A stretch of 64,000 nucleotides of DNA from NCBI GenBank assembly GCA_035934555.1, contig DASYXT010000039.1, positions 50,643 to 114,642 of the forward strand. The letters are read 5' to 3'. Position numbers and translations under genes: made by a program. How positions within the stretch are numbered: position 1 is the first letter of the stretch; each line of letters starts with the position of its first letter. Positions 1 through 64,000 of this stretch are shown here, one piece after another. This DNA is from Verrucomicrobiia bacterium. Lineage in GTDB: Bacteria > Verrucomicrobiota > Verrucomicrobiia > Limisphaerales > UBA8199. Under the pieces are notes generated by a model that did not search any database, was not told the origin of the DNA, and worked only from the letters and a program-made list of their open reading frames with translations.

Positions 1-1989
1 TGCTCGCCATTGTGCAAAGCCAAGGCCGATTCCCATGGCCTTGAGGTGCCCATCTATGAAGGCCAGCGGTCGCGCGTCGAGGCCAGGCAATGGCGCAAAG
101 TGGTCTGGGGCGGCAGTGCCTTGGCCACAGTAGCTGCCTTGCTCCTCGGTTTTTGGTTTTGGTACGCCTGGTTCGGCTGCATGCCGCATGTGGTTTTTTC
201 CGTGAAGTTCCCCGACCGCGAATACGCCGGCCAATCCGTTTTGTGCGGGCCCGGCAATAAGGAAATTGTGTTCCTGCACGGCGGCACGCTGGCGCGCTAC
301 AAACTCAGCGGGCAGCCGGTCTGGTCGGTCCAGGTGCTTGATACCAACCTTTTCCTTAAGCAAGCCCAGGAGGAGATTAATGCCATTCAGGCCAGCAATG
401 GACGATTAATCCAGAACGGCGGTGAGGACCTTATCCGCATTCCGCCGATGGACAAACTGATCGAGCAAGCCGAGCGGTCCGCAGAATCCGAGTTGTCGTT
501 ATACGTCAATGGCCAAAATGTCTGGGTGGCATCACCGGGCAAAGTCACCCGTTACGATTGGCAGTCGGGCAAAGCGACCCAGGACCTCACGGTGCCCGAG
601 GGTTACGGCGGCCTGATCTCGCGAAGCAATGAATTATTAGTGGTCGATGTGCGGGCGCGGCGGCCGCTCGTCACGAGCATCGACCTGGCCAACGGCGTTT
701 GCCGCACCGACGACCTCTCCGGGTCGGGTACAACGGTGCTCGCGGGGAATCAGTCCAATTCGGCAGCCGCCTCGAACCATGGCGGCGCAACGGCTGGCCT
801 GCCCATCGGGATGCCCGGCAAAGACATGGATAAACCAATGGACCCGGGGCGGATCGCGGAGGAAGTTTCGCATCTCTCAACGCCGGCCCGCATCGCTTTA
901 CCGGCGGTTATCGCTAACAGCATGAGCCAGGAGCGTACGCTGGCTGCGCTCAAGGACGACGGCAAATCCAAACAAACACCGGCCACGGTTGACTCGGGCA
1001 CAGGTTCCAGTTTGACTCTGATTCCCACCAAGGACGGCTTTGTCCAGTTCTCGGTTAAGCTGCTCGAATCGCGCATGGTCGAGCGCAGCGCGATGAAACC
1101 TGCCTCGGGTAAATCCGCTCTCGACGGGAATGTCAGCGCCGGCCGCAGCCTTGAAGTCTCCCAGGAACTGCTCAATGAAATGCAGCGCGAACGCGGCGGC
1201 GATAAAGTGCTGGATAACGAAAGCCGCTACCAGGTCACGCTCCGGAAACCCGGTTCAACCGAGTCCTGGACCGGCGAAGTGGTCGGGCCGCCGCAACTGT
1301 TCCCGCTCGACACGGTCAACGTGCTGACCGCCAATCGCATGGTGATGGTGTTCGACAAATCCAACCAGAAGCTGTGGCAAAGTTCCCTCAGCCATAATGT
1401 GGTTCGCGGTCTCGACGCGTTGGACGAGGCCAGCGCAACTTACGGCTTAGGCCCGTGCGTCCAACATAAGGGCACGCTGTACGTTTTCGATGAGGCGGTG
1501 CTGACGGCGTTTGATTTGGCGACCGGCAACGTCCGGTGGCGTTATCCGTCGGTGGGAATTGCCGGGTTGTTTTTCGACGACGATGACAACATCTACGTCA
1601 ATACCACCACCGCCAGTCCGGACAGCATCAAGTACTCGCGGCAGATCGATCTGTCCGATAAAGCCAATAACCAGGTAGTCAAACTGGAGCCCAAAACCGG
1701 CCGCGTGCTATGGAATGTGCAGCCCGGCGGTCTGGTTAACTACGTGCACGGGAAGATCATTCTGGTGGTCCAATCCTATTCGCCTGGTGATGACGACCAG
1801 AGCTCAAACCCGATGTCGGACTTTCAAGCGCCGCCTCACTTGCGTATCCGCCGCATCAATGCGCGCAATGGCGAAGAAATTTGGGAATATTATCAACAGC
1901 GCGCGCCGCTCGACGTTGCCTTCAGCGGTAACACCGTGCGCCTGGTGTTTCGCAAAGAGGTGCAGGTCCTCAAGTTCATGAGCTTTTGA
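1..1989 (+). CDS. Membrane-anchored PQQ-like/BamB-like beta-propeller repeat protein; the 5' end is probably outside the window
   Basis: The frame is open from base 1 (CSPLCKAK...), so the TTG at 10 is only a nominal start. There is one TM helix (WGGSALATVAALLLGFWFWYAWF). The C-terminal half has recurring G-x-V/I-W-x-Y/V turns (GNVRWRY, GRVLWNV, GEEIWEY) typical of PQQ-like propellers. Confidence 0.5.
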   Translation, partial: CSPLCKAKADSHGLEVPIYEGQRSRVEARQWRKVVWGGSALATVAALLLGFWFWYAWFGCMPHVVFSVKFPDREYAGQSVLCGPGNKEIVFLHGGTLARYKLSGQPVWSVQVLDTNLFLKQAQEEINAIQASNGRLIQNGGEDLIRIPPMDKLIEQAERSAESELSLYVNGQNVWVASPGKVTRYDWQSGKATQDLTVPEGYGGLISRSNELLVVDVRARRPLVTSIDLANGVCRTDDLSGSGTTVLAGNQSNSAAASNHGGATAGLPIGMPGKDMDKPMDPGRIAEEVSHLSTPARIALPAVIANSMSQERTLAALKDDGKSKQTPATVDSGTGSSLTLIPTKDGFVQFSVKLLESRMVERSAMKPASGKSALDGNVSAGRSLEVSQELLNEMQRERGGDKVLDNESRYQVTLRKPGSTESWTGEVVGPPQLFPLDTVNVLTANRMVMVFDKSNQKLWQSSLSHNVVRGLDALDEASATYGLGPCVQHKGTLYVFDEAVLTAFDLATGNVRWRYPSVGIAGLFFDDDDNIYVNTTTASPDSIKYSRQIDLSDKANNQVVKLEPKTGRVLWNVQPGGLVNYVHGKIILVVQSYSPGDDDQSSNPMSDFQAPPHLRIRRINARNGEEIWEYYQQRAPLDVAFSGNTVRLVFRKEVQVLKFMSF

Positions 1990-3544
1990 GCGCGCGGGTT
2001 TTCCTTAGCCTGAGCACGCGCTGAATCGCCGGCGGAATCTCTTCGGTGCGATGCGTCACGTAAATCACGGTCGTCAGTCCGGATTGCACCAGGTCATTCA
2101 CCGTCCGAATAAACAACTCCCGGTGGGGCGCATCCAGCCCCTGGCAAGGTTCGTCCAGCAGCAGCAACGGGGGATGTTTAACCAGCGCTCGGGCCAGCAA
2201 TGTCATTCGTTGCTGACCGGTTGAGAGCGCAAAGAGCTCCGTGTCGGCAAAGGGCGCCAAATCGAAACGCCGCAGCCAACAAAGCACCGTGGCGCGCTGG
2301 GATGGCGTTACCGGCTGAAACAGCCCGATAGTGTCGCGGAAACCTGACGCCACGACGTCGAAACAGGTGGCGCTCGAATCAAAGTGGACATGCAACTCGG
2401 GCGAGACCGAACCGATGCGCTGTTTGAGCTGCCAGATGGACTCGCCGGGTCCGCGGCGTTTCCCGAACACGCGCACCTCGTTGCCATAGGCCTGCGGATG
2501 ATCGCCTTGGATGAGGCTGAGCAGCGTGGTTTTGCCTGAGCCATTGGGACCCAGCAACGCCCAGCTTTCGCCCGCTCGCACCCGCCAGTTCAAATTGTGC
2601 AGAATAACGGTCACGCCGTAACGAACGGTTATATTGCGCAACTCAACCAATGGCCGGCCGTGATCCCCGTCCAGCTCGAGCCGAGCCGAATTTGTCTCTG
2701 CCGGCTTTGTTGCCGCAGGCGGAGAAAACCACCGCGACTTCGCTGACCTGAGCGTGGCATTGATGCGTGCGGAGATTTCGGTGTCGGCGAGCCGGCCGGC
2801 TGCGAGCACGCGGCAGTCTTCGAGCCAAAGTGCGTGGGTGATGTGTCGCGGCAGGTCCTGGATGCGTGTGGTAATCACCAGCACCGGCAGACCACCTGCC
2901 ATTAGCCGCTCGAGGATGCGGCGGAAATGGACGCGGTTCCGAGTGTCCAGGCCCGCGAAGGGCTCGTCGAGAATAAGCAAGCGCAAGGGCTGGCACAACG
3001 CGCGCGCCAACTGCACCCGCTGGCGTTCGCCATTCGAAAGCGACAACAATGCGCGCTTGTAGAACGGATCGAGCTCAAGCAGTTTTGACACCCGCGCCAG
3101 CCGCCGGGCAAAACCGTGGCGTGCGCGCGCCGCATCCGGCGTCACCTCATAGGGATTGATCTCCATCACGGTCTCGTAGGACAGAAACTCGCGCACCGGG
3201 ACTGCCGAATCCTGTTCCAGACTGTTCCAGCGTGACTGCACTACCGTCTCGTGCAAGTTCAACCGGCGTTCTTCAAACGAGACGTGGCCGAGCGATTGCT
3301 CCGCCGTGCGCCCCGGCGGCGGACGGAAGTGGTAAAGCAATTCACCCTGCACGAGTGGCAATGCGCCTCGCAATGCGTCGCCGAACAATGATTTGCCTCC
3401 CCCATTTGGCCCCAACACGGCCCAATGCTCGCCTTGCTGAAAAGTCCACGACGTTTTGCACAACACTAACCGGTCGCCGAGCCGGAACGTGGCGTTGCAC
3501 AAAGACAGGAAGCGGCGGGGCGGGTAGAATCGGCCGGTGCGCAT
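1976..3544 (-). CDS. modF: ABC transporter ATP-binding protein with two NBDs, ModF-like
   Basis: Two Walker A motifs (GPNGGGKS, GPNGSGKTT) and two signature-like motifs (LSNGERQRV, LSTGQQRM). The second half is closely collinear with E. coli ModF as I remember it (LLSLIxGDHPQxY...FGxRRGxGExIW...LVKHPxLLxLDEPxQGLD). Start chosen at the internal Met (MRTGRF...); the ORF track extends to 3643. Confidence 0.75.
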   Translation of the reverse strand: MRTGRFYPPRRFLSLCNATFRLGDRLVLCKTSWTFQQGEHWAVLGPNGGGKSLFGDALRGALPLVQGELLYHFRPPPGRTAEQSLGHVSFEERRLNLHETVVQSRWNSLEQDSAVPVREFLSYETVMEINPYEVTPDAARARHGFARRLARVSKLLELDPFYKRALLSLSNGERQRVQLARALCQPLRLLILDEPFAGLDTRNRVHFRRILERLMAGGLPVLVITTRIQDLPRHITHALWLEDCRVLAAGRLADTEISARINATLRSAKSRWFSPPAATKPAETNSARLELDGDHGRPLVELRNITVRYGVTVILHNLNWRVRAGESWALLGPNGSGKTTLLSLIQGDHPQAYGNEVRVFGKRRGPGESIWQLKQRIGSVSPELHVHFDSSATCFDVVASGFRDTIGLFQPVTPSQRATVLCWLRRFDLAPFADTELFALSTGQQRMTLLARALVKHPPLLLLDEPCQGLDAPHRELFIRTVNDLVQSGLTTVIYVTHRTEEIPPAIQRVLRLRKTRALKSS

Positions 3545-3697
3545 CAGAATAAGCCATGACTTTGTGCGGAACTCACTTTGAGAGCCTCTCAAAGCGCTGC
3601 GCCTCTGACAACTGTTCTTGCCTGCCGTTAGTGCAGGTTCCACTTACGTTGACATGCGCGGCGGGCTTGTGTAGCTTGGCGCGAGTCGAATCGAGTT

Positions 3698-4318
3698 ATG
3701 AATTCGATGTTGAGCCAACATGTTCTGGTGCTCAACCGCCTTTGGCAGGCGGTCAATGTCTGCACTGTTCGCAGGGCGCTGACCTTGCTTTTTCAGGGCC
3801 ACGCCCAGGTTGTGCTCAACCGTCCCGATGGCTCCTTCCAGACCTATAACTTCTCCGAGTGGCGCGATGTTTCGGTTCAGGAGCACGATACCGACTCCAT
3901 TCGCACTGTCTCATTTCGCATGCGACTGCCCCGGGTCATCCTCCTGCTGGTGTATGATCATCTGCCCAAAAAAGAGGTGAAGTTCACCCGGCACAACATT
4001 TTCGAACGCGACAAAAACACTTGCCAGTACTGCGGCAAGACCTGCGATCGCAAGGACCTGAATCTGGATCATGTGACTCCGCGGGACCGCGGTGGACCCA
4101 CGACGTGGGAGAACATTGTCTGCTCGTGCATCGAGTGCAATACGCTAAAAGCCAATCGCACGCCGCAGGAAGCCGGCCTGCATCTGATCCGCAAACCCAA
4201 GCGGCCCAAGTGGCGGCCGTTCGTGCAGATCAACTTCAGCTTGTACCAGCATGATAGTTGGAAGCACTTTGTTGACTTGGCCTACTGGAATGTCGAGTTG
4301 GGCGAGGACGTCGGTTAG
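3698..4318 (+). CDS. HNH endonuclease family protein
   Basis: HNH/zinc motif CQYCG...LNLDHVTPRDRGGPTTWENIVCSCIECNTLKANR. Confidence 0.8.
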   Translation: MNSMLSQHVLVLNRLWQAVNVCTVRRALTLLFQGHAQVVLNRPDGSFQTYNFSEWRDVSVQEHDTDSIRTVSFRMRLPRVILLLVYDHLPKKEVKFTRHNIFERDKNTCQYCGKTCDRKDLNLDHVTPRDRGGPTTWENIVCSCIECNTLKANRTPQEAGLHLIRKPKRPKWRPFVQINFSLYQHDSWKHFVDLAYWNVELGEDVG

Positions 4319-4411
4319 GCCGGTCCCCGAAGCGGCTCGCTGCGGCCCGAGTAAGCGTCCTGTGCTTTTTCGAAGTGACAAATCTCAGGCAGGATTTGAC
4401 CATGGTACGAT

Positions 4412-6139
4412 ATGTGTTTGGGACCTGCTTTAGCACGCCGTTCATTTCTCAAGGCGGTCGGCGTTGCGGGAGCCGGGTTGACTCTGGCGCCCTTTGCGGT
4501 TCGGAGAGCTTCAGCCCAAACGACTGCCCCCGCGGGTGGTCCACATGAACTCAGTGCGGACCTCGTAATCATTGGCGGTGGGTTGGGCGGTTGCGCCGCC
4601 GCGCTCGCTGCCGCACGCCATGGCTTGCGGGTGATCCTGACGGAGGAGACGGACTGGATCGGCGGCCAACTGACGGCGCAAGCCATTCCACCCGACGAAA
4701 ACCCATGGATTGAAACCTTCGGCGGCACGCGCAGTTATCTCGATTTGCGCCGGCGCATTCGCGAGTTTTACCTGCGCAATTTTCCGCTGACGGCCGAGGC
4801 GCGAGCCAAGCCGTTTCTCAATCCGGGCAACGGCTGGGTGTCGCGCCTGTGCCACGAACCGCGCGTGTCCCTGGCGGTGCTTAACGAACTGTTTGCGCCC
4901 TACATTGCCGGTCAGCGCGTCCAGATTTTTCTCCGGCACAAGGCCCTGGAAGCCGCGGTCGAGCACGACCGGGTTGAAGCGGTGCGGGTCCGCAGCCTGG
5001 AGTCGGGCCACGATTTGATCTTACGCGCGCCGTGGTTCGCCGATGCGACGGAAACCGGTGAGCTACTGCCTTTGGCGAAGGCGGAATATGTGACCGGGGC
5101 CGAGTCGCGGAAGCAAACGGGAGAACCGCATGCGGCAGTCGAGGCCGCGCCCCAGAACATGCAGGCCTTCACCGCTTGTTTCGCGCTGGACTATCTCGAG
5201 GGCGAAGACCACACGATTGACAAGCCGGCTCAATACGCGTTCTGGCGCGACTTTGTTCCCAAGTTAAATCCGCCTTGGACCGGCCGGCTTTTTGCCTGGG
5301 AGTATTGTGATCCACAAACGTTAAAACCGAAGGTGGTTGAAACCGATCCCGCCAAAGGGACCGGCTTGTGGTCGTACCGCCGGATTGCGGATCGGACGCA
5401 ATTCGCGCCGGGCACCTACGCGGCGGATATTACACTGGTCAACTGGCCGCAAAATGATTACCTGCTCGGAAACCCCTATGAGGCAACTCCGGAAGAGGTT
5501 AGTCGCCACCTGGCTGGTGCGAAGCAATTAAGCTTAAGCCTCGTTTATTGGCTCCAGACGGACGCGCCGCGGCCGGATGGTGGCACCGGTTGGAAAGGCA
5601 TTCGCTTGCGCCCGGATGTGGTCGGCACCGAGGACGGCCTGGCCAAGTATCCTTACATTCGCGAAAGCCGCCGCATTCGCGCCGAGTTTACTATCCTCGA
5701 GCAACACGTTTCGACCGAGTTCCGCATGAAGGAAACCGGCGCCGCGCGGGACGCGGTCACCGCCGCACGCTTTGCGGATTCGGTGGGCGTCGGTTGTTAC
5801 CGGATTGATTTGCATCCCAGCACCGGCGGGAATAATTCGATCGACATCAGCTCGCTGCCGTTTCAAATCCCCTTGGGCGCGCTGGTGCCGCAGCGGCTGG
5901 AAAACCTGCTGCCGGCGTGCAAAAACCTTGGCGTGACGCATATCAGCAACGGCTGTTACCGCCTGCATCCAGTCGAGTGGAACATTGGCGAAGCCGTGGG
6001 AGTGCTCACCGCATTTTGCCTGCACCACAAAACGATTCCGCGGGCGGTCCGGCAAGATTCCGACTTGTTGCACGGGTTGCAAACTGCGCTTACCGAGGAT
6101 GGCGTGCCGCTCCATTGGCCAAAAATCAATCCCGTCTAA
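4412..6139 (+). CDS. Tat-exported FAD-dependent oxidoreductase
   Basis: Twin-arginine signal (ARRSFLKAVGVAGAG). Rossmann dinucleotide motif DLVIIGGGLGGCAAALAAARHG. Confidence 0.75.
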   Translation: MCLGPALARRSFLKAVGVAGAGLTLAPFAVRRASAQTTAPAGGPHELSADLVIIGGGLGGCAAALAAARHGLRVILTEETDWIGGQLTAQAIPPDENPWIETFGGTRSYLDLRRRIREFYLRNFPLTAEARAKPFLNPGNGWVSRLCHEPRVSLAVLNELFAPYIAGQRVQIFLRHKALEAAVEHDRVEAVRVRSLESGHDLILRAPWFADATETGELLPLAKAEYVTGAESRKQTGEPHAAVEAAPQNMQAFTACFALDYLEGEDHTIDKPAQYAFWRDFVPKLNPPWTGRLFAWEYCDPQTLKPKVVETDPAKGTGLWSYRRIADRTQFAPGTYAADITLVNWPQNDYLLGNPYEATPEEVSRHLAGAKQLSLSLVYWLQTDAPRPDGGTGWKGIRLRPDVVGTEDGLAKYPYIRESRRIRAEFTILEQHVSTEFRMKETGAARDAVTAARFADSVGVGCYRIDLHPSTGGNNSIDISSLPFQIPLGALVPQRLENLLPACKNLGVTHISNGCYRLHPVEWNIGEAVGVLTAFCLHHKTIPRAVRQDSDLLHGLQTALTEDGVPLHWPKINPV

Positions 6140-6145
6140 AGCTCG

Positions 6146-6469
6146 ATGAATGCTACGCTGCTGGTGGTGCTGGTGACCGCGCCCAATTTGCGCGTGGCGC
6201 GCCGGTTGGCACGCGCCGCGCTGAAGGCGCGCCTGGCGGCCTGTGCAAACCTGGTGCCGGGTATTGAATCGCAGTATCATTGGCAGGGAAAAATAGAGTC
6301 TGCGAAGGAGGTGCTGCTCGTGCTGAAAACCACCCGGCCATGCGTCAAGGCGCTCGAGCGGTTGCTCCTGGGGCTGCACCCGTATGACACCCCGGAATTC
6401 GTGGTCCTGCCGGTGCAAAGTGCGGCGCGCAAGTACCGTGATTGGTGGTGCCAGGCTTTGGCCCGCTGA
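6146..6469 (+). CDS. cutA: Divalent-cation tolerance protein CutA
   Basis: 107 aa. CutA1-like pattern (VLVTAP...A..LA..L...RLAACANL.P.IES.Y.WQGKIE...E..L.LKT....LHPYD.PE). Confidence 0.8.
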   Translation: MNATLLVVLVTAPNLRVARRLARAALKARLAACANLVPGIESQYHWQGKIESAKEVLLVLKTTRPCVKALERLLLGLHPYDTPEFVVLPVQSAARKYRDWWCQALAR

Positions 6470-6581
6470 GCGCGGGTTGGGGCCCAGAATTTTCATCCGC
6501 TTTCCAGCGCCTTGCTTTAGCTTGGGTTTCTGGGGGGCAAGCCATAAGTCAAGGAAGCCGGGTTAGACACATTATCTTATG

Positions 6582-6594
6582 TGACATGATGTCA
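6582..6594. promoter_or_regulatory. Perfect 6-1-6 palindrome TGACATgATGTCA in the AT-rich hox upstream region; candidate operator
   Basis: Read directly. It lies about 125 bp upstream of the hoxE ATG, inside a locally AT-rich stretch (ttatcttatgtgacatgatgtcaaaaaaagtttatc) in an otherwise GC-rich genome. Confidence 0.3.
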
Positions 6595-6718
6595 AAAAAA
6601 GTTTATCAAATCGCAATCCACGCGCAGCCGAGGGGCAGCCCACCCCTTAGTTTGCTGCGTGGGCTTGGAGACGGTCGGCACCTGAAAGAGGGAAGACCTG
6701 CCAGACCCACAAGGCAAT

Positions 6719-7249
6719 ATGATGGCATTTGTGGCAAAGAAACAGGACCGGCTGCCCAGAATCCTGGAGCATGCCAGCGGCGACAAGCGCTTCAAAATCC
6801 TCGAAGCGCACATGAAGAAGTACCAGTTCAAGCAGGACGCGTTGATCGAGGTGCTGCACAAGGCGCAGGAGTTGTTCGGTTATCTCGAAGACGATCTGCT
6901 GCTGTTCATTGGGTACAAACTCAAGCTGCCCGCCAGCCGGGTGTATGGCGTCGCGACGTTTTATCATTTCTTTACTCTTAAACCCAAAGGCCGGCACACG
7001 TGCGTCGTTTGCATGGGCACCGCGTGTTATGTGCGCGGGGCAGACAAGCTGCTGGAAGCGGTGGAACAAAAGACCGGGGTCAAAGCAGGCGAAACCACCC
7101 TTGATAACGAGGTGTCGCTGCTGACGGCCCGTTGCATTGGGGCGTGCGGCATAGCGCCGGCGGTTGTTTATGACGGCGCGGTGACACCGCGGCAAACCCC
7201 CGCTTCGGCCCTGGAGCATTTGAAAGGATGGCTCGATCATGGTCATTGA
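6719..7249 (+). CDS. hoxE: Bidirectional [NiFe] hydrogenase diaphorase subunit HoxE (NuoE-like 2Fe-2S)
   Basis: NuoE-type cysteines ([15 protein letters not shown] ... [11 protein letters not shown]). First gene of the hoxEFUYH order. Confidence 0.85.
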
Positions 7250-8921
7250 CGATCTAAATGAGATTGCCGAGAAGGAGCGCGCCGCGCGCAAGCCCTACAC
7301 ATTCCGCGTCTGCCTTGCCGCGGGCTGCATGTCTTCCAATTCCAAAGGTGTCAAAGAGGCATTGGAAAAAGCGGTGAAGGAGGCGGGGCTCGAAGACCAG
7401 GTGGAAGTGCGCGGGGTCGGCTGCATGAAACTGTGCTGCCAGGGGCCGCTGGTGCAATTGGACGCCGACGGCCACGGCGCCACCGTTCAGATACAATCCG
7501 CCACCGGAACCGGCCCGTTATACGAGAAGGTCACGCCGGAAGATGCGGCGTCACTCGTCGCCACGCTCAAGGGCGGCGCTACCACAGTGGAGCAAGGGAA
7601 CCCCAAACTTCCCTTCTTTACCGAGCAGTTTTCGCTGGTGCTGGCAAATAGCGGTTATGTCAATCCCGAGCGAATTGAATCCTATATCGCAGCGGAAGGC
7701 TACCAGGCGCTGCACGATGTGCTGCGGGAAATGACGCCAAAGGATGTCGTGGAGGCGATGATCAAGAGCGGGCTGCGCGGCCGCGGCGGCGCCGGTTACC
7801 CGACCGGACTCAAATGGGCGACGGTGGCCAAGACCGTGAGCCAGCAAAAATATGTGATTTGCAATGCTGACGAGGGCGACCCCGGGGCATTCATGGACCG
7901 CAGTGTCCTGGAGAGTGACCCGCATAGCGTGCTGGAAGGTATGGCCGTGGCAGCTTACGCGGTGGGCGCCAACCAGGGATTTATTTACGTGCGCGCGGAG
8001 TATCCGCTGGCGATTGCGCGGCTGCAAACGGCGATTAAGCAGGCCAAGCAGCTCGGGCTATTGGGCAGCGGCATTTTCGAGTCGCCCTTCAACTTCAACA
8101 TCGATCTGCGGATTGGGGCCGGGGCATTTGTGTGCGGCGAGGAGACGGCGCTGATGGCGTCGATTGAAGGCAAACGCGGAACGCCGCGGCCGCGGCCGCC
8201 TTTCCCGGCGGAGAGCGGCCTGTACAGTTCGCCGACCCTGATTAACAATGTGGAAACATTCGCCAATGTGCCGCCGATCATCCGGAAAGGGGCGGATTGG
8301 TTCGCGGCGATTGGCACCGAAAAGAGCAAGGGCACCAAGGTGTTTGCGTTGGCGGGCAAGATCACCAACACGGGGCTGATCGAAGTGCCGATGGGCACGA
8401 CCTTGCGCAAGATTGTTGAACAAATGGGCGGGGGCGCCCCCAACGGCAGGAAGATCAAAGCCGTTCAAACCGGCGGCCCCTCCGGCGGCTGCATCCCGGC
8501 CGATGCACTCGATACGCCGGTGGATTACGACTCGCTCAATAAGCTGGGGTCCATTATGGGCTCCGGCGGCATGATCGTGATGGATGATTCGACGCAAATG
8601 GTCGATGTCGCGCGCTTCTTCATGGAATTCTGCATGGACGAGTCCTGCGGGAAATGTGTGCCTTGCCGGACCGGGACGGTGCAGATGCACCATTTATTGA
8701 CCAAGTTGCTGGCGCGCAAAGCGACGATCCGCGACCTGCGGCTGCTCGAGGAGTTGTGTGACATGGTGAAGAACACCAGCTTGTGCGGCCTGGGCCAGAC
8801 CGCTCCCAATCCGGTGCTGAGCACCTTGCGCTATTTCCGCAAGGAATACACGGACCTGCTGGCCAAGGATGTTTTTGGGCCGAACGGACATACCCTGGAA
8901 AAGAGCGGAGTGACGGAATGA
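7239..8921 (+). CDS. hoxF: Diaphorase subunit HoxF (NuoF-like NAD(P)H/FMN-binding subunit)
   Basis: N-terminal thioredoxin-like 2Fe-2S region, [13 protein letters not shown], and the 4Fe-4S motif [12 protein letters not shown]. It overlaps hoxE by 11 nt. Confidence 0.9.
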
Positions 8922-8948
8922 ACATCCAACGTCCAACTTCAACACCGA
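8921..8948. repeat. Heptad-phased repeat (aacatcc aacgtcc aacttca acaccga) in the hoxF-hoxU spacer
   Basis: 7-bp periodicity read directly. The reverse complement reads gTTGAAG TTGGACG TTGGATG, the same TTGnnnn heptad type as at 26571, 26795 and 29969. Confidence 0.4.
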
Positions 8949-8954
8949 AGTGAT

Positions 8955-9671
8955 ATGGCAGCAAAAACTTTAACCATCGACGGCAAGCAAATCAGCGCGG
9001 ACGAAAACGCCAGCATTTTGGAAGCGGCGACCGAAGCCGGGATCAAGATCCCAACGCTTTGCCACCTGGAAGGGGTGTACGACGTTGGGGCCTGCCGCTT
9101 GTGCCTGGTGGAAGTCACTGGGATTGCCAAGTTGCTGCCGGCGTGCACCACCCGCGTCAACGAGGGCATGGAGGTGCGCACCGATAGTGAGCGTCTGCGC
9201 CGGTACCGGCGGATGACGCTCGAACTGCTTTTCGCCGAGCGCAATCATGTTTGTGCGGTGTGCGTGGCCAACGGGCACTGCGAGCTGCAAACCCTCGCCT
9301 ACACCCACGGCATGGACCACGTGCGGTTCAGTTATCAGTTTCCGAAATGGGAGGTCGATGATACCCATCCGCTGTTCGGGATGGACCACAACCGCTGCGT
9401 GCTGTGTACCCGTTGTGTGCGCGTCTGCTGGCACATTGAAGGGGCTGGCACCAAGAACGTTTCGGGCCGCGGCAACCGCGCGCGGATTATCTCCGACCTC
9501 AGCCAGCCCTGGGGCGCCTCGGACTCCTGCACCAAATGCGGCAAGTGCGTCATGGCCTGCCCCACCGGCGCGCTGTTCTATAAGGGCTCAACCGTGGGCG
9601 AAATGGAGCGGGACCGGGACAAACTGGAGTTCATCGTTACGGCCCGGGAGAAGAAACAATGGATCGCTTAG
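8955..9671 (+). CDS. hoxU: Diaphorase subunit HoxU (NuoG N-terminal-like Fe-S protein)
   Basis: 2Fe-2S motif ([19 protein letters not shown]) plus 4Fe-4S motifs ([26 protein letters not shown]). Confidence 0.9.
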
Positions 9672-9681
9672 CCGCCTGTTT

Positions 9682-10272
9682 ATGGAAACTGTGACCTCAT
9701 CAACAAAGCTGACGGAAGGCCGCGAGCCGGCGTTAAGACTGGCGACCGTCTGGTTGGGCGGCTGCTCCGGTTGCCACATGTCCTTTTTGGATTTGGACGA
9801 ATTTCTCATTGAGCTGGCCGCGCGCGTCGAGCTGGTTTACAGCCCCGTCATGGATGTGAAGGAGTATCCGCAGAACGTGGACGTGTGCCTGGTGGAAGGC
9901 GCGGTCTGCAATCAGGATAACCTGGAATTGATCCGGCGGATTCGGCAGCGCACCAAAGTGGTGGTGGCGTTCGGCGATTGCGCCATTACCGCCAACGTCC
10001 CGGCTTTGCGGAATGAATTAGGGCTGAAGAATGGCGAGAGCGTGTTGCAACGCGCTTACGTCGAAGGCGCGCAGTCCAACCCGACTGTGCCGCGCGAACC
10101 CGGCATCGTCCCGGAATTGCTCGAACTGGTTTTGCCGGTTCAGGACGTAATCCACGTGGATTACTACCTGCCGGGTTGCCCGCCGCCAGCCGAGCGTATC
10201 CGGGCGCTGGTGGATCAAATGCTCCGGGGCACGCCCCCCAAACTGGAGGGTGTACAGCTCAAGTTTGGATAA
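9682..10272 (+). CDS. hoxY: [NiFe] hydrogenase small subunit HoxY
   Basis: An internal ATG in the ORF 9247..10272 gives METVTSS...[21 protein letters not shown] and LPGCPP. The upstream part of that ORF overlaps hoxU out of frame. Confidence 0.85.
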
Positions 10273-10276
10273 TTGT

Positions 10277-11704
10277 ATGAACCGTATTGTTATAGACCCG
10301 GTCACTCGCATCGAGGGGCACGCCAAGATCAGCATCTTCCTCGATGACCAGGGCAACGTCTCCGATGCCGAATTCCATGTCGTCGAGTTCCGCGGCTTCG
10401 AAAAGTTCTGCGAAGGGCGGCCGTTTTCGGAAATGCCCGGCATCACGGCGCGGATTTGCGGGATTTGCCCGGTAAGCCATTTGCTGGCGGCGGCCAAAGC
10501 GGGCGACGCGATCATGGCGGTCAACATTCCGCCGGCCGCCGACAAGCTGCGCCGGTTGATGAACCTGGGCCAGCTTATCCAAAGTCATGCGTTGAGTTTT
10601 TTTCATCTGAGCGCGCCGGATTTTCTGTTGGGCTGGAACACGCCACCCGCGCAACGCAACGTTTTTGGATTGATTGCCTCTAATGCCGACCTGGCGCGGG
10701 CCGGAATTCGCTTGCGCCAGTTTGGCCAGGAAATCATCGAATTGTTGGGTGGCAAGAAAATCCATCCCTCCTGGGCCGTCCCCGGCGGCGTGCGCAGTTC
10801 CCTGACCGAAGCGGGCCGGCAACGGTTGCGGACCTGGCTGCCCGAAGCCTACGCCACGACCAAGACCGCGTTGGAGCTGTTTAAAAAGACGCTCGAATCG
10901 CACAAGGCGGAGCTGCAGATTTTCGGCAATTTTCCTTCGCTCTTCATGGGCCTGGTCGATGCCGAGGGCAACTGGGAGCACCATGGCGGCAAGCTCCGGT
11001 TTGTCGATAGTAGCGGCAGCGTCATCGCCGACCAACTCGATCCGCAAAAGTATTTCGAGTACATCGGCGAGGCGGTGCAGCCGACCTCCTACCTCAAATC
11101 CCCGTATTACGTCCCACTCGGATTCCCGGACGGGATGTATCGAGTGGGGCCGCTGGCCCGGCTGAACGTGGCCGAGCAGATGGGCACTCCGAAAGCTGAT
11201 GCCGAGCTGAAGAAATTCAAAAAGTTCGGGCGCAAAGGCGCCGTGACCGCTTCGTTCCTTTATCATTACGCGCGGCTGATCGAGATTCTCGCTTCCCTCG
11301 AGCGCGTCGAGGCTTACCTGGAGGACCCGGAGTTGCTGAGTGACGAGTTGCGGGCCGATGCCGGCATTAACAGCCTGCGCGGCGTGGGCGTCAGCGAGGC
11401 GCCGCGCGGCACGCTGTTCCACGATTACACGGTGGACCGCGATGGGTTGCTCAAGAAGGTGAACCTAATCGTCGCCACGGGGCAGAATAACCTCGCGATG
11501 AATCGCACCGTCGCGCAGATCGCCCGCCATTACGTCCGCGGCAAGGATATTCCCGAGCCGATGCTCAACCGAATCGAGCACGGCATCCGCTGTTACGACC
11601 CTTGCCTGAGCTGCTCGACCCATGCGGTTGGCCAGATGCCGTTGCAAATTCGTCTGCTCGGGCCTGATGGCTCCCTGGTGCACGAGGTCACGCGCGGGTT
11701 TTGA
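10277..11704 (+). CDS. hoxH: [NiFe] hydrogenase large subunit HoxH (group 3d type)
   Basis: N-terminal PVTRIEGH, the L1 motif [10 protein letters not shown], and the C-terminal DPCLSCSTH followed by a cleavable tail. Start taken at MNRIVIDP, 4 nt after the hoxY stop. Confidence 0.92.
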
Positions 11705-11713
11705 GGCGCTGGT

Positions 11714-12139
11714 ATGCTGCTGATCGGCTATGGCAATACGCTGCGCAGCGATGACGGGGTCGGGCCAAAGTTGGCCGAAGCCGCGGCGGGTTTAGGGTTG
11801 CCCGGGTTGGAGACGTTGGTTTGCGCGCTGCTGACGCCCGAGCTCGCCGAGCCCATCTCGCGCGCCGACCGCGTGGTGTTTGTCGATGCGGCGGTTGCTG
11901 GCTCAGCCGGCGTGGAACTCCGGGAGATTTCACCCGCTCAAAGCTCACAGCTCATGGCGCATGCCGCCGAGCCGCGAACGATGCTGGCGCTGGCCCGGGA
12001 TGTGTTTGGTCACGCGCCCTTCGCGTGGCTGTTAACCATCCCCGTTGAAAATATGGAATTAGGGGAAACCCTTTCGCCTTTGGCACAAAGCGGACTCAGC
12101 CAGGGCCTCGAGCAGGTGCGGCGGCTCGTGCTTAAGTAA
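11714..12139 (+). CDS. hoxW: Hydrogenase maturation endopeptidase HoxW
   Basis: MLLIGYGNTLRSDDGVG N-terminus. 141 aa, directly after hoxH. Confidence 0.8.
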   Translation: MLLIGYGNTLRSDDGVGPKLAEAAAGLGLPGLETLVCALLTPELAEPISRADRVVFVDAAVAGSAGVELREISPAQSSQLMAHAAEPRTMLALARDVFGHAPFAWLLTIPVENMELGETLSPLAQSGLSQGLEQVRRLVLK

Positions 12140-12203
12140 TTCGTCAGGCGGGGCAAGCTGTCCTGATTCCAGCCACGGTTGTCCTCGTTCTGGACGCTCC
12201 AGG

Positions 12204-12584
12204 CTAATTCGGCGTGTCCTGCGGGAGAGCGTGTGTCACCGGATAAATCTGGCAGGCGGCTTTGACATTGAGATTGTTAATGAGGTAACTGGTCCCGAAC
12301 GTGGTGCCCGGGCCGGCGGCCGGGCAAGTTACATTGCTCTTAAGGTAGCTGCTGATGTCGGTGTACAGAGGAACGGAATTGGTCGCCTGCTTGGTTTCCA
12401 GTGCCCATTGTGCCTTGGCTGCCTCAATTTGCCGCAGGTTATTGATACAAGTATTGGTCTGGGAAGTTGTGCGGGCGTGGACCCATTGGGGCACGGCTAT
12501 GCAGGCCAGCAGGCCGATCAACATGACCACGATCATGATCTCGATCAGGGTGAAGCCTGCTTGTGGCGAATGGTTCTCTTTCAT
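12204..12584 (-). CDS. Prepilin-type N-terminal cleavage/methylation domain protein (pseudopilin)
   Basis: G/FTLIEIMIVVMLIGLLACIAVP class III signal, followed by CINNLRQIEAAKAQWALE, which is typical of PVC pseudopilins. Start set at MKENHSPQAG. Confidence 0.8.
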   Translation of the reverse strand: MKENHSPQAGFTLIEIMIVVMLIGLLACIAVPQWVHARTTSQTNTCINNLRQIEAAKAQWALETKQATNSVPLYTDISSYLKSNVTCPAAGPGTTFGTSYLINNLNVKAACQIYPVTHALPQDTPN

Positions 12585-12693
12585 TGCTTCTGTTGTTTCG
12601 CTCACCCGTTGCCGAGCGCAGTCGGTCCCTGAATCCAGCTCTGCGCAACGGTTGAAGCGCAATCTAGAAACAATGAAGCACCTTGGATGCCAA

Positions 12694-13575
12694 CTATTTG
12701 TCTTCCTTGAGCACGGCCAGGAACTGTTTCATCGCCGGCGAAAGAACCTTGTTCTTCTTATAAATCGCCGCCAAGGGCCGGAAAAATTCCCCGTCATCCA
12801 GTGCGACTTGCGCCAGCGTTTGCTTGTTGACTTCCTGCAGCACGGTGCCTTGCGGGACGATGGCGACGCCGGCATCAATTTCCACCGCGCGTTTCACCGT
12901 CTCAATATTGTCAAATTCCATCACGTGTTGCACGTGCACCGAATGGTCTTTGAGGATTTTATCGAGCGCTTTGCGGGTGGGGATGTCCGGCTCGAACCCA
13001 ATAAACTTCTGGCCATTAAGGGTTTTGAGGCGCAGGGTCTTGGATTTGGCCAAAGCATGGTTGGGGTGGCAGATCAAGACCAGCGGTTCCTTGCGGAGCG
13101 GGAAAATTTCGAGTTTGTTGTCGCGAACGGGGTAAGCCACCAGCCCGATGTCCACCACGTTGCCAATGACGTCTTCATACACCTGGTTGGCGCGGCGATA
13201 CTCGACATGCACGTTGACGGTCGGGTAGGCCTTAAGGAACTTCTTCAGGTATGGCGGCAAATCGTGCAGGCCGATGCTGTAGATGGTCGCGACCCGGATC
13301 GTGCCGGAAATGATTTCTTTGATTTCCTGCAGCTTGCTGTGCAGGGATTCATAAGTCTGGATGACCTGTTTGCTGTAGTCGTAAAGGACCTGGCCTTCGC
13401 GGGTGAGCCGGAAGTGCTTTTTGCTGCGCTCGATGAGCAGGGATTTGAAAAACCGCTCCAGCGAGCTGATCTGCTGGCTCACGGCTGATTGGGTGACTTG
13501 GTTGATTTCCGCGGCCTTGGTAAAGCTTTCCGTCTCGGCCAAATCGCAGAACACCTTCAGACTCTCGATTTGCAT
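12694..13575 (-). CDS. LysR family transcriptional regulator
   Basis: N-terminal wHTH (FTKAAEINQVTQSAVSQQISSLE) plus a substrate-binding domain of about 200 aa. Confidence 0.85.
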   Translation of the reverse strand: MQIESLKVFCDLAETESFTKAAEINQVTQSAVSQQISSLERFFKSLLIERSKKHFRLTREGQVLYDYSKQVIQTYESLHSKLQEIKEIISGTIRVATIYSIGLHDLPPYLKKFLKAYPTVNVHVEYRRANQVYEDVIGNVVDIGLVAYPVRDNKLEIFPLRKEPLVLICHPNHALAKSKTLRLKTLNGQKFIGFEPDIPTRKALDKILKDHSVHVQHVMEFDNIETVKRAVEIDAGVAIVPQGTVLQEVNKQTLAQVALDDGEFFRPLAAIYKKNKVLSPAMKQFLAVLKEDK

Positions 13576-13751
13576 AAGGCATGGAAATACTCAATTCCGG
13601 CGAATCAGTCAACTAATGATTTGCTAAAAAGTTCTGATGGAGCACCGCACTTCCGCTGTCTTGACGCGCGCCCCGGCATTGCCTTATGGTTTGCGGCTCC
13701 TGGGATGCATCCGGGCCGTGCCTGGACTTTTAGCGTACTTAACGGAAAGGT

Positions 13752-15077
13752 TTGCTTGTGAACGTAACAGTAGAAAATCTGGCCGCTTGCAAAAAGCTGA
13801 TGCGGGTCGAGGTCGAGAACGAGAAGGTCGAGCAGGCCTTCGAAAAGGTTACTCGCGAATTTCAGCGACAGGCGGCCTTTCCCGGTTTTCGCCCCGGTAA
13901 AGCCCCGCGCGATATGGTGGTGCGCAAGTACGCCAAGGACATCGAAGCCGAGGTGCGCAAGCAGCTTTTATCCGATTACTACAAGCAAGCGGTTGACCAG
14001 CAAAAGCTCGACGTGCTGGGCCGGCCGGACATCGAGGAAATCCAGTTCACGCGCGGGCAACCGTTCCAGTTCGCGGCCACGCTCGAAACGGCGCCCGAGT
14101 TCGAATTGCCCGAATACCGCGGCATCCCCCTGAAACGGGAAGCGCGCGAAGTGACCGAGGAGGATATTGCGCGGGCGCTGGACACCTTACGCCAGGCACA
14201 AACCAGCTACAAAACCGTGGAGCGCCCCGCCGCTAGTGGGGATGTCGTGGTGGTGAGCTATACCGGGCAGGTCGAAGGCAAACCGATCACGGAACTGGCA
14301 CCTAACGCCAAAAGCCTGGCGGAACAGAAGAATTTTTGGGTCGAGATCGGCGCGAATACGTTCCTGCCGGGGTTCGCCGAACAACTGCTGGGCGCCAAGG
14401 TGGGCGAGCATCGCCAGGTGATGATTGATTTCCCGCCGGATTTTGTCACTCCGGAGCTTGCCGGCAAAAAGGGTGTGTTCCAGTCCGAGGTTGGGGAGAT
14501 TAAAGAAAAGGTTTTGCCGGCTTTGGACGAGGCTTTCGCCAAGGGCTTTGGAGCAGAAAGCCTGGAGAAGCTGCGGGAGGGGGTGCGCCGGGACCTGACG
14601 AATGAACTCGAGCACAAACAAAGCCGCAGCTTGCGCAACCAACTCGTTGGTTCGTTGCTCAATCGCGTCAATTTCGAGTTGCCGGAGAGCGCGGTCGCCC
14701 AGGAAACGCGGCATGTCGTTTATGAACTGGTCCAGGAAAACGCCAAACGCGGCGTCTCGCGCGACGTGATCGAGAAGGAGAAGGACCAGATTTACGCCGC
14801 CGCGACGCAGAACGCCAAAGAGCGGGTAAAGGTGGCGTTTCTCATGCAGAAAATTGCCGAGAAGGAAGACATCAAAATCTCGCAGCAGGAAGTCGCCGAG
14901 CGCATCAACCATTTGGCAGCCGTGTACCAAATTCCCGCGGAAAAGTTTCTGCGCGACTTGCAGAAGCGGAATGGTTTGATCGAGATCTATGACCAGATCA
15001 TGAACGAGAAGGTGCTGGCATTCCTGCAGCAAAACGCCAAAATCGAAGACGTTCCCCCCGGCACCCCAAGCGCCTAA
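13752..15077 (+). CDS. tig: Trigger factor
   Basis: Ribosome-binding signature [14 protein letters not shown], a central FKBP-like region and a C-terminal arm. The true start may be the GTG at 13758. Confidence 0.9.
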
Positions 15078-16018
15078 GCTGGCGCGACCTCTTGCGGGCC
15101 CTTGCCGCCGGTGACCAGGAACAACACCGCCATTCGCACCGCCAGTCCATTGGTGACCTGGTTTAAAATTACCGAGCGAGCGCAGTCGGCGATTTCGCTG
15201 TCAATTTCCACCCCGCGGTTAATCGGGCCGGGGTGCATGATGAGCGCATCGGGTTTGGTGCGTGACAACCGTGCCTTGGTGAGACCGAACAGGCTGGAAT
15301 ACTCCCCGAGGCTGGGGAACATGCTCTTGCGCTGGCGTTCGTGCTGGATCCGCAACAGATTGATGATGTCGGCGTCGCGAATGGCTTCTTCGACGTCGTA
15401 GGTGACCCGGCAGCCCATCTGCTCGAAGACGCGCGGCACCAATGTCGCAGGCCCGCACACGGTCACTTTGGCCCCCAACTTCGTCAGAGCCCAGATGTCG
15501 GAGCGCGCCACACGGCTGTACAGTACATCTCCCAGGATCGTCACATTTAACCCAGCGATGCGGCCTTTGCGTTCGCGGATCGTGAAGGCGTCCAGCAAGG
15601 CTTGCGTCGGATGCTCGTGCGCGCCATCGCCCGCGTTGATCACACTGGCGTTGAGCACACGCGAAAGGAACTGCGGCGCCCCCGAGGCGCTGTGCCGGAT
15701 GACAATCAAATCCGTATTCAGCGCTTCGAGGTTCCTTGCAGTGTCTTTGAGCGTTTCACCCTTTTTTAACGACGAGGCCTCAGCAGTAAAGTTGATGATG
15801 TCCGCCGAGAGGCGCTGCTCGGATAGTTCGAAGCTGATACGGGTTCGGGTGGAGGGTTCGACAAACAGGTTGACGACCGTTTTTCCGCGCAAAGCGGGAA
15901 CTTTCTTGATCGCGCGTTCACCGACGGCCTTAAACGCGCGCGCGGTGTCCAGCACCAGGTTGATGTCTGCCACCGAAAGCGATTCGATATCCAATAGATG
16001 TTTGCGGTTCCAGCTCAT
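15074..16018 (-). CDS. pyrB: Aspartate carbamoyltransferase catalytic subunit
   Basis: [19 protein letters not shown] and [12 protein letters not shown] motifs. Confidence 0.92.
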
Positions 16019-16024
16019 AGGGTT

Positions 16025-16570
16025 TTAGAAAGGTCTTTCTGATTTCTCCAAAACGACTTCATCGGCCCCGCCGGACTCGTCCAAACGGACGTGAATATTC
16101 TCGCCTGGGGCGGTCGGGACATTCTTGCCGACAAAGTCCGCTTTGATGGGCAACTCGCGGTGGCCGCGATCGATCAGCACCGCCAACTGGATGCGCCGGG
16201 GCCGGCCGAAATCGTTCAGCGCGTCCATCGCGGCGCGGATCGTTCGGCCGCTAAACAACACGTCATCGACGAGGACCACCGTTTTGCCGGTCACGTCGAA
16301 GGGGATCAGGGTCGGGTGGATATCCGGCGCGGCCCGCTGGTCCAGGTCATCACGATGCATGCTGACATCCAGTTGGCCGCTCGGGACCGCATGCCCCCAA
16401 ATCGTTGCCAGCAGAACTTGCAACCGCTGGGCGACCGGCACGCCTCCACGTTGGATACCGACGAGGACCACTTCGTGGCTGGCTTCATCGCGTTCGGCGA
16501 TTTCGTGGGCAATCCGGGTCAAGGCGCGTTGGATCGCCTGGCCGTTTAAAATCTGTGTCGTTTCAGGCAT
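16025..16570 (-). CDS. pyrR: Bifunctional pyrimidine operon regulator / uracil phosphoribosyltransferase PyrR
   Basis: PRPP-binding loop [17 protein letters not shown]. 181 aa, immediately upstream of pyrB. Confidence 0.88.
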
Positions 16571-16657
16571 AGGGTTATGGGTCGGTTGAGAGCGAAATTG
16601 GAACAGAAGGCAACGAACGAAATAAAAGGAAAGCGTCCCCTCGGCGGTGCTGGCGCC

Positions 16658-16724
16658 GGAGCGCAGACTTTAGTCCGCAGCAACATTCGAAATTCTCGCC
16701 CAACCCGACCTCGCTCCGGACTAA
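16658..16724. repeat. REP/MITE-like nested-palindrome element, copy A (left arm plus degenerate right arm)
   Basis: ggagcgcagacTTTAGTCCGCAGCAAC...cgctccggactaa. It shares the GCGGACTTTAGTCCGC core with the copies at 34791, 38926 and 50443. Confidence 0.7.
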
Positions 16725-16969
16725 CCCCCCACTCCACACGCCTTCACTGAAGGGATACCAAGGAAAACGACCCATCAAGAAGCCAGTCGTCTCTGCGGAA
16801 AGGGTAGGGAATCGGCGGCCCACAGCAAGGGCCCCGGGCATGCTTTTGTCCCGTATGGATGCCTTCGTGGCTTGCTGTTGAGTCCTGAATCTTGCCGGCA
16901 GTATCAGACGGTTCATAGTCCTTGGCAGCCTCACAGGGCTGCCTTAAAGGAGCACCGGCCGAATTTGCC

Positions 16970-17218
16970 TCAGTGGGTGGCCGCTTGCCGGCTCCTGCGC
17001 CACTTCGAGCGGTGCTTGATTATCCAATCAGTCAGTGCCCGTTCAAAACCGATGTCCCGGCCGGCCTTTTCTGACTCAATCCACTTGTGCTTCAGGATTT
17101 CCTCTCGCTCTGCCTGGAACTCCCGGTAAAGAGACGAGTTCTTCAGCAGATCGTTGGACGACAGGGCGTCTTTCGCTTCATCAGACATATTCGCTCGCTC
17201 AGATGTTTGCGATGCCAT
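16970..17218 (-). CDS. Small conserved hypothetical protein with a KHKWIESEKAGRDIGFE motif
   Basis: The C-terminal roughly 70 aa look genuinely protein-like (REFQAEREEILKHKWIESEKAGRDIGFERALTDWIIKHRSKW). The N-terminal part of ORF 16970..17416 overlaps apbC and was trimmed. Alternative start at 17188. Confidence 0.45.
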   Translation of the reverse strand: MASQTSERANMSDEAKDALSSNDLLKNSSLYREFQAEREEILKHKWIESEKAGRDIGFERALTDWIIKHRSKWRRSRQAATH

Positions 17219-17412
17219 ATCTAACCACCGCACGGATCCCTTGACAACCCTAAACTGCACTTTCCATACCGTATGTTCATGCGATACAAAATCAAGTCCC
17301 AAACCCGCAGCACGTTGAATCCGTGCGATTTCCACGTGCCCTCTGCCGTTGCCTCCTGGCTCCTGATCTCTGACTTCTGCCCTCCGCCCTCCGCCCTTTG
17401 GCTCTGCCCCTC

Positions 17413-18462
17413 TCACCTGAGCCGTTGCTCAAGGTCCGATGCCACGCTCAAGAATGCCTGCGCCGGTGCCTCGCTCGGAGCAGACACGACCACCGGCACA
17501 CCTTGGTCGCCGGCTTCTCTAATCTGTGTGAACAGAGGTATTTCGCCGAGGAAGGGAACATTTTGGCGCACCGCCTCCGCTTTGCCGCCGCCGTGACCGA
17601 AAATCTCCACCCGTTCACCGCCCGGGGTCGTAAAATAACTCATGTTCTCCACAATACCCAAAATGGGCACATTAACCTTTTGAAACATGGCGATGCCTTT
17701 ACGCACCACGCCAAGTGATGCCTCCTGCGGGGTGGTCACGATCACGCCTCCATCCAAAGGCACTGTTTGGCATAGAGTTAATTGTGCGTCGCCGGTTCCA
17801 GGTGGCAAATCCACCAGCAAGAAGTCCAGGGTGCCCCAGGCGACTGAGCTGAAGAATTGTTGAATCGTCTTCATGATCATCGGCCCACGCCAAATCACCG
17901 GCTGATCATCCTCCAACAGCAACCCAATGCTCATCAGCTTCACACCGTGATTGGCTGGCGGCACCATCTTCTCATCCGCGCTCAAGGTCGGTTTCTCGTG
18001 AATCCCCATCATCAGCGGGGTTGAGGGGCCATAAATATCGCAATCCAAAAGTCCCACCTTCCGGCCGTGGTGTGCCAGCGCGCAGGCCAGATTCACCGAC
18101 ACCGTTGATTTCCCCACACCGCCCTTGCCGCTGGCAATCGCGACGATGCGCGCCACGCCGGGGACTTTGCCGGGTTGGGGCGGCATCGGTCCACCTGGCG
18201 TTGCGCCTGGCGCCGACGCGGGCTGATTCACTTCGACATAGACGGCCGTCACTCCGGAAATCCCGCGTAATGCCCTTTCGCTTTCGGCCTTTATTTGCTG
18301 GGCGGCCTCACGGTTGGGGGTGGTCAGGTTCATCACCACACTGACCGCGCCGGCGTTTAGCGCCACCTGTTTGACTAACCCGAAGGACACCACATCCCGG
18401 CTGTAGCCGGGATACTTCACTGATTTTAATGCGTTAAGGACGTCGCTTTCGCTCAATGCCAT
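17413..18462 (-). CDS. apbC: Mrp/ApbC/NBP35-family Fe-S cluster carrier ATPase
   Basis: N-terminal DUF59-like domain, deviant Walker A ASGKGGVGKSTVSVNLA, and a ParA-like fold. Confidence 0.88.
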   Translation of the reverse strand: MALSESDVLNALKSVKYPGYSRDVVSFGLVKQVALNAGAVSVVMNLTTPNREAAQQIKAESERALRGISGVTAVYVEVNQPASAPGATPGGPMPPQPGKVPGVARIVAIASGKGGVGKSTVSVNLACALAHHGRKVGLLDCDIYGPSTPLMMGIHEKPTLSADEKMVPPANHGVKLMSIGLLLEDDQPVIWRGPMIMKTIQQFFSSVAWGTLDFLLVDLPPGTGDAQLTLCQTVPLDGGVIVTTPQEASLGVVRKGIAMFQKVNVPILGIVENMSYFTTPGGERVEIFGHGGGKAEAVRQNVPFLGEIPLFTQIREAGDQGVPVVVSAPSEAPAQAFLSVASDLEQRLR

Positions 18463-18619
18463 AGCCCCCCATAATCAGGCCTGGATTTGGCCTGTCAATG
18501 CTGGCGGGCCCTGAGTCCTGGGCAACGGCGATGGTTACTTCAACCCCTTGCGACTACGCCTTCAGCTCGGCATCCGACAAAGGGACAGGACATACGCGCC
18601 GAGGTTCATCAACAACCTC

Positions 18620-18991
18620 TTACGGCATGCCAGGTATTCGCAGTATAATTGGCTTGAATTGTTTCCGGCCCGCTGAACCCGTGCGAGTGGGAGCCGGAGT
18701 TGGCAGATCGGGAGAGCCAGCAAGCAGGACGGTTACCGCTCCAGCGCGCGACCAAATAAGCTCCGCATGCCCCCTGTCCGCATGCCGGAAAGCGAGTCGA
18801 AGGAAGGCCAGCAGAAACACAATCGCGATCAGCACCCCGGGAAACAATTGCGACCAGAAGTGCGTCAATAGAAACTCATAGTAAAGCTTTTCCCCCACCG
18901 GGTTCGGCGGGGAGACTGCGTTATCCGCAAGGAGGCTCCAAGGAAACCCAGCCAGCATGGCGGCCAGCCCTATGGCCTTCGCCGTTCTCAT
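18620..18991 (-). CDS. Hypothetical membrane protein
   Basis: Signal-like N-terminus (MRTAKAIGLAAMLAG) and one further TM (LFPGVLIAIVFLLAFL). No recognisable family. Confidence 0.35.
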   Translation of the reverse strand: MRTAKAIGLAAMLAGFPWSLLADNAVSPPNPVGEKLYYEFLLTHFWSQLFPGVLIAIVFLLAFLRLAFRHADRGHAELIWSRAGAVTVLLAGSPDLPTPAPTRTGSAGRKQFKPIILRIPGMP

Positions 18992-19082
18992 GGAAATACC
19001 CTCGTCTTTTCTATCATTTTGTAAAGGAGCCTTAGGGGAGCCACAGCCCTTTTTTGGACCAAAGCTGGCATAGGCTGCAGTG

Positions 19083-20321
19083 TTACCATTCGACTTTGAG
19101 CAGGACGCCCTGACCGGGGGCGAGCCAGACGTACTCGCCTTCGAATGGAGTCAGCGCGCCGGTATAGGGTGAAACGTGCTCGAGGCGGCGGGGGGATTTG
19201 CGGAATTGCGGCGAGCAGGGACGGGACCTGGAACGGTCCTTGTTGACGATGAGGAGGTAGCGGGCGCCGTCATGGTGGGTGAATTCGCCGACGAGGAAAT
19301 TATCGCCCGAGACGCCGGTGAGCAGGCTGTTGGTGAGGGGGCCATGGCAGCCTTTGGGAACCGCGCCGATGTGATAAACATCGTCACAGGTCAACTGTAG
19401 CAAAGTGGGCGCCAGTTTCTGTATCTGCAAATTGACATTTTGCAGACTGAGCCAGGTCGGGGTTTCGTGCCCGAACTGGTCCACCGGAGCCAGGCGGTAA
19501 TTGCCGACCGGCGGTGCGAAATAGGTGAAATAGGCGATGCCACACGCGCCATAGGCCAGGGTAGTATAGGCCTGGAACCGGAGATCGGCCGCATCCGGTT
19601 CGTGATAACTGAAATGCGCCACTGACAGCACGATATTCCAGAACACCAACCCGTGCCGTTGGCAGGCGGCGCGCATGGCTTCGAGGTTGGACCAGTAATT
19701 CTCGCGCACCGAACCATCGTCCATCAGCGAGTAATTGTCGTAACTGAGGATCGTGGGATGGCAAGTGGCTATAAAGCGTTCGAGGTACTCGGCGTAGTTG
19801 GTGGTGCCGAGTTGCGCGTTGCTGGCGTAATCGGGAAACAAATTGATATAGGGCCATTTGCCTGGTGAGAGCTCATGGACCAGGGCGGCGACGGTGCCTA
19901 AGCCCGGAAACAGGTTGGCATCGGGTTCGTCGCGCAGATAGTAACCGAACACAGCCGGGTGGCCGCCGACCTCGGCGACGAGTGTGGCCACATTCTCGCG
20001 CGCCTTGGCGGGATCGACTTTGGTCCAGTCATACCCGGAGGTGCGCGGGTCGGACACGATCGCTTTTAACCCGGCCGCCTGGCAGGCATCCAGGCCGGTC
20101 GGAGGGACAAATCCGGCCACGGTCAACCCGGCGTCATGCATGCGTTTCAAAGTCGCCGGGTCATTCGGCACCGAGTTCCAGGCCATGATCGGGAAAAAGT
20201 TGGTCGCGGCCAGGGGCGCCGCGCATGCACAGGTACAATAGCTGAGCGCGAGGACCAGGACCATGAGGCTCGAAATAGCAGACCACTGCCAGGAGCGGCG
20301 CGAGCGGGTGGCAAATCGCAT
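19083..20321 (-). CDS. Secreted hypothetical protein, possibly a TIM-barrel glycoside hydrolase-like enzyme
   Basis: Signal peptide from the internal Met (MRFATRSRRSWQWSAISSLMVLVLAL). Alternating beta/alpha-like pattern with an RDEP motif. The family assignment is weak. Confidence 0.45.
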   Translation of the reverse strand: MRFATRSRRSWQWSAISSLMVLVLALSYCTCACAAPLAATNFFPIMAWNSVPNDPATLKRMHDAGLTVAGFVPPTGLDACQAAGLKAIVSDPRTSGYDWTKVDPAKARENVATLVAEVGGHPAVFGYYLRDEPDANLFPGLGTVAALVHELSPGKWPYINLFPDYASNAQLGTTNYAEYLERFIATCHPTILSYDNYSLMDDGSVRENYWSNLEAMRAACQRHGLVFWNIVLSVAHFSYHEPDAADLRFQAYTTLAYGACGIAYFTYFAPPVGNYRLAPVDQFGHETPTWLSLQNVNLQIQKLAPTLLQLTCDDVYHIGAVPKGCHGPLTNSLLTGVSGDNFLVGEFTHHDGARYLLIVNKDRSRSRPCSPQFRKSPRRLEHVSPYTGALTPFEGEYVWLAPGQGVLLKVEW

Positions 20322-20583
20322 AAGGCCAGAGTAATGCAAGCAGGCCCGGAGCCTAAAGGCTAAAGGCTGAAGCGGGAACAATTCAAAATCCTCAACGCGC
20401 AGGCAGCAAGTCGGCCGGGTGCGTTGCCCGGGCCAGGAAATCGACGAAAACCGCGTTGAAGACGGCCCATTGACCGCCATGTGCCGCAGGAGGAATCGCG
20501 CGGTCCCGCCCCGCCCAAAATCAGGACAACGCTCAGGAAAAGGTGGAACCAAAGCTTTTCGCCGGTATCAACTTCGGCGGGTT

Positions 20584-20790
20584 CTAGTCCTCCGTCGTAA
20601 CTTCAGCCTTTCGCCAAATCAGAACGCCGAGGCCGATCAGCGCGCATTTCAAGCCACAACCGACCACCGGCCCATACTCATCGAGGAACCACAAATATTT
20701 GAAGTGCAGGCCGACCAATGGCAGGAGAAAAGAAAAGATGCCGATCAGGATCACAAACACGGCAAGTTGCTTAGGATAGTTGTTGTTCAT
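20584..20790 (-). CDS. Small two-TM membrane protein
   Basis: Two hydrophobic helices (LAVFVILIGIFSFLLPLVGL and GCGLKCALIGLGVLIW). No homology recognised. Confidence 0.35.
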   Translation of the reverse strand: MNNNYPKQLAVFVILIGIFSFLLPLVGLHFKYLWFLDEYGPVVGCGLKCALIGLGVLIWRKAEVTTED

Positions 20791-20953
20791 GTCTGTAACA
20801 GCGCCGTTCAAGGGTGTTGGAGAGCATAAACCAAGCCAGGCCCGGCCTGCGGCTATGGAAGGCAGCGGAGATCGCCAGCCTTAGACCGCCATTCTCTTTA
20901 ATCTCTGACGCAAACCGCTCCGACAAACGCGGGCAGGTCTCAAGCGTCGCCCC

Positions 20954-22183
20954 TTAGAGGCCTCCGAGGCTCACAGCGGGCGAGGCGGAGCCCCAGCCGA
21001 CGGCGTTGTGCGCCTGCACCGTCACCGACCAGTTCGGAATGTAATCCACATTGAAGCTCGCTGTGAGCGTCGTTCCGGACACCGTCTGCGTGAATGTGCC
21101 GCCGCCGTCGCTGCCGATGATGGTGACCTGGTACTGGTCGATCGGGCTGTCGCCGGGCACCGCCGCCTGCCAGTTTGCCACGAGCGTGTCGGTGGCCGTC
21201 GTGGGGTCAAGGTTCGCCCAATCAGCCGTAACGCCGCTGGGGGCCGAAGGTGGGAGCGAGGCCGGAACCGTCGTTACACTGAGCGGAGTCGAACCCGGAC
21301 TGAGTCCACCGATGGTGGTGTTGACGACGGTGACCTGATAAGTGGTCTGGGGCTGCAGCGAGGCGATGACCCCGGTTGTAGCCGCGCCAGTGACAGTTGT
21401 CGTGAGGGTCAAACCCGGTGGGTTGAGCGGCGTCGCAGTCAGGGTCGATAAGGTGACCGCAGACGGATTGACCCCCTGCGGTGCCCAGGAAACCTGAAAC
21501 TGATCGCCCGATTGAATGGCGGTCACACCCGCCGGGGCGCCTGGGACGGGAACGATGAGATATGCGTTTGCGCCGGTATTATAAATGATGTCGCCATAAA
21601 CGTCGGTGCCGGTGAAGGGTGGGGTGCCCGTCCCGGGTGTGGTCGCGGAGAGCACGTTGCCGGCGAAGTCCCACACCACGCTCGCCGAAGCCCGATGCAC
21701 CGAAGGCGGACTGCCGGCCCGGCCGGTGCTGCAACTGGTCGAGAGGTCCACATTACCAGTCGGATAGCCACTGACCGGATCGAAGCCGGTTACCGACACC
21801 TGCTCTTGAATCCCCCCGCAGTCGTAGCCGAGAATGGCGAACGCAGCGGACTGCGACAACAGCAACCTTGTTGGAGAGGGTTGGAGCACAACCTGATAAA
21901 ACCCCTGGGCCGCCGAGATCGCATTGGTGAGCCTCAGGCTTATCACAGTTCCGTCGCCCCGGATCCCGGGCTGGAAATTGGTCCATGGGTGCGCCAAATC
22001 CGCAGACGTTTGCACTCCGTAAAAATTCGTGCTCGTCGTCGGAAACGACAAAACTAAATCGTTTCCCGATTTTGCTACGGTGAGACCGTTGAGCACCGCC
22101 AGGGTGGGAAACGGCACCACGAAGGTCGCGCCGCAGAGCAGGGCGAGAGCGGACCGGAAATGCATTCGCATAATACTTTTCAT
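20954..22183 (-). CDS. Secreted protein with an N-terminal beta-sandwich module and tandem fibronectin-III-like domains
   Basis: Signal peptide. An N-terminal module (LVLSFP...FYGVQTSADLAHPWTN...GFYQVVL) resembles the C-terminus of the gene at 57372. There are two FN3-like segments (QFQVSWAP..., YQVTVVN..., YQVTIIG...). Confidence 0.55.
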   Translation of the reverse strand: MKSIMRMHFRSALALLCGATFVVPFPTLAVLNGLTVAKSGNDLVLSFPTTSTNFYGVQTSADLAHPWTNFQPGIRGDGTVISLRLTNAISAAQGFYQVVLQPSPTRLLLSQSAAFAILGYDCGGIQEQVSVTGFDPVSGYPTGNVDLSTSCSTGRAGSPPSVHRASASVVWDFAGNVLSATTPGTGTPPFTGTDVYGDIIYNTGANAYLIVPVPGAPAGVTAIQSGDQFQVSWAPQGVNPSAVTLSTLTATPLNPPGLTLTTTVTGAATTGVIASLQPQTTYQVTVVNTTIGGLSPGSTPLSVTTVPASLPPSAPSGVTADWANLDPTTATDTLVANWQAAVPGDSPIDQYQVTIIGSDGGGTFTQTVSGTTLTASFNVDYIPNWSVTVQAHNAVGWGSASPAVSLGGL

Positions 22184-22285
22184 AAGGGAACTGTTTGAAA
22201 GTAATCCAAACAGCAGCTTAGTCAAGCGGAGCTCTAAATTTGCCTTTGGCCAGAGCGGAGTTGGAGGTTAAGTTGGGGTTCGCTG

Positions 22286-24889
22286 ATGACCAGCCAGGCA
22301 CCTCAACCCATAACCGCCGAACCGCGGCGCAATCTTCGCCATTTGATGCCGGAGCTACTCGCTCCCGCGGGCGATTGGGAGTGCGCCCGGGCTGCCGTCG
22401 AGAACGGTGCGGATGCGATTTACTTCGGGCTGGAGAAGTTCAATGCCCGCATGCGCGCGCAGAATTTTACCGAAGCGGATTTGCCGAAGTTGATGGAGTT
22501 TTTGCACCGCCGCGGAGTTAAGGGCTATGTGACGTTCAACACGCTCGTGTTTGAGAACGAGATGGTCCAGGCCACCCAATATGCGCGCGCTATCATCGCC
22601 GCGGGCGTCGATGCAGCCATCGTCCAGGACGTCGGGATTTGCCGCCTGTTGCGGCGGCTCTCGCACGATTTCCCCATCCACGTTTCGACGCAGATGACCG
22701 TCACCAGTGCGGGCGGGATTGACTTTGCTCGGGACCTGGGCTGCAACCTCGTGGTGCTCGCTCGCGAATGTTCGCTGCAGGAGCTCGAAAAGATTCAGGC
22801 TGCCCAGGCCGGCGGGAGCGCGCAGCCGCTGCCGCTCGAGGTTTTCGTGCACGGCGCGCTGTGCGTCGCCTATTCGGGCCAATGCCTCACCAGCGAAGCG
22901 CTGGGCGGGCGCTCAGCAAATCGCGGCGAGTGCGCGCAGGCCTGCCGCATGCCCTATGACCTGATCGCCGACGGGCAGCAGGTTCGCCTGGGCGACCGCA
23001 AATACTTGCTCAGTCCGCAGGACCTCGCCGGTTTGGAGCTGTTGCCGGACTTGGCGCGGCTGGGAGTTACATCGTTAAAGATCGAGGGCCGGCTCAAGTC
23101 GCCTGAGTATGTCGCGAACATCACACGGTTGTACCGCCAGGCGCTAGATAGCCTGGCCACAAACGGGAAGGGCGAGGCGGAAAACCCGGTGAGGCAAGAT
23201 GCGGCGCTGGTGGCCCGGCACGCTGGAGCACCGGCACCGGGTACACCACAATATGAAATGGAGATGGCCTTTTCCCGCGGCCTGTACACGGGCTGGTTCG
23301 GGGGCATCAACAACCAGCGACTCGTTCATGCCCACTTCGGCAAGAAGCGCGGGGTTTACCTGGGCGAAGTGACCGAGGTTCGGGCTGAGGCGATGGTGCT
23401 GCGGCTCGCGGGCCCTTTGAAGCGGGGCGACGGCGTGGTGTTCGATGCTGGCCGGCCGGAGGAAAAGGAAGAAGGCGGGCGGGTTTACCAGATCGAGCCC
23501 ATGGGGCACCGGCCAGCGGGACCGGGGAACCTGGTCGTGCTTCGTTTTGGCCACGGCGATATCGATTTTAACCGGCTGCATGTCGGCGACAAGTTATGGA
23601 AGACCAGCGACCCGGAGTTGGAGCGCCGCATACGCCAGAGTTTCGAAGGCGATTCGCCCAGGTTTGCGCGTCCGCTGCAGCTCGAAGTGCACGGCGCGGC
23701 CGGCCATCCGCTGACACTGTTGGCGAGAGATGAAGAGGGGCATGTGGCGCGGCTGGATTCTGCGATGCCGCTGGCGCAGGCAGACAACCAACCTCTGACG
23801 ACGGCGCGGCTGCGCGATCAGCTCGGCCGCCTGGGCGGCACCCCATTCAACCTGGGCGAGTTGAAGAACCTCCTGGCGGGCAGCGTTCTCTTACCCGTGA
23901 GGGAGTTGAACCGGCTCCGGCGCGCGATGGTCGAGCAACTGCTCACACTGCGCGCGCAGCCACGCCGCTGGACTTTGGCGAACGGTAATGGTGAATGTGC
24001 TACAGAACCAGCAAGCCCGGCTCAACCGGAAACGAACCGTCGGCCTGCGGCCCCGGAATTGAATGTGCTGGTCCGCAATCTCGCGCAACTCGAAGCCGTG
24101 CTGCCACTGGAAATCAGCACAATCTATTGCGAGTTCGAGGACCCGAAGAAATACCGCGAAGCAGTGAGCCGATTTCGCGCGGCCGGCGCCCGCGCCGGCT
24201 CGGCGATTTTTGTCGCCCCGCCACGCATCTTTAAAATGGGCGAGGACTGGATTTTGAACCAGGTCCGGTCCTCGGCCGCCGATGGTTACCTGGTGCGGAA
24301 TTATGATCATCTCCAGTTCTTCGCAGCCGAGCGGCGGGTGGGGGATTACTCGCTGAATGTGGCCAACCGGCTTGCTGCGGACTACTTCAAGAACCACTTT
24401 AACCTTGAGCGCGTAACGGCCTCTTACGACTTGAATTTCAACCAGCTCGAAGCCCTGTTGCAGGCGGCTCCGCCGGAATGGTTCGAGGTCACCATTCACC
24501 AGCATATGCCCATGTTTCACATGGAGCATTGCGTCTTTTGCGCGTTTCTATCGCAAGGGACCGATTACACTAACTGTGGCCGGCCGTGCGATAAACATGA
24601 CCTGAAGCTGCGCGACCGGGTCGGGGCCGAGCACCCGGTCAAGGCTGATGTCGGTTGTCGCAACACAGTGTTCAACGCGTTGGCGCAAACCGGCGCTGAG
24701 TATGTGGAAAGAATGGTGCGACTGGGCGTGCGTTATTTTCGTCTCGAATTTCTCAATGAAACGCCGGACCGCGTCGTGCGCACAGTGGAGAAGTACCGCC
24801 AATTGTTGAAGGGCCAAATTAGCGGCGCTCAGCTTTGGCGGGAACTGAAATTGTTCAACCAGCTCGGCGTCACCCGCGGGCAAATGTAA
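22286..24889 (+). CDS. Peptidase U32 family protein, long two-module form
   Basis: PELLAPAGDWECARAAVENGADAIYFG and VHGALCVAYSGQCLTS motifs, plus a second U32-like module near the C-terminus (HMEHCVFCAFLS). Possible alternative start at 22346. Confidence 0.85.
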   Translation: MTSQAPQPITAEPRRNLRHLMPELLAPAGDWECARAAVENGADAIYFGLEKFNARMRAQNFTEADLPKLMEFLHRRGVKGYVTFNTLVFENEMVQATQYARAIIAAGVDAAIVQDVGICRLLRRLSHDFPIHVSTQMTVTSAGGIDFARDLGCNLVVLARECSLQELEKIQAAQAGGSAQPLPLEVFVHGALCVAYSGQCLTSEALGGRSANRGECAQACRMPYDLIADGQQVRLGDRKYLLSPQDLAGLELLPDLARLGVTSLKIEGRLKSPEYVANITRLYRQALDSLATNGKGEAENPVRQDAALVARHAGAPAPGTPQYEMEMAFSRGLYTGWFGGINNQRLVHAHFGKKRGVYLGEVTEVRAEAMVLRLAGPLKRGDGVVFDAGRPEEKEEGGRVYQIEPMGHRPAGPGNLVVLRFGHGDIDFNRLHVGDKLWKTSDPELERRIRQSFEGDSPRFARPLQLEVHGAAGHPLTLLARDEEGHVARLDSAMPLAQADNQPLTTARLRDQLGRLGGTPFNLGELKNLLAGSVLLPVRELNRLRRAMVEQLLTLRAQPRRWTLANGNGECATEPASPAQPETNRRPAAPELNVLVRNLAQLEAVLPLEISTIYCEFEDPKKYREAVSRFRAAGARAGSAIFVAPPRIFKMGEDWILNQVRSSAADGYLVRNYDHLQFFAAERRVGDYSLNVANRLAADYFKNHFNLERVTASYDLNFNQLEALLQAAPPEWFEVTIHQHMPMFHMEHCVFCAFLSQGTDYTNCGRPCDKHDLKLRDRVGAEHPVKADVGCRNTVFNALAQTGAEYVERMVRLGVRYFRLEFLNETPDRVVRTVEKYRQLLKGQISGAQLWRELKLFNQLGVTRGQM

Positions 24890-24900
24890 GTCCGAACACC

Positions 24901-26253
24901 TCAAGCCTTCGGTTCCCAGCCGGGCTCGTATTCGCGGCGCCAGAGCTTCATCGCGTCAGCGTCGTCCTGGATATGCCCGTTGGCCGGGTCCAGGTGCAGT
25001 TCGCGGCTGACGCGCCAGGAAATGTTGCCCAGGTGCAGCATCGTCACGCTCTTATTGCCCTCGGAAATAGGCGAATTGGGCTGCTGGCCGGTGCGGACGC
25101 AATCCAGGAAGTTCTTCACATGCAAACGGTCCAGGTCCAGCCCGCTGGCGCTGACGGTATTTGTCGGATCGGCCTTGGAATTGCCTTTGACTTCTTTGAC
25201 CTTCTTCTTGTGATTATCGAAAATGGTGTAGTTGTTGCCGTCCAGCAAAGCGACCCCTTGGGTCCCGTAAATCAGGGAGCCGCGCTCCAGCCCTTCAACG
25301 GGATAGCCGTTGCAACTGCGGCCTTCCCAAGAAATGGTCTTGCCTTCGGCATAATCCCAACCGATGACCTGCGTGTCGGGCGTTTCCCAATCGTCCTGGA
25401 ACGCATACCGTCCGCCATTGGAACTGACGCGGATAGGCCAATCGACACCCAACGCCCAGCGGCATACGTCCACTTCATGGGTGCCGTTGTTGAGGGCTTC
25501 GCCGGTGCCCCAATGCCAGAACCAGTGCCAATTATAGTGGATGAGATTGCTGCGATAAGGCCGGCGCGGGGCCGGGCCTTGCCAGAGGTCGTAATCGAGC
25601 CAGCTCGGCACCGGCGCGTTGTGCCCGTGGCCAATCGAGCCGCGATGATTGGTGTACCAGGCGCGGGCGAAATACGTCTTGCCGATGAGGCCGTTGTGGA
25701 GGTCGCGTATCACCTCTTGCATGTTGGGGAATGAGCGGCGTTGGTTGCCCATTTGCACGATCTGCTTGCAATTGCTTACCGCCTGCGTCAGCAACTCGCC
25801 TTCATACGGGTTCTGGCAGCAGGGTTTTTCGACATAGACGTGCTTGCCGGCGGCCAAGGCCAGCAACGCCATCGGCGTGTGCCAATGGTCCGGCGTCGCG
25901 ATGGTGATGGCATCAACCGATTTGTCCTCAAGGATCGTGCGGAAATCCTTCGCGCCTTTCGGCGCACGTTGCTGTTTCCCGGCGGCTTTAAGACCTTTGG
26001 CCAGCGCACGCTCATCCACATCACAGATGTAGGCGATCTCCGCTTCCGGCAACCCGAGCAGGCAATCGATGTGGGCCAGCCCGCGGCCGTTGGTGCCGAT
26101 GACGGCCACCGCGAGTTTGTCGTTGGGGCCGACGGTGCGGGGAGCCGCGCTGCTCCAGCGTGTCAGGCCAGCCAGGCCAAGTCCCAGGCCGATTTGCCCC
26201 GTTTGCTTCAGAAAATTTCGCCGGTTGATGGAATCATGCATAGGATAAGACAT
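24901..26253 (-). CDS. Tat-signal Gfo/Idh/MocA family oxidoreductase
   Basis: RRNFLKQTGQIGLGLGLAG Tat motif and the NAD(P) Rossmann motif LAVAVIGTNGRGLAH. Confidence 0.85.
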   Translation of the reverse strand: MSYPMHDSINRRNFLKQTGQIGLGLGLAGLTRWSSAAPRTVGPNDKLAVAVIGTNGRGLAHIDCLLGLPEAEIAYICDVDERALAKGLKAAGKQQRAPKGAKDFRTILEDKSVDAITIATPDHWHTPMALLALAAGKHVYVEKPCCQNPYEGELLTQAVSNCKQIVQMGNQRRSFPNMQEVIRDLHNGLIGKTYFARAWYTNHRGSIGHGHNAPVPSWLDYDLWQGPAPRRPYRSNLIHYNWHWFWHWGTGEALNNGTHEVDVCRWALGVDWPIRVSSNGGRYAFQDDWETPDTQVIGWDYAEGKTISWEGRSCNGYPVEGLERGSLIYGTQGVALLDGNNYTIFDNHKKKVKEVKGNSKADPTNTVSASGLDLDRLHVKNFLDCVRTGQQPNSPISEGNKSVTMLHLGNISWRVSRELHLDPANGHIQDDADAMKLWRREYEPGWEPKA

Positions 26254-26570
26254 GGGTCATGACCCGGGAGAAGGCAAGCAAGAACAGGCGGGCGTGATGA
26301 GAGGCCAGGACCAATGCATGAAGGCTGGGGGCGGGAACCGAATGAAACAAACGAACTGTGCGGGGGGCGGGGTGTGGCGCGTTCCAACCTGCCTGTGTGG
26401 CGACGGCGCGGGGAGGACCTAGCCCTGCCGAGCTGAGAAGGCGTGAAGCGTGGGAGCGTGGGAGGGTGCAACGTGGGGGAAGGGATGCGGAGCGGGGAAC
26501 GGCAGGGCGACGGGCCGAAGCGCCTAGCCACACAGCAAACTGGATTGGGTGGTGGAGTGATGGAGTGGCG

Positions 26571-26605
26571 TTGAGCATTGAGTATTGAGCGTTGAGCATT
26601 GAGTG
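26571..26605. repeat. Five tandem heptads: TTGAGCA TTGAGTA TTGAGCG TTGAGCA TTGAGTG
   Basis: Read directly. The 7-bp period puts a TGA in all three + frames. Confidence 0.8.
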
Positions 26606-26779
26606 TTCTTGGTGGCCGGCGGTGAATTCAAAGGTGGCATTTTCCGTGCGCGCCAGGGTGCGGTTGGTGAGTTTGTCGAACCGGGCGGAGAGGGATTTCA
26701 GTGCCGCGGTGAGGAGGGCGTCGTTGGTGGAGTCGGTAAGACCGAGGCGAGATTTGAGGGCGGGGAGGGTGGTGAGCAT
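26606..26779 (-). pseudogene. Orphan fragment resembling the N-terminus of a phage gp6-like head-tail connector protein
   Basis: MLTTLPALKSRLGLTDSTNDALLTAALKSLSARFDKLTNRTLARTENATFEF fits the remembered L-K-x-x-L-R-I/L...D-x-L-L...A-A...T-x-R-x-L pattern. After about 58 aa the reading frame runs into the heptad repeat and low-complexity sequence. Confidence 0.3.
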
Positions 26780-26794
26780 GGGGGAGGGGATGGA

Positions 26795-26822
26795 TTTTTG
26801 AATTTTGAATTTTAAGTTTTGA
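26795..26822. repeat. Four tandem heptads: TTTTTGA ATTTTGA ATTTTAA GTTTTGA
   Basis: Read directly, immediately upstream (on the minus strand) of the connector-like fragment. Confidence 0.7.
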
Positions 26823-26991
26823 TTGGGTTGGCGCTCGTGGCGAGCGATGACCCGCCTTCGCTACGCTACGGCCCGGGGGATTGGAAATGTGAAATCTGTG
26901 AGTGGGTGAAGGTGTGAAAGGAAAATGGCAGATCCGAGAGGGTAAGGAGCGGCAGCGAGCGTTGGGCTGCTGCCGCTCTGGAGCGGATGGA

Positions 26992-27588
26992 CTAGCGCTT
27001 TCGTCGCGTGTAGGCGAGGGTTGCTGCGGCGAGTGCGGCGAGGGCCAGGGCTGAGGGCTCGGGCACGTAGATGCCCTCGCGGAACCAGAGGTCACTACCA
27101 CTCGCAGCGCGGCCAAGATAATAAGCATCACCGCGGTAGTAATCATAGGAACCGGCTGCGATGTTCCACTGTACCCAAGATGGCGTTTCCACAACTTCGA
27201 AGAAATACAGTGTGTCGGGAGTCAACGAAATAATGGAAGGGAAGAAGAAGTTCTCGACGCCGGTGAAACCGTTCGGCATTGCGACTGTGTCACTTGTTCC
27301 GAGAATGGTCCCGGAAAAGGAATTCGCCCGCAGGTTCAGGTGAATGGTCGTCCCCAGGCCGTCATTGGGATTGCCGTCGTTTAGATTAAGGCGGACGAAG
27401 TTTACTCCCGACAAAGTCGGGGTAAATGATTGGCCACAGGGTGCGATGGAGGGGAGTGAGCCGCCGCCACCATATCCCCATGGCGTTTCATCCGTGGAAG
27501 ACTGTTGGTCATAAAAGAATGTGCCTTGGCCGAGCGCAAGTGATACCCAAAGCAACCCGGGTAGCAAACTCGTAGCTAGTATTTTCAT
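26992..27588 (-). CDS. PEP-CTERM sorting domain-containing secreted protein
   Basis: N-terminal signal peptide. The C-terminus VPEPSALALAALAAATLAYTRRKR is PEP, then a TM helix, then a basic tail. Confidence 0.85.
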   Translation of the reverse strand: MKILATSLLPGLLWVSLALGQGTFFYDQQSSTDETPWGYGGGGSLPSIAPCGQSFTPTLSGVNFVRLNLNDGNPNDGLGTTIHLNLRANSFSGTILGTSDTVAMPNGFTGVENFFFPSIISLTPDTLYFFEVVETPSWVQWNIAAGSYDYYRGDAYYLGRAASGSDLWFREGIYVPEPSALALAALAAATLAYTRRKR

Positions 27589-27592
27589 AGGA

Positions 27593-28066
27593 CTATTGGG
27601 GAATTGGCGGAATGTCTATTGGGGCAAATGTACAGCCTTCGAAATGTCCATAGAGGTTGTTTGGCAGGCTGATACGCCATTGCCGGAAAGCGTTGTTAAC
27701 GGTGTCCCAGTGCAAAATGTAAAGATTTCCGTACCCCGGCGGCGCCTCCCCGGACTCTTCGATTAGGATATCTCCTGCGTGACCCGAGAAATACGTCCTT
27801 GAAAGCTTGAGCACCATACTCTGGGAGGAGTCCGCGCCTGACCAAAAGGCGCAATAGAGGTCCTGGTTCGTGGGAATCAGCCGGAATTGATCAGCGTTGA
27901 TTCCAAGACTGAACGGAGTCCAAAACCCGTTTGTTTGAATCGCGTAGATGGCTGCTTGTGAGTGGAGGGTGATAAGCATTGGTGCGGCAAGTGCGGCTAC
28001 TTTTCCAATCAATTTACTGATAGGTATCATTCGGATTCCTTTCTCTGCTACTCGGATTTGTTTCAT
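27593..28066 (-). CDS. Secreted hypothetical protein, co-oriented 4 bp upstream of the PEP-CTERM gene
   Basis: Signal-like segment (LIGKVAALAAPMLITLHSQA). No family recognised. Alternative start at 28030. Confidence 0.4.
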   Translation of the reverse strand: MKQIRVAEKGIRMIPISKLIGKVAALAAPMLITLHSQAAIYAIQTNGFWTPFSLGINADQFRLIPTNQDLYCAFWSGADSSQSMVLKLSRTYFSGHAGDILIEESGEAPPGYGNLYILHWDTVNNAFRQWRISLPNNLYGHFEGCTFAPIDIPPIPQ

Positions 28067-28492
28067 CCGACTTATGAGACCGCTCTGCCCTGACACTCGG
28101 GTTTGGTCAAGTGTCAAATAGCGATTTAGGGGGAGCATGGGGGGTGCCAAATGGCGCGGGAGGGATGGCACAAGGACTTACGCGGAGGGCTGGGGTTTAA
28201 ATGCGGGATTTTCGCGCAGGGTGCGTGGAGGACACGCATGAGTGCTCGTGGTGAAAGCGCCAGAGGGCTGGCGCAGTCCAAGACGCTTCGCGAAGTAGAG
28301 GGTTGGCGGAATCCATGACGGTTCCCGCCCCAGCCTTCATGCATTGGCCCTGGTGAGAGGCTGAGAGGCGTCGAGTCTTTGGCGGCCAGCCCTGTGGCGC
28401 TTTGTCTTTCTGGTTTCCGGCTGACGGTTTTCGTTCAACCTTTGACATAAGCTTGCCCGGAAAGGGAAGGCTGCTACGCTCGCGATCACTTT

Positions 28493-29902
28493 ATGAAAGC
28501 TTCCACTTCCCTGACGCGTCGTCAGTTTCTCCGCACCAGCACCGTTTGCGCCGCCGCCGTGAGCGTCTTGCCCGGCAGTGTGCTTGGCTTGAATGGAGCG
28601 ACTTCACCGAATGAGAAACTCAATTTAGCCGGGGTCGGCATCGGCGGGCAGGGCGGTTACGATCTCGAGCAACTGGAGAGCGAGAATATCGTCGCCCTGT
28701 GCGATGTGGACCAGAATCACGCGGCGCATACGTTCAAGAAGTATCCGCAGGCGAAAAAGTTCGGCGATTACCGGCGCATGCTGGACGAGATGAAGGAAAT
28801 TGATGGGGTGGTGATCGCCACGCCCGACCATCATCATGCCTTCGCTTCGGTGGCAGCCATAAACCATGGCAAGCATGTCTATTGTGAAAAGCCGCTGACG
28901 CACTCGGTTTGGGAGGCGCGGCAGGTTGCCGGGGCGGCGCACGCGGCCAAGGTCGCGACGCAAATGGGTAACCAGGGGCAGGCGTCCGACCAAACCCGCC
29001 GCCTTTGCGAGTTAGTCTGGGCTGGAGTTATTGGGCCTGTGCGCGAAGCGCATATCTGGACGGACCGTCCCTCCAACGGTTTGTTCAATGTGTACTGGCC
29101 GCAAGGCGTCGAGCGGCCCAAAGACACACCGGCGGTCCCGGCCACACTCGATTGGGATTTATGGGTCGGACCGGCCCCCGCGCGGCCGTATAACCCGGCC
29201 TATCTGCCCTTTGTGTGGCGTGGGTGGTGGGATTTCGGGACCGGCGCGCTGGGTGATATTGGCTGCCACGCGATGGACCCTCTGTTTCGCGCGCTCAAAC
29301 TGGGAGCGCCGCTGTCGGTCCAGGCCGCCTCGACCCGGGTCAACCGCGAAACCTTTCCGGTCGGTTCGATGATCACCTACGAATTCCCGGCGCGAGCGGC
29401 CGAGCCGCAGGCGATTAATTTATATACCAGGACATTGCAAGGCGCGGCGGCCGGTGGTGTCGCGATGCCGCCCTGCACTTTCCATTGGTATGACGGCGGC
29501 TTGCGGCCACCCCGGCCCGAGGGCCTGCCGGATGGCACACGCATGGGCGATAACGGCCGGCTGTTGGTTGGCGAAAAGGGCTTCCTGCTGAATAATGCGG
29601 TCTTTCCGGAATCGTTGCGGGAGCAGGCTGATGCCGTGGCGCAAACGATACCGCGCTCGCCCGGGCACCATCGGGAGTGGGTGCTCGCTTGCAAGGGCGG
29701 GCAGGCCGCCGGCTCGAACTTCGACTGGGCCGGCCCGCTGGCCGAATCGGTTTTGCTCGGTAATGTTGCGTTGCGAGTGCAACTGCGCGAAGAACTGACC
29801 TTGCACAAGCTGAACTGGAATTCAGCAGACCTCCGGGTGACAAATCTCGAGGACGCAAACCAATTCATCCGCGGCCAATACCGGGAAGGCTGGTCGCTGT
29901 GA
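28493..29902 (+). CDS. Tat-signal Gfo/Idh/MocA family oxidoreductase
   Basis: RRQFLRTSTVCAAAVSVLPG and LAGVGIGGQGGYD motifs. Confidence 0.85.
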   Translation: MKASTSLTRRQFLRTSTVCAAAVSVLPGSVLGLNGATSPNEKLNLAGVGIGGQGGYDLEQLESENIVALCDVDQNHAAHTFKKYPQAKKFGDYRRMLDEMKEIDGVVIATPDHHHAFASVAAINHGKHVYCEKPLTHSVWEARQVAGAAHAAKVATQMGNQGQASDQTRRLCELVWAGVIGPVREAHIWTDRPSNGLFNVYWPQGVERPKDTPAVPATLDWDLWVGPAPARPYNPAYLPFVWRGWWDFGTGALGDIGCHAMDPLFRALKLGAPLSVQAASTRVNRETFPVGSMITYEFPARAAEPQAINLYTRTLQGAAAGGVAMPPCTFHWYDGGLRPPRPEGLPDGTRMGDNGRLLVGEKGFLLNNAVFPESLREQADAVAQTIPRSPGHHREWVLACKGGQAAGSNFDWAGPLAESVLLGNVALRVQLREELTLHKLNWNSADLRVTNLEDANQFIRGQYREGWSL

Positions 29903-29968
29903 TATGGGCAGAGAGAAGAATCCAACTACAGATTGCACAGACGCAAGAGGCCAAATGGCTTCGCTTAA

Positions 29969-30010
29969 TTGAAAATTGAGTATTGAAAATTTTTTATTGC
30001 TTATTGAAAA
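29969..30010. repeat. Six tandem heptads: TTGAAAA TTGAGTA TTGAAAA TTTTTTA TTGCTTA TTGAAAA
   Basis: Read directly, between the convergent oxidoreductase (+) and rluD (-) genes. Confidence 0.75.
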
Positions 30011-30066
30011 ACGCCCGAGGATGACCGCAATAGCATACTCCATTCTCAATTCCCAGGGGCAACACA

Positions 30067-31011
30067 CTATTGTTGGCGTAACGCTTCGAGGGCATCCACG
30101 AAATCGGCGGGTTCTGGCGCCTCAAACTGCACCTTCCGCCCGGTGCGCGGATGAATGAACCCCAAGCGGAAGGCGTGCAACATCTGCCGAGCGGCGTGGT
30201 AGCCGGTCAGTTCGGTCAGGCGCATGTTCTGGCGATGGCCGTAGGTTTCGTCGCCCACTAGAGGGTATCCGAGGAATTTGAAATGCACGCGCACCTGGTG
30301 GGTGCGCCCGGTATGCAGCCGCGCTTCGGCGAGCGTCGCTTCGCGCAGCCGCTCCAGCAAGCGGTAGCTGGTGTGGGCTTCACGCCCGGCTTCCTCATCG
30401 ACTACCATGCACTTGCGGTGTGAGGTGTGCCGCGCAATCGCCGCGCGGATTTCGCCCGATTCCCGCGCCATCTCACCGCACACGATGGCGTGATAAATTT
30501 TTTCCACCTTGCGGCTGGCGAACTGGGCTGAGAGCGCCAGGTGGGTTTCGTCGCACTTGGCCACGACCATGCAACCGCTGGTATCCTTGTCGAGCCGATG
30601 AACGATACCGGGCCGGGCGATACCGCCGATGCCGCTCAGTTGGCCGCGGCAGTGATGCAGCAACGCATTGACCAGCGTGTTGATTTCGTGTCCGGACGCG
30701 GGATGCACCACCAAGCCCGGAGTTTTGTTCAGCACCAGCAGCGCATCGTCTTCGTAGAGCACCTCAAGGGGCATGTCCACCGGTTCGGCCCCACTCGCTT
30801 TTGCCTCCGGCCAATGCACCTGAACGACCTCACCGGCGTGCGGGCTGTGCGTCGGCTTGACCTTCCGGCCGTTGACGAGAATGTGGCCCTCCTCGATCAG
30901 CCGCTGGATGGCGCCGCGCGATACAGCCGGGAATTTGCCGCGCAACCACGCATCGAGCCGTTCCGAGGGGAGCGTTCGTTCGATGGTGAGCTGTTCCGCC
31001 CGCGAGGACAT
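30067..31011 (-). CDS. rluD: RluA-family 23S rRNA pseudouridine synthase (RluD-like)
   Basis: N-terminal S4 domain (RLDAWLRGKF...GAIQRLIEEGHILVNG) and the catalytic motif HRLDKDTSGCMVVAK. Confidence 0.85.
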   Translation of the reverse strand: MSSRAEQLTIERTLPSERLDAWLRGKFPAVSRGAIQRLIEEGHILVNGRKVKPTHSPHAGEVVQVHWPEAKASGAEPVDMPLEVLYEDDALLVLNKTPGLVVHPASGHEINTLVNALLHHCRGQLSGIGGIARPGIVHRLDKDTSGCMVVAKCDETHLALSAQFASRKVEKIYHAIVCGEMARESGEIRAAIARHTSHRKCMVVDEEAGREAHTSYRLLERLREATLAEARLHTGRTHQVRVHFKFLGYPLVGDETYGHRQNMRLTELTGYHAARQMLHAFRLGFIHPRTGRKVQFEAPEPADFVDALEALRQQ

Positions 31012-31022
31012 CGAACAAGGCC

Positions 31023-31556
31023 TTACTTGGCGCCGGCCGATTCCGGCGTGCGCTCGGGGCGCTCGCTTTTCCAGGAAAGCAGGAAAATGAGCGCGACTCC
31101 GGTGCAGATGGCACTATCGGCCACATTGAACGCGGGAAAACCCAGTTCTCCGCCGCCGCGTTGCTGAATATAGAAGTAGAGGAAATCGATGACCTGCTCC
31201 CGGAACAGGCGGTCAATCAGATTGCCGACGATCCCGCCGAAGATCAGGCCGAAGGCCACTTGGCCCATCCACGTGCGAGAATCGAAATGGTGCCGGCTGA
31301 AGAACAGCACCACCAAAGCCACCAGTGCGACCAGCGCCAAAATCCGGTTGTTGCCGCGGAACATGCTCCACGCCGCGCCGGTATTCCCCCAGTTCACGAG
31401 CCGGAAAAAGCCGTCGATGAGCACTCTTTCGCCATGGGCGTAATCGAGGAATTTCAGCACCAACGCCTTGGTTAATTGGTCGAGGCCGATAATCGTGAGG
31501 GCGATGAGCCCAATCCGGCGATTAGGCGTGCGCACCATCCAGCTCAATAAACTCAT
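31023..31556 (-). CDS. lspA: Lipoprotein signal peptidase II
   Basis: Four TM helices, GLDQLTK and FNVADSAICTG motifs. Start trimmed to MSLLSWM. Confidence 0.85.
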   Translation of the reverse strand: MSLLSWMVRTPNRRIGLIALTIIGLDQLTKALVLKFLDYAHGERVLIDGFFRLVNWGNTGAAWSMFRGNNRILALVALVALVVLFFSRHHFDSRTWMGQVAFGLIFGGIVGNLIDRLFREQVIDFLYFYIQQRGGGELGFPAFNVADSAICTGVALIFLLSWKSERPERTPESAGAK

Positions 31557-31812
31557 GGTTGACCGCGGGCAGGAACAATATTGTGTCCTCTCCGAAAAAC
31601 AACCCATTTTGGCTTAGAACTGGCAGTTTGGCAAAGGGCAATGTGAACCATTGAACTGCGGCCAGCGCCAAATTATGAAACATGAAAGGCCGGCACCATA
31701 CCAATGTGACCAGGTTGATGAATGGGGATCGTGAAAGATCAGGGGCCGCCCTATTGGCTTGAACCTCACTCACTTTGTGCCTAAACTGCCTCGCGAACTG
31801 TGAGCAATTTAA

Positions 31813-33192
31813 ATGCAAACGGTTGATAAACCTCAACGAACTGTCCCTGCCAGAGCTCATCCCGCCGTCAAAAAGGCTATCGCGCCGAAGGACGTCCTTG
31901 CCACACTCCAGCGCCACGTCCTGGTGGACGGCTTCAAGCTGGTGTTCGACCCGCGCAAAAGCCACGGCTCGTTCTTTGTCGATGCCGCCACCGGCCGCGA
32001 GTTTCTCGACCTCTACAGCTTTTACGCCTCCCAGCCGATCGGCTTCAACCATCCTTATTTCGACCAGGCCGACGTGCAGGAAGATTTGCTGACGGCGGCC
32101 AAAGTGAAGCTCGCCAACCCGGATATTTATTCGGTGCAGGTGGCGACGTTTGTCGAGACATTCGCGCGGGTGATGGGCTTGGCGCCGCTGGAACGCTATT
32201 TCTTCATCGACGGTGGCGCGCTGGCGGTCGAAAACGCCCTCAAGGCCGCCATGGACTGGAAGGTGCGCAAGAATCTTGCTGCCGGACGCGGTGAACGCGG
32301 GACGGAAATCGTTCATTTCGAGCGCGCGTTCCACGGTCGCAGCGGGTACACGCTGAGCCTCACCAATACCGACCCGCGCAAGATCACCTATTTCCCCAAA
32401 TTTCCCTGGCCCCGCCTGCCGGCGCCGACGCTTGATTTCTCACTCGAACCGGTCAGGCGCATCGCCGCAGTTGCCGCGCACGAGGCCGAGGTCCTTCGCC
32501 AACTGCTGCGGCTGATCGAACAGCGCGGCCACGATCTTGCCGCTGTCATCCTCGAACCTATCCAGGGGGAGGGCGGCGACAATCATTTCCGCGGCGAATT
32601 CCTTCAACAACTGCGCCGAGTGTGCGACGAGCACGAAATACTGCTCATTTTTGATGAAGTGCAGACCGGCATGGGCCTGACCGGACGCAACTGGTGCTGC
32701 GAGCATTTCGGCGTCCTGCCCGACCTTCTAGCCTTCGGCAAAAAGGCCCAGGTCTGCGGCGTCATGGCCGGCCCGCGCCTTGATGAGGTGAAGGATAATT
32801 GTTTCCGCCTGCCCAGCCGTATCAGCTCGACCTGGGGCGGCAACTTCACCGATTACGTCCGCTCGACCCATTACCTGCGGATTATCGAGCAGGAGAAACT
32901 CGTCGAGCACGCCCGCACTCAAGGCGACTACTTCCTGGCGCGGCTGGGCGAGCTGGCCGGGCGGCACGAGCTTGTGTCGGCCGTGCGTGGACGCGGCTTG
33001 ATGCTGGCGTTTGATCTGCCCGATGGCCGTTTGCGTGACGCGTTCTGGAAGGGGGCTTTTGAACTGGGGCTGCTGGTCATCCGTTCGGGCGAGCGCTCGA
33101 TCCGTCTCCGGCCCATGCTCGACGTGCCGACTGAGGTCATTGATGCCTCGCTGCGGACAATGGAGGAACAATGCCGGCGTCTGGAAAGTTAA
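31813..33192 (+). CDS. lat: L-lysine 6-transaminase (class III aminotransferase)
   Basis: N-terminal LVDGFKLVFDPRKSHGSFFVDAATGREFLDLYSFYASQPIGFNHP matches the LAT family as remembered. FDEVQTGMGLTG and the PLP-lysine region FGKKAQVCG are present. Confidence 0.8.
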   Translation: MQTVDKPQRTVPARAHPAVKKAIAPKDVLATLQRHVLVDGFKLVFDPRKSHGSFFVDAATGREFLDLYSFYASQPIGFNHPYFDQADVQEDLLTAAKVKLANPDIYSVQVATFVETFARVMGLAPLERYFFIDGGALAVENALKAAMDWKVRKNLAAGRGERGTEIVHFERAFHGRSGYTLSLTNTDPRKITYFPKFPWPRLPAPTLDFSLEPVRRIAAVAAHEAEVLRQLLRLIEQRGHDLAAVILEPIQGEGGDNHFRGEFLQQLRRVCDEHEILLIFDEVQTGMGLTGRNWCCEHFGVLPDLLAFGKKAQVCGVMAGPRLDEVKDNCFRLPSRISSTWGGNFTDYVRSTHYLRIIEQEKLVEHARTQGDYFLARLGELAGRHELVSAVRGRGLMLAFDLPDGRLRDAFWKGAFELGLLVIRSGERSIRLRPMLDVPTEVIDASLRTMEEQCRRLES

Positions 33193-34772
33193 ATGGCCGT
33201 GCCGCCGCGCGCCGCCCAAACCGGCGCGCGACAACCCAAACCGCGCCTGCCGCCCAGCAGGTGCTGAGAAAGCTCGGGCTCCATACGGAGAACCCAGGAG
33301 TCTTCTGCGGGGAATGGCTGGGCAGCGGCAAGGTTCTCAAGAGCGTATCGCCCATCAACGGCCGCGTGCTGGCCAACGTGCGCACCGCTACCCCCGAGCA
33401 GTATGAACGCGCCGTCCAGCGCGCCCGCGCAGCGTTCGAGCAATGGCAAACGGTACCCGCGCCCAAACGCGGCGAGCTGATTCGCCAATTCGGCACTGCG
33501 CTGCGGGCGGCGCGCAAGGACCTCGGCCGGCTGGTCTCGCTCGAAGCCGGCAAGATTATCGCCGAAGGCGAAGGCGAAGTGCAGGAGATGATCGATATTT
33601 GCGACTTTGCCGTGGGGTTGTCACGGCAGTTATACGGGCTGACCATCGCTTCCGAGCGGCCTCAACACCGCATGTTCGAGCAGTGGCATCCGCTCGGCGT
33701 TGTGGGCATCATTTCCGCGTTTAATTTTCCGGTCGCGGTTTGGTCCTGGAACAGCGCGCTGGCGCTCGTCTGCGGAAACGCGACGCTTTGGAAGCCCTCG
33801 AGCCAAACGCCGCTCACTGCGCTGGCTACCATCAAAATTGCCGAACGGGTCTGCCGCGCCAACAACGTCGAGCCCGCCCTGTTTAGCCTTGTCATTGGCG
33901 ACGGCGCGACCGTCGGAGAGCGTTTGGTCAATGACCCGCGCATCCCGTTGCTTTCGGCAACGGGCTCGACACCGATGGGGCGCAAAGCCGGCGAGGCCGT
34001 GGCGCGGCGTTTGGGGCGGTCGCTACTCGAATTGGGGGGCAATAACGCGATCATCGTCGCGGCCAGCGCGGATCTTGATTTGGCGACGCGTGCAATTCTC
34101 TTTGGCGCGGTAGGCACCGCCGGCCAGCGTTGCACCACCACCCGCCGCATTTTTGTGCACGACTCGGTTCATGCCGAGTTAACCCAGCGGCTGGTCGAGG
34201 CCTACAAACAAGTGCGCATCGGCAACCCGCTCCAGAGCGGTGTGCTGATGGGGCCGCTTATCAACGTCGACGCTGTCAGAGCGATGCAGACGGCCTTGGG
34301 CCGCGTGCGCGAGGAAGGCGGGCAAATTCTTTACGGCGGCGAACCGCTGGATGGTCCGGATTACCCGGGCGGCTGTTATGTGCGGCCTTGCATAGTCTCA
34401 GCGCGGCATGGTTTAAAGATCGTCCACGAGGAGACCTTCGCGCCGATTCTTTACGTGATGAAATACCGCTCGCTCGACGAAGCCATCGCCTGGCACAACG
34501 AAGTCCCGCAGGGCCTCAGCTCGGCGATCTTCACCAACGACCTCCGCGAAGCCGAGTTGTTCCTCTCAGCACGCGGCAGCGATTGCGGGATTGCCAACGT
34601 CAATATCGGCACCAGCGGCGCGGAGATTGGCGGTGCGTTTGGCGGCGAGAAAGAAACCGGCGGCGGCCGTGAAAGCGGTAGCGATTCCTGGAAGGCCTAC
34701 ATGCGCCGGCAAACCGTCACGATCAATTACTCGAAGGACCTCCCGCTAGCGCAGGGGATCGTCTTCGGGTAA
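33171..34772 (+). CDS. pcd: ALDH7-family piperideine-6-carboxylate / alpha-aminoadipic semialdehyde dehydrogenase
   Basis: Near-collinear with the remembered ALDH7A1 sequence (PAPKRGELIRQ, VSLExGKI, EVQEMIDICDFAVGLSR, ELGGNNAII, GTAGQRCTT, GGEKETGGGRESGSDSWKAYMRRQTVTINYSKDLPLAQGI). The ATG at 33171 overlaps the lat 3' end by 22 nt, so the true start is uncertain. Confidence 0.88.
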   Translation: MPASGKLNGRAAARRPNRRATTQTAPAAQQVLRKLGLHTENPGVFCGEWLGSGKVLKSVSPINGRVLANVRTATPEQYERAVQRARAAFEQWQTVPAPKRGELIRQFGTALRAARKDLGRLVSLEAGKIIAEGEGEVQEMIDICDFAVGLSRQLYGLTIASERPQHRMFEQWHPLGVVGIISAFNFPVAVWSWNSALALVCGNATLWKPSSQTPLTALATIKIAERVCRANNVEPALFSLVIGDGATVGERLVNDPRIPLLSATGSTPMGRKAGEAVARRLGRSLLELGGNNAIIVAASADLDLATRAILFGAVGTAGQRCTTTRRIFVHDSVHAELTQRLVEAYKQVRIGNPLQSGVLMGPLINVDAVRAMQTALGRVREEGGQILYGGEPLDGPDYPGGCYVRPCIVSARHGLKIVHEETFAPILYVMKYRSLDEAIAWHNEVPQGLSSAIFTNDLREAELFLSARGSDCGIANVNIGTSGAEIGGAFGGEKETGGGRESGSDSWKAYMRRQTVTINYSKDLPLAQGIVFG

Positions 34773-34790
34773 GGGTCACTGACGCCGGGC

Positions 34791-34876
34791 GGAGCGCGGA
34801 CTTTGTCCGCAGCAACACTCGAAAATCCGGCCCCATCGGACCTGGCTGCGGACTAAAGCTAAAGTCCGCGTTCCTC
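34791..34876. repeat. REP/MITE-like nested-palindrome element, copy B
   Basis: ggagcgcggactttgtccgcagcaac ... ggctgcggactaaagctaaagtccgcgttcc. Confidence 0.75.
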
Positions 34877-34950
34877 CCGTAGCGTGCCCCCACCCAAAGT
34901 GGGACAAAACCCCTTTGCGGGTTCGGCGCGGTTCGGAGAGGTTTTGCTGC

Positions 34951-35163
34951 ATGGAGGTTCTACTTCGTCACCGGACGACCAGGTTGTTCTTCGCCGGCAA
35001 CAGGCGGTGGGTATCGCAACCAGCGGAGGCGCTGCGCTTCGACAGCATTCCGGCTGCGCTCGAACGGCTCCAGCAGGAGCAGTTGGGCAGAATGGAGTTG
35101 GTGATTGGGGGGAATACTATCCTGCCGGTGGCCGACGTAGCGACCGCGGACGAGCCAAAGTGA
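34951..35163 (+). CDS. Small hypothetical protein (70 aa)
   Basis: ATG preceded by GGAGAGG at about 9 nt. The composition is ordinary and no homology is recognised. Confidence 0.3.
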   Translation: MEVLLRHRTTRLFFAGNRRWVSQPAEALRFDSIPAALERLQQEQLGRMELVIGGNTILPVADVATADEPK

Positions 35164-35169
35164 GCGGCG

Positions 35170-36066
35170 TCAGTGCGTCGGCAGGAAGCGGTTGAGGATC
35201 TCACTGCGCGGCACCGCCTGGCTTTTGAGGGCATGCTGGCGCTCGAGGACACCATCGCCGTAGGTCGGCGGCGGATTGGGATTCCGATACAGCACGCCGG
35301 TGTAGAGCTTTGTGCCGTACTCGCGCGCCAACTCGGTCGCACGCGCGCGATCGGCGGTGTCGTGCCCGAGCGCTTCAAGGCTCTGCATCCGCCCTTTTTG
35401 CGCCTTGAGCTGTTGGTCTTCCAATCCGTAAGTGACGCAGGGGGATTGGACGTTGATGAACGCGAACCCCGGGAAACGAATTCCTTCCTCGATGATTTTC
35501 GCCAGGCCCGCCATATCCGCCGGCGTGCCCTGCGCCACAAATGACGCGCCATAGCCCATCACGTAGAGCAGCGGGTTGACTGGGTCCTCGAGGCTGCCGA
35601 AGCTCGAGGTCACCGTCTTGCGGCCGCGTTGCGACGTCGGGGACAACTGGCCCTTGGTAAGGCCGTAAATCTGGTTGTCCATGACGATATAGGTCAGGTC
35701 GATGTTACGGCGGATAACGTGCGCGACGTGGCCACCCCCAATGGAGAAGCCGTCGCCGTCACCGCTGGCCACCAGCACCAGCAGGTCCGGATTGGCCAGT
35801 TTAATCCCTTGCGCGATGGGCAGCGAGCGTCCGTGCACAGTGTTAAATCCGTAGGCTGTCGTGTAGCCGGGAATGCGGCTGGAACAGCCGATGCCCGAGA
35901 CAAACGCAATTTCGTGCGGCGGGCGGCCGAGGTTCGCCAGCGCGCGGGTGATGGCGGTGACGACGCCGAAGTCGCCACAGCCCGGGCACCAGATGGGTTT
36001 GAGGTCGCTCTTGAAATCACCCGGCTGGAAGCGGGGCGTCGGAACAGTTTGCAAAGTTGCTGGCAT
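35170..36066 (-). CDS. korB: 2-oxoacid:ferredoxin oxidoreductase beta subunit (TPP-binding)
   Basis: CPGCGDF and GDGDGFSIGGGH TPP motifs, located downstream of korA. Confidence 0.88.
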   Translation of the reverse strand: MPATLQTVPTPRFQPGDFKSDLKPIWCPGCGDFGVVTAITRALANLGRPPHEIAFVSGIGCSSRIPGYTTAYGFNTVHGRSLPIAQGIKLANPDLLVLVASGDGDGFSIGGGHVAHVIRRNIDLTYIVMDNQIYGLTKGQLSPTSQRGRKTVTSSFGSLEDPVNPLLYVMGYGASFVAQGTPADMAGLAKIIEEGIRFPGFAFINVQSPCVTYGLEDQQLKAQKGRMQSLEALGHDTADRARATELAREYGTKLYTGVLYRNPNPPPTYGDGVLERQHALKSQAVPRSEILNRFLPTH

Positions 36067-36091
36067 GGTAAAGCGCTGGGTCGAGGGTTAA

Positions 36092-37888
36092 TTAGCTTTC
36101 CACCGGTTCGGTTTGGGAGTGGGTGCCATTGCCCTGGAGGGCGATGACCATTTCGCGCAGCCGTTCGAGGACCTCCCCGGGCTGGATGGGATTGGAGCCG
36201 CTCTTGGCCAGTGGTTTGACCAGCGGTGGACAATCCACATACATCCGGACCAGCCGATAAAGCTGGCCCTGGAAAGACTGTTCGACGAACAGGCCGCGGC
36301 GGACCGACGCGAAGAAATCCTGATAGACCTGCTCGACGACCGGATAAAGCAGTTTTGGGATGAGCAGCTTGGCGTGCCATCCTTCGGCGCGGGCCAGGCG
36401 CAACGCCTCGCGGGCGACGCCGGCCACGCTGCCCCAGCTCACCAGGCCGATGGGAGCATCGGGGTCGCCTTCGATAGTGAACAGGTCGCGGCGGTTCTTG
36501 AGCGAGTTGAATTTTCTGAATCGCTTTTCGTTCATGCGCGCGTGCATTTCGCCGCTGGCCGTCGGGCGGCCCGTCTCGTTGTGCTCGATGCCGGAGGCCA
36601 GGTAGTTGCCGCCCGGCATTCCCGGATGACTCAGCGGGCTGATGCCGGATTCGGTCAGGCGAAAGCGGGCGTAATTGGCCAGCTCATTATCCGTCGGCCG
36701 GCGCCGCTCGATGATTTGGACTTTGGAGGTGTCGATCGGTTCGACGGTTTCTTTGCGCTGCGCGATTTCCTGGTCGGAAAGCACAATCACCGGACTTTGG
36801 TAGTGTTCGGCGAGGTTGAAAGCTTCGACGGTGACAGGGAAAACATCCGCCACGCTGGTGGGTGCCAGCACCGGGCGCAGACAATCGCCGTGAGCGGAGA
36901 AGGCGGCCTGGAACAAATCGGACTGCTCGGCTTTGGTGGGGATGCCGGTGGAGGGTCCGCCGCGCTGAACGTTGATGCAGACCAAGGGCAGCTCGGCAAT
37001 GCTGGCCAGGCCGAGCATCTCGGTTTTCAACGACATCCCAGGCCCGGAGGTGGCCGTCATCGCCTTCTTGCCGGCGAATGAGGCCCCGACCACTGCGCCA
37101 ATGCCCGCAATCTCGTCCTCGGCCTGCATGACGGTGCCACCATACTTCCAAAGTTCCCGATCGAGAAACTGCATGATCTCTGTCGAAGGGGTAATGGGAT
37201 AACCGCTGAAAAAGGTGCAGCCGGCGAACAGCGCCGCGGCGGCGCACATATCGTTGCCGTCGGTGAGCAGCTTGGCCGCGCGCCGGCCCTCGGGGGTCTC
37301 GAGTTTGCGATCCTGCTTGAGCGGGTTGGCTTCGGCAAATTCCAGCCCAGCCTGGAACGCACGCACATTGCCTTCTACCACCGGCGCGCCTTTCTTGGCA
37401 AATTTCTTGCGAATCCCGGCCAGCATACTCTCGCGGCCGATGCCGAACCAGCCGGCCAGCAACCCGGCGATCACAATGTTTTTGGCTTTATCGGTGCCGG
37501 CGTTTTTCTGGGCCATCTCGGTGATGGGCACGCTGAAGACCATCGCCGGCGTGACACCTTCCAGCGGCAGCTTATCCGGCGCAACGCCCGTCGCGCTCTC
37601 GTAAATCACAATCGTGCGCGACTCGACCGGCAATTCGGCGCCGAACCGGCGGAAATCCTCCCAATTGAGGGCAACGGCGACATCCAGCGGACCATTCGGA
37701 TTGAGGACCGGGTGGGTCGCCAACCGGAGCCGGCAGGACGCTTCGCCGCCGCGGATTTGCGAGCCGAAGCTTTTGGTCATGAGCCCGTGGAAACCCTCGA
37801 GGGCGGCGGCGGTGACCAGCGATTCACCGGCCGAAATAACCCCATCGCCGCCGGACCCGGCGATGCCAATAATCAAATCTTGACTCAT
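36092..37888 (-). CDS. korA: 2-oxoacid:ferredoxin oxidoreductase alpha subunit
   Basis: Fused gamma/alpha-type architecture of 598 aa, with a GSGGDGVISAG start and GGPSTGIPTK. Confidence 0.88.
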   Translation of the reverse strand: MSQDLIIGIAGSGGDGVISAGESLVTAAALEGFHGLMTKSFGSQIRGGEASCRLRLATHPVLNPNGPLDVAVALNWEDFRRFGAELPVESRTIVIYESATGVAPDKLPLEGVTPAMVFSVPITEMAQKNAGTDKAKNIVIAGLLAGWFGIGRESMLAGIRKKFAKKGAPVVEGNVRAFQAGLEFAEANPLKQDRKLETPEGRRAAKLLTDGNDMCAAAALFAGCTFFSGYPITPSTEIMQFLDRELWKYGGTVMQAEDEIAGIGAVVGASFAGKKAMTATSGPGMSLKTEMLGLASIAELPLVCINVQRGGPSTGIPTKAEQSDLFQAAFSAHGDCLRPVLAPTSVADVFPVTVEAFNLAEHYQSPVIVLSDQEIAQRKETVEPIDTSKVQIIERRRPTDNELANYARFRLTESGISPLSHPGMPGGNYLASGIEHNETGRPTASGEMHARMNEKRFRKFNSLKNRRDLFTIEGDPDAPIGLVSWGSVAGVAREALRLARAEGWHAKLLIPKLLYPVVEQVYQDFFASVRRGLFVEQSFQGQLYRLVRMYVDCPPLVKPLAKSGSNPIQPGEVLERLREMVIALQGNGTHSQTEPVES

Positions 37889-38106
37889 ACATTACTTATT
37901 CTCGTTTTCGGCGCCAATTCCGCTCTCCCTCTCTTGCCAAATCTTGAACATTTTTTACTCACTCAAATAATAAGTTCAACTGTTTGATGGGGAACCGAGC
38001 ATCAAGCCGGGTGGTTGGTGAGCGGCGGTCTGTCCCTCGAAGTTCACGAAATCGTGGCTTGTTTTCGGGGCGGTACTCGGTTAATCATGCTGTGGCAGGC
38101 AGTTGC

Positions 38107-38916
38107 ATGAATAAGACCCTCGTGGTGGTACCGACATACAACGAGCGGGAGAATCTTCCACCGCTCGCGCAACGGCTTATGGGCCTGCCGGTGCCGGTCG
38201 ATATGCTGGTCGTGGACGACAACTCCCCTGATGGCACGGGCAAGCTCGCCGACGAACTGGCCGCCAAAGAGGAACGCTTTCACGTTCTGCACCGCACCGA
38301 GAAAAATGGCCTGGGCCGCGCGTATATCGCCGGGTTTAAATGGGCGCTGGAACAAGGCTACGAATTCGTCTTCGAGCTGGATGGCGATCTATCGCATAAC
38401 CCCGACGATATCCCGATGTTTCTGGAGGCGGCCAAGGAAGCCGACCTCGTGCTGGGCTCGCGCTATCTCAACGGGATTCGCATCATCAACTGGCCGCTGA
38501 GCCGGTTGATGCTGAGCAAGAGCGCCGCCAAATACGTGCAGGTAGTCACCGGCATGCCGTTTACCGATCCCACCGGGGGATACAAGTGTTTTCGGCGCCG
38601 CGCGCTGCAGGCGCTGAACCTCGATGAGGTCCACTCCAACGGCTACAGTTTCCAGATCGAGATGACCCATAAACTCTGGCGCCAGGGCTTGAGGGTGGTC
38701 GAGGTGCCGATCATCTTCACCGACCGTTTTCAGGGGCACTCGAAGATGTCGGGTCACATCGTCAGCGAGGCGTTCTGGATGGTGTGGGGGTTGCTGCTGC
38801 AGAACAAAATGCGGCGACGCCCGGGGATGCTAACTCACAGAGATTCTCAAGCGCCGCCACCGCCGGGGCAGCCCTCGGGCAAACCGGCGGGCGTCGGCGC
38901 GAGCAAAACCGTTTGA
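38107..38916 (+). CDS. Polyprenol-phosphate mannose synthase (GT2, Dpm1-like)
   Basis: VVVPTYNERENL, VVDDNSPDGT and DGDLSHNP motifs. Start trimmed to MNKTLVVV. Confidence 0.85.
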   Translation: MNKTLVVVPTYNERENLPPLAQRLMGLPVPVDMLVVDDNSPDGTGKLADELAAKEERFHVLHRTEKNGLGRAYIAGFKWALEQGYEFVFELDGDLSHNPDDIPMFLEAAKEADLVLGSRYLNGIRIINWPLSRLMLSKSAAKYVQVVTGMPFTDPTGGYKCFRRRALQALNLDEVHSNGYSFQIEMTHKLWRQGLRVVEVPIIFTDRFQGHSKMSGHIVSEAFWMVWGLLLQNKMRRRPGMLTHRDSQAPPPPGQPSGKPAGVGASKTV

Positions 38917-38925
38917 CCGGCTTGG

Positions 38926-39049
38926 CGGAGGGCGGACTTCAGTCCGCAGCAATAATCGAATTGAAGCCGGTTTGGATATTGTCACAGCGCACTTGGGCGT
39001 CCGGACGTTGCTGCGGGCTAAAGTCAGTCTAAAGTCCGCGCTCCGCCCC
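38926..39049. repeat. REP/MITE-like nested-palindrome element, copy C (both arms)
   Basis: Left arm ggcggagggcggacttcagtccgcagcaat and right arm gttgctgcgggctaaagtcagtctaaagtccgcgctccgcc, around a core of about 55 bp. Confidence 0.8.
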
Positions 39050-39114
39050 GCAGTTGACAATCCTCTGCGCGCGGGGTACTTGCAGGAACAGATCAAACGC
39101 AGCTAATAACTCCT

Positions 39115-39651
39115 ATGCGCATCTTTTATCTTCTAGGATTGGGATTGCTCGCCGTAGCCACCGCGGTTTTCCAGGCCTTCGCGGGCGATGGCGGGATGCC
39201 CAAAGCGGGCGACCCGGCGCCGCGGGTCTCCGGCACCGACCAGGCGGGCAACGAGTGGCGCCTGGCCGATGTCGTCGGCAAGAAAGTCGTGCTGCTTTAT
39301 TTTTATCCTAAAGACGACACACCGGGTTGCACCAAAGAAGCCTGCGGGTTCAGGGACCGGATCGCGGAGCTAAAGAAGCAGAACGTGGAGGTTGTCGGCG
39401 TGAGTTTCGACGCGCCCGACAGCCATCAGAAATTCATCGCCAAGTACAACCTGAATTTCCCGCTGATTGCCGATACCGACGGCAAAATCGCCGACGCCTA
39501 TGGCGTGCGGATGTTGGGGCGCAAGATGGCGCGCCGGGTGAGCTTTCTGATTGGGCTCGACGGCAAGATCGTTCACGTGACCGACACGATGAACGCCGAG
39601 ACCCACCTGAGCGAAATGTCCCAGGCGGTCGAGGCCTTGAAAAAGGGCTAG
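39115..39651 (+). CDS. bcp: Secreted peroxiredoxin (Bcp-type thiol peroxidase)
   Basis: Signal peptide plus FYPKDDTPGCTKEACGFRD. Confidence 0.85.
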   Translation: MRIFYLLGLGLLAVATAVFQAFAGDGGMPKAGDPAPRVSGTDQAGNEWRLADVVGKKVVLLYFYPKDDTPGCTKEACGFRDRIAELKKQNVEVVGVSFDAPDSHQKFIAKYNLNFPLIADTDGKIADAYGVRMLGRKMARRVSFLIGLDGKIVHVTDTMNAETHLSEMSQAVEALKKG

Positions 39652-39667
39652 GTTGCGTTACGGCGTT

Positions 39668-39694
39668 GTTCGTCCTGGAGCAGTCAGGACGAAC
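39668..39694. terminator. Perfect 10-bp stem hairpin between convergent genes
   Basis: GTTCGTCCTG gagcagt CAGGACGAAC, 17 nt after the bcp stop and 29 nt before the stop of the minus-strand oxidoreductase. No U-tract on either side. Confidence 0.4.
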
Positions 39695-39722
39695 CGGGCA
39701 CGAGGGAACGGCCCCAGCCCAT

Positions 39723-41069
39723 TCAGGCGTGGGCTTTCAGGTAAGGGAGTGACCATGGCCGGCGATACTCGACGGTCGTCAGCTTTTGCGCGCCAGCATC
39801 GTCGATGATGCGCTCCTCGGCTCCGTCCCAGTGTACCTTGCGGCCGGTCCGGAAGGCGATGTTGCCCAAATGCGCGACGGTTGAAACATGGTGGCCGATG
39901 TCGAGGTTGAGCACCGGCGCTTTTCGCGATTGGACGCAATCCAGGAAATTGCGCACATGGGCCGGGCGCGGGTCGCCGCTGCCGGGGCTCTTGCGCGCGT
40001 CCAGGTTGGCTTGCTTGCGTTCGGGGCGGATTTCCCAACCTTCGTCATTGAGGATGATGTTGCCTTCGGTGCCGTTCCATTCGACGCCCCAGGCGCGGTT
40101 ATTAAGCCCGTTGTTCAAGCCGGCTTTGTGCTCCCAAATCAGCGTGTAGCTGGGGAACTCATAAACGGTGACCTGCGAATCGGGCGTTTCGGAATTATCA
40201 TCGAAGTAGAATTTGCCGCCGCTGGAGCAGGCGGATTTGGGTGCCTCAGGCCCCATGCCCATGAGCATCATATTGATGAGGTGGACGCCCCAATCGGTCA
40301 TCAGGCCGCCGGCATAATCCCAGAACCAGCGGAAATTGAAATGAAACCGGTTGGGATTGAAGGGGCGGTTGGGGGCAGGTCCCAGCCACATATTGTAATC
40401 GACGCCCGCAGGCGGCGCGCAGTCCGCGGGCTTGCCGATGCCATTCAACCAATCGAGGTAAGCCCAGCCGCGCACCACGCTGACCTTGCCGAGCTTGCCT
40501 GAGCGGATGAGGTCGGTGGCTTCAATGATATGTTTACAACTGCGCCATTGTGAGCCCATCTGCACGATGCGGTTGTGGCGGTGAGCGGCCTCGCGCATCG
40601 CGCGGCCTTCGGCGATGGTTTTGGCCAACGGCTTCTCGACATACACGTCCTTGCCCGCCTGGCACGCGAGCACGGTCGGCAAGGCATGCCAATGATCGGG
40701 CGTGGCGATTAAAACCACATCGACGTCCTTGCGTTCGAGCACGCGGCGGAAATCTTTGACCGTGTCCGGGCGGTGGCTGCGTTTGTTTTCGCAAATTTCG
40801 ACCGCCTTGGCGAGCATCGCATCATCGACATCGCACAGCACCGCGCAGTCCACCTCCGGGTTGAGAAAGAAACATTCGAGGTCGCCTTTGCCCATGCCGC
40901 CACAGCCGATCACCCCGAGCCGCACTTTGGCATTGGGCCCGGGCTCGGCGGCGCGAACGGAACGGACCCAAGGGGCGGCGAGGGAGGACAAAGCGAGGGT
41001 GCCGCCGGCGGCGAGCGAAGTTTGGCTAATAAACGAGCGTCGGGAAACTTTTTTCATAAATAAAAGCAA
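39723..41069 (-). CDS. Tat-signal Gfo/Idh/MocA family oxidoreductase
   Basis: SRRSFISQTSLAAGGTLALSSLAAP and LGVIGCGGMGKGD motifs. Confidence 0.85.
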   Translation of the reverse strand: MLLFMKKVSRRSFISQTSLAAGGTLALSSLAAPWVRSVRAAEPGPNAKVRLGVIGCGGMGKGDLECFFLNPEVDCAVLCDVDDAMLAKAVEICENKRSHRPDTVKDFRRVLERKDVDVVLIATPDHWHALPTVLACQAGKDVYVEKPLAKTIAEGRAMREAAHRHNRIVQMGSQWRSCKHIIEATDLIRSGKLGKVSVVRGWAYLDWLNGIGKPADCAPPAGVDYNMWLGPAPNRPFNPNRFHFNFRWFWDYAGGLMTDWGVHLINMMLMGMGPEAPKSACSSGGKFYFDDNSETPDSQVTVYEFPSYTLIWEHKAGLNNGLNNRAWGVEWNGTEGNIILNDEGWEIRPERKQANLDARKSPGSGDPRPAHVRNFLDCVQSRKAPVLNLDIGHHVSTVAHLGNIAFRTGRKVHWDGAEERIIDDAGAQKLTTVEYRRPWSLPYLKAHA

Positions 41070-41118
41070 GACAGCGTTTTATGATCGACATTCCAGGCCC
41101 CGGGGAGCACCCTCGGGC

Positions 41119-41436
41119 ATGGACTCCGATGAGCGAGACATTTGCATATACCTGCGCGGGTGGCGAGGGCAATTCGTAGCGTTAAAGGAGATCAACCGGC
41201 GCGCGGCGGGCAAACGGCGTTATCAGGAGGATTCCAACTGGGCCGTGCCGGTGCTGGGGCGGCTGCTGGAGAACGGAACGATCGAGTCCGATTCGACGGG
41301 CCATTTTCGTTTGAAAGCGAAGCCCAAAAGGGAAAAACAGAAACAATGGCTGGCGCCGCATATTCGCAAAGCGCTCGAGGCGAGCGGGAAGAAGTTTGAA
41401 GGCGTGCTCGAGATCGAAGATGAATCGGAGTTTTAG
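41119..41436 (+). CDS. Small hypothetical protein (105 aa)
   Basis: Internal ATG of ORF 40702..41436; everything upstream of it is antisense to the oxidoreductase. The sequence is basic and lysine-rich, and no family is recognised. Confidence 0.35.
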   Translation: MDSDERDICIYLRGWRGQFVALKEINRRAAGKRRYQEDSNWAVPVLGRLLENGTIESDSTGHFRLKAKPKREKQKQWLAPHIRKALEASGKKFEGVLEIEDESEF

Positions 41437-43502
41437 AACCCTTCGAGTGCCAGGTCGGCCAAAACATCCACCCAATCGACCGCCAAGGGAGCGGTCATTT
41501 CATAGGAGCGGGCGAAGTCGGCTTCAAAAAGCTCATGTTTGACGCGAGCGCCGAACACGGGGTCGGAGCTGGCGACATTTTGTTCGTGATTCACGCGCAG
41601 GCTCAGATGATTAAGGTTGCCTGAGCCGAGACAGGCCCAACCGTCCACCAGGAGGGCTTTCACGTGGGTCATCGCCGGGTAAAAATAGACACGGACCCCG
41701 TGGGCGTGGAGGTAATTGGCCAGCACAATATTGCTGCGGGCGCCCGCTTTGAAATCGTTGACGCAGGGCAGGACCACGCGCACGTCCACCCCGCGGTTGC
41801 GCGCTTCAACCAAAGCGATGATCACGCGCTTATCGAAAAGGTACGGGTTTTCCGCATAGATATAACCCTGGGCCTGGTGCAAAGAGCCAAGCACGGCGGC
41901 GGCAAAGGGTTTCCAGGCCGTGGCGGTGGGCAATAAGCGCACCTGCGTCCATTCGTTTGTAGAGGGCGGGAATTTGTATTTAGGCGAGGTCCGCAGTAAA
42001 GAGGCTGTGTAGGCCAGGTCGCCTAGGGGCCCTTCGTGCGCCCAATGATGGCGAAACTGGGTTTCGAGTGAATTGACCACGGGGCCTTCCAACTCCACCA
42101 TCAAATCGTGCCATTCATAACGGTACTCCCGTCCGATATTCATTCCCCCCAGCCAGGCCCGGTAACCATCGACCAGCACCACTTTCGAATGGTCGGCCGA
42201 AAACCAGGGATTGAGGAATGGACGCACATGCACATCCGAGCCATCCCGCAAATAGGAGATGATCGATTTAGGGGGAACAAAATCTTCCGGCATGGGTGTG
42301 GCGGGAGGCGCCGCGCCGGCGGCGATGCTGCCCATCCGATCGAGGATAACCTGCACCGGGATTTGCCGAGAGCGCGCCTTGAGCAAGTCCGCCATGCCCA
42401 CAGCCACATCGTCTTTGTCGAAGATGTACATGTCCAAGCGGATGTGGTTGGTGGCGTTGGCGATGCCCTCGCGCAAGCGAGGGAAGAACTGATCGCCATC
42501 GATGAGCAGCTTCAGCGAGCCCTGCTGCAACCGAGTGCCCGTGTAGCGGTCCAGCCAGGCTTCCCAGTTGGTGAGGTTCATCCCGACCGCGTGAGAGGGC
42601 GGTGGCGGGGAGTAACCGGGTTTGGGCAAGGGGAACCGGATGAAGCGCACGAGGCTTTCGACGGCCAGGTCGGCAAGCCGCGCGGCACTGGACACGGGGT
42701 TCTTCAGCAGCGCCCAGCCGTGGCTTTGTGGCAGCAACGCAACGAACCCCTGGGCCGTCAACGAGAGGAACACGCCGCGCTCGGTCGAGTCATAAAGGGC
42801 CGCCGGAGCTAGGAAAACGCACCCGCGCCGTTGACGGTCCACAAGCAAAGGCTGGGTGAAGCGCTTGGCGTTAGGGGCCATCACCAGGAAGAGAGAATCG
42901 CCGGGATGCGTGCGAGTGAGGTGCTGGTCGATGAGGCGCGCCAGCACTTCGAGTGTCTCATCCAGCGAGTAGCGATGTTCGATGACCACGCCCGGAACAG
43001 CGTCGCCGAGCATGGCGAATCGAGGCGCCCCCGTCGCGTCACGATACAGCAGCCGATCGCTTAGATAGGCCTGGTAGTAGGCCCCATGGCCCGGTGTTGC
43101 GGGAGTGAGTTCCGAGAGGAGGTTCGTCGCAATCTGGCGCCAATCTGAACCCGCGATTACCGTCGCCTTTCGCCACCCGCGTCCCCGCGGCGCCGCGGAC
43201 GAAAGGTCGGGGTCCCAGTGTAATAGTGCCGAGCTGACGCGGTAACGGCCGGTGGGAACGCGCAAGCGCGTCCAGTGCGCCTCGAAGGCGATGGCGCCCG
43301 TCGGACTGTAAAAAGCAAAGCGAACCTGGTCGCCTTTGACGAATACACTCGGCGGGGGAGAGGACGGAGCGGTCAATGCGCGCCATTCATCGAGGGATTT
43401 TTGCTTGGAGGTAAAGGGCCTGGCCGCCGTTGACAGACATCCCAGCAGCAGGCACAAAAGAATCGTGCGCGCGCAACACGGGAACCGGCGGTGGATACTC
43501 AT
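41433..43502 (-). CDS. Phospholipase D / cardiolipin synthase-like protein with two HKD motifs and a large N-terminal domain of unknown function
   Basis: HSKVVLVDGYRAWLGGMNI and HVKALLVDGWACLGSGNLN motifs. Signal-like N-terminus from MSIHRRFPCCARTILLCLLLGCLS. Confidence 0.75.
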   Translation of the reverse strand: MSIHRRFPCCARTILLCLLLGCLSTAARPFTSKQKSLDEWRALTAPSSPPPSVFVKGDQVRFAFYSPTGAIAFEAHWTRLRVPTGRYRVSSALLHWDPDLSSAAPRGRGWRKATVIAGSDWRQIATNLLSELTPATPGHGAYYQAYLSDRLLYRDATGAPRFAMLGDAVPGVVIEHRYSLDETLEVLARLIDQHLTRTHPGDSLFLVMAPNAKRFTQPLLVDRQRRGCVFLAPAALYDSTERGVFLSLTAQGFVALLPQSHGWALLKNPVSSAARLADLAVESLVRFIRFPLPKPGYSPPPPSHAVGMNLTNWEAWLDRYTGTRLQQGSLKLLIDGDQFFPRLREGIANATNHIRLDMYIFDKDDVAVGMADLLKARSRQIPVQVILDRMGSIAAGAAPPATPMPEDFVPPKSIISYLRDGSDVHVRPFLNPWFSADHSKVVLVDGYRAWLGGMNIGREYRYEWHDLMVELEGPVVNSLETQFRHHWAHEGPLGDLAYTASLLRTSPKYKFPPSTNEWTQVRLLPTATAWKPFAAAVLGSLHQAQGYIYAENPYLFDKRVIIALVEARNRGVDVRVVLPCVNDFKAGARSNIVLANYLHAHGVRVYFYPAMTHVKALLVDGWACLGSGNLNHLSLRVNHEQNVASSDPVFGARVKHELFEADFARSYEMTAPLAVDWVDVLADLALEGF

Positions 43503-43546
43503 GCCTGAGCAGCGTTGTTTTCCGGCGGAGACGGCCACGCTCCCGG

Positions 43547-43765
43547 TCAGCGCAGCCGATAAGTAATCCGAGCTTTGGTCAGGTCGTACGGGGACATTTC
43601 CAAACGGACTCGGTCGCCGACGGTGAGGCGGACGAAGTGTTTGCGCATTTTGCCGGAAAGGTGTGCGAGGACCTCGTGTTCGTTGTCCAGCTTCACGCGA
43701 AACATCGTGCCCGGCAACACCGTTGAAATGGTGCCTTCGAGTTCGATTGGTTGTTCAGTACTCAT
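43547..43765 (-). CDS. infA: Translation initiation factor IF-1
   Basis: 72 aa: [64 protein letters not shown]. Confidence 0.95.
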
Positions 43766-43849
43766 GCGCGCAGTACAGGCCGTAAGCGCGTGGTAAGCTC
43801 ACATGTTTCCGAGGTGACAGCAAGCAATTAACAGACGGCGCACGAGAAC

Positions 43850-44751
43850 TCAGGGAATCGAGACGAGGTTCGTGCCGGTCAGCGGATCCAGCGGGACCGC
43901 GTGCAGGTACTCCGGGACGAGCTCTGCAGGATTAGCAGGGCGGTGGCCGCGCTCCAATTCATAAGCCCGCGCCGCAAGGGTCAACACCAATAGCCGCGTA
44001 CGAATTTCGATAGCCGCGTAGCGGGCAGAATAACTCCGCACCGTCGCCGCGTGGGTGCGCAAGCTTATTAGCCGATAGTAGTAATAGCGCCAGCCTAACG
44101 CGCGCCTGGCCCAACGGTCATCGTTGGCGATAAACGTCCGGGCAGATTCGCGCCGCGCTTCGCTCCTTTCCAATTCCGTGGCCAGCTTCCGGCATTCTTT
44201 GGCATCGAGCCCGGGAGCAAGCTTCTCGAGCGGCGTTAGCCCGATGGATTCCACCGCTATACCCACGAGCGAGTCAATGATCAGCCCGCCTCGGCTTTGT
44301 TCCTGTCCCAACCGCACGGCCGCAAGATAATCCCCGGCCGCAGTGACCGGGTCGCGGTCCAATTCGGCGACGTGTCCCTCTGCTGCCAACGCAAATCCGA
44401 GCCGCTTCAGAACCGCCAGATTCGTTCCGTGAGGCAGGTCAGCAGCGAATACCACAGGCACGCGGCATTGGCAAGCCAAACCGGTGCAGCCAAACCGGTG
44501 CGGACCAGATTCAACGAAATGGAGTTGGAGGCCAGCAAGGCCCGCAACTCAGGTGGAGGCAAGGCGCGGAAATCCGAAATGGCGGAAGGGAGAAGCCAGG
44601 CCGCCTTAACGAAAGCATCGTAGCCATTGGGATTTGGGAACGCGGATGGGGTGGGGGGTGGCTGGCGCAGAGTCATGACCACCAACAGAACGAGAGCCAA
44701 GGCAACCGCACCGCTCAGCACCACGAGGAATCTGGCAAATGCCCGGCGCAT
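43850..44751 (-). pseudogene. Membrane-anchored helical hypothetical protein gene disrupted by a 14-bp tandem duplication
   Basis: The ORFs 44407..44751 and 43850..44479 are in different frames. Removing one copy of the duplicated 14-mer (44474-44487 / 44488-44501) joins ...LVRTGLA to CQCRVPVVFAADLPHG... in a single frame. Confidence 0.7.
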
Positions 44752-44860
44752 ACGGAGCCACTGTGGAGACGCGCCGGCACGGCGTCAACGCTCTCCCGCT
44801 CCGCCGCTGCACGCTCTTAGCTTGTCAAACCCGTAACGGCCCTCCTACTCTCGAAAAGCA

Positions 44861-46057
44861 ATGGCGCCCCGCCCACCTCTAACCGTCGCCTGGATTTCCT
44901 ATTTCCCCATCGAATGGCTGCCACAATTGCCCGAGCTGCTGAGGAATTTGCCCAAGCTCCACCCGGCCACCTGGCAACGCGTGCTGCTGGATGAACTGCG
45001 CGCGCGCACCGATCTGAAGCTGCATGTGTTCGCGGTGCGCAAGCACTTTCCGCAGCACCAAACATTCGAATGGGAAGGGGTGACGTTCCATTGTTTGAAA
45101 GTGCCGGGCGGGTTTCGGACCTTGTCGCTGTTTTGGTGGGAGACGTTGCTGCTGCGGCCGCGCTTGAAGGCGTTGCGCCCGGACCTGGTCCACGCGTGGG
45201 GCACGGAACGCGGCGCGGCGATGGTCGCCTCGCGCCTGCGTTATCCGTACCTGGTGACCATGCAAGGCCTGCTTGAATGGTACCTGCAGCAGGTGGATTT
45301 GGGGCGCGTGATGCGGCTGGAATCGCGCCTGGAACGCATCAGCCTCAAGCGAGCCTCGGTCGTGACGGTCGAATCAAGGTTTGGCGTTGATTGGCTGCGC
45401 CGGCATTATCCGCACCTGGAAGTCCGGCAGGCCGAGCATGCCCCCAACTGGCTGTTCCACCAGGTGCAACGCCGTCCTCAGCTTCGTCCACTCCACTTTC
45501 TTTTTGTCGGGATTATGTCGCTGATCAAAGGGACGGACCTTCTGCTGCACGCGCTGGACCGCTTGCGGACGGAGCTGGATTTTCGACTGACCGTGGTAGG
45601 TTCCGCCCCCGCCGAGTTTTTGGCGCGGATGAAAGCGTCAACCTCGGCGGCCCTTTGGGAGCGGATCACGCTGCGGCACGGGTTGAGCCAGGCACAAGTC
45701 GCTGAGGAAATGGCCCGCGCCACAATGGTTTTGTTCCCCACGCGAGCGGATAATAGCCCCAACTCGGTCAAGGAGGCCGTTGTGGCCGGCGTGCCGGTGG
45801 TCGCGTCGGCCATTGGCGGGATTGTCGATTACGTGTTGCCGGACCGGAACGGCATCACCTTTCCGGCAGGCGACCTGGAGGAGTTGGTGAGAGCGATCCG
45901 GGCGGCGGCCGCTCACCCGCTGTTCAGTCAGGGCCAGGTCCAGCCGCAGACGCTGCGACAAATGCGCGAGTACCTGTCGCCGAGGAAAATGGCGACGGAA
46001 TTCTTCGCCGCGTACGAGCGTGCCGCGCGAGAACCGATTGAATCGAACAGGAGTTAA
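44861..46057 (+). CDS. Glycosyltransferase family 4 (GT-B)
   Basis: C-terminal domain motif FPTRADNSPNSVKEAVVAGVPVVAS (E-x7-E region). Confidence 0.8.
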   Translation: MAPRPPLTVAWISYFPIEWLPQLPELLRNLPKLHPATWQRVLLDELRARTDLKLHVFAVRKHFPQHQTFEWEGVTFHCLKVPGGFRTLSLFWWETLLLRPRLKALRPDLVHAWGTERGAAMVASRLRYPYLVTMQGLLEWYLQQVDLGRVMRLESRLERISLKRASVVTVESRFGVDWLRRHYPHLEVRQAEHAPNWLFHQVQRRPQLRPLHFLFVGIMSLIKGTDLLLHALDRLRTELDFRLTVVGSAPAEFLARMKASTSAALWERITLRHGLSQAQVAEEMARATMVLFPTRADNSPNSVKEAVVAGVPVVASAIGGIVDYVLPDRNGITFPAGDLEELVRAIRAAAAHPLFSQGQVQPQTLRQMREYLSPRKMATEFFAAYERAAREPIESNRS

Positions 46058-46443
46058 CAGAGAAGACAGAGGCCGTAAGGCGCGATCGATTTCCGTGAGT
46101 AGAGGCTGCCATGGAAACCCCTCCGTTTTCTCTGTTTCCTCCTGTTCAATTCTGCAGGGTTGGGGCCGGGGACTCAGCTAGCGCGAGTACCTGTCGCCGA
46201 GAAAAATGGCGACGGAATTCTTCGCCGCGTACGAGCGTGCCGCGCGAGAACCGATTGAATCGAACAGGAGATAACAGAGAAAACAGAGGCCTAAGGACGT
46301 ACTGCAGCGCGGTCTTTTGTCGTGAAAGCTCACCAAACCGTAAGGCGCGATCGATTTCCGTGAGTAGAGACTGCCATTGAGAACCCTCCGTTTTCTCTGT
46401 TGCCTCCTGTTCAATTCTGCCTGGTTGGGGCTGAGACTCAGCT
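45964..46443. repeat. Segmental tandem duplication (copy 1 at 45964-46179, copy 2 at 46181-46443); each copy carries a 33-bp-arm hairpin element
   Basis: Both copies start gcgcgagtacctgtcgccgag and end ggg(c/g)tga/ggactcagct. Copy 2 has a 1-nt deletion in the gene-derived part and an extra block of about 47 bp in the hairpin loop. Confidence 0.85.
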
Positions 46444-47825
46444 CACGCCCCGACGTGGCGCTTGAGCACCTCGGAAATCTTTTGCGACCATTTCTCCAAT
46501 GTGGCCGCTTCCCGGCCTTCGAGCAGCAGCCGCGCTTTGGGTTCGGTACCCGAATAGCGCAGCAACACTCGGCCGCCCTGCGGTTTTAGCTCCGCCTCGG
46601 CCTCAGCCAGCAGCTTGGGCAGGTTATCGAGTTGTTCGAATGGCCGCTTTTCACGCACCATAACGCTGGTCACGAGTTGCGGGAAACGCGTCCAGCATTT
46701 GCTCAAAGCCGAAAGCGGCGCACCCCTGGTCTTCATGATGCGCAAGACTTGGAGCGCCGCCACCAGGCCGTCGCCGGTGGTGCTGAAATCGCGGAAGATC
46801 AAATGCCCGCTCTGCTCGCCGCCCAGCTCAAATCCGTGGCGCAGCATTTCATCGATCACATTCTTATCGCCAACGGGGGTGCGCACGACTCGGCCGCCGG
46901 CGGCTTCGACGGCTGCGTCCAGCCCGGCGTTGCTCATCACCGTCGCCACCAGTGTTTTCTCCGGCAGCGCGTTCTGCGCCAGCAAATCCACCGCCGCCAT
47001 CGCCATGACATCGTCGCCGTCGAGCAGTTGTCCGGCTTCGTCGCACAACAGCACGCGGTCGGCGTCGCCGTCGTGGGCGATGCCCAGGTCGGCGCGGTGC
47101 TCCCAGATTTTACGGCACATCAAGGCCGGGTGCATCGAGCCGCAATCCTTGTTGATGTTCATGCCGTCGGGCTGGTTGCCGTAGGTGATCACCTCGGCGC
47201 CCAGCTCCCGCAAGACGCAGGGTGTCGATTTGTAGGCCGCGCCGTGGGCGCAGTCCACCACGATGCGCATGCCCTCGAGGGTCAGCCCGCGCGGAAAGGA
47301 GGCTTTGGCATGCTCGATGTACCGTCCGAGCGCGTCGTCAATACGCACCGCCTTGCCAATCTCGTCGGCAGTCGGCCGGATATTCTCGATTTGACCGCTG
47401 AAAACCAGGCTCTCGATTTCAAACTCGATTTTGTCGTCCAGCTTGTAACCGTCCGCGCGGAAGAACTTAATGCCGTTGTCGTCATAGGCATTGTGCGAGG
47501 CGGTGATGACGATGCCGGCGTCGGCGCGCAGGCTGCGTGTGACATAGGCCACCCCGGGCGTCGGCAGGGGACCGATGAAGAGCACATCGACGCCCATGGA
47601 AAGAATCCCTGACGAAAGGGCGTTCTCGAGCATATAGCCCGAAAGCCGCGTGTCCTTGCCGAGCACGATCTTGTGGCGCCCGCGGCTGCGCGCCTGCGTT
47701 TGCAGGTTCTTGAACACATGCCCTGCGGCACGGCCCAGCTTCAGCGCCGTCTCGGCGGTTACCGGCTCGATGTTGGCCGTCCCGCGAACACCGTCGGTTC
47801 CGAAGATTTTCTTTGAAGCGGCCAT
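46443..47825 (-). CDS. glmM: Phosphoglucosamine mutase
   Basis: Phosphoserine loop ITASHNAYDDNGIKF, the Mg site AHDGDADRV, and GEQSGH. Confidence 0.92.
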   Translation of the reverse strand: MAASKKIFGTDGVRGTANIEPVTAETALKLGRAAGHVFKNLQTQARSRGRHKIVLGKDTRLSGYMLENALSSGILSMGVDVLFIGPLPTPGVAYVTRSLRADAGIVITASHNAYDDNGIKFFRADGYKLDDKIEFEIESLVFSGQIENIRPTADEIGKAVRIDDALGRYIEHAKASFPRGLTLEGMRIVVDCAHGAAYKSTPCVLRELGAEVITYGNQPDGMNINKDCGSMHPALMCRKIWEHRADLGIAHDGDADRVLLCDEAGQLLDGDDVMAMAAVDLLAQNALPEKTLVATVMSNAGLDAAVEAAGGRVVRTPVGDKNVIDEMLRHGFELGGEQSGHLIFRDFSTTGDGLVAALQVLRIMKTRGAPLSALSKCWTRFPQLVTSVMVREKRPFEQLDNLPKLLAEAEAELKPQGGRVLLRYSGTEPKARLLLEGREAATLEKWSQKISEVLKRHVGA

Positions 47826-47843
47826 GGCGGTTTGTGAAGGAGT

Positions 47844-48284
47844 TCAGGGCGCCGATGGGGTGGGCGGAAAGACAACCTGCGCTTCGTCGGGGTCCACGCG
47901 CAGGCGAGTGACACCGGGCGGGGTGGACACTTCGATGCGCGTGCGCATGTCGTGGGCCGCTTCGATCCCTGTCACATCAACAATGGCGCGGATGTCGCGT
48001 TCGTACAGCCGGTTCAATACCCCCGGCTCGCCTTCGACCGTCACTTCCACTTCCTTCGGGTTGACGTGTACCAGCCGGGTATCCTGCGCGGAGGATATGA
48101 TGAGCACCGGCAGATGGCTAAAGGTGCGCTGCGCCAGCGGCACCAGCGACAATGGATGCACGGGCAAAGAGTCTTTTTCGTTCGCCATGCTGTTGACGGT
48201 GAACCACACCAGGACGGCCAGGCCAAGCGAGAAAAGCTTCAGCCAAACATCCCGCAGCAGCAGCGTTTTGAGCCAGGCGATCAT
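47844..48284 (-). CDS. cdaR: YbbR-like CdaA regulatory protein
   Basis: N-terminal TM followed by one YbbR-like beta domain. Its ATG overlaps the cdaA stop (ATGA). Confidence 0.65.
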   Translation of the reverse strand: MIAWLKTLLLRDVWLKLFSLGLAVLVWFTVNSMANEKDSLPVHPLSLVPLAQRTFSHLPVLIISSAQDTRLVHVNPKEVEVTVEGEPGVLNRLYERDIRAIVDVTGIEAAHDMRTRIEVSTPPGVTRLRVDPDEAQVVFPPTPSAP

Positions 48285-49162
48285 TTGGCGACTGTGGTGC
48301 TGGTGGTGGTGGTCGGCGGCGGCGCATCGGTTTGCCCGACCACCATCGTGCCGGGTGCGGCTGATTCCCGTGGGCGGAAGCGCAGCCATTTGATCCAATC
48401 GCGTGAGCTGGTTGCCGGCGTCACCAGCACGGAGGTGAGAAACGCGCGCAACTCTTCGAACGTCACTCCCCGCACTAATTGGGCTTTGTAGGCGTAGGAG
48501 ACCGCGCCGGTCTCTTCGGAAACGACGACAACCACAGCGTCGGTCTCCTCGCTCAACCCCAACGCCGCCCGGTGCCGTGTGCCGATCGACTTATTGAGGT
48601 CCTGGCGCTGGGTCAGCGGGAAAATGCAGGCGGCAAACGCAATGCGGTCGCCTTTGAGGATCACCCCGCCATCGTGAATCGCATTGTTCGGGAAAAAAAT
48701 CGTCTCGAGCATTTCCGGCGTGGCCTCGCAATCGATGACGATGCCGGATTCCACCGCTTCCTGAAGATGGATGGATTGCTCAATGGCAATCAAGGCGCCG
48801 ATCCGGACATCGGACAGCCGCTCGACGGTTTGAATAATCACTTCGATGTTCTCGCGCTGTTCGTGCGCGGTGGCAAACAGCGGCAGATTCCCCAACTCGG
48901 CCAGCATCCGCCTCAACTCCGGCTGAAAGATGACCAGTACCGCCAGGATGAAGAACGCGGAGAAGGCGCCCAGGAGGTATTGCAGCACGCGCAATTTCAG
49001 CAGCACGCTCACCAGCACGAAGGCCAACAGCAGCACGAGAAACCCCGTGACCACCGGCGCTCCCCGCGTCCCGCGGATGAACCGCAGGGCATGGTATATC
49101 CCTACCGTGAGGATGAGGATTTCCATCACGGGCCGCCAAACCTGTTGGAGGGTGAACCACAT
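48281..49162 (-). CDS. cdaA: Diadenylate cyclase CdaA
   Basis: Three N-terminal TM helices and a DAC domain with the motifs HDGGVIL, GTRHRAALGLSEETD and VVVVSEETG. Confidence 0.9.
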   Translation of the reverse strand: MWFTLQQVWRPVMEILILTVGIYHALRFIRGTRGAPVVTGFLVLLLAFVLVSVLLKLRVLQYLLGAFSAFFILAVLVIFQPELRRMLAELGNLPLFATAHEQRENIEVIIQTVERLSDVRIGALIAIEQSIHLQEAVESGIVIDCEATPEMLETIFFPNNAIHDGGVILKGDRIAFAACIFPLTQRQDLNKSIGTRHRAALGLSEETDAVVVVVSEETGAVSYAYKAQLVRGVTFEELRAFLTSVLVTPATSSRDWIKWLRFRPRESAAPGTMVVGQTDAPPPTTTTSTTVAK

Positions 49163-49174
49163 TATTACTAGCTA

Positions 49175-50014
49175 CTATCTTTGTTCCGCCATCACTGCTT
49201 CGGTCAGGCGCACCGCCTGTACCGTTTCGGCCACATCATGCGCCCGAATCAACCGCGCGCCGGCGGCTACTGCCAGGCACGCGCACGCCAGCGCCCCGGG
49301 CAGGCGTCCCACCGCATCGGCCCCGGGCAAACGGCCCAGAAACCCTTTGCGCGAGACTCCCAGCAGCAAGGGCCGCGCCAATTGCACCAACTCGCGCACT
49401 CCCCCGATTAGTTGCACATTATGCGCGAACGTTTTTCCAAAGCCAATACCAGGGTCCAATATAATTTGTTCGCGGGGGATTCCGCAATCGCTCAATTGCT
49501 CGAGACGATCAGAAAAGAACTCGCCGACTTCGCGCACGACGTTCTGATACACCGGGTTGTGCTGCATGGTTTGCGGTGTTCCCTGCATATGAACGCACAC
49601 ATAACCCGCGCCGGATTCGGCCGCCAGCCGCCACATTTCCGGGTCCCGCCGGTTGGCGCCCACGTCGTTGATGACACTAACCCCTGCATCCAGGGCCACC
49701 CGTGCGACCCCGGCCTTCATCGTGTCGATCGAAATCGGCACGCTCACGCGTCCCGCTAATCCCTTCAACACTGGCATCACACGTTTGAGTTCTTCCAGTT
49801 CAGGCACCGGTGCGGCTCCCGGACGGGTGGATTCGCCGCCAATATCCAGCATTTCCGCGCCGTCGGCGACCAGTTTGAGCGCGTGCTCGACAGCCCGCGC
49901 CGGATCGAGAAACCGGCCCCCGTCAGAAAAGGAATCGGGCGTAACGTTAACAATCCCCATCACCAGCGCCGGGCGGGGAAAGCGGAACTCAAATTCGCGG
50001 CAGCGCAGCAGCAC
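49175..50014 (-). CDS. folP: Dihydropteroate synthase
   Basis: MGIVNVTPDSFSDGG, DIGGESTRPG and the pterin-binding barrel motifs. Confidence 0.9.
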   Translation of the reverse strand: MLLRCREFEFRFPRPALVMGIVNVTPDSFSDGGRFLDPARAVEHALKLVADGAEMLDIGGESTRPGAAPVPELEELKRVMPVLKGLAGRVSVPISIDTMKAGVARVALDAGVSVINDVGANRRDPEMWRLAAESGAGYVCVHMQGTPQTMQHNPVYQNVVREVGEFFSDRLEQLSDCGIPREQIILDPGIGFGKTFAHNVQLIGGVRELVQLARPLLLGVSRKGFLGRLPGADAVGRLPGALACACLAVAAGARLIRAHDVAETVQAVRLTEAVMAEQR

Positions 50015-50018
50015 GCTC

Positions 50019-50408
50019 TTATTCCCGCCCCATTTGAATCAGTTCAATTTCGTAACCTTCCGGCGCATCGACGAAGGCGATTCCCCCGCCGTCCTCTTTG
50101 AAGTGGGGGCCGTCGGAATAACTCAAGCCGAGCTTTTGCAGGTGGCGCCCGAACTCCTCGAGGCTGTCCACCTCGAAGGCCAGGTGGGTCAAATCCGGCT
50201 GCACTTTCACCGGCCCGCTCGCCGGGAAATGGCACAACTCGATCAGTTCCTCGCTCCCGGGTGTCTTCAAAAATACCAATTCCGACCCACGCGGCGACTT
50301 GTGCCGCCGCACTTCCTCCAACCCCAGGACATCCTGGTAAAACTTCACCGTTCGCGCCAGGTCATCGACGCGGTAGCGCGTATGCAGAAGTTTCTTGGCT
50401 TTGACCAT
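50019..50408 (-). CDS. VOC-family protein (glyoxalase I-like)
   Basis: LLHTRYRVDDLARTVKFYQDVLGL start. 129 aa. The upstream extension in the ORF track is encoded by REP copy D and was trimmed. Confidence 0.7.
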   Translation of the reverse strand: MVKAKKLLHTRYRVDDLARTVKFYQDVLGLEEVRRHKSPRGSELVFLKTPGSEELIELCHFPASGPVKVQPDLTHLAFEVDSLEEFGRHLQKLGLSYSDGPHFKEDGGGIAFVDAPEGYEIELIQMGRE

Positions 50409-50442
50409 GACCCACCATACCCCGGAATCGGCTCCAGGCAAG

Positions 50443-50556
50443 GCGGAGCCCGGCACTTTAGTCCGCGGCAGCGTCCGAAGCTCAAGCGCGCGGCGATTTA
50501 TCCACGCGCCATGCTCAGTCTGTTGTTGCTGCGGACTAAAGTCCCGCGCTCCGCCC
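50443..50556. repeat. REP/MITE-like nested-palindrome element, copy D (both arms)
   Basis: Left arm ggcggagcccggcactttagtccgcggcagc and right arm gttgctgcggactaaagtcccgcgctccgcc. Confidence 0.8.
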
Positions 50557-50678
50557 AACCGTCAAAGTTTTGTGTTTGACCGTCGGTCGGGTTTTGGATG
50601 AGTATCGCGCGCTGCCCAAAACAGGCGATGTTGTTTCGGGTAGCAAAAAACCTGTCGGCGCGGAAGCCCACACAGTAA

Positions 50679-52586
50679 ATGCTGAATACGAAATCATTTC
50701 TGGCGGTTGATTTTGGGGCGGGCAGCCTCAAGCTGGCCGAGTTCGAAGTTAACGAGGCCGGCGGGCTGCGTCTCAAGCAGTATGGGATCAAGTCCCTCGG
50801 TGCAGAAGGCTCGCAGGAAACGGCCCGGGAAGCGGTTGTCCTCAAGGCCCTCCAGGAGCTGATTGCTGAAAAAGGAATCAAATCCAAGACCGTCAATGTC
50901 TGTGCTCCCGGGTTCCACGTCTTCTCCAAATTCGTCAAATTGCCGCCGGTCGATGCGGGCAAAGTAACCCAGATCATCCAGTATGAAGCCCAGCAAAACG
51001 TGCCCTTCCCGCTGGAAGAAGTCGTTTGGGACTACCAGATTTTGGGCTCAACTGCCGGTGGCGAACTTGAGGTTTTGCTGGTGGCCATCAAGGCGGATAT
51101 TGTCGAGGGCCTGTTCCGCGTTACCGAAACCGCGGGCCTGAGTTTGCAGCTCTGCGACGTGTCGCCCGCCGCGCTGTGCAATTCGTTTCGCTACAACTAC
51201 GGCGACCTCGAAGACTGCACCATGCTGCTGGATATCGGCGCCAAGACGAGCAACCTGCTGTTCTTCGAGAAAGGCAAGGTGTTCTCCCGCAGCATCAACC
51301 TGGGCGCCAACTCGATCACCCAGGACTTCGCCAACGAATCCAAGAAGAAGTTCGATGCGGCCGAGAAGATCAAAATCCAGGAAGGCTTCGTCAGCCTTGG
51401 CGGCGCCTACGAAGAGCCTGAAAATCAGGACCAGGCGGCGATCTCGAAGATCGCCCGCCAGTTCATGACTCGCCTCCACATCCAGGTCAACCAGACGATG
51501 CAGTTTTACCGCGGCCAGCAGGGCGGCTCCAACCCCGCCCGGTTATTCCTGTCCGGCGGAGCGTCGATCATGCCCTACACGGCGCAGTTCTTCGCCGAGA
51601 AACTCAACGTCCCCGTCGAATATTTCAATCCGCTGCGCAACATCCAGATTGATCCGGCGATTAACCTCGAGGACCTGGCGCACGTCGCGCATTCCCTCGG
51701 CGAAGTCGTCGGGCTGGGCCTGCGCAACCTGGCGCATTGCCCGGTCGAGCTGAACCTGATGCCGGAGAGCACGCTCAAGTGGCAAAGCTTCAACCAGAAG
51801 AAGCCGTATTTGATCGCGACGGCGTTCAGCATTGCCGCGGTCATTGCGGCGATCGGGTTGCTCTTCGACAAGCTGGCGTCCGCCAAAGACGCCGAGCGCG
51901 ATAAAGTCCACGGCCAGGTTGAGCCGGCGAAAATCGCGGCCCAAAGACTGGACTCGGCGATGGGCAACCGGGCCAAGGCGCAAAAGGAGGCTGACCAAAT
52001 CGTTACCTGGATGGACCAACGCTACTATTGGCCGCAAGTGCTCTCCGGGTTGCGTGACTCGCTGATCCGGGTTGAAGGCAGCCTGAACCAGAAACTTGGT
52101 GTGCCCACCGGTATTTGGGTGGATCAACTCATCACCGTCGAGCCTCGCACCGCCGACGACCAGGCCGCGGCTGCCGCTGCCGCCCAATCTCCTTCGGCCG
52201 CCGCCATGGCCCGCGAGTCGGAATTGGCGTTCGCCCGCCGCTATGGCTTGCGCTCCGCCACGCCCGCCGCGCCCGCGGCGTCTCCCGACAGCACCACACC
52301 CACCGAAGGCACGCTGAAGAAAAAGAAAGCCGCCGAGGGCGAGATCGCCAACATGACCATTACGTTCCGGGCGGTGGGACTCAATTCGGCGGATGCCAAT
52401 GCAGACAAGTACATTTATTACGGAGTGTTAGAAGAGTTGAAGAATAATCCGCTCTTTGACAAGGACTACACGGAAGGGGACGGCAATATCGGCACCGAAG
52501 ACCCCGTGGCGGGCGGGACGAGCCCCTGGCCGGGCACCTTCACGTTCAAGATCAACGTCGGCCTCAAGCACCCGTTCAAGCTCTAG
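50679..52586 (+). CDS. pilM: Type IV pilus assembly protein PilM (actin-like ATPase fold) fused to a PilN-like TM/coiled-coil segment and an Ala/Pro-rich extension
   Basis: LAVDFGAGSLKLAEF, LLDIGAKTSNLLFF and FLSGGAS motifs. A TM helix (YLIATAFSIAAVIAAIGLLF) sits at about aa 385, followed by a coiled-coil-like region and a low-complexity tail. Confidence 0.8.
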   Translation: MLNTKSFLAVDFGAGSLKLAEFEVNEAGGLRLKQYGIKSLGAEGSQETAREAVVLKALQELIAEKGIKSKTVNVCAPGFHVFSKFVKLPPVDAGKVTQIIQYEAQQNVPFPLEEVVWDYQILGSTAGGELEVLLVAIKADIVEGLFRVTETAGLSLQLCDVSPAALCNSFRYNYGDLEDCTMLLDIGAKTSNLLFFEKGKVFSRSINLGANSITQDFANESKKKFDAAEKIKIQEGFVSLGGAYEEPENQDQAAISKIARQFMTRLHIQVNQTMQFYRGQQGGSNPARLFLSGGASIMPYTAQFFAEKLNVPVEYFNPLRNIQIDPAINLEDLAHVAHSLGEVVGLGLRNLAHCPVELNLMPESTLKWQSFNQKKPYLIATAFSIAAVIAAIGLLFDKLASAKDAERDKVHGQVEPAKIAAQRLDSAMGNRAKAQKEADQIVTWMDQRYYWPQVLSGLRDSLIRVEGSLNQKLGVPTGIWVDQLITVEPRTADDQAAAAAAAQSPSAAAMARESELAFARRYGLRSATPAAPAASPDSTTPTEGTLKKKKAAEGEIANMTITFRAVGLNSADANADKYIYYGVLEELKNNPLFDKDYTEGDGNIGTEDPVAGGTSPWPGTFTFKINVGLKHPFKL

Positions 52587-52587
52587 T

Positions 52588-53724
52588 ATGTCCTGGATCA
52601 AACGCAACCTGTTCTTCGTCGTCTTTAGCGCCACGGCCCTGGTGCTGGTTGGGCTGGCCGGGTACTATGCCTGGTCGAAGTACACCGCCAACAGCGTCGC
52701 GTGGGATAATCTCAGCAACGATTACGAAGAGCTCAAGCGGCTCAACAGCGCGCCGATTTTGCCTGGCGATGGGAAGATCAATAACGTCGAGCTTGCCAAC
52801 AACCAGCGTGCCCAGCTCCTGACCTTCATCAAGAGCACCCGCCCTTATTTTCAGCACATTCAGCCGATCCCCAATATGCCAGCGGTTTCCGACCAGGATT
52901 TTTCCACGGCGCTGGGCATGACCCTGAACCACCTGCAGCGCGATGCCACCAACAATAGCGTTGTGCTCACCGTCCCCAACTACAGCTTCTCCTTCCAGGC
53001 GGAGCAAAACAAAGTTTCGTTCGCCGCAGGCGGCCTGGCGCCGCTTTCAGTGCAACTGGGCGATATCAAAGCCATTTGTGACGTCCTCTTCAACGCCAAG
53101 GTCAATTCCATCGACAATATCCGGCGCGAACGCGCCTCGCCGGACGACTCGGCCGGGCCGCAGAGCGATTTCCTCGTGGATAAGTCCGTTACCAACGACT
53201 TGGCGATCATCACGCCTTACGAGATTACCTTCAAGTCCTTCACGACCGAGTTGGCCGCAGTGCTGAGCGGTTTCGCCAGCTCCCCCTATGGGATGGTAGT
53301 CAAAAGCATTAACGTTAAATCCGCCCCATCGGCTCCGCCCGAGCAGACGCCTGGGCCGGGCGTCGCATATGTTGCACAGCCCCAGCCCAGTTACTATCCG
53401 CAGCGCGGGCGAATGGAGGGCGACGCTCAGGCGGCCTTCAACAGCCGCTACGGAATTGGCGGCGGCGGCGGCGACGGCGGCTATAGCAGTCGCTATGGTG
53501 GTGGCGGGGCCAACGGCGTCGGCATCCCCTACCGTCCGCTGCAGGCGGGACAAGGTTACGCGCCGGCCTATCCGCAGCCGACGTATGCGGCGCAACAACC
53601 TTACGCCTCGGGTGCGGCCGCAGTAAACAAAGGCGGGCTGACGACACTGCTCGACGAGAAACAGCTCGAGATCACGATTGACCTCGCCCTCATTAAGCTT
53701 CTGCCTCCCAAAAACGCCAGGTAA
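52588..53724 (+). CDS. Amuc_1100-family pilus-associated protein at the PilO position
   Basis: N-terminal TM. Segments parallel the remembered Akkermansia Amuc_1100 sequence (LSVQLGDIKAICDVLFNAKVNSIDNIRR; TPYEITFKSFTTELAAVLSGF...VVKSINVKS; EKQLEITIDLALIKLLPP). It sits between the pilM and secretin genes. Confidence 0.6.
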   Translation: MSWIKRNLFFVVFSATALVLVGLAGYYAWSKYTANSVAWDNLSNDYEELKRLNSAPILPGDGKINNVELANNQRAQLLTFIKSTRPYFQHIQPIPNMPAVSDQDFSTALGMTLNHLQRDATNNSVVLTVPNYSFSFQAEQNKVSFAAGGLAPLSVQLGDIKAICDVLFNAKVNSIDNIRRERASPDDSAGPQSDFLVDKSVTNDLAIITPYEITFKSFTTELAAVLSGFASSPYGMVVKSINVKSAPSAPPEQTPGPGVAYVAQPQPSYYPQRGRMEGDAQAAFNSRYGIGGGGGDGGYSSRYGGGGANGVGIPYRPLQAGQGYAPAYPQPTYAAQQPYASGAAAVNKGGLTTLLDEKQLEITIDLALIKLLPPKNAR

Positions 53725-53726
53725 CG

Positions 53727-54542
53727 ATGGATTTCCTCAAGAAACATTACGAAAAGATTGTGCTGGGCATCGTGCTGGTCGGCCTCGCCGGCGCAGTTGT
53801 GTTCATGCTCTTTTACATCTCCAACGAGCAGCAGCGCCTGACGGAAATGAGTGATAGCGTCACCCATCCCCGGGTCAAGGAGTTGACCAATCTCGACATG
53901 ACCCTTTCCGAGCAGGCCCTTAAGCGCGTCGCCACGCGCGTCAGCCTCGATTTTGGCCCGCCCAACCGCCTGTTCAATCCGGGCGCCTGGCAAAAGACCG
54001 CCGATAACCGTTTGATTCCGCGCGAGAACGTCGGCCCGGCGGCGCTGACGGTCACCAACATCCAGCCGCTCTGGTTCCGCTTGAGCCTGGAAAGTGTTGA
54101 AGCGGTCGAAGGCGGTTACAAATACGTCATCGGCATCGAAAACCAGGCTGACCCCATTCCCGCTCACCGCTACAAGAAAACTACCTACTGCAAGCTGAAC
54201 GAGAAAACCGACATGTTCACCATCACTGAGGTCCACGGCAAACCCGAGGATCCGTCAGAGTTGGTGCTGATGCTGAAAGATTCCGGCGACAAGGTGGTAG
54301 TCAAGAAGGACAAACCTTACGAGCGGGTTGACGGTTACAGTGCCGACCTGGCCTATCCGCTCGAAAACAAGACCTGGCCCACTCGCCGGGTGGGCGCGTT
54401 GCTCCCTTTTAATGGCGAGGAATACAATGTCGTCGCTATAAATAAAACCGAAGTCGTACTGGCCGCCAAATCCAACGGTAAAAAATGGACGATTAAGGCC
54501 GCGTCCACCGATACCAAACCCAATCCCGACCGAGCCACCTGA
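53727..54542 (+). CDS. Membrane-anchored hypothetical protein at the PilP position (Amuc_1099-position)
   Basis: N-terminal TM (IVLGIVLVGLAGAVVFMLFYI) and a beta-rich C-terminal part. It starts 2 nt after the previous stop. Confidence 0.5.
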   Translation: MDFLKKHYEKIVLGIVLVGLAGAVVFMLFYISNEQQRLTEMSDSVTHPRVKELTNLDMTLSEQALKRVATRVSLDFGPPNRLFNPGAWQKTADNRLIPRENVGPAALTVTNIQPLWFRLSLESVEAVEGGYKYVIGIENQADPIPAHRYKKTTYCKLNEKTDMFTITEVHGKPEDPSELVLMLKDSGDKVVVKKDKPYERVDGYSADLAYPLENKTWPTRRVGALLPFNGEEYNVVAINKTEVVLAAKSNGKKWTIKAASTDTKPNPDRAT

Positions 54543-54578
54543 ACCGCGTTGAATTTTTACTGAACGCCCTCTCAACCC

Positions 54579-57347
54579 ATGATCAAAGCAGCCTCCCTCC
54601 CCCTGTGTCTCACTCTGTTGCTGGCGGCCGCCGGCGTTGCCTACGCTCAGGCCCCAGCCCAGGAAACCGCGGTTAACGAAGCCGTCATGCGCCAGGCCGA
54701 GCACGTCCTGCTCCGCCAAAAGCTCGGCGACGCCCTTGCCGCCCAGGAACGCCATGACCTGGCCAACGCCGCCAAGCTTTATGACGCCGCCTGGGACCTG
54801 GTGCTCAAGGTCGGCATCGCCAATGTCGAACCCGAAGCCGCCCAGACCCGCGCCGGCCTGGCCGCCGTGCGCATGGAATTGGCCCGCGGCGACCAGCGCC
54901 ACGGCGCCTATCGCGAAGCCGGCCTGGAAGTGGATGATGTGCTCCGCGCCGATCCTGGCAATGCCGAAGCTCTGGCGTTCAAACACGCCAATGACAAAAT
55001 CATCCAGGACATGCGCGGGCACGTGGCTGACAATGCAACGCTCAGCCAGGTCCCCACCATCATGAACGAGAAGAAGGACGTCGCTACCCTGGTTCAGAAT
55101 GGCAAGCTGCTCTTCGAGATGGGCAAAATCCCCGAAGCCGAGGCCATCCTTAAGCAAGCGACCAAACTAGACCCGCAAAATCAGGCCGCGTACTATTACC
55201 TCAACCTCATTAGCGAAGCCAAATACCAGGAAGCGCTGAATCGCCGCGACATCGCCTCCCGCACCGGCCTGGTCGATATCGAAAAGGCCTGGGCGACTTC
55301 GCCCAAGCGCGACTTGCTGCCGCAGCCCAACATGTACGCGCGCACCAACCTGATCAATACCAGCGCCGGCCGCCGCATCATTTACAATAAACTCAACCGG
55401 ATCCGTCTGGATGAGGTCAAGTACCAGAACCTGCCTTTGCGCGAGGTCGTCAACAACCTCTATGACCAGGCCAAGCGGCGCGACCCGGAGAAGCGCGGTA
55501 TTAACTTCATCATCAACAATAACGTGGATACTGCGGTCAACCCGCTGGCTCCCCCCACCGGCGGGCCCGTTCCTACCGATCCGACTACTGGCTTGCCCCT
55601 GCCGCAGGCTGCCCCGGCTGAGCAAACCGATATCGGCGATGCCTCCATTAAAATCGATCCGGCCCTGACGGATGTCAGCCTCGCGGATGTCCTCGATGCC
55701 ATTGTCAAAGTTTCCGACAAGCGCATCAAATACTCCGTCGAGGATTACGCAGTCGTTTTCTCTGTCAAAGCCAACGACCCCCAACCGCTCTATACCCGGG
55801 TGATTAAAGTGGACCCCAATACTTTTCAACAAGGTTTGGAAGGCGTCACTGGGTTTGACTGGGGTTCGATTGCCCAGGCCAGCAATGGCGGCGCCGGCGG
55901 CGGCGGCGGTATTGGTGGCGGCGGCGGTATTGGTGGTGGCGGCGGTATTGGCGGCGGCGGCTTGGGCGGCGGCGGCCAGGGTGGCGGCTTGCTGACGGTG
56001 CCGCGCATCAACGTTGCCGGTGGCACAGCCGGTGGCGGTATCGGCGGCGGCGGCGGCGGCGGCGTTGGCGGTGGCGTTGGCGGCGGCGGCATTTTCGGCG
56101 TGACCATCACGAACAACATGGTCGCCCGGCAGGCGATGGTCCGCCAATTCTTCCTCACCATGGGCGTCGATCTCAACCCGCCCAAGACCGTCTTCTTCAA
56201 CGATCGCGAAGGCACCATTATCGTGCGCGCTACCCTCCAGGACCTCGATACCATCGAACAGGCCGTCCAGGTCCTTAACATTGCTCCGCCTCAGATCCAC
56301 ATTAAATCCAAGTTCCTCGAAGTCGCTCAAAACGACACCCGAGCTTTTGGCTTCGATTGGTTCCTGGGCAACTTCCTGATGGGCGGCGGTAAACTCGCCG
56401 CCGAAGGCGGCACCGCGCCCTCTTATAATGGCGTGCCGACCGCGGCCAATCCGCAGGGCTTTTTCCCCGGCACCCAAGGGCCCAATGCCGCCGCCGGCAT
56501 CGCGGGTAACACCATTGCTCCTTCGGCTTCCGACCAACTCATCACCTCCGGCTTGCGTAACACCGTCAATGCCCCGGCGATTGCAACCCTCACTGGCATC
56601 CTGACCGACCCACAATTCCGCGTAGTGGTTAAGGCGCTTGAACAGCGCGACGGCACCGACCTGCTGGCCGAATCGTCCGTCACGACTCTCAGCGGGCGCC
56701 AAACCGAAGTTGAAGTCCTGGACCTGCAAACGATCGTCATTGGTAACACCGTCGGCGGCGTGGGCGGCGCCAGCGCCGCGCCCACAACTGGAGGAATTGG
56801 TTCGACTGTCCTTAGCCAAACGCCCATCGGCAGCAGCTACGCAACCGAAACCCTGCCCTTCGGGCCGACACTCGATTTGATTCCCTATGTGGATGCGGAT
56901 GGTTTCACGATCCAGATGACCATTATTCCCACCTACGTCGAGTTCATCGGCTATGACAATCCCGGCCAGTTCGTGCCGCAAGCCCAATCGGTCGCCGGCA
57001 ACAACATCGGCGTGCCCATCACCGGCGTGCTGCCACTGCCACGCTTCCGGGTGCGCCAGGTTACCACCTCCTGCATTGTCTGGGACGGCCAGACCATCGT
57101 GCTGGGCGGCCTCATTTCCGAGCACGTCAGCAAGGAAATGGATAAAGTGCCGATCCTGGGCGATATCCCGATGGTGGGCCGGTTATTCCGCAACGAATCG
57201 AGTGTCAGCCAGAAAAAGAACCTGATGATCTTCGTCACCCCGACGATTATCGATCCCGCGGGCAATCGCTTCCATTCGGAGGACGAAATGCCCTTTGCCC
57301 AGAACGCGATCCCGCTGCAAAAGCCGATCGTGCCGCCGGCGCAATAA
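54579..57347 (+). CDS. Secretin (type II/III secretion system family, PilQ/GspD-like) with a TPR-like N-terminus and a poly-Gly insert
   Basis: C-terminal secretin signature VPILGDIPMVGRLFRNESSVSQKKNLMIFVTPTIIDP, signal peptide, and an N-terminal helical repeat region. Confidence 0.85.
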   Translation: MIKAASLPLCLTLLLAAAGVAYAQAPAQETAVNEAVMRQAEHVLLRQKLGDALAAQERHDLANAAKLYDAAWDLVLKVGIANVEPEAAQTRAGLAAVRMELARGDQRHGAYREAGLEVDDVLRADPGNAEALAFKHANDKIIQDMRGHVADNATLSQVPTIMNEKKDVATLVQNGKLLFEMGKIPEAEAILKQATKLDPQNQAAYYYLNLISEAKYQEALNRRDIASRTGLVDIEKAWATSPKRDLLPQPNMYARTNLINTSAGRRIIYNKLNRIRLDEVKYQNLPLREVVNNLYDQAKRRDPEKRGINFIINNNVDTAVNPLAPPTGGPVPTDPTTGLPLPQAAPAEQTDIGDASIKIDPALTDVSLADVLDAIVKVSDKRIKYSVEDYAVVFSVKANDPQPLYTRVIKVDPNTFQQGLEGVTGFDWGSIAQASNGGAGGGGGIGGGGGIGGGGGIGGGGLGGGGQGGGLLTVPRINVAGGTAGGGIGGGGGGGVGGGVGGGGIFGVTITNNMVARQAMVRQFFLTMGVDLNPPKTVFFNDREGTIIVRATLQDLDTIEQAVQVLNIAPPQIHIKSKFLEVAQNDTRAFGFDWFLGNFLMGGGKLAAEGGTAPSYNGVPTAANPQGFFPGTQGPNAAAGIAGNTIAPSASDQLITSGLRNTVNAPAIATLTGILTDPQFRVVVKALEQRDGTDLLAESSVTTLSGRQTEVEVLDLQTIVIGNTVGGVGGASAAPTTGGIGSTVLSQTPIGSSYATETLPFGPTLDLIPYVDADGFTIQMTIIPTYVEFIGYDNPGQFVPQAQSVAGNNIGVPITGVLPLPRFRVRQVTTSCIVWDGQTIVLGGLISEHVSKEMDKVPILGDIPMVGRLFRNESSVSQKKNLMIFVTPTIIDPAGNRFHSEDEMPFAQNAIPLQKPIVPPAQ

Positions 57348-57371
57348 CGCACTACGTACCGCATCTTTCCT

Positions 57372-59327
57372 ATGTTATTCTCGCGCTCTGCCCATAAAGC
57401 GTTCCTGAGCGGGCTGCTGGCCTTGGGCATCCCCGCCGGCCTGCTGGCCCAAGGCATTTACACCCCGAGCGGGAGCGAATACCCCATCGCCCCATCACTG
57501 CCCGGCGACCAGGTTCATCCCTGCCTCGCGCTCACCACCAATGGCGGGTTCCTCGTTTGGGAAGACAATATCACCGACGGCTACGGCCTGGGGATTAGCG
57601 CAATACGTTTGGATAGCGGCTTCTCCCCAACGCTCGCGCCGTTCCGGGTCAATGTGACCGGCACCAATGATCAAGAGCATGCGAAGGTCTCGCTGCTTAA
57701 GGGCGGTGGTGCGGCATTCGTTTGGCAAGGAGGTAAGGAAGGCTTGCAGCACATCTTTGCCCGCTTTCTTTCTAGTTCGAACACTTGGCTCTCGAGTACA
57801 GACATTGTGGTAAACGCTGTCTCGACCCGTTATCAAGTCAATCCCGCCATCGCGACACTTACCAACGGCAATGTCGTCATAGTCTATAGCAGCCTCAATC
57901 AGCAGGCTACCAATTCCCTGCAAGATGTGTACGGCCAAATCTTCTCTTCCACTGGTCAGAAGGTCGGCGGTGAGTTTCTTATCAACCAGTTTGCCGCCTA
58001 TAATCAGCGGGACCCCTCCGTTGCGGCGCTCGCGACGGGCGGCTTCGCGGTTGTTTGGATTTCCGAGCAAGAGCGCAGCGGGAACATGGATAACGCTAAC
58101 TCGTCTTACCTTTATTCGGTCAGCACCAACAGGGCGACGGTGGATGTTTTTGGCCGGCTGTATAGCGCTGCCGGGACACCCGTGGCCGGCGAGTTTCTCG
58201 TGAATAGCAGCTATGATATCTGTTCGAGTCCTGTCCTGGCCGCGGGCACCGATGGTGGGTTCATGGTTGCCTGGGCCCAAAGGAACGCGCAAATCCCTCA
58301 ATATAGCTGGGATGTTTATGCCCGCCCTTATTCGAGTGCGGGCGTTGGCGGCTCGACCCAAACCGTTAACACTTACCTCTATGGCGATCAGTACCTCCCC
58401 CGGATCAGCGCTTTGGGGACCGACTATTTTGTCGTTTGGACCAGCCTGGCCCAGGATGGCTCCCGCGAAGGCGTGTTCGGTCAGTACCTGCGCAGTGATG
58501 GCACGCGCGTCGGGGGCGAGCTGCGTATCAATACCACCACTATCGGCCAGCAAATTCACCCCAATGTGGCCTCCGACGGGTTCAGCCGCTTCGTCATCGC
58601 CTGGACCAGCTATACTGCCGGTGGCAACAGCTTCGATTTATTTGCCCAGCGCTACGTCAATACGGCTCAACCGCTGGTGCCGATGAATCCGCCCTTCGTT
58701 GATGTGCCGTTCATTCTGGTCAATGGCGCTTATGTTCCCCAAATCCGCGTGTCTTGGCCGCTTCAGTCGGGTCTGCCGATCGATCACTACGAGGTTTATG
58801 CGAATGGGTCGCTCACCCCGGCTGCTCTGCTGACCAACGTTGGCACATGGACCCTCACTGGCATCGCGCCGGGCAGTAGCAACTCATTTCAGGTTACCTA
58901 CGCAACCACCGATGGCCGCCGCGCGCCGTTGTCTGGCGCCAGCACCGCCACCACTTGGCTGGGTTATAGCTGGTATGGCGAACTGCCTCTTGAATGGATG
59001 CAGAAGTACTACACTTGGGACAGCTCTCACTGGCCCTCCCCCAATGTCCCCCTCACTGCTGGCGGCCCCTCGCTCGAACAAGTGTTTCTCTCGGGCGGCA
59101 GCCCGCTGGACGCCAGCACCTGGCTGCGCACGGCACTGGCGGGCACGCCTCAAGGATTTTTCCTCAACTGGAACCCGCACCCCGGCTATACGTACCAGGT
59201 CCAGACCTCGAGCAACCTGAGTTCGTGGTCGAACATCGGGGCGCCGCGCTTTGCGGCCGGCAGTAACGACTCACTCTACGTGGGCATCCATAACCCCGCT
59301 TACTATCGCGTGCTGCTCCTCCGCTGA
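57372..59327 (+). CDS. Secreted seven-repeat (propeller-like) protein with a C-terminal beta-sandwich module
   Basis: Signal peptide. There are seven units of about 55 aa: G-x-EF-x-VN...Q-x-x-P-x-VA...GGF-x-V-x-W...(D)V(F/Y)GQ-x-(F/Y). The C-terminus reads FFLNWNPHPGYTYQVQTSSNLSSWSN...YYRVLLL. Confidence 0.6.
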   Translation: MLFSRSAHKAFLSGLLALGIPAGLLAQGIYTPSGSEYPIAPSLPGDQVHPCLALTTNGGFLVWEDNITDGYGLGISAIRLDSGFSPTLAPFRVNVTGTNDQEHAKVSLLKGGGAAFVWQGGKEGLQHIFARFLSSSNTWLSSTDIVVNAVSTRYQVNPAIATLTNGNVVIVYSSLNQQATNSLQDVYGQIFSSTGQKVGGEFLINQFAAYNQRDPSVAALATGGFAVVWISEQERSGNMDNANSSYLYSVSTNRATVDVFGRLYSAAGTPVAGEFLVNSSYDICSSPVLAAGTDGGFMVAWAQRNAQIPQYSWDVYARPYSSAGVGGSTQTVNTYLYGDQYLPRISALGTDYFVVWTSLAQDGSREGVFGQYLRSDGTRVGGELRINTTTIGQQIHPNVASDGFSRFVIAWTSYTAGGNSFDLFAQRYVNTAQPLVPMNPPFVDVPFILVNGAYVPQIRVSWPLQSGLPIDHYEVYANGSLTPAALLTNVGTWTLTGIAPGSSNSFQVTYATTDGRRAPLSGASTATTWLGYSWYGELPLEWMQKYYTWDSSHWPSPNVPLTAGGPSLEQVFLSGGSPLDASTWLRTALAGTPQGFFLNWNPHPGYTYQVQTSSNLSSWSNIGAPRFAAGSNDSLYVGIHNPAYYRVLLLR

Positions 59328-59337
59328 ATTCATTTCT

Positions 59338-61719
59338 ATGCTGCGATTATTCAAACGCTCCCTTTCGCTGGCCTTGCTGGCCGCCGGCCTCAAGCCCGCG
59401 CTCGGTTTCGTGCTCCTCGGGCCCGTGAACGAGCCCTACCAGGTGACTACCATCGGCTACAACCTCCCTGTGGACGTCGGTGCTCCCAAAAACTTCGGCG
59501 AGGAGTTCCGCCGGAACACTCCGGTCATGTACTATGCCTGTGACGCCAGTTTCCGGAATTACTTCGGTGATGCAGGTGTCGCTGCGATCGATTCTGCTTT
59601 CAATGTTTATAACAACCTCGGGCCGGTCTCCAGCTTCAGCCCCGGCCTCTCCGAATTCCCGTTTAAGACCTCCCGGAAGAATTACCAGGCTGAGGCGCTA
59701 TACATGCTGGACATCAAAGCGGTGACGATGCAGTTGATCATCGAGACGCTTGGCCTGGGTGAGCCTTCCCGGTACAACTGGTGTCTCCATGATCGGTACC
59801 TGCTTCCTGGCACGGCCTGCCCCTTTGGCGAGGAATACCTGGTGATCAAACGCAACTTCGATCCGCCTTATGGGACCGCACTCGATCAGCTCAAGCCCAC
59901 TAGCTATGTCAATGGCGTTCTTTACGGTTATACCATCCAGGAGTTTTGCACCGGGCCAGACCCCCTGGCGTTTTGCCTCCCGTTCGCTGTCGATAACACC
60001 GCTGATGTGGACAGTGTCAACACCCCCGTGTCCGATTATTTCGGTTTTGGCTATGCCTTCACGACTTTCTCCTACTCTCCCTTCGGTTTGTTCTATAACG
60101 GGTTGACCTACGATGATGTCGGCGGACTCCGCTACCTTTATCGTACCAACAACGTCAATTACGAAAGCTCCGGCCCCGACTCCTTCGTGCACGTGACCAA
60201 TACTACCCCTACGCTTTTGGTCACTTCCAACCTGACGCTGCTTGCTTCCCAGGCGCTTACGAATGACGCCCCGACACTCCTCACGCTTTATCCGAACCTC
60301 ACCATCCTGGCGAGCAGCAACTTCTTTTCTAACGTTTACACGACCAATTACACCGCGTACTTCACTAATTTCCCCTGGGACCCGGTCGGCACACCAGCTC
60401 ACCTGGCCTTCCTGACGAATGTCACCTCGACGGTGGCCACCCTGTATGCCCATACCTTTGGTAATGTTGAACAGGTCGTGCCCAGCGCAACCGCCCCTTC
60501 AGGTTGGGCGTTTGTGCCACTATTGAGCCCGCCTGCCCCGAACGGCCGCGCGTGGGTTACCGTCCAGACTACCACCGTTGGGATCTCGAATAATCCCTGG
60601 GGCCCGGTCGGCAGTACCCAGACCATAACCAATACCTCTTCGCAGACTTACCAAACCAACGGGGTGGTTGGGGATTATGTCATTCTCCCCACCAACTGGT
60701 GCGAGGTGTCCATTATTGCCGCCCAACTCACCAATGTTACCTCGTTCACCAACCCCATCACCGTCGCGACTAATTTCCTCGTTAATACCAACGTCAGCGG
60801 GTCCCTGATTTCCTTCACCCAGAACCTGGTGACCTATTTCACTAACCATTACTTTGTTGTTTATCCGATCACTTGCAACAATTCGAATGTCGCGCTGTAT
60901 CAGGGTATTGATAAATTCACTTTCATTCGCCGTGATTTCGACTCACTCACAGGCCGCTACTGGCAGCCAATCACCAACTGGTATGTGCTGAACATGGTCA
61001 CGAATAACACCATCGTCCCTCAGCGGGTGCACCGTGTGGTCGTGCGGCCGGACATCCTCATTTCGGCGGCCGATTTAGCATCCGGACCTGGCGCGGTACC
61101 TAACGTAGTGGTAGTCACCCGCAGCATGGGCGCCGGTGGTGGCTATAACACCAATTATGTCAACTACAACCTGGCCGGGCCGGGCACGATCGAGAGCGGT
61201 AATGTACCCGGGCCGCCCGGCGGAGGTGTGTTGCCGGGCACTCAGTTCACTTATAACAATGTCGGTCCGATCTTCTTCAATGTCGGGTTGGTGGACACCA
61301 ACGCCTTCCTCGAGGACCAGGACCAGGTTCCGGTTTTCATCTGGGGGTCATTCGATGGCACTACTAATGCCCCCACCGTCTATCCTAATGATTTGAGCAT
61401 CACCACCCTCGAGAATGAAATGCTGGTTCAGGTCACTCCCCAGTCGCTGCCCGACGGTACCGTCAACTCTACCTATTCCGTTGCGTTGCAGGTCCAAAGC
61501 GCAACTCCGAACATCCAAGGGCCGTTCACCTGGACATTGGCTCCGAGTTCGCCCGGTTTACCGCCTGGACTGTACCTCTCCACTGACGGCTTCAACAGCG
61601 GTCTGATTTCCGGCACGCCGCTCCAGGACGGTTTCTTTGATTTTGTCCTGGAAGTGACCGATGCGTTCGGCAACACCATCGATCGCAGCACGTCGATTCA
61701 TATCCTGCCGTCACAATAA
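59338..61719 (+). CDS. Secreted hypothetical protein with a C-terminal putative Ig (dystroglycan/cadherin-like) domain
   Basis: Signal peptide from MLRLFKRSLSLALLAAGL. The C-terminus LPDGTVNSTYSVALQ...PFTWTLA..LPPGL.L...G.ISGTP...G.F.F.LEVTD fits the 'putative Ig' pattern. The rest is unrecognised. Confidence 0.55.
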   Translation: MLRLFKRSLSLALLAAGLKPALGFVLLGPVNEPYQVTTIGYNLPVDVGAPKNFGEEFRRNTPVMYYACDASFRNYFGDAGVAAIDSAFNVYNNLGPVSSFSPGLSEFPFKTSRKNYQAEALYMLDIKAVTMQLIIETLGLGEPSRYNWCLHDRYLLPGTACPFGEEYLVIKRNFDPPYGTALDQLKPTSYVNGVLYGYTIQEFCTGPDPLAFCLPFAVDNTADVDSVNTPVSDYFGFGYAFTTFSYSPFGLFYNGLTYDDVGGLRYLYRTNNVNYESSGPDSFVHVTNTTPTLLVTSNLTLLASQALTNDAPTLLTLYPNLTILASSNFFSNVYTTNYTAYFTNFPWDPVGTPAHLAFLTNVTSTVATLYAHTFGNVEQVVPSATAPSGWAFVPLLSPPAPNGRAWVTVQTTTVGISNNPWGPVGSTQTITNTSSQTYQTNGVVGDYVILPTNWCEVSIIAAQLTNVTSFTNPITVATNFLVNTNVSGSLISFTQNLVTYFTNHYFVVYPITCNNSNVALYQGIDKFTFIRRDFDSLTGRYWQPITNWYVLNMVTNNTIVPQRVHRVVVRPDILISAADLASGPGAVPNVVVVTRSMGAGGGYNTNYVNYNLAGPGTIESGNVPGPPGGGVLPGTQFTYNNVGPIFFNVGLVDTNAFLEDQDQVPVFIWGSFDGTTNAPTVYPNDLSITTLENEMLVQVTPQSLPDGTVNSTYSVALQVQSATPNIQGPFTWTLAPSSPGLPPGLYLSTDGFNSGLISGTPLQDGFFDFVLEVTDAFGNTIDRSTSIHILPSQ

Positions 61720-61761
61720 AGCCACTCAGCCATGGAAGCCATTTTTCACAGGCATTTGTTT

Positions 61762-64000
61762 ATGAGACCGAAGTTAATCGCTGCCGTAGTGTCGCTAGCA
61801 TTGTTATCGGCCACGGTTTCCCGCGCGGCCGACCCGATTTGGGAGAATTGGGGCAATTATTTCCTGAACTTCACCAACGCACAATACACGCCGCCGATTG
61901 ACGCCGTCACCGTTGTCAATCACTCGGGTGCCACATTTACAGTTGGTACCAGCTCCACCTTCAACACGTTTGACACCGTCAATTACACCAATCAGGGACA
62001 GATGACCGGCAATCCGGGGTTCGATTTCGAGAACATACCTTCCGGTGACGGCGTGGCGACCTGGAGTTCTAATTTCATCAACCAGCAAGGCGGAGGGAAC
62101 AACGGCACGATCAGCTGCGACGGCATTTTCACTTTCTTCATCACCCCCCAGCTTCCAGCCGGCAATCTCACCGGCAGCTCCAAATGCCTGGTTTATGCCA
62201 GCAATATTGTCAATTCCGGCACCATTAATATGAGTGCCAGCAGCCTCATTAAAATGCACGGCACGAGCGTAGATATTAGCCGTGGGGCGATTCTGATGGC
62301 CAATCCCAGTGACTTATTTGGTTTCTTTACCGCCGGCCAACTGGATGGGTACTGGGGCGTTGGCACTGCCGATATCCGTTACTTCAACGCGCCGCCGAAT
62401 AATGCGGGCCAGGCCAGTTTACTAAACCCGACAGCGATGTTCCCCATCGTCAACGGGGCGACGGAGGCAATCCCCGACGTGTATAATATAACCAACCGGT
62501 ATTCCGTCCCAGGGTTTGGACAGTTGGTGCTCTTTAACCCGCTGGTTTACACGCTCACTTGGGTCGCTAATAATGGTACTAACTTCCTGACGCAGGTGGT
62601 CGCGCTGCTTAATACCAACGCTGCTTTCACCCCGAGCGTATATTTCTCCCCGAACGAAATCGGCGTGCAGTGGCAGTGGAGTTCAACCAATTTCCCAAAC
62701 GGCGGCGTTAATTCGAGTAACTATTTGTTCCTGACCGATGACTTCGGTGAGGTCACCAACCTCCAAACGGTGATTGATGGCCAGGCGGGGCCGCGGCTCA
62801 CCTATATCCCCATCAACTATAACTTTGTTCAGGGCACGCCCTACACAACCTTCAACCCGTTTGCCATTCAAGGTCAGCCGGTTTCCCCAGGTCAGATCCC
62901 ATTCATCCCCGGCGTCGTCACCAACGATTACTCGGCTTATCAGGCAATCTTTTCTGCCGCGACCGAACTGCCGACTGACGTCGGCTTCGGCAATGTCACC
63001 AATCTAGCTGGCCGTATTGAGATCACCGCGGACAAATTTCTTAACCTGACCAGCAGCCGCATCTCTTCACTGAATTATCTTTTATTGAAGAGCACCAACC
63101 ATTTTGCCGGCAGCAGAGGCGCCGTCATCTCCTCCCCGAACCTGGACTTGTATCTCCGCACCACAAATGCCATTTTGAATGTGACCAATCTCGTCGCCCC
63201 CTACTTGAACCATCTCGCTGGCACTTGTGATCTGTGGAGCGCCCGGTGGACGAATGTCGTCGGCTCGGTAACCAACTCCTTTCATGTGCTCTTCGTGGAC
63301 AGCGCGTTTTCTCCGGTCACCGCCCCGCTGATTCAGACGCTCAATCTTACAGTCACGAATTTTAACGCCGCGACGAACAATCTGGTGATCAGCGACGTGC
63401 TGAACGTCACCGCCAACCTCTTACTCAAGGCCGACACGCTTACGATCACCACGAACCCCGGCAACATCTTTGCTCCGGTCGGCCAGCTCAACATTCTCAA
63501 CCCAAATATCGTTTGGTCCACCGCGCTGCCTGGCCTGAGTGCCCTGACCAACTGGGGCATTATTACTGCCCAAAACGCCGTGTACTTCGGCGGTTCCCGC
63601 AGTCAGCCTCCTTATAACACCAATATCGTGGATGTCCCTTATCAGAACTTTGTCAACTACGGCGGCATCACTAACCAGGCAACACTCCTCTGGTCCACGC
63701 TGTTCCAGAATAGCGGCGTGTTCGAGTGTGGCCAGGGGTCCTTCAATCTCCAGAAAGCTTGCCTCGTTACTCTCACCAACGGGTTAATCCATGCTCGCGG
63801 CGGTGATATCGATCTGACTGGCTGCAGCATGCTGGTGAGCAATCATGCGCTGCTGGCCGGTGGCGCGTTGACCCTGGCGGTTACCAACTCGCTAGACGAT
63901 GGCAGTCTCGGCCCCAACAGCGCCGATGGCATTACGAATAAGAACTCCTGGCTGGCAGGCAATGGCATCAACTTGCTGGTGCTGCCCTCCCAAGCCAGCC
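61762..64000 (+). CDS. Large secreted Asn/Thr-rich protein (>746 aa), 3' end outside the window; not in the supplied ORF track
   Basis: I translated it by hand from the ATG at 61762 (MRPKLIAAVVSLALLSATVSRAADPIWENW...) to base 64000 and met no stop codon. It has a signal peptide and many short beta-strand-like N-x-T/L-x-L segments. Confidence 0.7.
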   Translation, partial: MRPKLIAAVVSLALLSATVSRAADPIWENWGNYFLNFTNAQYTPPIDAVTVVNHSGATFTVGTSSTFNTFDTVNYTNQGQMTGNPGFDFENIPSGDGVATWSSNFINQQGGGNNGTISCDGIFTFFITPQLPAGNLTGSSKCLVYASNIVNSGTINMSASSLIKMHGTSVDISRGAILMANPSDLFGFFTAGQLDGYWGVGTADIRYFNAPPNNAGQASLLNPTAMFPIVNGATEAIPDVYNITNRYSVPGFGQLVLFNPLVYTLTWVANNGTNFLTQVVALLNTNAAFTPSVYFSPNEIGVQWQWSSTNFPNGGVNSSNYLFLTDDFGEVTNLQTVIDGQAGPRLTYIPINYNFVQGTPYTTFNPFAIQGQPVSPGQIPFIPGVVTNDYSAYQAIFSAATELPTDVGFGNVTNLAGRIEITADKFLNLTSSRISSLNYLLLKSTNHFAGSRGAVISSPNLDLYLRTTNAILNVTNLVAPYLNHLAGTCDLWSARWTNVVGSVTNSFHVLFVDSAFSPVTAPLIQTLNLTVTNFNAATNNLVISDVLNVTANLLLKADTLTITTNPGNIFAPVGQLNILNPNIVWSTALPGLSALTNWGIITAQNAVYFGGSRSQPPYNTNIVDVPYQNFVNYGGITNQATLLWSTLFQNSGVFECGQGSFNLQKACLVTLTNGLIHARGGDIDLTGCSMLVSNHALLAGGALTLAVTNSLDDGSLGPNSADGITNKNSWLAGNGINLLVLPSQAS

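Follow-up and report, generated by a model that had tools for sequence, protein, structure and literature searches.

A 14-bp tandem duplication probably inactivates a membrane protein gene in a strain of an uncultured Verrucomicrobiae species

Tandem duplications that arise within a reading frame have been described in cap3A of the pneumococcus (Waite et al. 2001, cited in PMC11163986) and in phcA of Ralstonia solanacearum (Poussier et al. 2003, cited in bioRxiv 10.1101/2023.04.27.538605), and were reported to revert, in planta in the case of phcA. As related in the citing articles, a spontaneous duplication turned these genes off and its exact loss restored them; many independent duplications were obtained, reversion was measured in culture, and the phenotype was selectable. 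In simple-sequence-repeat contingency loci, the reading frame of surface-protein genes of host-adapted bacteria is toggled by the copy number of a tract, ranging from homopolymers to units of ~9 nt. Short-tandem-duplication null alleles, which belong to a common class of spontaneous insertions, consist of a perfect repeat within an ORF whose length is not divisible by three.

The locus analyzed here compares with each of these systems. It resembles cap3A and phcA, as far as they are presented in the citing articles, in that a spontaneous intra-ORF tandem duplication would turn the gene off and its exact loss would restore it, and it resembles the contingency loci in that the copy number of a repeat would toggle the frame of a probable envelope-protein gene. 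The likeness to the null alleles is closer: a perfect intra-ORF repeat of a length not divisible by three was found, a close relative carries a single copy with the gene intact, and other damage is absent; only the complete lack of microhomology at the ends is unusual here. The event is an ordinary kind of mutation.

The repeat is located at 44474-44501 of the window (the whole 64,000-nt stretch of DNA that was analyzed), inside the minus-strand gene 43850..44751, and is a perfect head-to-tail array of two 14-bp units. Copy 1 (44474..44487) reads AGCCAAACCGGTGC on the + strand and GCACCGGTTTGGCT on the coding (minus) strand; copy 2 (44488..44501) is exactly the same, and the newer of the two units is indistinguishable from the older one. 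Tandem Repeats Finder reported a period of 14, 2.0 copies, and 100% matches. The duplication is exactly 14 bp long, as the flanks break the repeat on both sides (a at 44473 vs. c at 44487, and g at 44502 vs. a at 44488), and microhomology at its ends is zero. When perfect two-copy tandem repeats with periods of 8-40 were searched for, none with a period of at least 12 was observed in 100 Markov-1 simulated windows, and the same scan of the real window returned the 14-bp duplication and a GGC-rich 18-mer array at 55899. A simple chance expectation for a 14-mer duplication is 64000 x 4^-14, or ~2.4e-4 per window. Chance does not account for the 14-bp tandem duplication. No further copy of AGCCAAACCGGTGC, even with one mismatch, was detected elsewhere in the window; the 14-mer, found at a single site, is thus not a dispersed repeat motif.

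Two minus-strand ORFs that overlap by 73 nt cover the gene. The N-terminal fragment ORF (44407..44751, 114 aa), annotated by NCBI as hypothetical protein VG167_04705 (HEV2208051.1), begins with a strongly hydrophobic helix, FARFLVVLSGAVALALVLLVVMTL, and reads ...LVRTGLAAPVWLANAACLW... across the duplication; it consists of 88 native residues, including the membrane helix, followed by 26 out-of-frame residues and a stop. The C-terminal fragment ORF (43850..44479, 209 aa) opens at a TTG inside the duplication, and was called by NCBI as a 201-aa protein (VG167_04700, HEV2208050.1) whose start, counted from this length, is the GTG at 44455. This fragment is devoid of a membrane helix, and no Shine-Dalgarno-like motif was seen ahead of its candidate starts. 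Deletion of one unit yields a single 295-aa ORF reading ...LVRTGLACQCRVPVVFAADLPHG..., so that the whole disrupted gene encodes a 295-aa protein once one unit is removed. An earlier note on this DNA had claimed a perfect 14-bp tandem duplication at 44474-44501, an upstream ORF frameshifted and stopped with the downstream ORF 43850..44479 in the other frame, and a single protein of about 295 aa after removal of one unit. The repeat was confirmed both by the sequence and by Tandem Repeats Finder, the frames are as described, and the 295-aa ORF is collinear with its homologues.

In the mechanism that we propose, 14 bp were duplicated in tandem within a 295-codon gene in one lineage of an uncultured Verrucomicrobiae species. 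The extra 14 nt shift the frame past residue 88, and translation would end 26 codons on. The remaining product would be a 114-aa membrane-anchored stub, and the 207-residue helical domain would be made only via inefficient internal initiation, without the membrane/export helix. As judged from the reading frames, the function of the gene has presumably been lost through the duplication.

With the restored protein as query, 159 proteins were retrieved at E ≤ 0.001. Among the 120 matches listed, most were 288-300 aa long, which gives more than 100 intact homologues of ~295 aa, none was split at the duplication point, and the only 100%-identical one was the 201-aa C-terminal fragment VG167_04700 ('MAG TPA Verrucomicrobiae bacterium'). 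The earlier note had proposed to look for orthologs that are split at this point without a duplication, and none was present among these listed matches. When 16 full-length homologues chosen from the match list were aligned with the restored protein, the latter was collinear with them from end to end and all 17 invariant columns were present. The alignment was gap-free at the junction (LVRTGLACQCRVP in the window vs. the consensus LARTGLxRxCRVP), with no repeat or insertion there in the 16 homologues. The homologues were mostly found in Verrucomicrobiota assemblies (Verrucomicrobiae, Pedosphaera, Limisphaerales). A scan of GTDB species representatives with the family alignment returned 52 loci, the best at 44% identity, and the window's own species was absent among the representatives scanned.

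No Pfam family was found for the restored protein at E ≤ 1, and neither an NCBIfam match nor a PDB sequence match was obtained. In an AlphaFold2 model (pLDDT 85.9, pTM 0.79), a helix over residues 2-29 holds the hydrophobic membrane segment and is followed by an all-helical repeat domain. A Foldseek comparison of this model with the PDB gave no match at E ≤ 0.001 (best E = 0.05; TM-scores of ~0.1-0.3 normalized to the query), the top rows being TPR and designed helical-repeat proteins, all insignificant. The model resembles TPR-like helical repeat proteins in being all-helical with paired helices, but differs from them in the lack of any significant Foldseek, Pfam, NCBIfam, or PDB sequence match. 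An assignment as a TPR protein was therefore rejected, given the absence of a Pfam family at E ≤ 1, the best Foldseek E value of 0.05, and the low TM-scores. As a working description based on the model, the product may be regarded as a membrane-anchored helical-repeat protein of an unnamed family, and we infer that it probably faces the periplasm. The family has a conserved C-terminal motif, LVPxYLKxIPxDPLTGTN, which may loosely resemble the C-termini of pseudopilins.

A sister strain of the same species was found in a 12.7-kb Logan contig of run SRR12347822 (L058), which is 97.2% identical to window positions 37822..45993 over 8.1 kb and has the same gene order: a GT4 glycosyltransferase, the disrupted gene, infA, a PLD-like gene, and further genes. 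This contig holds GCACCGGTTTGGCT exactly once (L058 1493), within an uninterrupted 295-aa ORF, P0121. The 90% cluster of the C-terminal fragment contains this intact protein together with P0001 and P0122, which are two start calls on the C-terminal fragment of the two-copy allele. The presence of one unit and of an intact gene in a conspecific strain indicates that the single copy is ancestral and the duplication derived, and the latter is younger than the ~2.8% divergence between the strains. The claim that a membrane protein gene is frameshifted is thus backed both by the homologues and by this strain.

Seven indels separate the two strains over the 8.1 kb, and the 14-bp indel is the only intragenic frame-breaking one identified among them. 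In the comparison with the sister strain, the restored gene showed a dN/dS of 0.26 (dS 0.12), a value indicating that purifying selection acted on it over most of the divergence. The dN/dS values of its neighbours were 0.08 (GT4), 0.05 (PLD-like), and 0 (infA); the disrupted gene is less constrained than these neighbours. No second stop or frameshift was found in either fragment and the family-invariant residues are all kept, and for these reasons the inactivation looks recent.

The divergence between the strains is unevenly distributed. The N-terminal 88 codons differ at four sites only, and the strain-specific SNPs nearest to the duplication are at 44450, 44471, 44515, and 44529. A hyper-divergent patch was found in the C-terminal part, where the 200-bp bin 43800-43999 has 24 of the 176 mismatches and the segment 43900-44012 holds 25. 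Nine amino-acid changes fall in residues 249-279, and one of them, E260Q, puts the intact allele of L058 at odds with a family position that is invariant elsewhere. The patch suggests mosaic recombination or fast evolution of the C-terminal part. A recombination breakpoint at the duplication was considered and rejected: the divergence is patchy, yet it is unchanged at the site. In the neighbouring PLD-like gene, the call is 526 aa long in L058 (2964-4544) vs. 689-701 aa in the window strain (41433-43538), and the strains differ by a 3-bp indel immediately upstream of the start region (window ~43541).

The two-copy allele was recovered in Logan, an assembly effort separate from the metagenome-assembled genome (MAG), the comparison being made at the level of contigs. 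Contigs of three runs were 100% identical to the window and carried both units: a 6049-bp contig of SRR12347819 (L001; 5166 bp compared), a 2812-bp contig of SRR12347818 (2812 bp compared), and a 17752-bp contig of SRR12347817, also present in a second sample (8166 bp compared). Both the 114-aa N-terminal fragment and the C-terminal fragment were called on the contigs of the three runs. SRR12347817, -18, and -19 are consecutive accessions, probably from related samples of one study, and thus represent independent assemblies but perhaps not independent populations; a search for papers naming the SRA runs found none. In at least three runs, the two-copy form is the only allele assembled for the window strain, or the dominant one, and it is thus apparently fixed or nearly fixed in this strain.

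These data bear on the explanations that compete with a genuine loss of function. That the duplication is an artefact of assembly or sequencing, the real genome having one unit, is extremely unlikely. The window does come from a MAG (NCBI 'MAG TPA'), and MAGs do carry indel errors; however, the identical two-copy allele was found in three separate Logan assemblies, on contigs of 2.8 to 17.8 kb, and from a fourth run, with a different strain, the same assembler gave the one-copy allele. Logan uses de Bruijn assembly with k = 31, which is above the 28-bp repeat. If this value applies, the reads must contain k-mers that span both units, and graph traversal cannot create a feature that is shorter than the k-mer. 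The assembly or sequencing error that the earlier note had named as an alternative is thus effectively excluded by the three runs with an identical two-copy allele. As for the origin of a real duplication, the lack of microhomology at the ends gives no indication of simple slipped mispairing between short repeats that were already in place. The zero microhomology would fit a fill-in of staggered nicks 14 nt apart better than slipped mispairing, in contrast to a 6-bp duplication in L058 (aligned near window 38942), which follows a CTGA matching the start of its unit. When a single unit is present, positions 44458..44487 can also fold into a weak, imperfect 30-nt hairpin (11 pairs, -7.3 kcal/mol as DNA), and the duplicated unit coincides exactly with its 3' half, between the centre of the loop and the last base of the stem; among 63956 windows of 30 nt, only 97 reach this stability and are also closed from end to end. 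Against this, the hairpin does not stand out from shuffles of its own 30 nt (z = -1.1; 27 of 200 shuffled sequences folded equally well or better) and the coincidence was spotted post hoc, so that it was kept as a lead only; the corresponding hairpin of the sister strain, with a C to G change at the position matching 44471, folds at -5.3 vs. -7.3 kcal/mol. Transposon remnants are absent, and target duplications of 14 bp are unusual for bacterial insertion sequences. We consider an origin by staggered nicks rather than by polymerase slippage very improbable, its variants being the target-site footprint of an excised cut-and-paste element or hairpin cleavage followed by end joining. Of the 'very recent inactivating slippage event' put forward in the earlier note, the recent inactivation was therefore upheld, but classical slippage was not.

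The explanation that we favour, with good confidence, is that of a real, recently arisen, strain-specific loss-of-function allele. A two-copy allele that is fixed or nearly so would mean that the gene is dispensable in this setting or that its loss was favoured. The same allele might instead be one state of a reversible switch, with the duplication as 'off' and the precise loss of one unit, at a bet-hedging rate, as 'on'. Exact reversion of a perfect tandem duplication is possible in principle, and the remainder of the gene shows no damage. The product, with its N-terminal membrane helix, probably belongs to the envelope, and genes of this kind are often phase-variable; cap3A and phcA provide precedents for duplications with reversion. 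The locus has, however, just two units of 14 nt, and no tract of several copies or of degenerate copies was found at the duplication; the sister strain is single-copy, with nothing repeat-like at the site. It differs in this from the contingency loci, in which a tract is present, and no copy-number series was found here. It also differs from the many independent duplications reported for cap3A and phcA in the citing articles: a single duplication allele, known from assemblies alone, is apparently fixed in three runs, and recurrent independent duplications of varying length in the disrupted gene were seen neither in the cluster nor among the matches listed. The three runs with the window strain assemble through the site with two units, and a one-copy allele on this haplotype was not found in the assemblies, minority one-copy alleles being invisible in contigs. 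The exact restored protein was absent from a 15-billion-sequence collection. JGI metagenomes gave no match to a variable-gap DNA pattern that fits either allele, so that this collection does not contain the window strain. The duplication could be lost by deletion between the units, as in any tandem duplication, and deletion between 14-bp repeats is usually rare. On balance, a reversible switch is unlikely, and it is somewhat less likely still that the allele is the 'off' state of a cap3A-type duplication/reversion switch acting on an envelope-anchored helical-repeat protein in a free-living bacterium and perhaps seeded at the hairpin. That the gene was functionally split, giving two separate useful proteins or a full-length product by ribosomal frameshifting, has hardly any chance of being correct. 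The ORFs do share 73 nt, and each is annotated by NCBI as a protein, but none of the listed homologues is split at the duplication point, the sister strain has the fused gene, the C-terminal piece is without a membrane helix, and no X XXY YYZ slippery heptamer was found on reading 44407-44560. Programmed ribosomal frameshifting was rejected as a candidate, as the listed homologues are single ORFs and the overlap contains no such heptamer.

VG167_04705 and VG167_04700 are the halves of one disrupted gene, and the annotation should be changed to a pseudogene or a frameshifted CDS. If the allele is a loss-of-function allele, as we favour, the locus would provide a clean natural case of strain-level gene loss, in which the intact and the broken alleles are both available within one species and from sister samples, and the unnamed membrane-anchored helical-repeat family would be dispensable in at least one natural population. 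Were mixed alleles to occur on one haplotype, the locus would be a rare duplication-based switch in an environmental bacterium, to which nothing points now; such a switch, if true, would extend bet-hedging beyond pathogens to an environmental lineage and would give a handle on the function of a family found mostly in Verrucomicrobiota.

The genes surrounding distant homologues were also compared. A conserved neighbourhood with infA, PLD, or GT genes was not found among them. Their recurrent neighbours lie on the opposite strand, with a PTPS (6-pyruvoyl-tetrahydropterin synthase) followed by a LuxC-type reductase downstream and a membrane protein upstream, and are uninformative on function. In some Verrucomicrobiota genomes, two tandem paralogues of the family adjoin glmM (L004 3071-4867). 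In another contig (L056 6978-7631), the next gene downstream encodes a prepilin-type N_methyl plus SBP_bac_10 (DUF1559) protein.

Neither Rfam nor tRNA scanning returned a match in the whole window, and several other repeats were observed in it. In the region 45964-46431, the final ~94 nt of the GT4 gene (44861..46057), together with what follows them, occur again as a direct duplicate in the spacer before glmM: 45964-46074 is found again at 46181-46291 (97%) and 46073-46166 again at 46338-46431 (93%). Each copy contains a pair of 33-nt inverted arms with the motif GAATCGAACAGGAGNTAACAGAGAANACAGAGG, which has four matches in the window, all of them here, when none is expected. The contigs L002, L058, and L059 begin or end at this GT4-glmM spacer repeat, and L001 (SRR12347819) runs past it. 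Arrays rich in GGC/CGG, among them a perfect 18-bp x 2 repeat (GGCGGCGGCGGTATTGGT), were found at 55887-56090 within the long + strand ORF 54579..57347, where they presumably encode a glycine-rich low-complexity segment. Finally, the region 26000-28000 shows an unusually high GC skew (0.225) and contains several short 7-8-bp tandem arrays, at 26447, 26549, 26571, and 26796.

Follow-up and report, generated by a model that had tools for sequence, protein, structure and literature searches.

An Amuc_1100-family, PilO-like protein of Verrucomicrobia subdivision 3 with a loop, predicted to be disordered, that carries an Arg-Tyr-Gly motif shared with its PilN-like partner

A gene for an Amuc_1100-family, PilO-like protein of 378 aa with predicted bitopic topology lies at 52588..53724 (+) of the window, by which we mean the whole 64-kb stretch of DNA that was analysed. 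The host is a soil bacterium of Verrucomicrobia subdivision 3 that has not been cultured. The ATG of the gene is located one base past the TAG of the upstream gene and its stop codon is TAA; independent gene callers returned versions of 378 aa and 375 aa in two other assemblies. In the encoded protein, a membrane anchor at the N-terminus leads into a coiled coil, and two alpha-beta-beta motifs follow; its sequence reads as that of a probably bitopic protein. It begins with the conserved, cytoplasmic peptide MSWIKRN followed by the anchor (aa ~8-28; 52588..52671, +), and residues M1, W3, K5, R6, N7 and L8 are invariant in 34 sequences. In the AF2 model, helices span residues 2-54 (anchor and coiled coil), 66-87 and 102-123, the first motif is formed by alpha150-169/beta174-180/beta206-217 and the second by alpha219-230/beta236-245/loop/beta360-371. 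The PilO-like core through strand 3 (alpha150-169 to beta236-245), delimited with AF2 and Foldseek, is encoded at 53035..53322 (+). It is followed by a low-complexity loop that is predicted to be disordered and leads from strand 3 to strand 4 (aa 246-359; 53323..53664, +), and by the C-terminal strand 4, LEITIDLALIKL (aa 360-371; 53665..53700, +), which completes the second motif and around which L355, D356, E357 and L360 are invariant in the alignment of 34 sequences. The mean pLDDT of the model is 61, with 77-89 in the core elements, 87 in the last strand and 30-55 in the loop. An N-terminal TM helix, a helical segment and two alpha/beta segments had been described in an earlier note on this DNA, and the model bears this out; the peptides quoted there (PQPSYYPQRG..., RYGIGGGGGDGGYSSRYGGGGANG and EKQLEITIDLALIKLLPP) are all found in the ORF at 52588..53724 (+).

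The upstream gene encodes an Amuc_1101-like PilM-PilN fusion of 635 aa (50679..52586, +; TIGR01175, PilM_2, AF2). Its cytoplasmic actin-like PilM domain (aa 1-350) is followed by a PilN-type motif and, beyond the motif, by a membrane helix, a coiled coil and a periplasmic alpha-beta-beta/alpha-beta-beta domain. TIGR01175 (pilM) scores 147 bits on this protein, over its cut-off, Pfam PilM_2 matches too, and Amuc_1101_fam matches with an E-value of 3e-145, under its equivalog cut-off. The PilN-type motif LNLMP (aa 358-362; 51750..51764, +), the counterpart of INLLP in PilN, sits just past the PilM domain and is nearly invariant in the alignment of fusion-protein homologs (alignment A2). In a profile search with 28 homologs, CP.VELNLMP was paired with MARINLLP of 5eou, an engineered PilM-PilN chain, at an E-value of 0.14 for the whole hit. 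The AF2 model of residues 371-635 has a pLDDT of 79.7, and Foldseek matched the PilN-like half weakly to PilO (E 0.17 to 1.2). Strands 1 and 2 of this half are separated by an Ala/Pro-rich low-complexity loop (aa ~486-554; 52134..52340, +) that contains the motif ELAFARRYGL (RYG at 52239..52247, +), and helix 137-152 of the PilN-like sub-model ends in RYG.

Downstream, a 271-aa bitopic protein (53727..54542, +) occupies the position of PilP or Amuc_1099, and its gene keeps this slot in 80 loci. It had been called PilP-like, a label that agrees with its position but is unsupported by sequence similarity: NCBIfam, Pfam (searched with 18 members) and a profile search of the PDB all gave no match. 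The next gene encodes an Amuc_1098-like secretin of 922 aa with an N-terminal TPR region (54579..57347, +; Amuc_1098_fam E 3e-107, under its equivalog cut-off). Its insert of nearly pure Gly (aa ~440-510; ~55896..56108, +) has Gly-rich counterparts in 52/52 related secretins examined. After the secretin come the genes for two large exported proteins (651 aa and about 794 aa; 57372..61719, +), which are of unknown function and have no family matches in NCBIfam or Pfam. By tblastn, the 651-aa protein was located in 65/83 loci; the 794-aa protein was located in 24 of those with a sufficiently long flank. The order of the six genes is kept in at least 65 loci. Relative to pilM-pilN-pilO-pilP-pilQ, PilM and the secretin are recognised, PilN is fused to PilM and has a weak fold match, and the gene in the PilP position is unrecognisable. 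The context Amuc_1101-Amuc_1100-Amuc_1099-Amuc_1098 is present, with a gene lacking a family match in the Amuc_1099 position.

The assignment to the Amuc_1100 family, which the earlier note had made, is supported by a match to NCBIfam NF038287 (Amuc_1100_fam; 63.7 bits, E 1.9e-17, aa 1-255 against profile positions 1-257 of 326), by PF28028 on homologs and by the crystal structures that are the best fold match. The NF038287 match is significant, yet under the curated equivalog cut-off (63.7 vs 180 bits). PF28028 'Amuc_1100' is recorded for P0001 and P0002, which are 99% and 89% identical to the query, and for 120/120 listed homologs, so that membership of the query is indirect, via the records of its homologs. 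NCBI labels the ~50%-identical homologs 'Amuc_1100 family pilus-like protein', and the family comprises about 1,400 clusters at 50% identity. The best Foldseek matches in the PDB are Amuc_1100 structures 6laf, 6kny and 6lad (E 2e-4 to 1e-3, probability 1.00), with target-normalised TM-scores of 0.55-0.67. Next comes PilO of P. aeruginosa (2rjz_A, E 1.3e-3, probability 1.00), followed by the weaker matches 3jc8 chain O (E 3.7e-2, probability 0.80) and 5uvr (E 0.14, probability 0.89). The model also agrees with the published description of Amuc_1100 as two alpha-beta-beta motifs that resemble type IV pilus/type II secretion proteins (PMC13119276). PDB sequence searches with the single sequence or a close-homolog profile found neither Amuc_1100 nor PilO. 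When the family alignment was compared with Amuc_1100 by hhalign, the N-terminus alone was aligned (E 0.054), pairing the MSWIKRN region and the anchor with NWITDN and the anchor of Amuc_1100. PilO/PilN models in Pfam and NCBIfam matched neither the query nor its partner at E-values up to 10. Because of the sub-cut-off NCBIfam score, the failure of the profile to find the PDB chains and the hhalign alignment of the N-terminus only, the relation to Akkermansia Amuc_1100 is a distant one, and the link depends on the broad NCBIfam and Pfam profiles together with the fold comparison. Overall, the evidence supports the 378-aa protein as a PilO-like, regular member of a described family. The likeness of Amuc_1100 to PilO/PilN has been published before (bioRxiv 10.64898/2025.12.30.696933; PMC13119276); the PilO reading is already in the literature, and the finding is largely explained by existing annotation.

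The locus resembles that of Akkermansia muciniphila in that the gene sits between those of a PilM-like protein (Amuc_1101 there) and a secretin (Amuc_1098), and both proteins have a low-complexity loop between strand 3 and the terminal strand. However, the sequence likeness is seen only via the broad family profile, no Amuc_1102-like gene lies directly upstream here, and the host is a soil bacterium of Verrucomicrobia subdivision 3 rather than a gut mucin degrader. The loops differ as well: the one here has about 110 aa, is rich in Gly/Tyr/Gln and bears two RYG motifs, and that of Amuc_1100 has about 50 aa, is Ala/Pro-rich and lacks RYG. With PilO (2rjz/5uvr and chain O of 3jc8 from M. xanthus), the protein shares a gene position after pilM/pilN and before the secretin, and both the AF2 secondary structure and Foldseek (2rjz_A, 3jc8 chain O, 5uvr) agree with a PilO-type fold. 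Compared to PilO, two helices ahead of the core (66-123), the invariant cytoplasmic heptapeptide and a 110-aa disordered loop breaking the last hairpin are additional, and PilN is fused to PilM. GspL of type II secretion is a single chain that runs from a cytoplasmic actin-like domain through one membrane helix to a ferredoxin-like domain in the periplasm, and its PilO-like partner GspM is encoded adjacent to it. The one-chain layout of the upstream fusion protein resembles GspL, and the GspM-type chain 5hl8 was among the weak Foldseek matches of the query (E 3.3). At the sequence level, no similarity to GspL/GspM was detected; TIGR01175 scores the cytoplasmic domain of this system as PilM, and the INLLP-like PilN-type motif is retained. 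The PilO reading is supported because the gene sits between the PilM-PilN fusion and the secretin. The earlier proposal of a PilO counterpart accordingly holds up in view of the 2rjz fold match (probability 1.00), the upstream fusion with LNLMP and the secretin two genes on. We consider it probable that the product of this gene is the PilO equivalent in an envelope-spanning machine that belongs to the Amuc_1098-1101 type and is type IV pilus-like (or type II secretion-like).

The low-complexity stretch had been estimated at about 95 aa; it is present and stands out in the window, but measures about 110 aa (246-359). Its 111 residues include 23 G, 17 A, 14 P, 11 Y, 10 Q and 5 R. In a composition scan of 1435 segments of 100 aa each, taken from 43 proxy genes of the 64-kb window, its G+Y+Q content of 0.44 was the second highest and its entropy the third lowest. 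Only the Gly-rich insert of the neighbouring secretin surpassed the loop, and the two most Gly-rich low-complexity segments of the window are both located in this operon. The 'insert' of the earlier note is really coding, but a survey of 186 relatives revealed an expanded form of a family-wide loop and not a peculiarity of this protein. A loop of about 25-150 aa (27-149 in the 186 relatives) occurs at the same position in every relative including Amuc_1100. In the query, KSINVKS and LEITIDLALIKL enclose ~110 aa; in Amuc_1100, a ~50-aa Ala/Pro loop lies between SIRIRNE and QVFVQVSLNLVHF, the counterpart of strand 4. With a G+Y+Q fraction of 0.40, where the median is 0.27, the loop of the query ranks second among the 186 relatives. 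Many relatives have Ala/Pro-rich loops with 1-3 Tyr and few Gly, and conservation of the Gly/Tyr/Gln bias among orthologs was not found in the 186 relatives. This bias is the sole lineage-particular trait of a loop that is itself family-wide.

Comparison with the 89%-identical relative gave a dN/dS of 0.18 for the loop and 0.07 for the core, and all indels in the loop were in-frame and codon-sized. An independent assembly from farmland soil contains the loop with 100% identity. A (GGC)8 triplet tract detected by TRF (53458..53481, +) encodes a Gly run between the two RYG motifs, the length of which differs in frame between the query and the 89%-identical relative. A second conserved island within the loop, GVGIPYRPL (53515..53541, +; family consensus LGGIxYRPL), contains the residues G311, G312 and R316, which are nearly invariant in 34 sequences. 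The loop is genuine coding sequence under purifying selection within the hairpin of strands 3 and 4.

The new point of this analysis is a short helix in the loop that ends in an invariant RYG, together with the same motif in the loop of the PilN-like partner. Motif 1 (aa 287-289; 53446..53454, +) ends the predicted short helix DAQAAFNSRYG (aa 276-288), and motif 2 (aa 302-304; 53491..53499, +) lies in YSSRYGGGG. R287, Y288 and G289 do not vary among 34 sequences at about 50% identity. RYG was found in 140/143 loops of at least 80 aa and in 3/32 loops of less than 60 aa; relative to composition-shuffled loops, RY is enriched 5.5-fold and YG 2.2-fold, the latter in 201 non-redundant loops. Within the 64-kb window, RYG is confined to the 378-aa protein, its PilN-like partner and one unrelated ORF. 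Across genomes, both proteins carry it in 27 cases, only the PilO-like protein in 5, only the PilN-like protein in 3 and neither in 30. This co-occurrence is largely one split between two clades, and a Fisher p-value therefore overstates independence. The flanks of the two motifs are more similar within a genome than between genomes (BLOSUM 7.15 vs 3.4, permutation p 0.004). Limisphaera carries RYG (loci L019 and L024), and P0198, P0225, P0230 and P0248 have PYG or GYG repeats in its place. The sister clade without RYG retains the operon. RYG was not found in 52 secretins and occurs only sporadically in the 271-aa protein, and we found no operon feature that is present only together with RYG, as the Gly insert of the secretin and the 651-aa protein exist in both clades. 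Domain loss in the shorter secretins of the RYG-less clade was considered and rejected, since these are split genes. As a side observation, loci L058 and L077 hint that the two proteins gained or lost RYG together on independent occasions.

For the function of the loop, we infer the following arrangement. The PilO-like protein would use its coiled coil and core to pair with the PilN-like half of the fusion, and the pair would form a ring in the periplasm as the coupling between the secretin and the PilM ring in the cytoplasm. The disordered loop of the PilO-like protein would display a short amphipathic helix capped by the invariant Arg-Tyr-Gly, and the PilN-like partner would show the same motif from its own disordered loop. 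Most likely, the two loops would then serve as flexible arms whose motif docks to a shared periplasmic partner or to each other, with the 271-aa protein, the TPR-bearing N-terminus of the secretin and the cell wall as candidate partners. That the co-evolving RYG helices on both subunits constitute, in one large clade of Verrucomicrobia subdivision 3, an undescribed pair of docking arms gripping a shared periplasmic partner is a tentative proposal and, taken by itself, unlikely.

It is somewhat unlikely that the loop is a passive disordered spacer that faces away from all interfaces and in which RYG only caps a helix packing on its own domain. In favour of this, helices are commonly C-capped by a Gly that follows an aromatic residue, loop length (27-149 aa) and composition vary widely with most relatives being Ala/Pro-rich, the dN/dS of the loop is 2.5-fold above that of the core, and a whole sister clade has kept the operon without RYG. 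However, a spacer of this kind sits uneasily with the invariance of RYG at about 50% identity and with a partner loop that has the same motif with similar flanks covarying within genomes. In addition, even the shortest loops have at least 25 residues, far beyond the need of a beta-hairpin, and a dN/dS of 0.18 is still constrained. Improbable in our view is a sticker-and-spacer behaviour, in which Tyr-Gly/Arg stickers on a Gly/Pro/Ala spacer, with at least a dozen copies per ring and on both subunits, would form a cohesive periplasmic mesh or condensate that the Gly-rich loops of the secretin might join. It corresponds to the likeness to prion-like or phase-separating sequence put forward in the earlier note, an idea that is weakened by how much the loop varies in composition among relatives. 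The loop is reminiscent of FUS-like domains and FG-nucleoporins in its Gly-rich disorder dotted with aromatic-Gly dipeptides and Arg, and the 23 G, 11 Y, 10 Q and 5 R among 111 residues, the enrichment of YG, the PYG/GYG repeats of other members and the clustering of the window's two most Gly-rich segments in the operon would fit such a behaviour. Unlike those proteins, the loop is periplasmic, is anchored at both ends in one domain and has a valency of 1-5 motifs, mostly one or two, and its conserved part is a helix-capping motif whereas bulk composition is unconserved, down to 1-3 Tyr and few Gly in many relatives; the Gly insert of the secretin is also present regardless of RYG. Just as improbable is that the long loop permits strand exchange, with strand 4 entering the sheet of a neighbouring PilO-like or PilN-like subunit and thereby stitching the ring. 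The succession of domain, linker of at least 25 aa and terminal strand is universal in the family with a linker that exceeds the need of a hairpin, and Amuc_1100 was reported to be a monomer in solution and a trimer in crystals (PMC13119276). The monomer model, on the other hand, places strand 4 in its own sheet with a pLDDT of 87, and a swap would be less simple in the partner, where the loop lies between strands 1 and 2.

Two further explanations concern the protein itself. The Akkermansia literature puts Amuc_1100 at the outer membrane or cell surface, unlike the inner-membrane PilO: it was enriched in the outer-membrane fraction and labelled on the cell exterior (PMC5332112), and the NCBI family name reads 'pilus-like protein'. 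A surface-exposed, pilus-associated outer-membrane protein in place of an inner-membrane alignment subunit nevertheless has very little probability here. The N-terminus reads as an uncleaved anchor because a positively charged invariant heptapeptide precedes it and no Ala-x-Ala type site is seen, the title of 6kny calls the same segment of Amuc_1100 a transmembrane region, and the PilO-type fold and the gene position speak for the alignment subunit. A frameshift or assembly artefact as the source of the low-complexity stretch has a negligible probability, even though the region is GC-rich (0.66-0.67), contains the (GGC)8 tract and is overlapped by spurious ORFs in other frames. The open frame runs into the conserved terminal strand, and alignments to hundreds of homologs of 335-398 aa extend over 99% of the query. 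With the identical loop in an independent assembly, the in-frame indels and a substitution pattern that fits selection in frame (dN/dS 0.18), an artefact, which the earlier note had named as a possible refutation, is ruled out.

Amuc_1100 has been heavily studied as a host-active protein of Akkermansia, while its role inside the bacterium has barely been discussed. With about 1,400 clusters, a conserved gene order and an adjoining PilM-PilN fusion, the locus described here adds comparative evidence for the family as a PilO-type subunit of an envelope-spanning machine. The disordered loop ahead of the last strand is a constant of the family, and in a large environmental clade it bears a motif that is shared with the partner. 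If the reading of docking arms is true, these would represent a coupling mechanism unlike the classical PilP bridge. RYG provides a concrete mutable target for how such machines hold together across the periplasm.

The open reading frame at 52588..53724 (+) exists, encodes 378 aa and contains all peptides quoted in the earlier note; its ATG lies one base past the stop codon of the upstream gene. The proposed assignment of its product to the Amuc_1100 family agrees with a match to NCBIfam NF038287 (Amuc_1100 family) over aa 1-255 (E 1.9e-17), although the score of 63.7 bits lies below the curated cut-off of 180. Pfam PF28028 'Amuc_1100' is recorded on all homologs among the matches listed, including the 99%-identical one, and homologs of about 50% identity are named 'Amuc_1100 family pilus-like protein' by NCBI. 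Amuc_1100 crystal structures are the top Foldseek matches (6laf, 6kny and 6lad; E 2e-4 to 1e-3, probability 1.00), followed by P. aeruginosa PilO (2rjz; E 1.3e-3, probability 1.00), with 3jc8 (M. xanthus PilO chain) and 5uvr further below. Since direct sequence comparison with Amuc_1100 is marginal, the relationship is a distant one. Searched with a profile, 1.84 billion representative proteins yielded 1445 clusters with E no higher than 1e-3, and 498 when the limit was 1e-30. Of the 80 retrieved loci, nearly all come from metagenome-assembled genomes within Verrucomicrobia subdivision 3 (Limisphaerales, Pedosphaera); three are from Limisphaera, of which two belong to RefSeq genome assemblies. 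Several loci (L001, L009, L022, L023, L040, L044 and others) carry the Verrucomicrobia-type operon in records titled Acidoferrum, Limnocylindrales, Bifidobacterium or Dongiaceae, which are probably mislabelled or contaminated metagenome bins.

The fold match to PilO (2rjz) and the location between a PilM-PilN fusion and a secretin gene bear out the suggestion that this protein is the PilO counterpart. The upstream gene (50679..52586, +) encodes a 635-aa protein identified as PilM by TIGR01175, with a score over the cut-off, and matching Amuc_1101_fam with E 3e-145. Immediately C-terminal to its PilM domain stands 'CPVELNLMPES', which a profile of 28 homologs pairs with 'MARINLLP' of PDB 5eou, an engineered P. 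aeruginosa PilM-PilN fusion chain; the motif is exactly in place, while the whole hit is weak (E 0.14). As LNLMP (51750..51764, +) is the counterpart of the PilN INLLP, the protein looks, from its sequence, like a natural PilM-PilN fusion. In its C-terminal half, a membrane helix precedes a long helix and a domain of alpha-beta-beta/alpha-beta-beta topology (model pLDDT 79.7); this half has weak fold matches to PilO (E 0.17 to 1.2) and no match to PilN sequence models, and one homolog fragment was named PilN by JGI. GspL of type II secretion has the same architecture. If the upstream protein is read as a PilM-PilN fusion, the PilO/GspM-type partner would be the Amuc_1100-like protein. The likeness of Amuc_1100 to PilO/PilN has already been published (bioRxiv 10.64898/2025.12.30.696933; PMC13119276), and Amuc_1100 has simply been termed PilO (PMC11573778); the Akkermansia cluster is reported to be the MUL2 locus, important for mucin acquisition (bioRxiv 10.64898/2025.12.30.696933).

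Related loci share the gene order fusion, Amuc_1100-like, 271-aa, secretin, 651-aa and 794-aa genes. The 271-aa bitopic protein (53727..54542, +), well conserved in 80 loci, occupies the PilP/Amuc_1099 position between the PilO-like gene and the secretin gene, so that 'PilP-like' holds as a statement of position; it shows no detectable resemblance to PilP, to NCBIfam or Pfam families or to PDB sequences. The secretin (922 aa, 54579..57347, +), two genes 3' of the PilO-like gene, matches Pfam Secretin and Amuc_1098_fam (E 3e-107) and has a TPR region in its N-terminal part. Between this part and the N3/secretin domains lies a nearly pure Gly insert (GGGGIGGGG...) of ~70 aa (~55896..56108), coded partly by a tandem repeat (55899..55961, 3.5 copies of 18 bp); a comparable insert was present in 52/52 related secretins examined. 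The 651-aa (57372..59327, +) and 794-aa (59335..61719, +) proteins are large, have signal-peptide-like N-termini and keep their positions in 65/83 and 24/83 related loci, respectively; they gave no family matches save faint fn3 and may be parts or cargo of the machine. Divergent from the operon and immediately upstream lies a housekeeping cluster (46443..50558, -) of glmM, a ybbR-like gene, the diadenylate cyclase gene cdaA, folP and a glyoxalase-family gene, arranged identically in two close relatives. A prepilin-type N-terminus (GFTLIEIMIVV) is found in only one ORF of the window (12207..12728, -), ~38 kb away from the assembly genes.

In the AlphaFold2 model of the PilO-like protein (34 homologs), the N-terminal helix (aa 2-54) forms a membrane anchor plus stalk and is followed by helices 66-87 and 102-123 and by a core ordered alpha150-169, beta174-180, beta206-217, alpha219-230, beta236-245. 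A loop of low confidence (aa 246-359, pLDDT 30-55) separates this core from a confidently predicted last strand (aa 360-371, pLDDT 87). Its ~110 aa, rather than the ~95 of the earlier note, include 23 G, 17 A, 14 P, 11 Y and 10 Q. When 100-aa windows (1435 in all) from 43 proxy genes of the 64-kb stretch were compared, it ranked second in G+Y+Q, surpassed solely by the Gly-rich insert of the operon's secretin, and third in low entropy. We reject an artefact as the origin of the loop, given the same gene in two other assemblies, in-frame indels and the dN/dS. An independently assembled farmland-soil contig encodes a homolog with two substitutions, both outside the loop, and a JGI contig encodes an 89%-identical homolog; independent gene callers called the gene on both contigs. 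The loop differs from that of the 89% relative only by in-frame indels, some within a (GGC)8 tract (53458..53481, +) that codes for the Gly run separating the two Arg-Tyr-Gly (RYG) motifs, and dN/dS is 0.18 in the loop and 0.07 in the remainder of the protein. These codon indels suggest that triplet slippage at (GGC)8 may alter loop length. The best 120 of 686 homologs are 335-398 aa long, except for one 290-aa fragment, mostly with 99% query coverage.

Amuc_1100 has the same design with a shorter loop: ...YLFTVNSIRIRNE, ~50 Ala/Pro-rich residues, then QVFVQVSLNLVHF (sequence verified against PDB chains). Across 186 relatives, loops span 27-149 aa (median 96; 110 here) and are usually Pro/Ala/Gly-rich; ours ranks second for G+Y+Q and third for Tyr. 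The low-complexity insert is thus real and its Gly/Tyr/Gln bias extreme, but the loop itself is family-wide, and the oddity lies in the degree of bias rather than in the presence of a loop. R287, Y288 and G289, which close a predicted short helix (DAQAAFNSRYG), are invariant in an alignment of 34 sequences of about 50% identity. Conservation also marks two more islands, LGGIxYRPL and, immediately ahead of the last strand, KGGLxTVLDEKQL. RYG occurs in 140/143 loops of at least 80 aa versus 3/32 loops of <60 aa. Compared with shuffles that preserve composition, 201 non-redundant loops are enriched 5.5-fold in RY and 2.2-fold in YG, and YG is preceded by R in 199/259 and by P in 29/259 cases. Some relatives without RYG (such as P0198, P0225, P0230 and P0248) have loops filled with PYG or GYG repeats (e.g. 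NPYGPYAGNQPY..., GYGYTPGGYGGYGVPGYG); aromatic-Gly dipeptides thus recur across family loops.

Among six-frame ORFs of at least 100 aa in the 64-kb window, only three contain RYG: the PilO-like protein (twice), the PilM-PilN fusion and one unrelated ORF. In the fusion protein the motif (ELAFARRYGL, RYG at 52239..52247) lies in an Ala/Pro-rich loop (52134..52340, +) joining the first two strands of the PilN-like domain, and likewise terminates a predicted helix. Its consensus, E-[A/M]-F-R-R-R-Y-G-[L/I], nearly matches that of the PilO-like loops, A-A-[F/M/Y]-A-[S/R/A]-R-Y-G-[L/G/I]. Among loci with both proteins complete, 27 have RYG in both, 5 in the PilO-like protein only, 3 in the partner only and 30 in neither; the Fisher p of 4e-10 overstates independence because co-occurrence is mostly one two-clade split in a tree of core domains. 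Two members of the motif-poor clade, L077 (PDRYGRG and PNRYGRG) and L058, have matching motifs in both proteins. Within loci that carry the motifs, the sequences flanking them are more alike between the two proteins of one genome than between proteins of different genomes (mean BLOSUM 7.15 versus 3.4; permutation p 0.004). None of 52 secretins contains RYG, its occurrence in the 271-aa protein is only sporadic, and neither the secretin Gly-rich insert nor the 651-aa protein tracks its presence. Loci L041, L049, L058 and L077 (also L062, L070, L073, L079) of the RYG-less sister clade have a split secretin gene, broken at one identical site inside the Secretin domain, equivalent to aa ~745 here. 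ORF1 terminates at two stop codons or a frame change; ORF2, past a short spacer, has its own Met, a signal-peptide-like segment and the conserved last ~160 aa, so this looks like a natural two-piece protein whose halves would be exported separately.

Computed evidence shows the family membership, fold and gene context of the PilO-like protein, a loop that exists and is under constraint, and a motif in common with the partner. We propose that the protein is an inner-membrane-anchored subunit that partners the fusion's PilN-like half, and that the two disordered loops would act as flexible arms, each presenting an RYG-capped helix to one common partner or to each other. The strongest alternative is that the loop is a passive spacer. 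A sticker-and-spacer mesh of such loops is weakened by their unconserved composition and low valency, and strand exchange by the terminal strand remains a candidate. The PilO fold, the uncleaved anchor and the invariance of the cytoplasmic heptapeptide sit poorly with an outer-membrane or surface location such as that reported for the Akkermansia protein (PMC5332112). The cytoplasmic N-terminus MSWIKRNL (52588..52611) is almost invariant at M1, W3, K5, R6, N7 and L8, which is unusual among PilO-type proteins, and Amuc_1100 has NWITDN in its place; this conservation suggests an interaction on the cytoplasmic side, possibly with the PilM domain.

The observation and main interpretation of the earlier note hold, and both were already covered by annotation and literature, and this protein adds a member to the known Amuc_1100 family. 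Genuinely new is the RYG motif common to the PilN-like and PilO-like loops, in which it co-varies, and which represents a modest yet testable lead.
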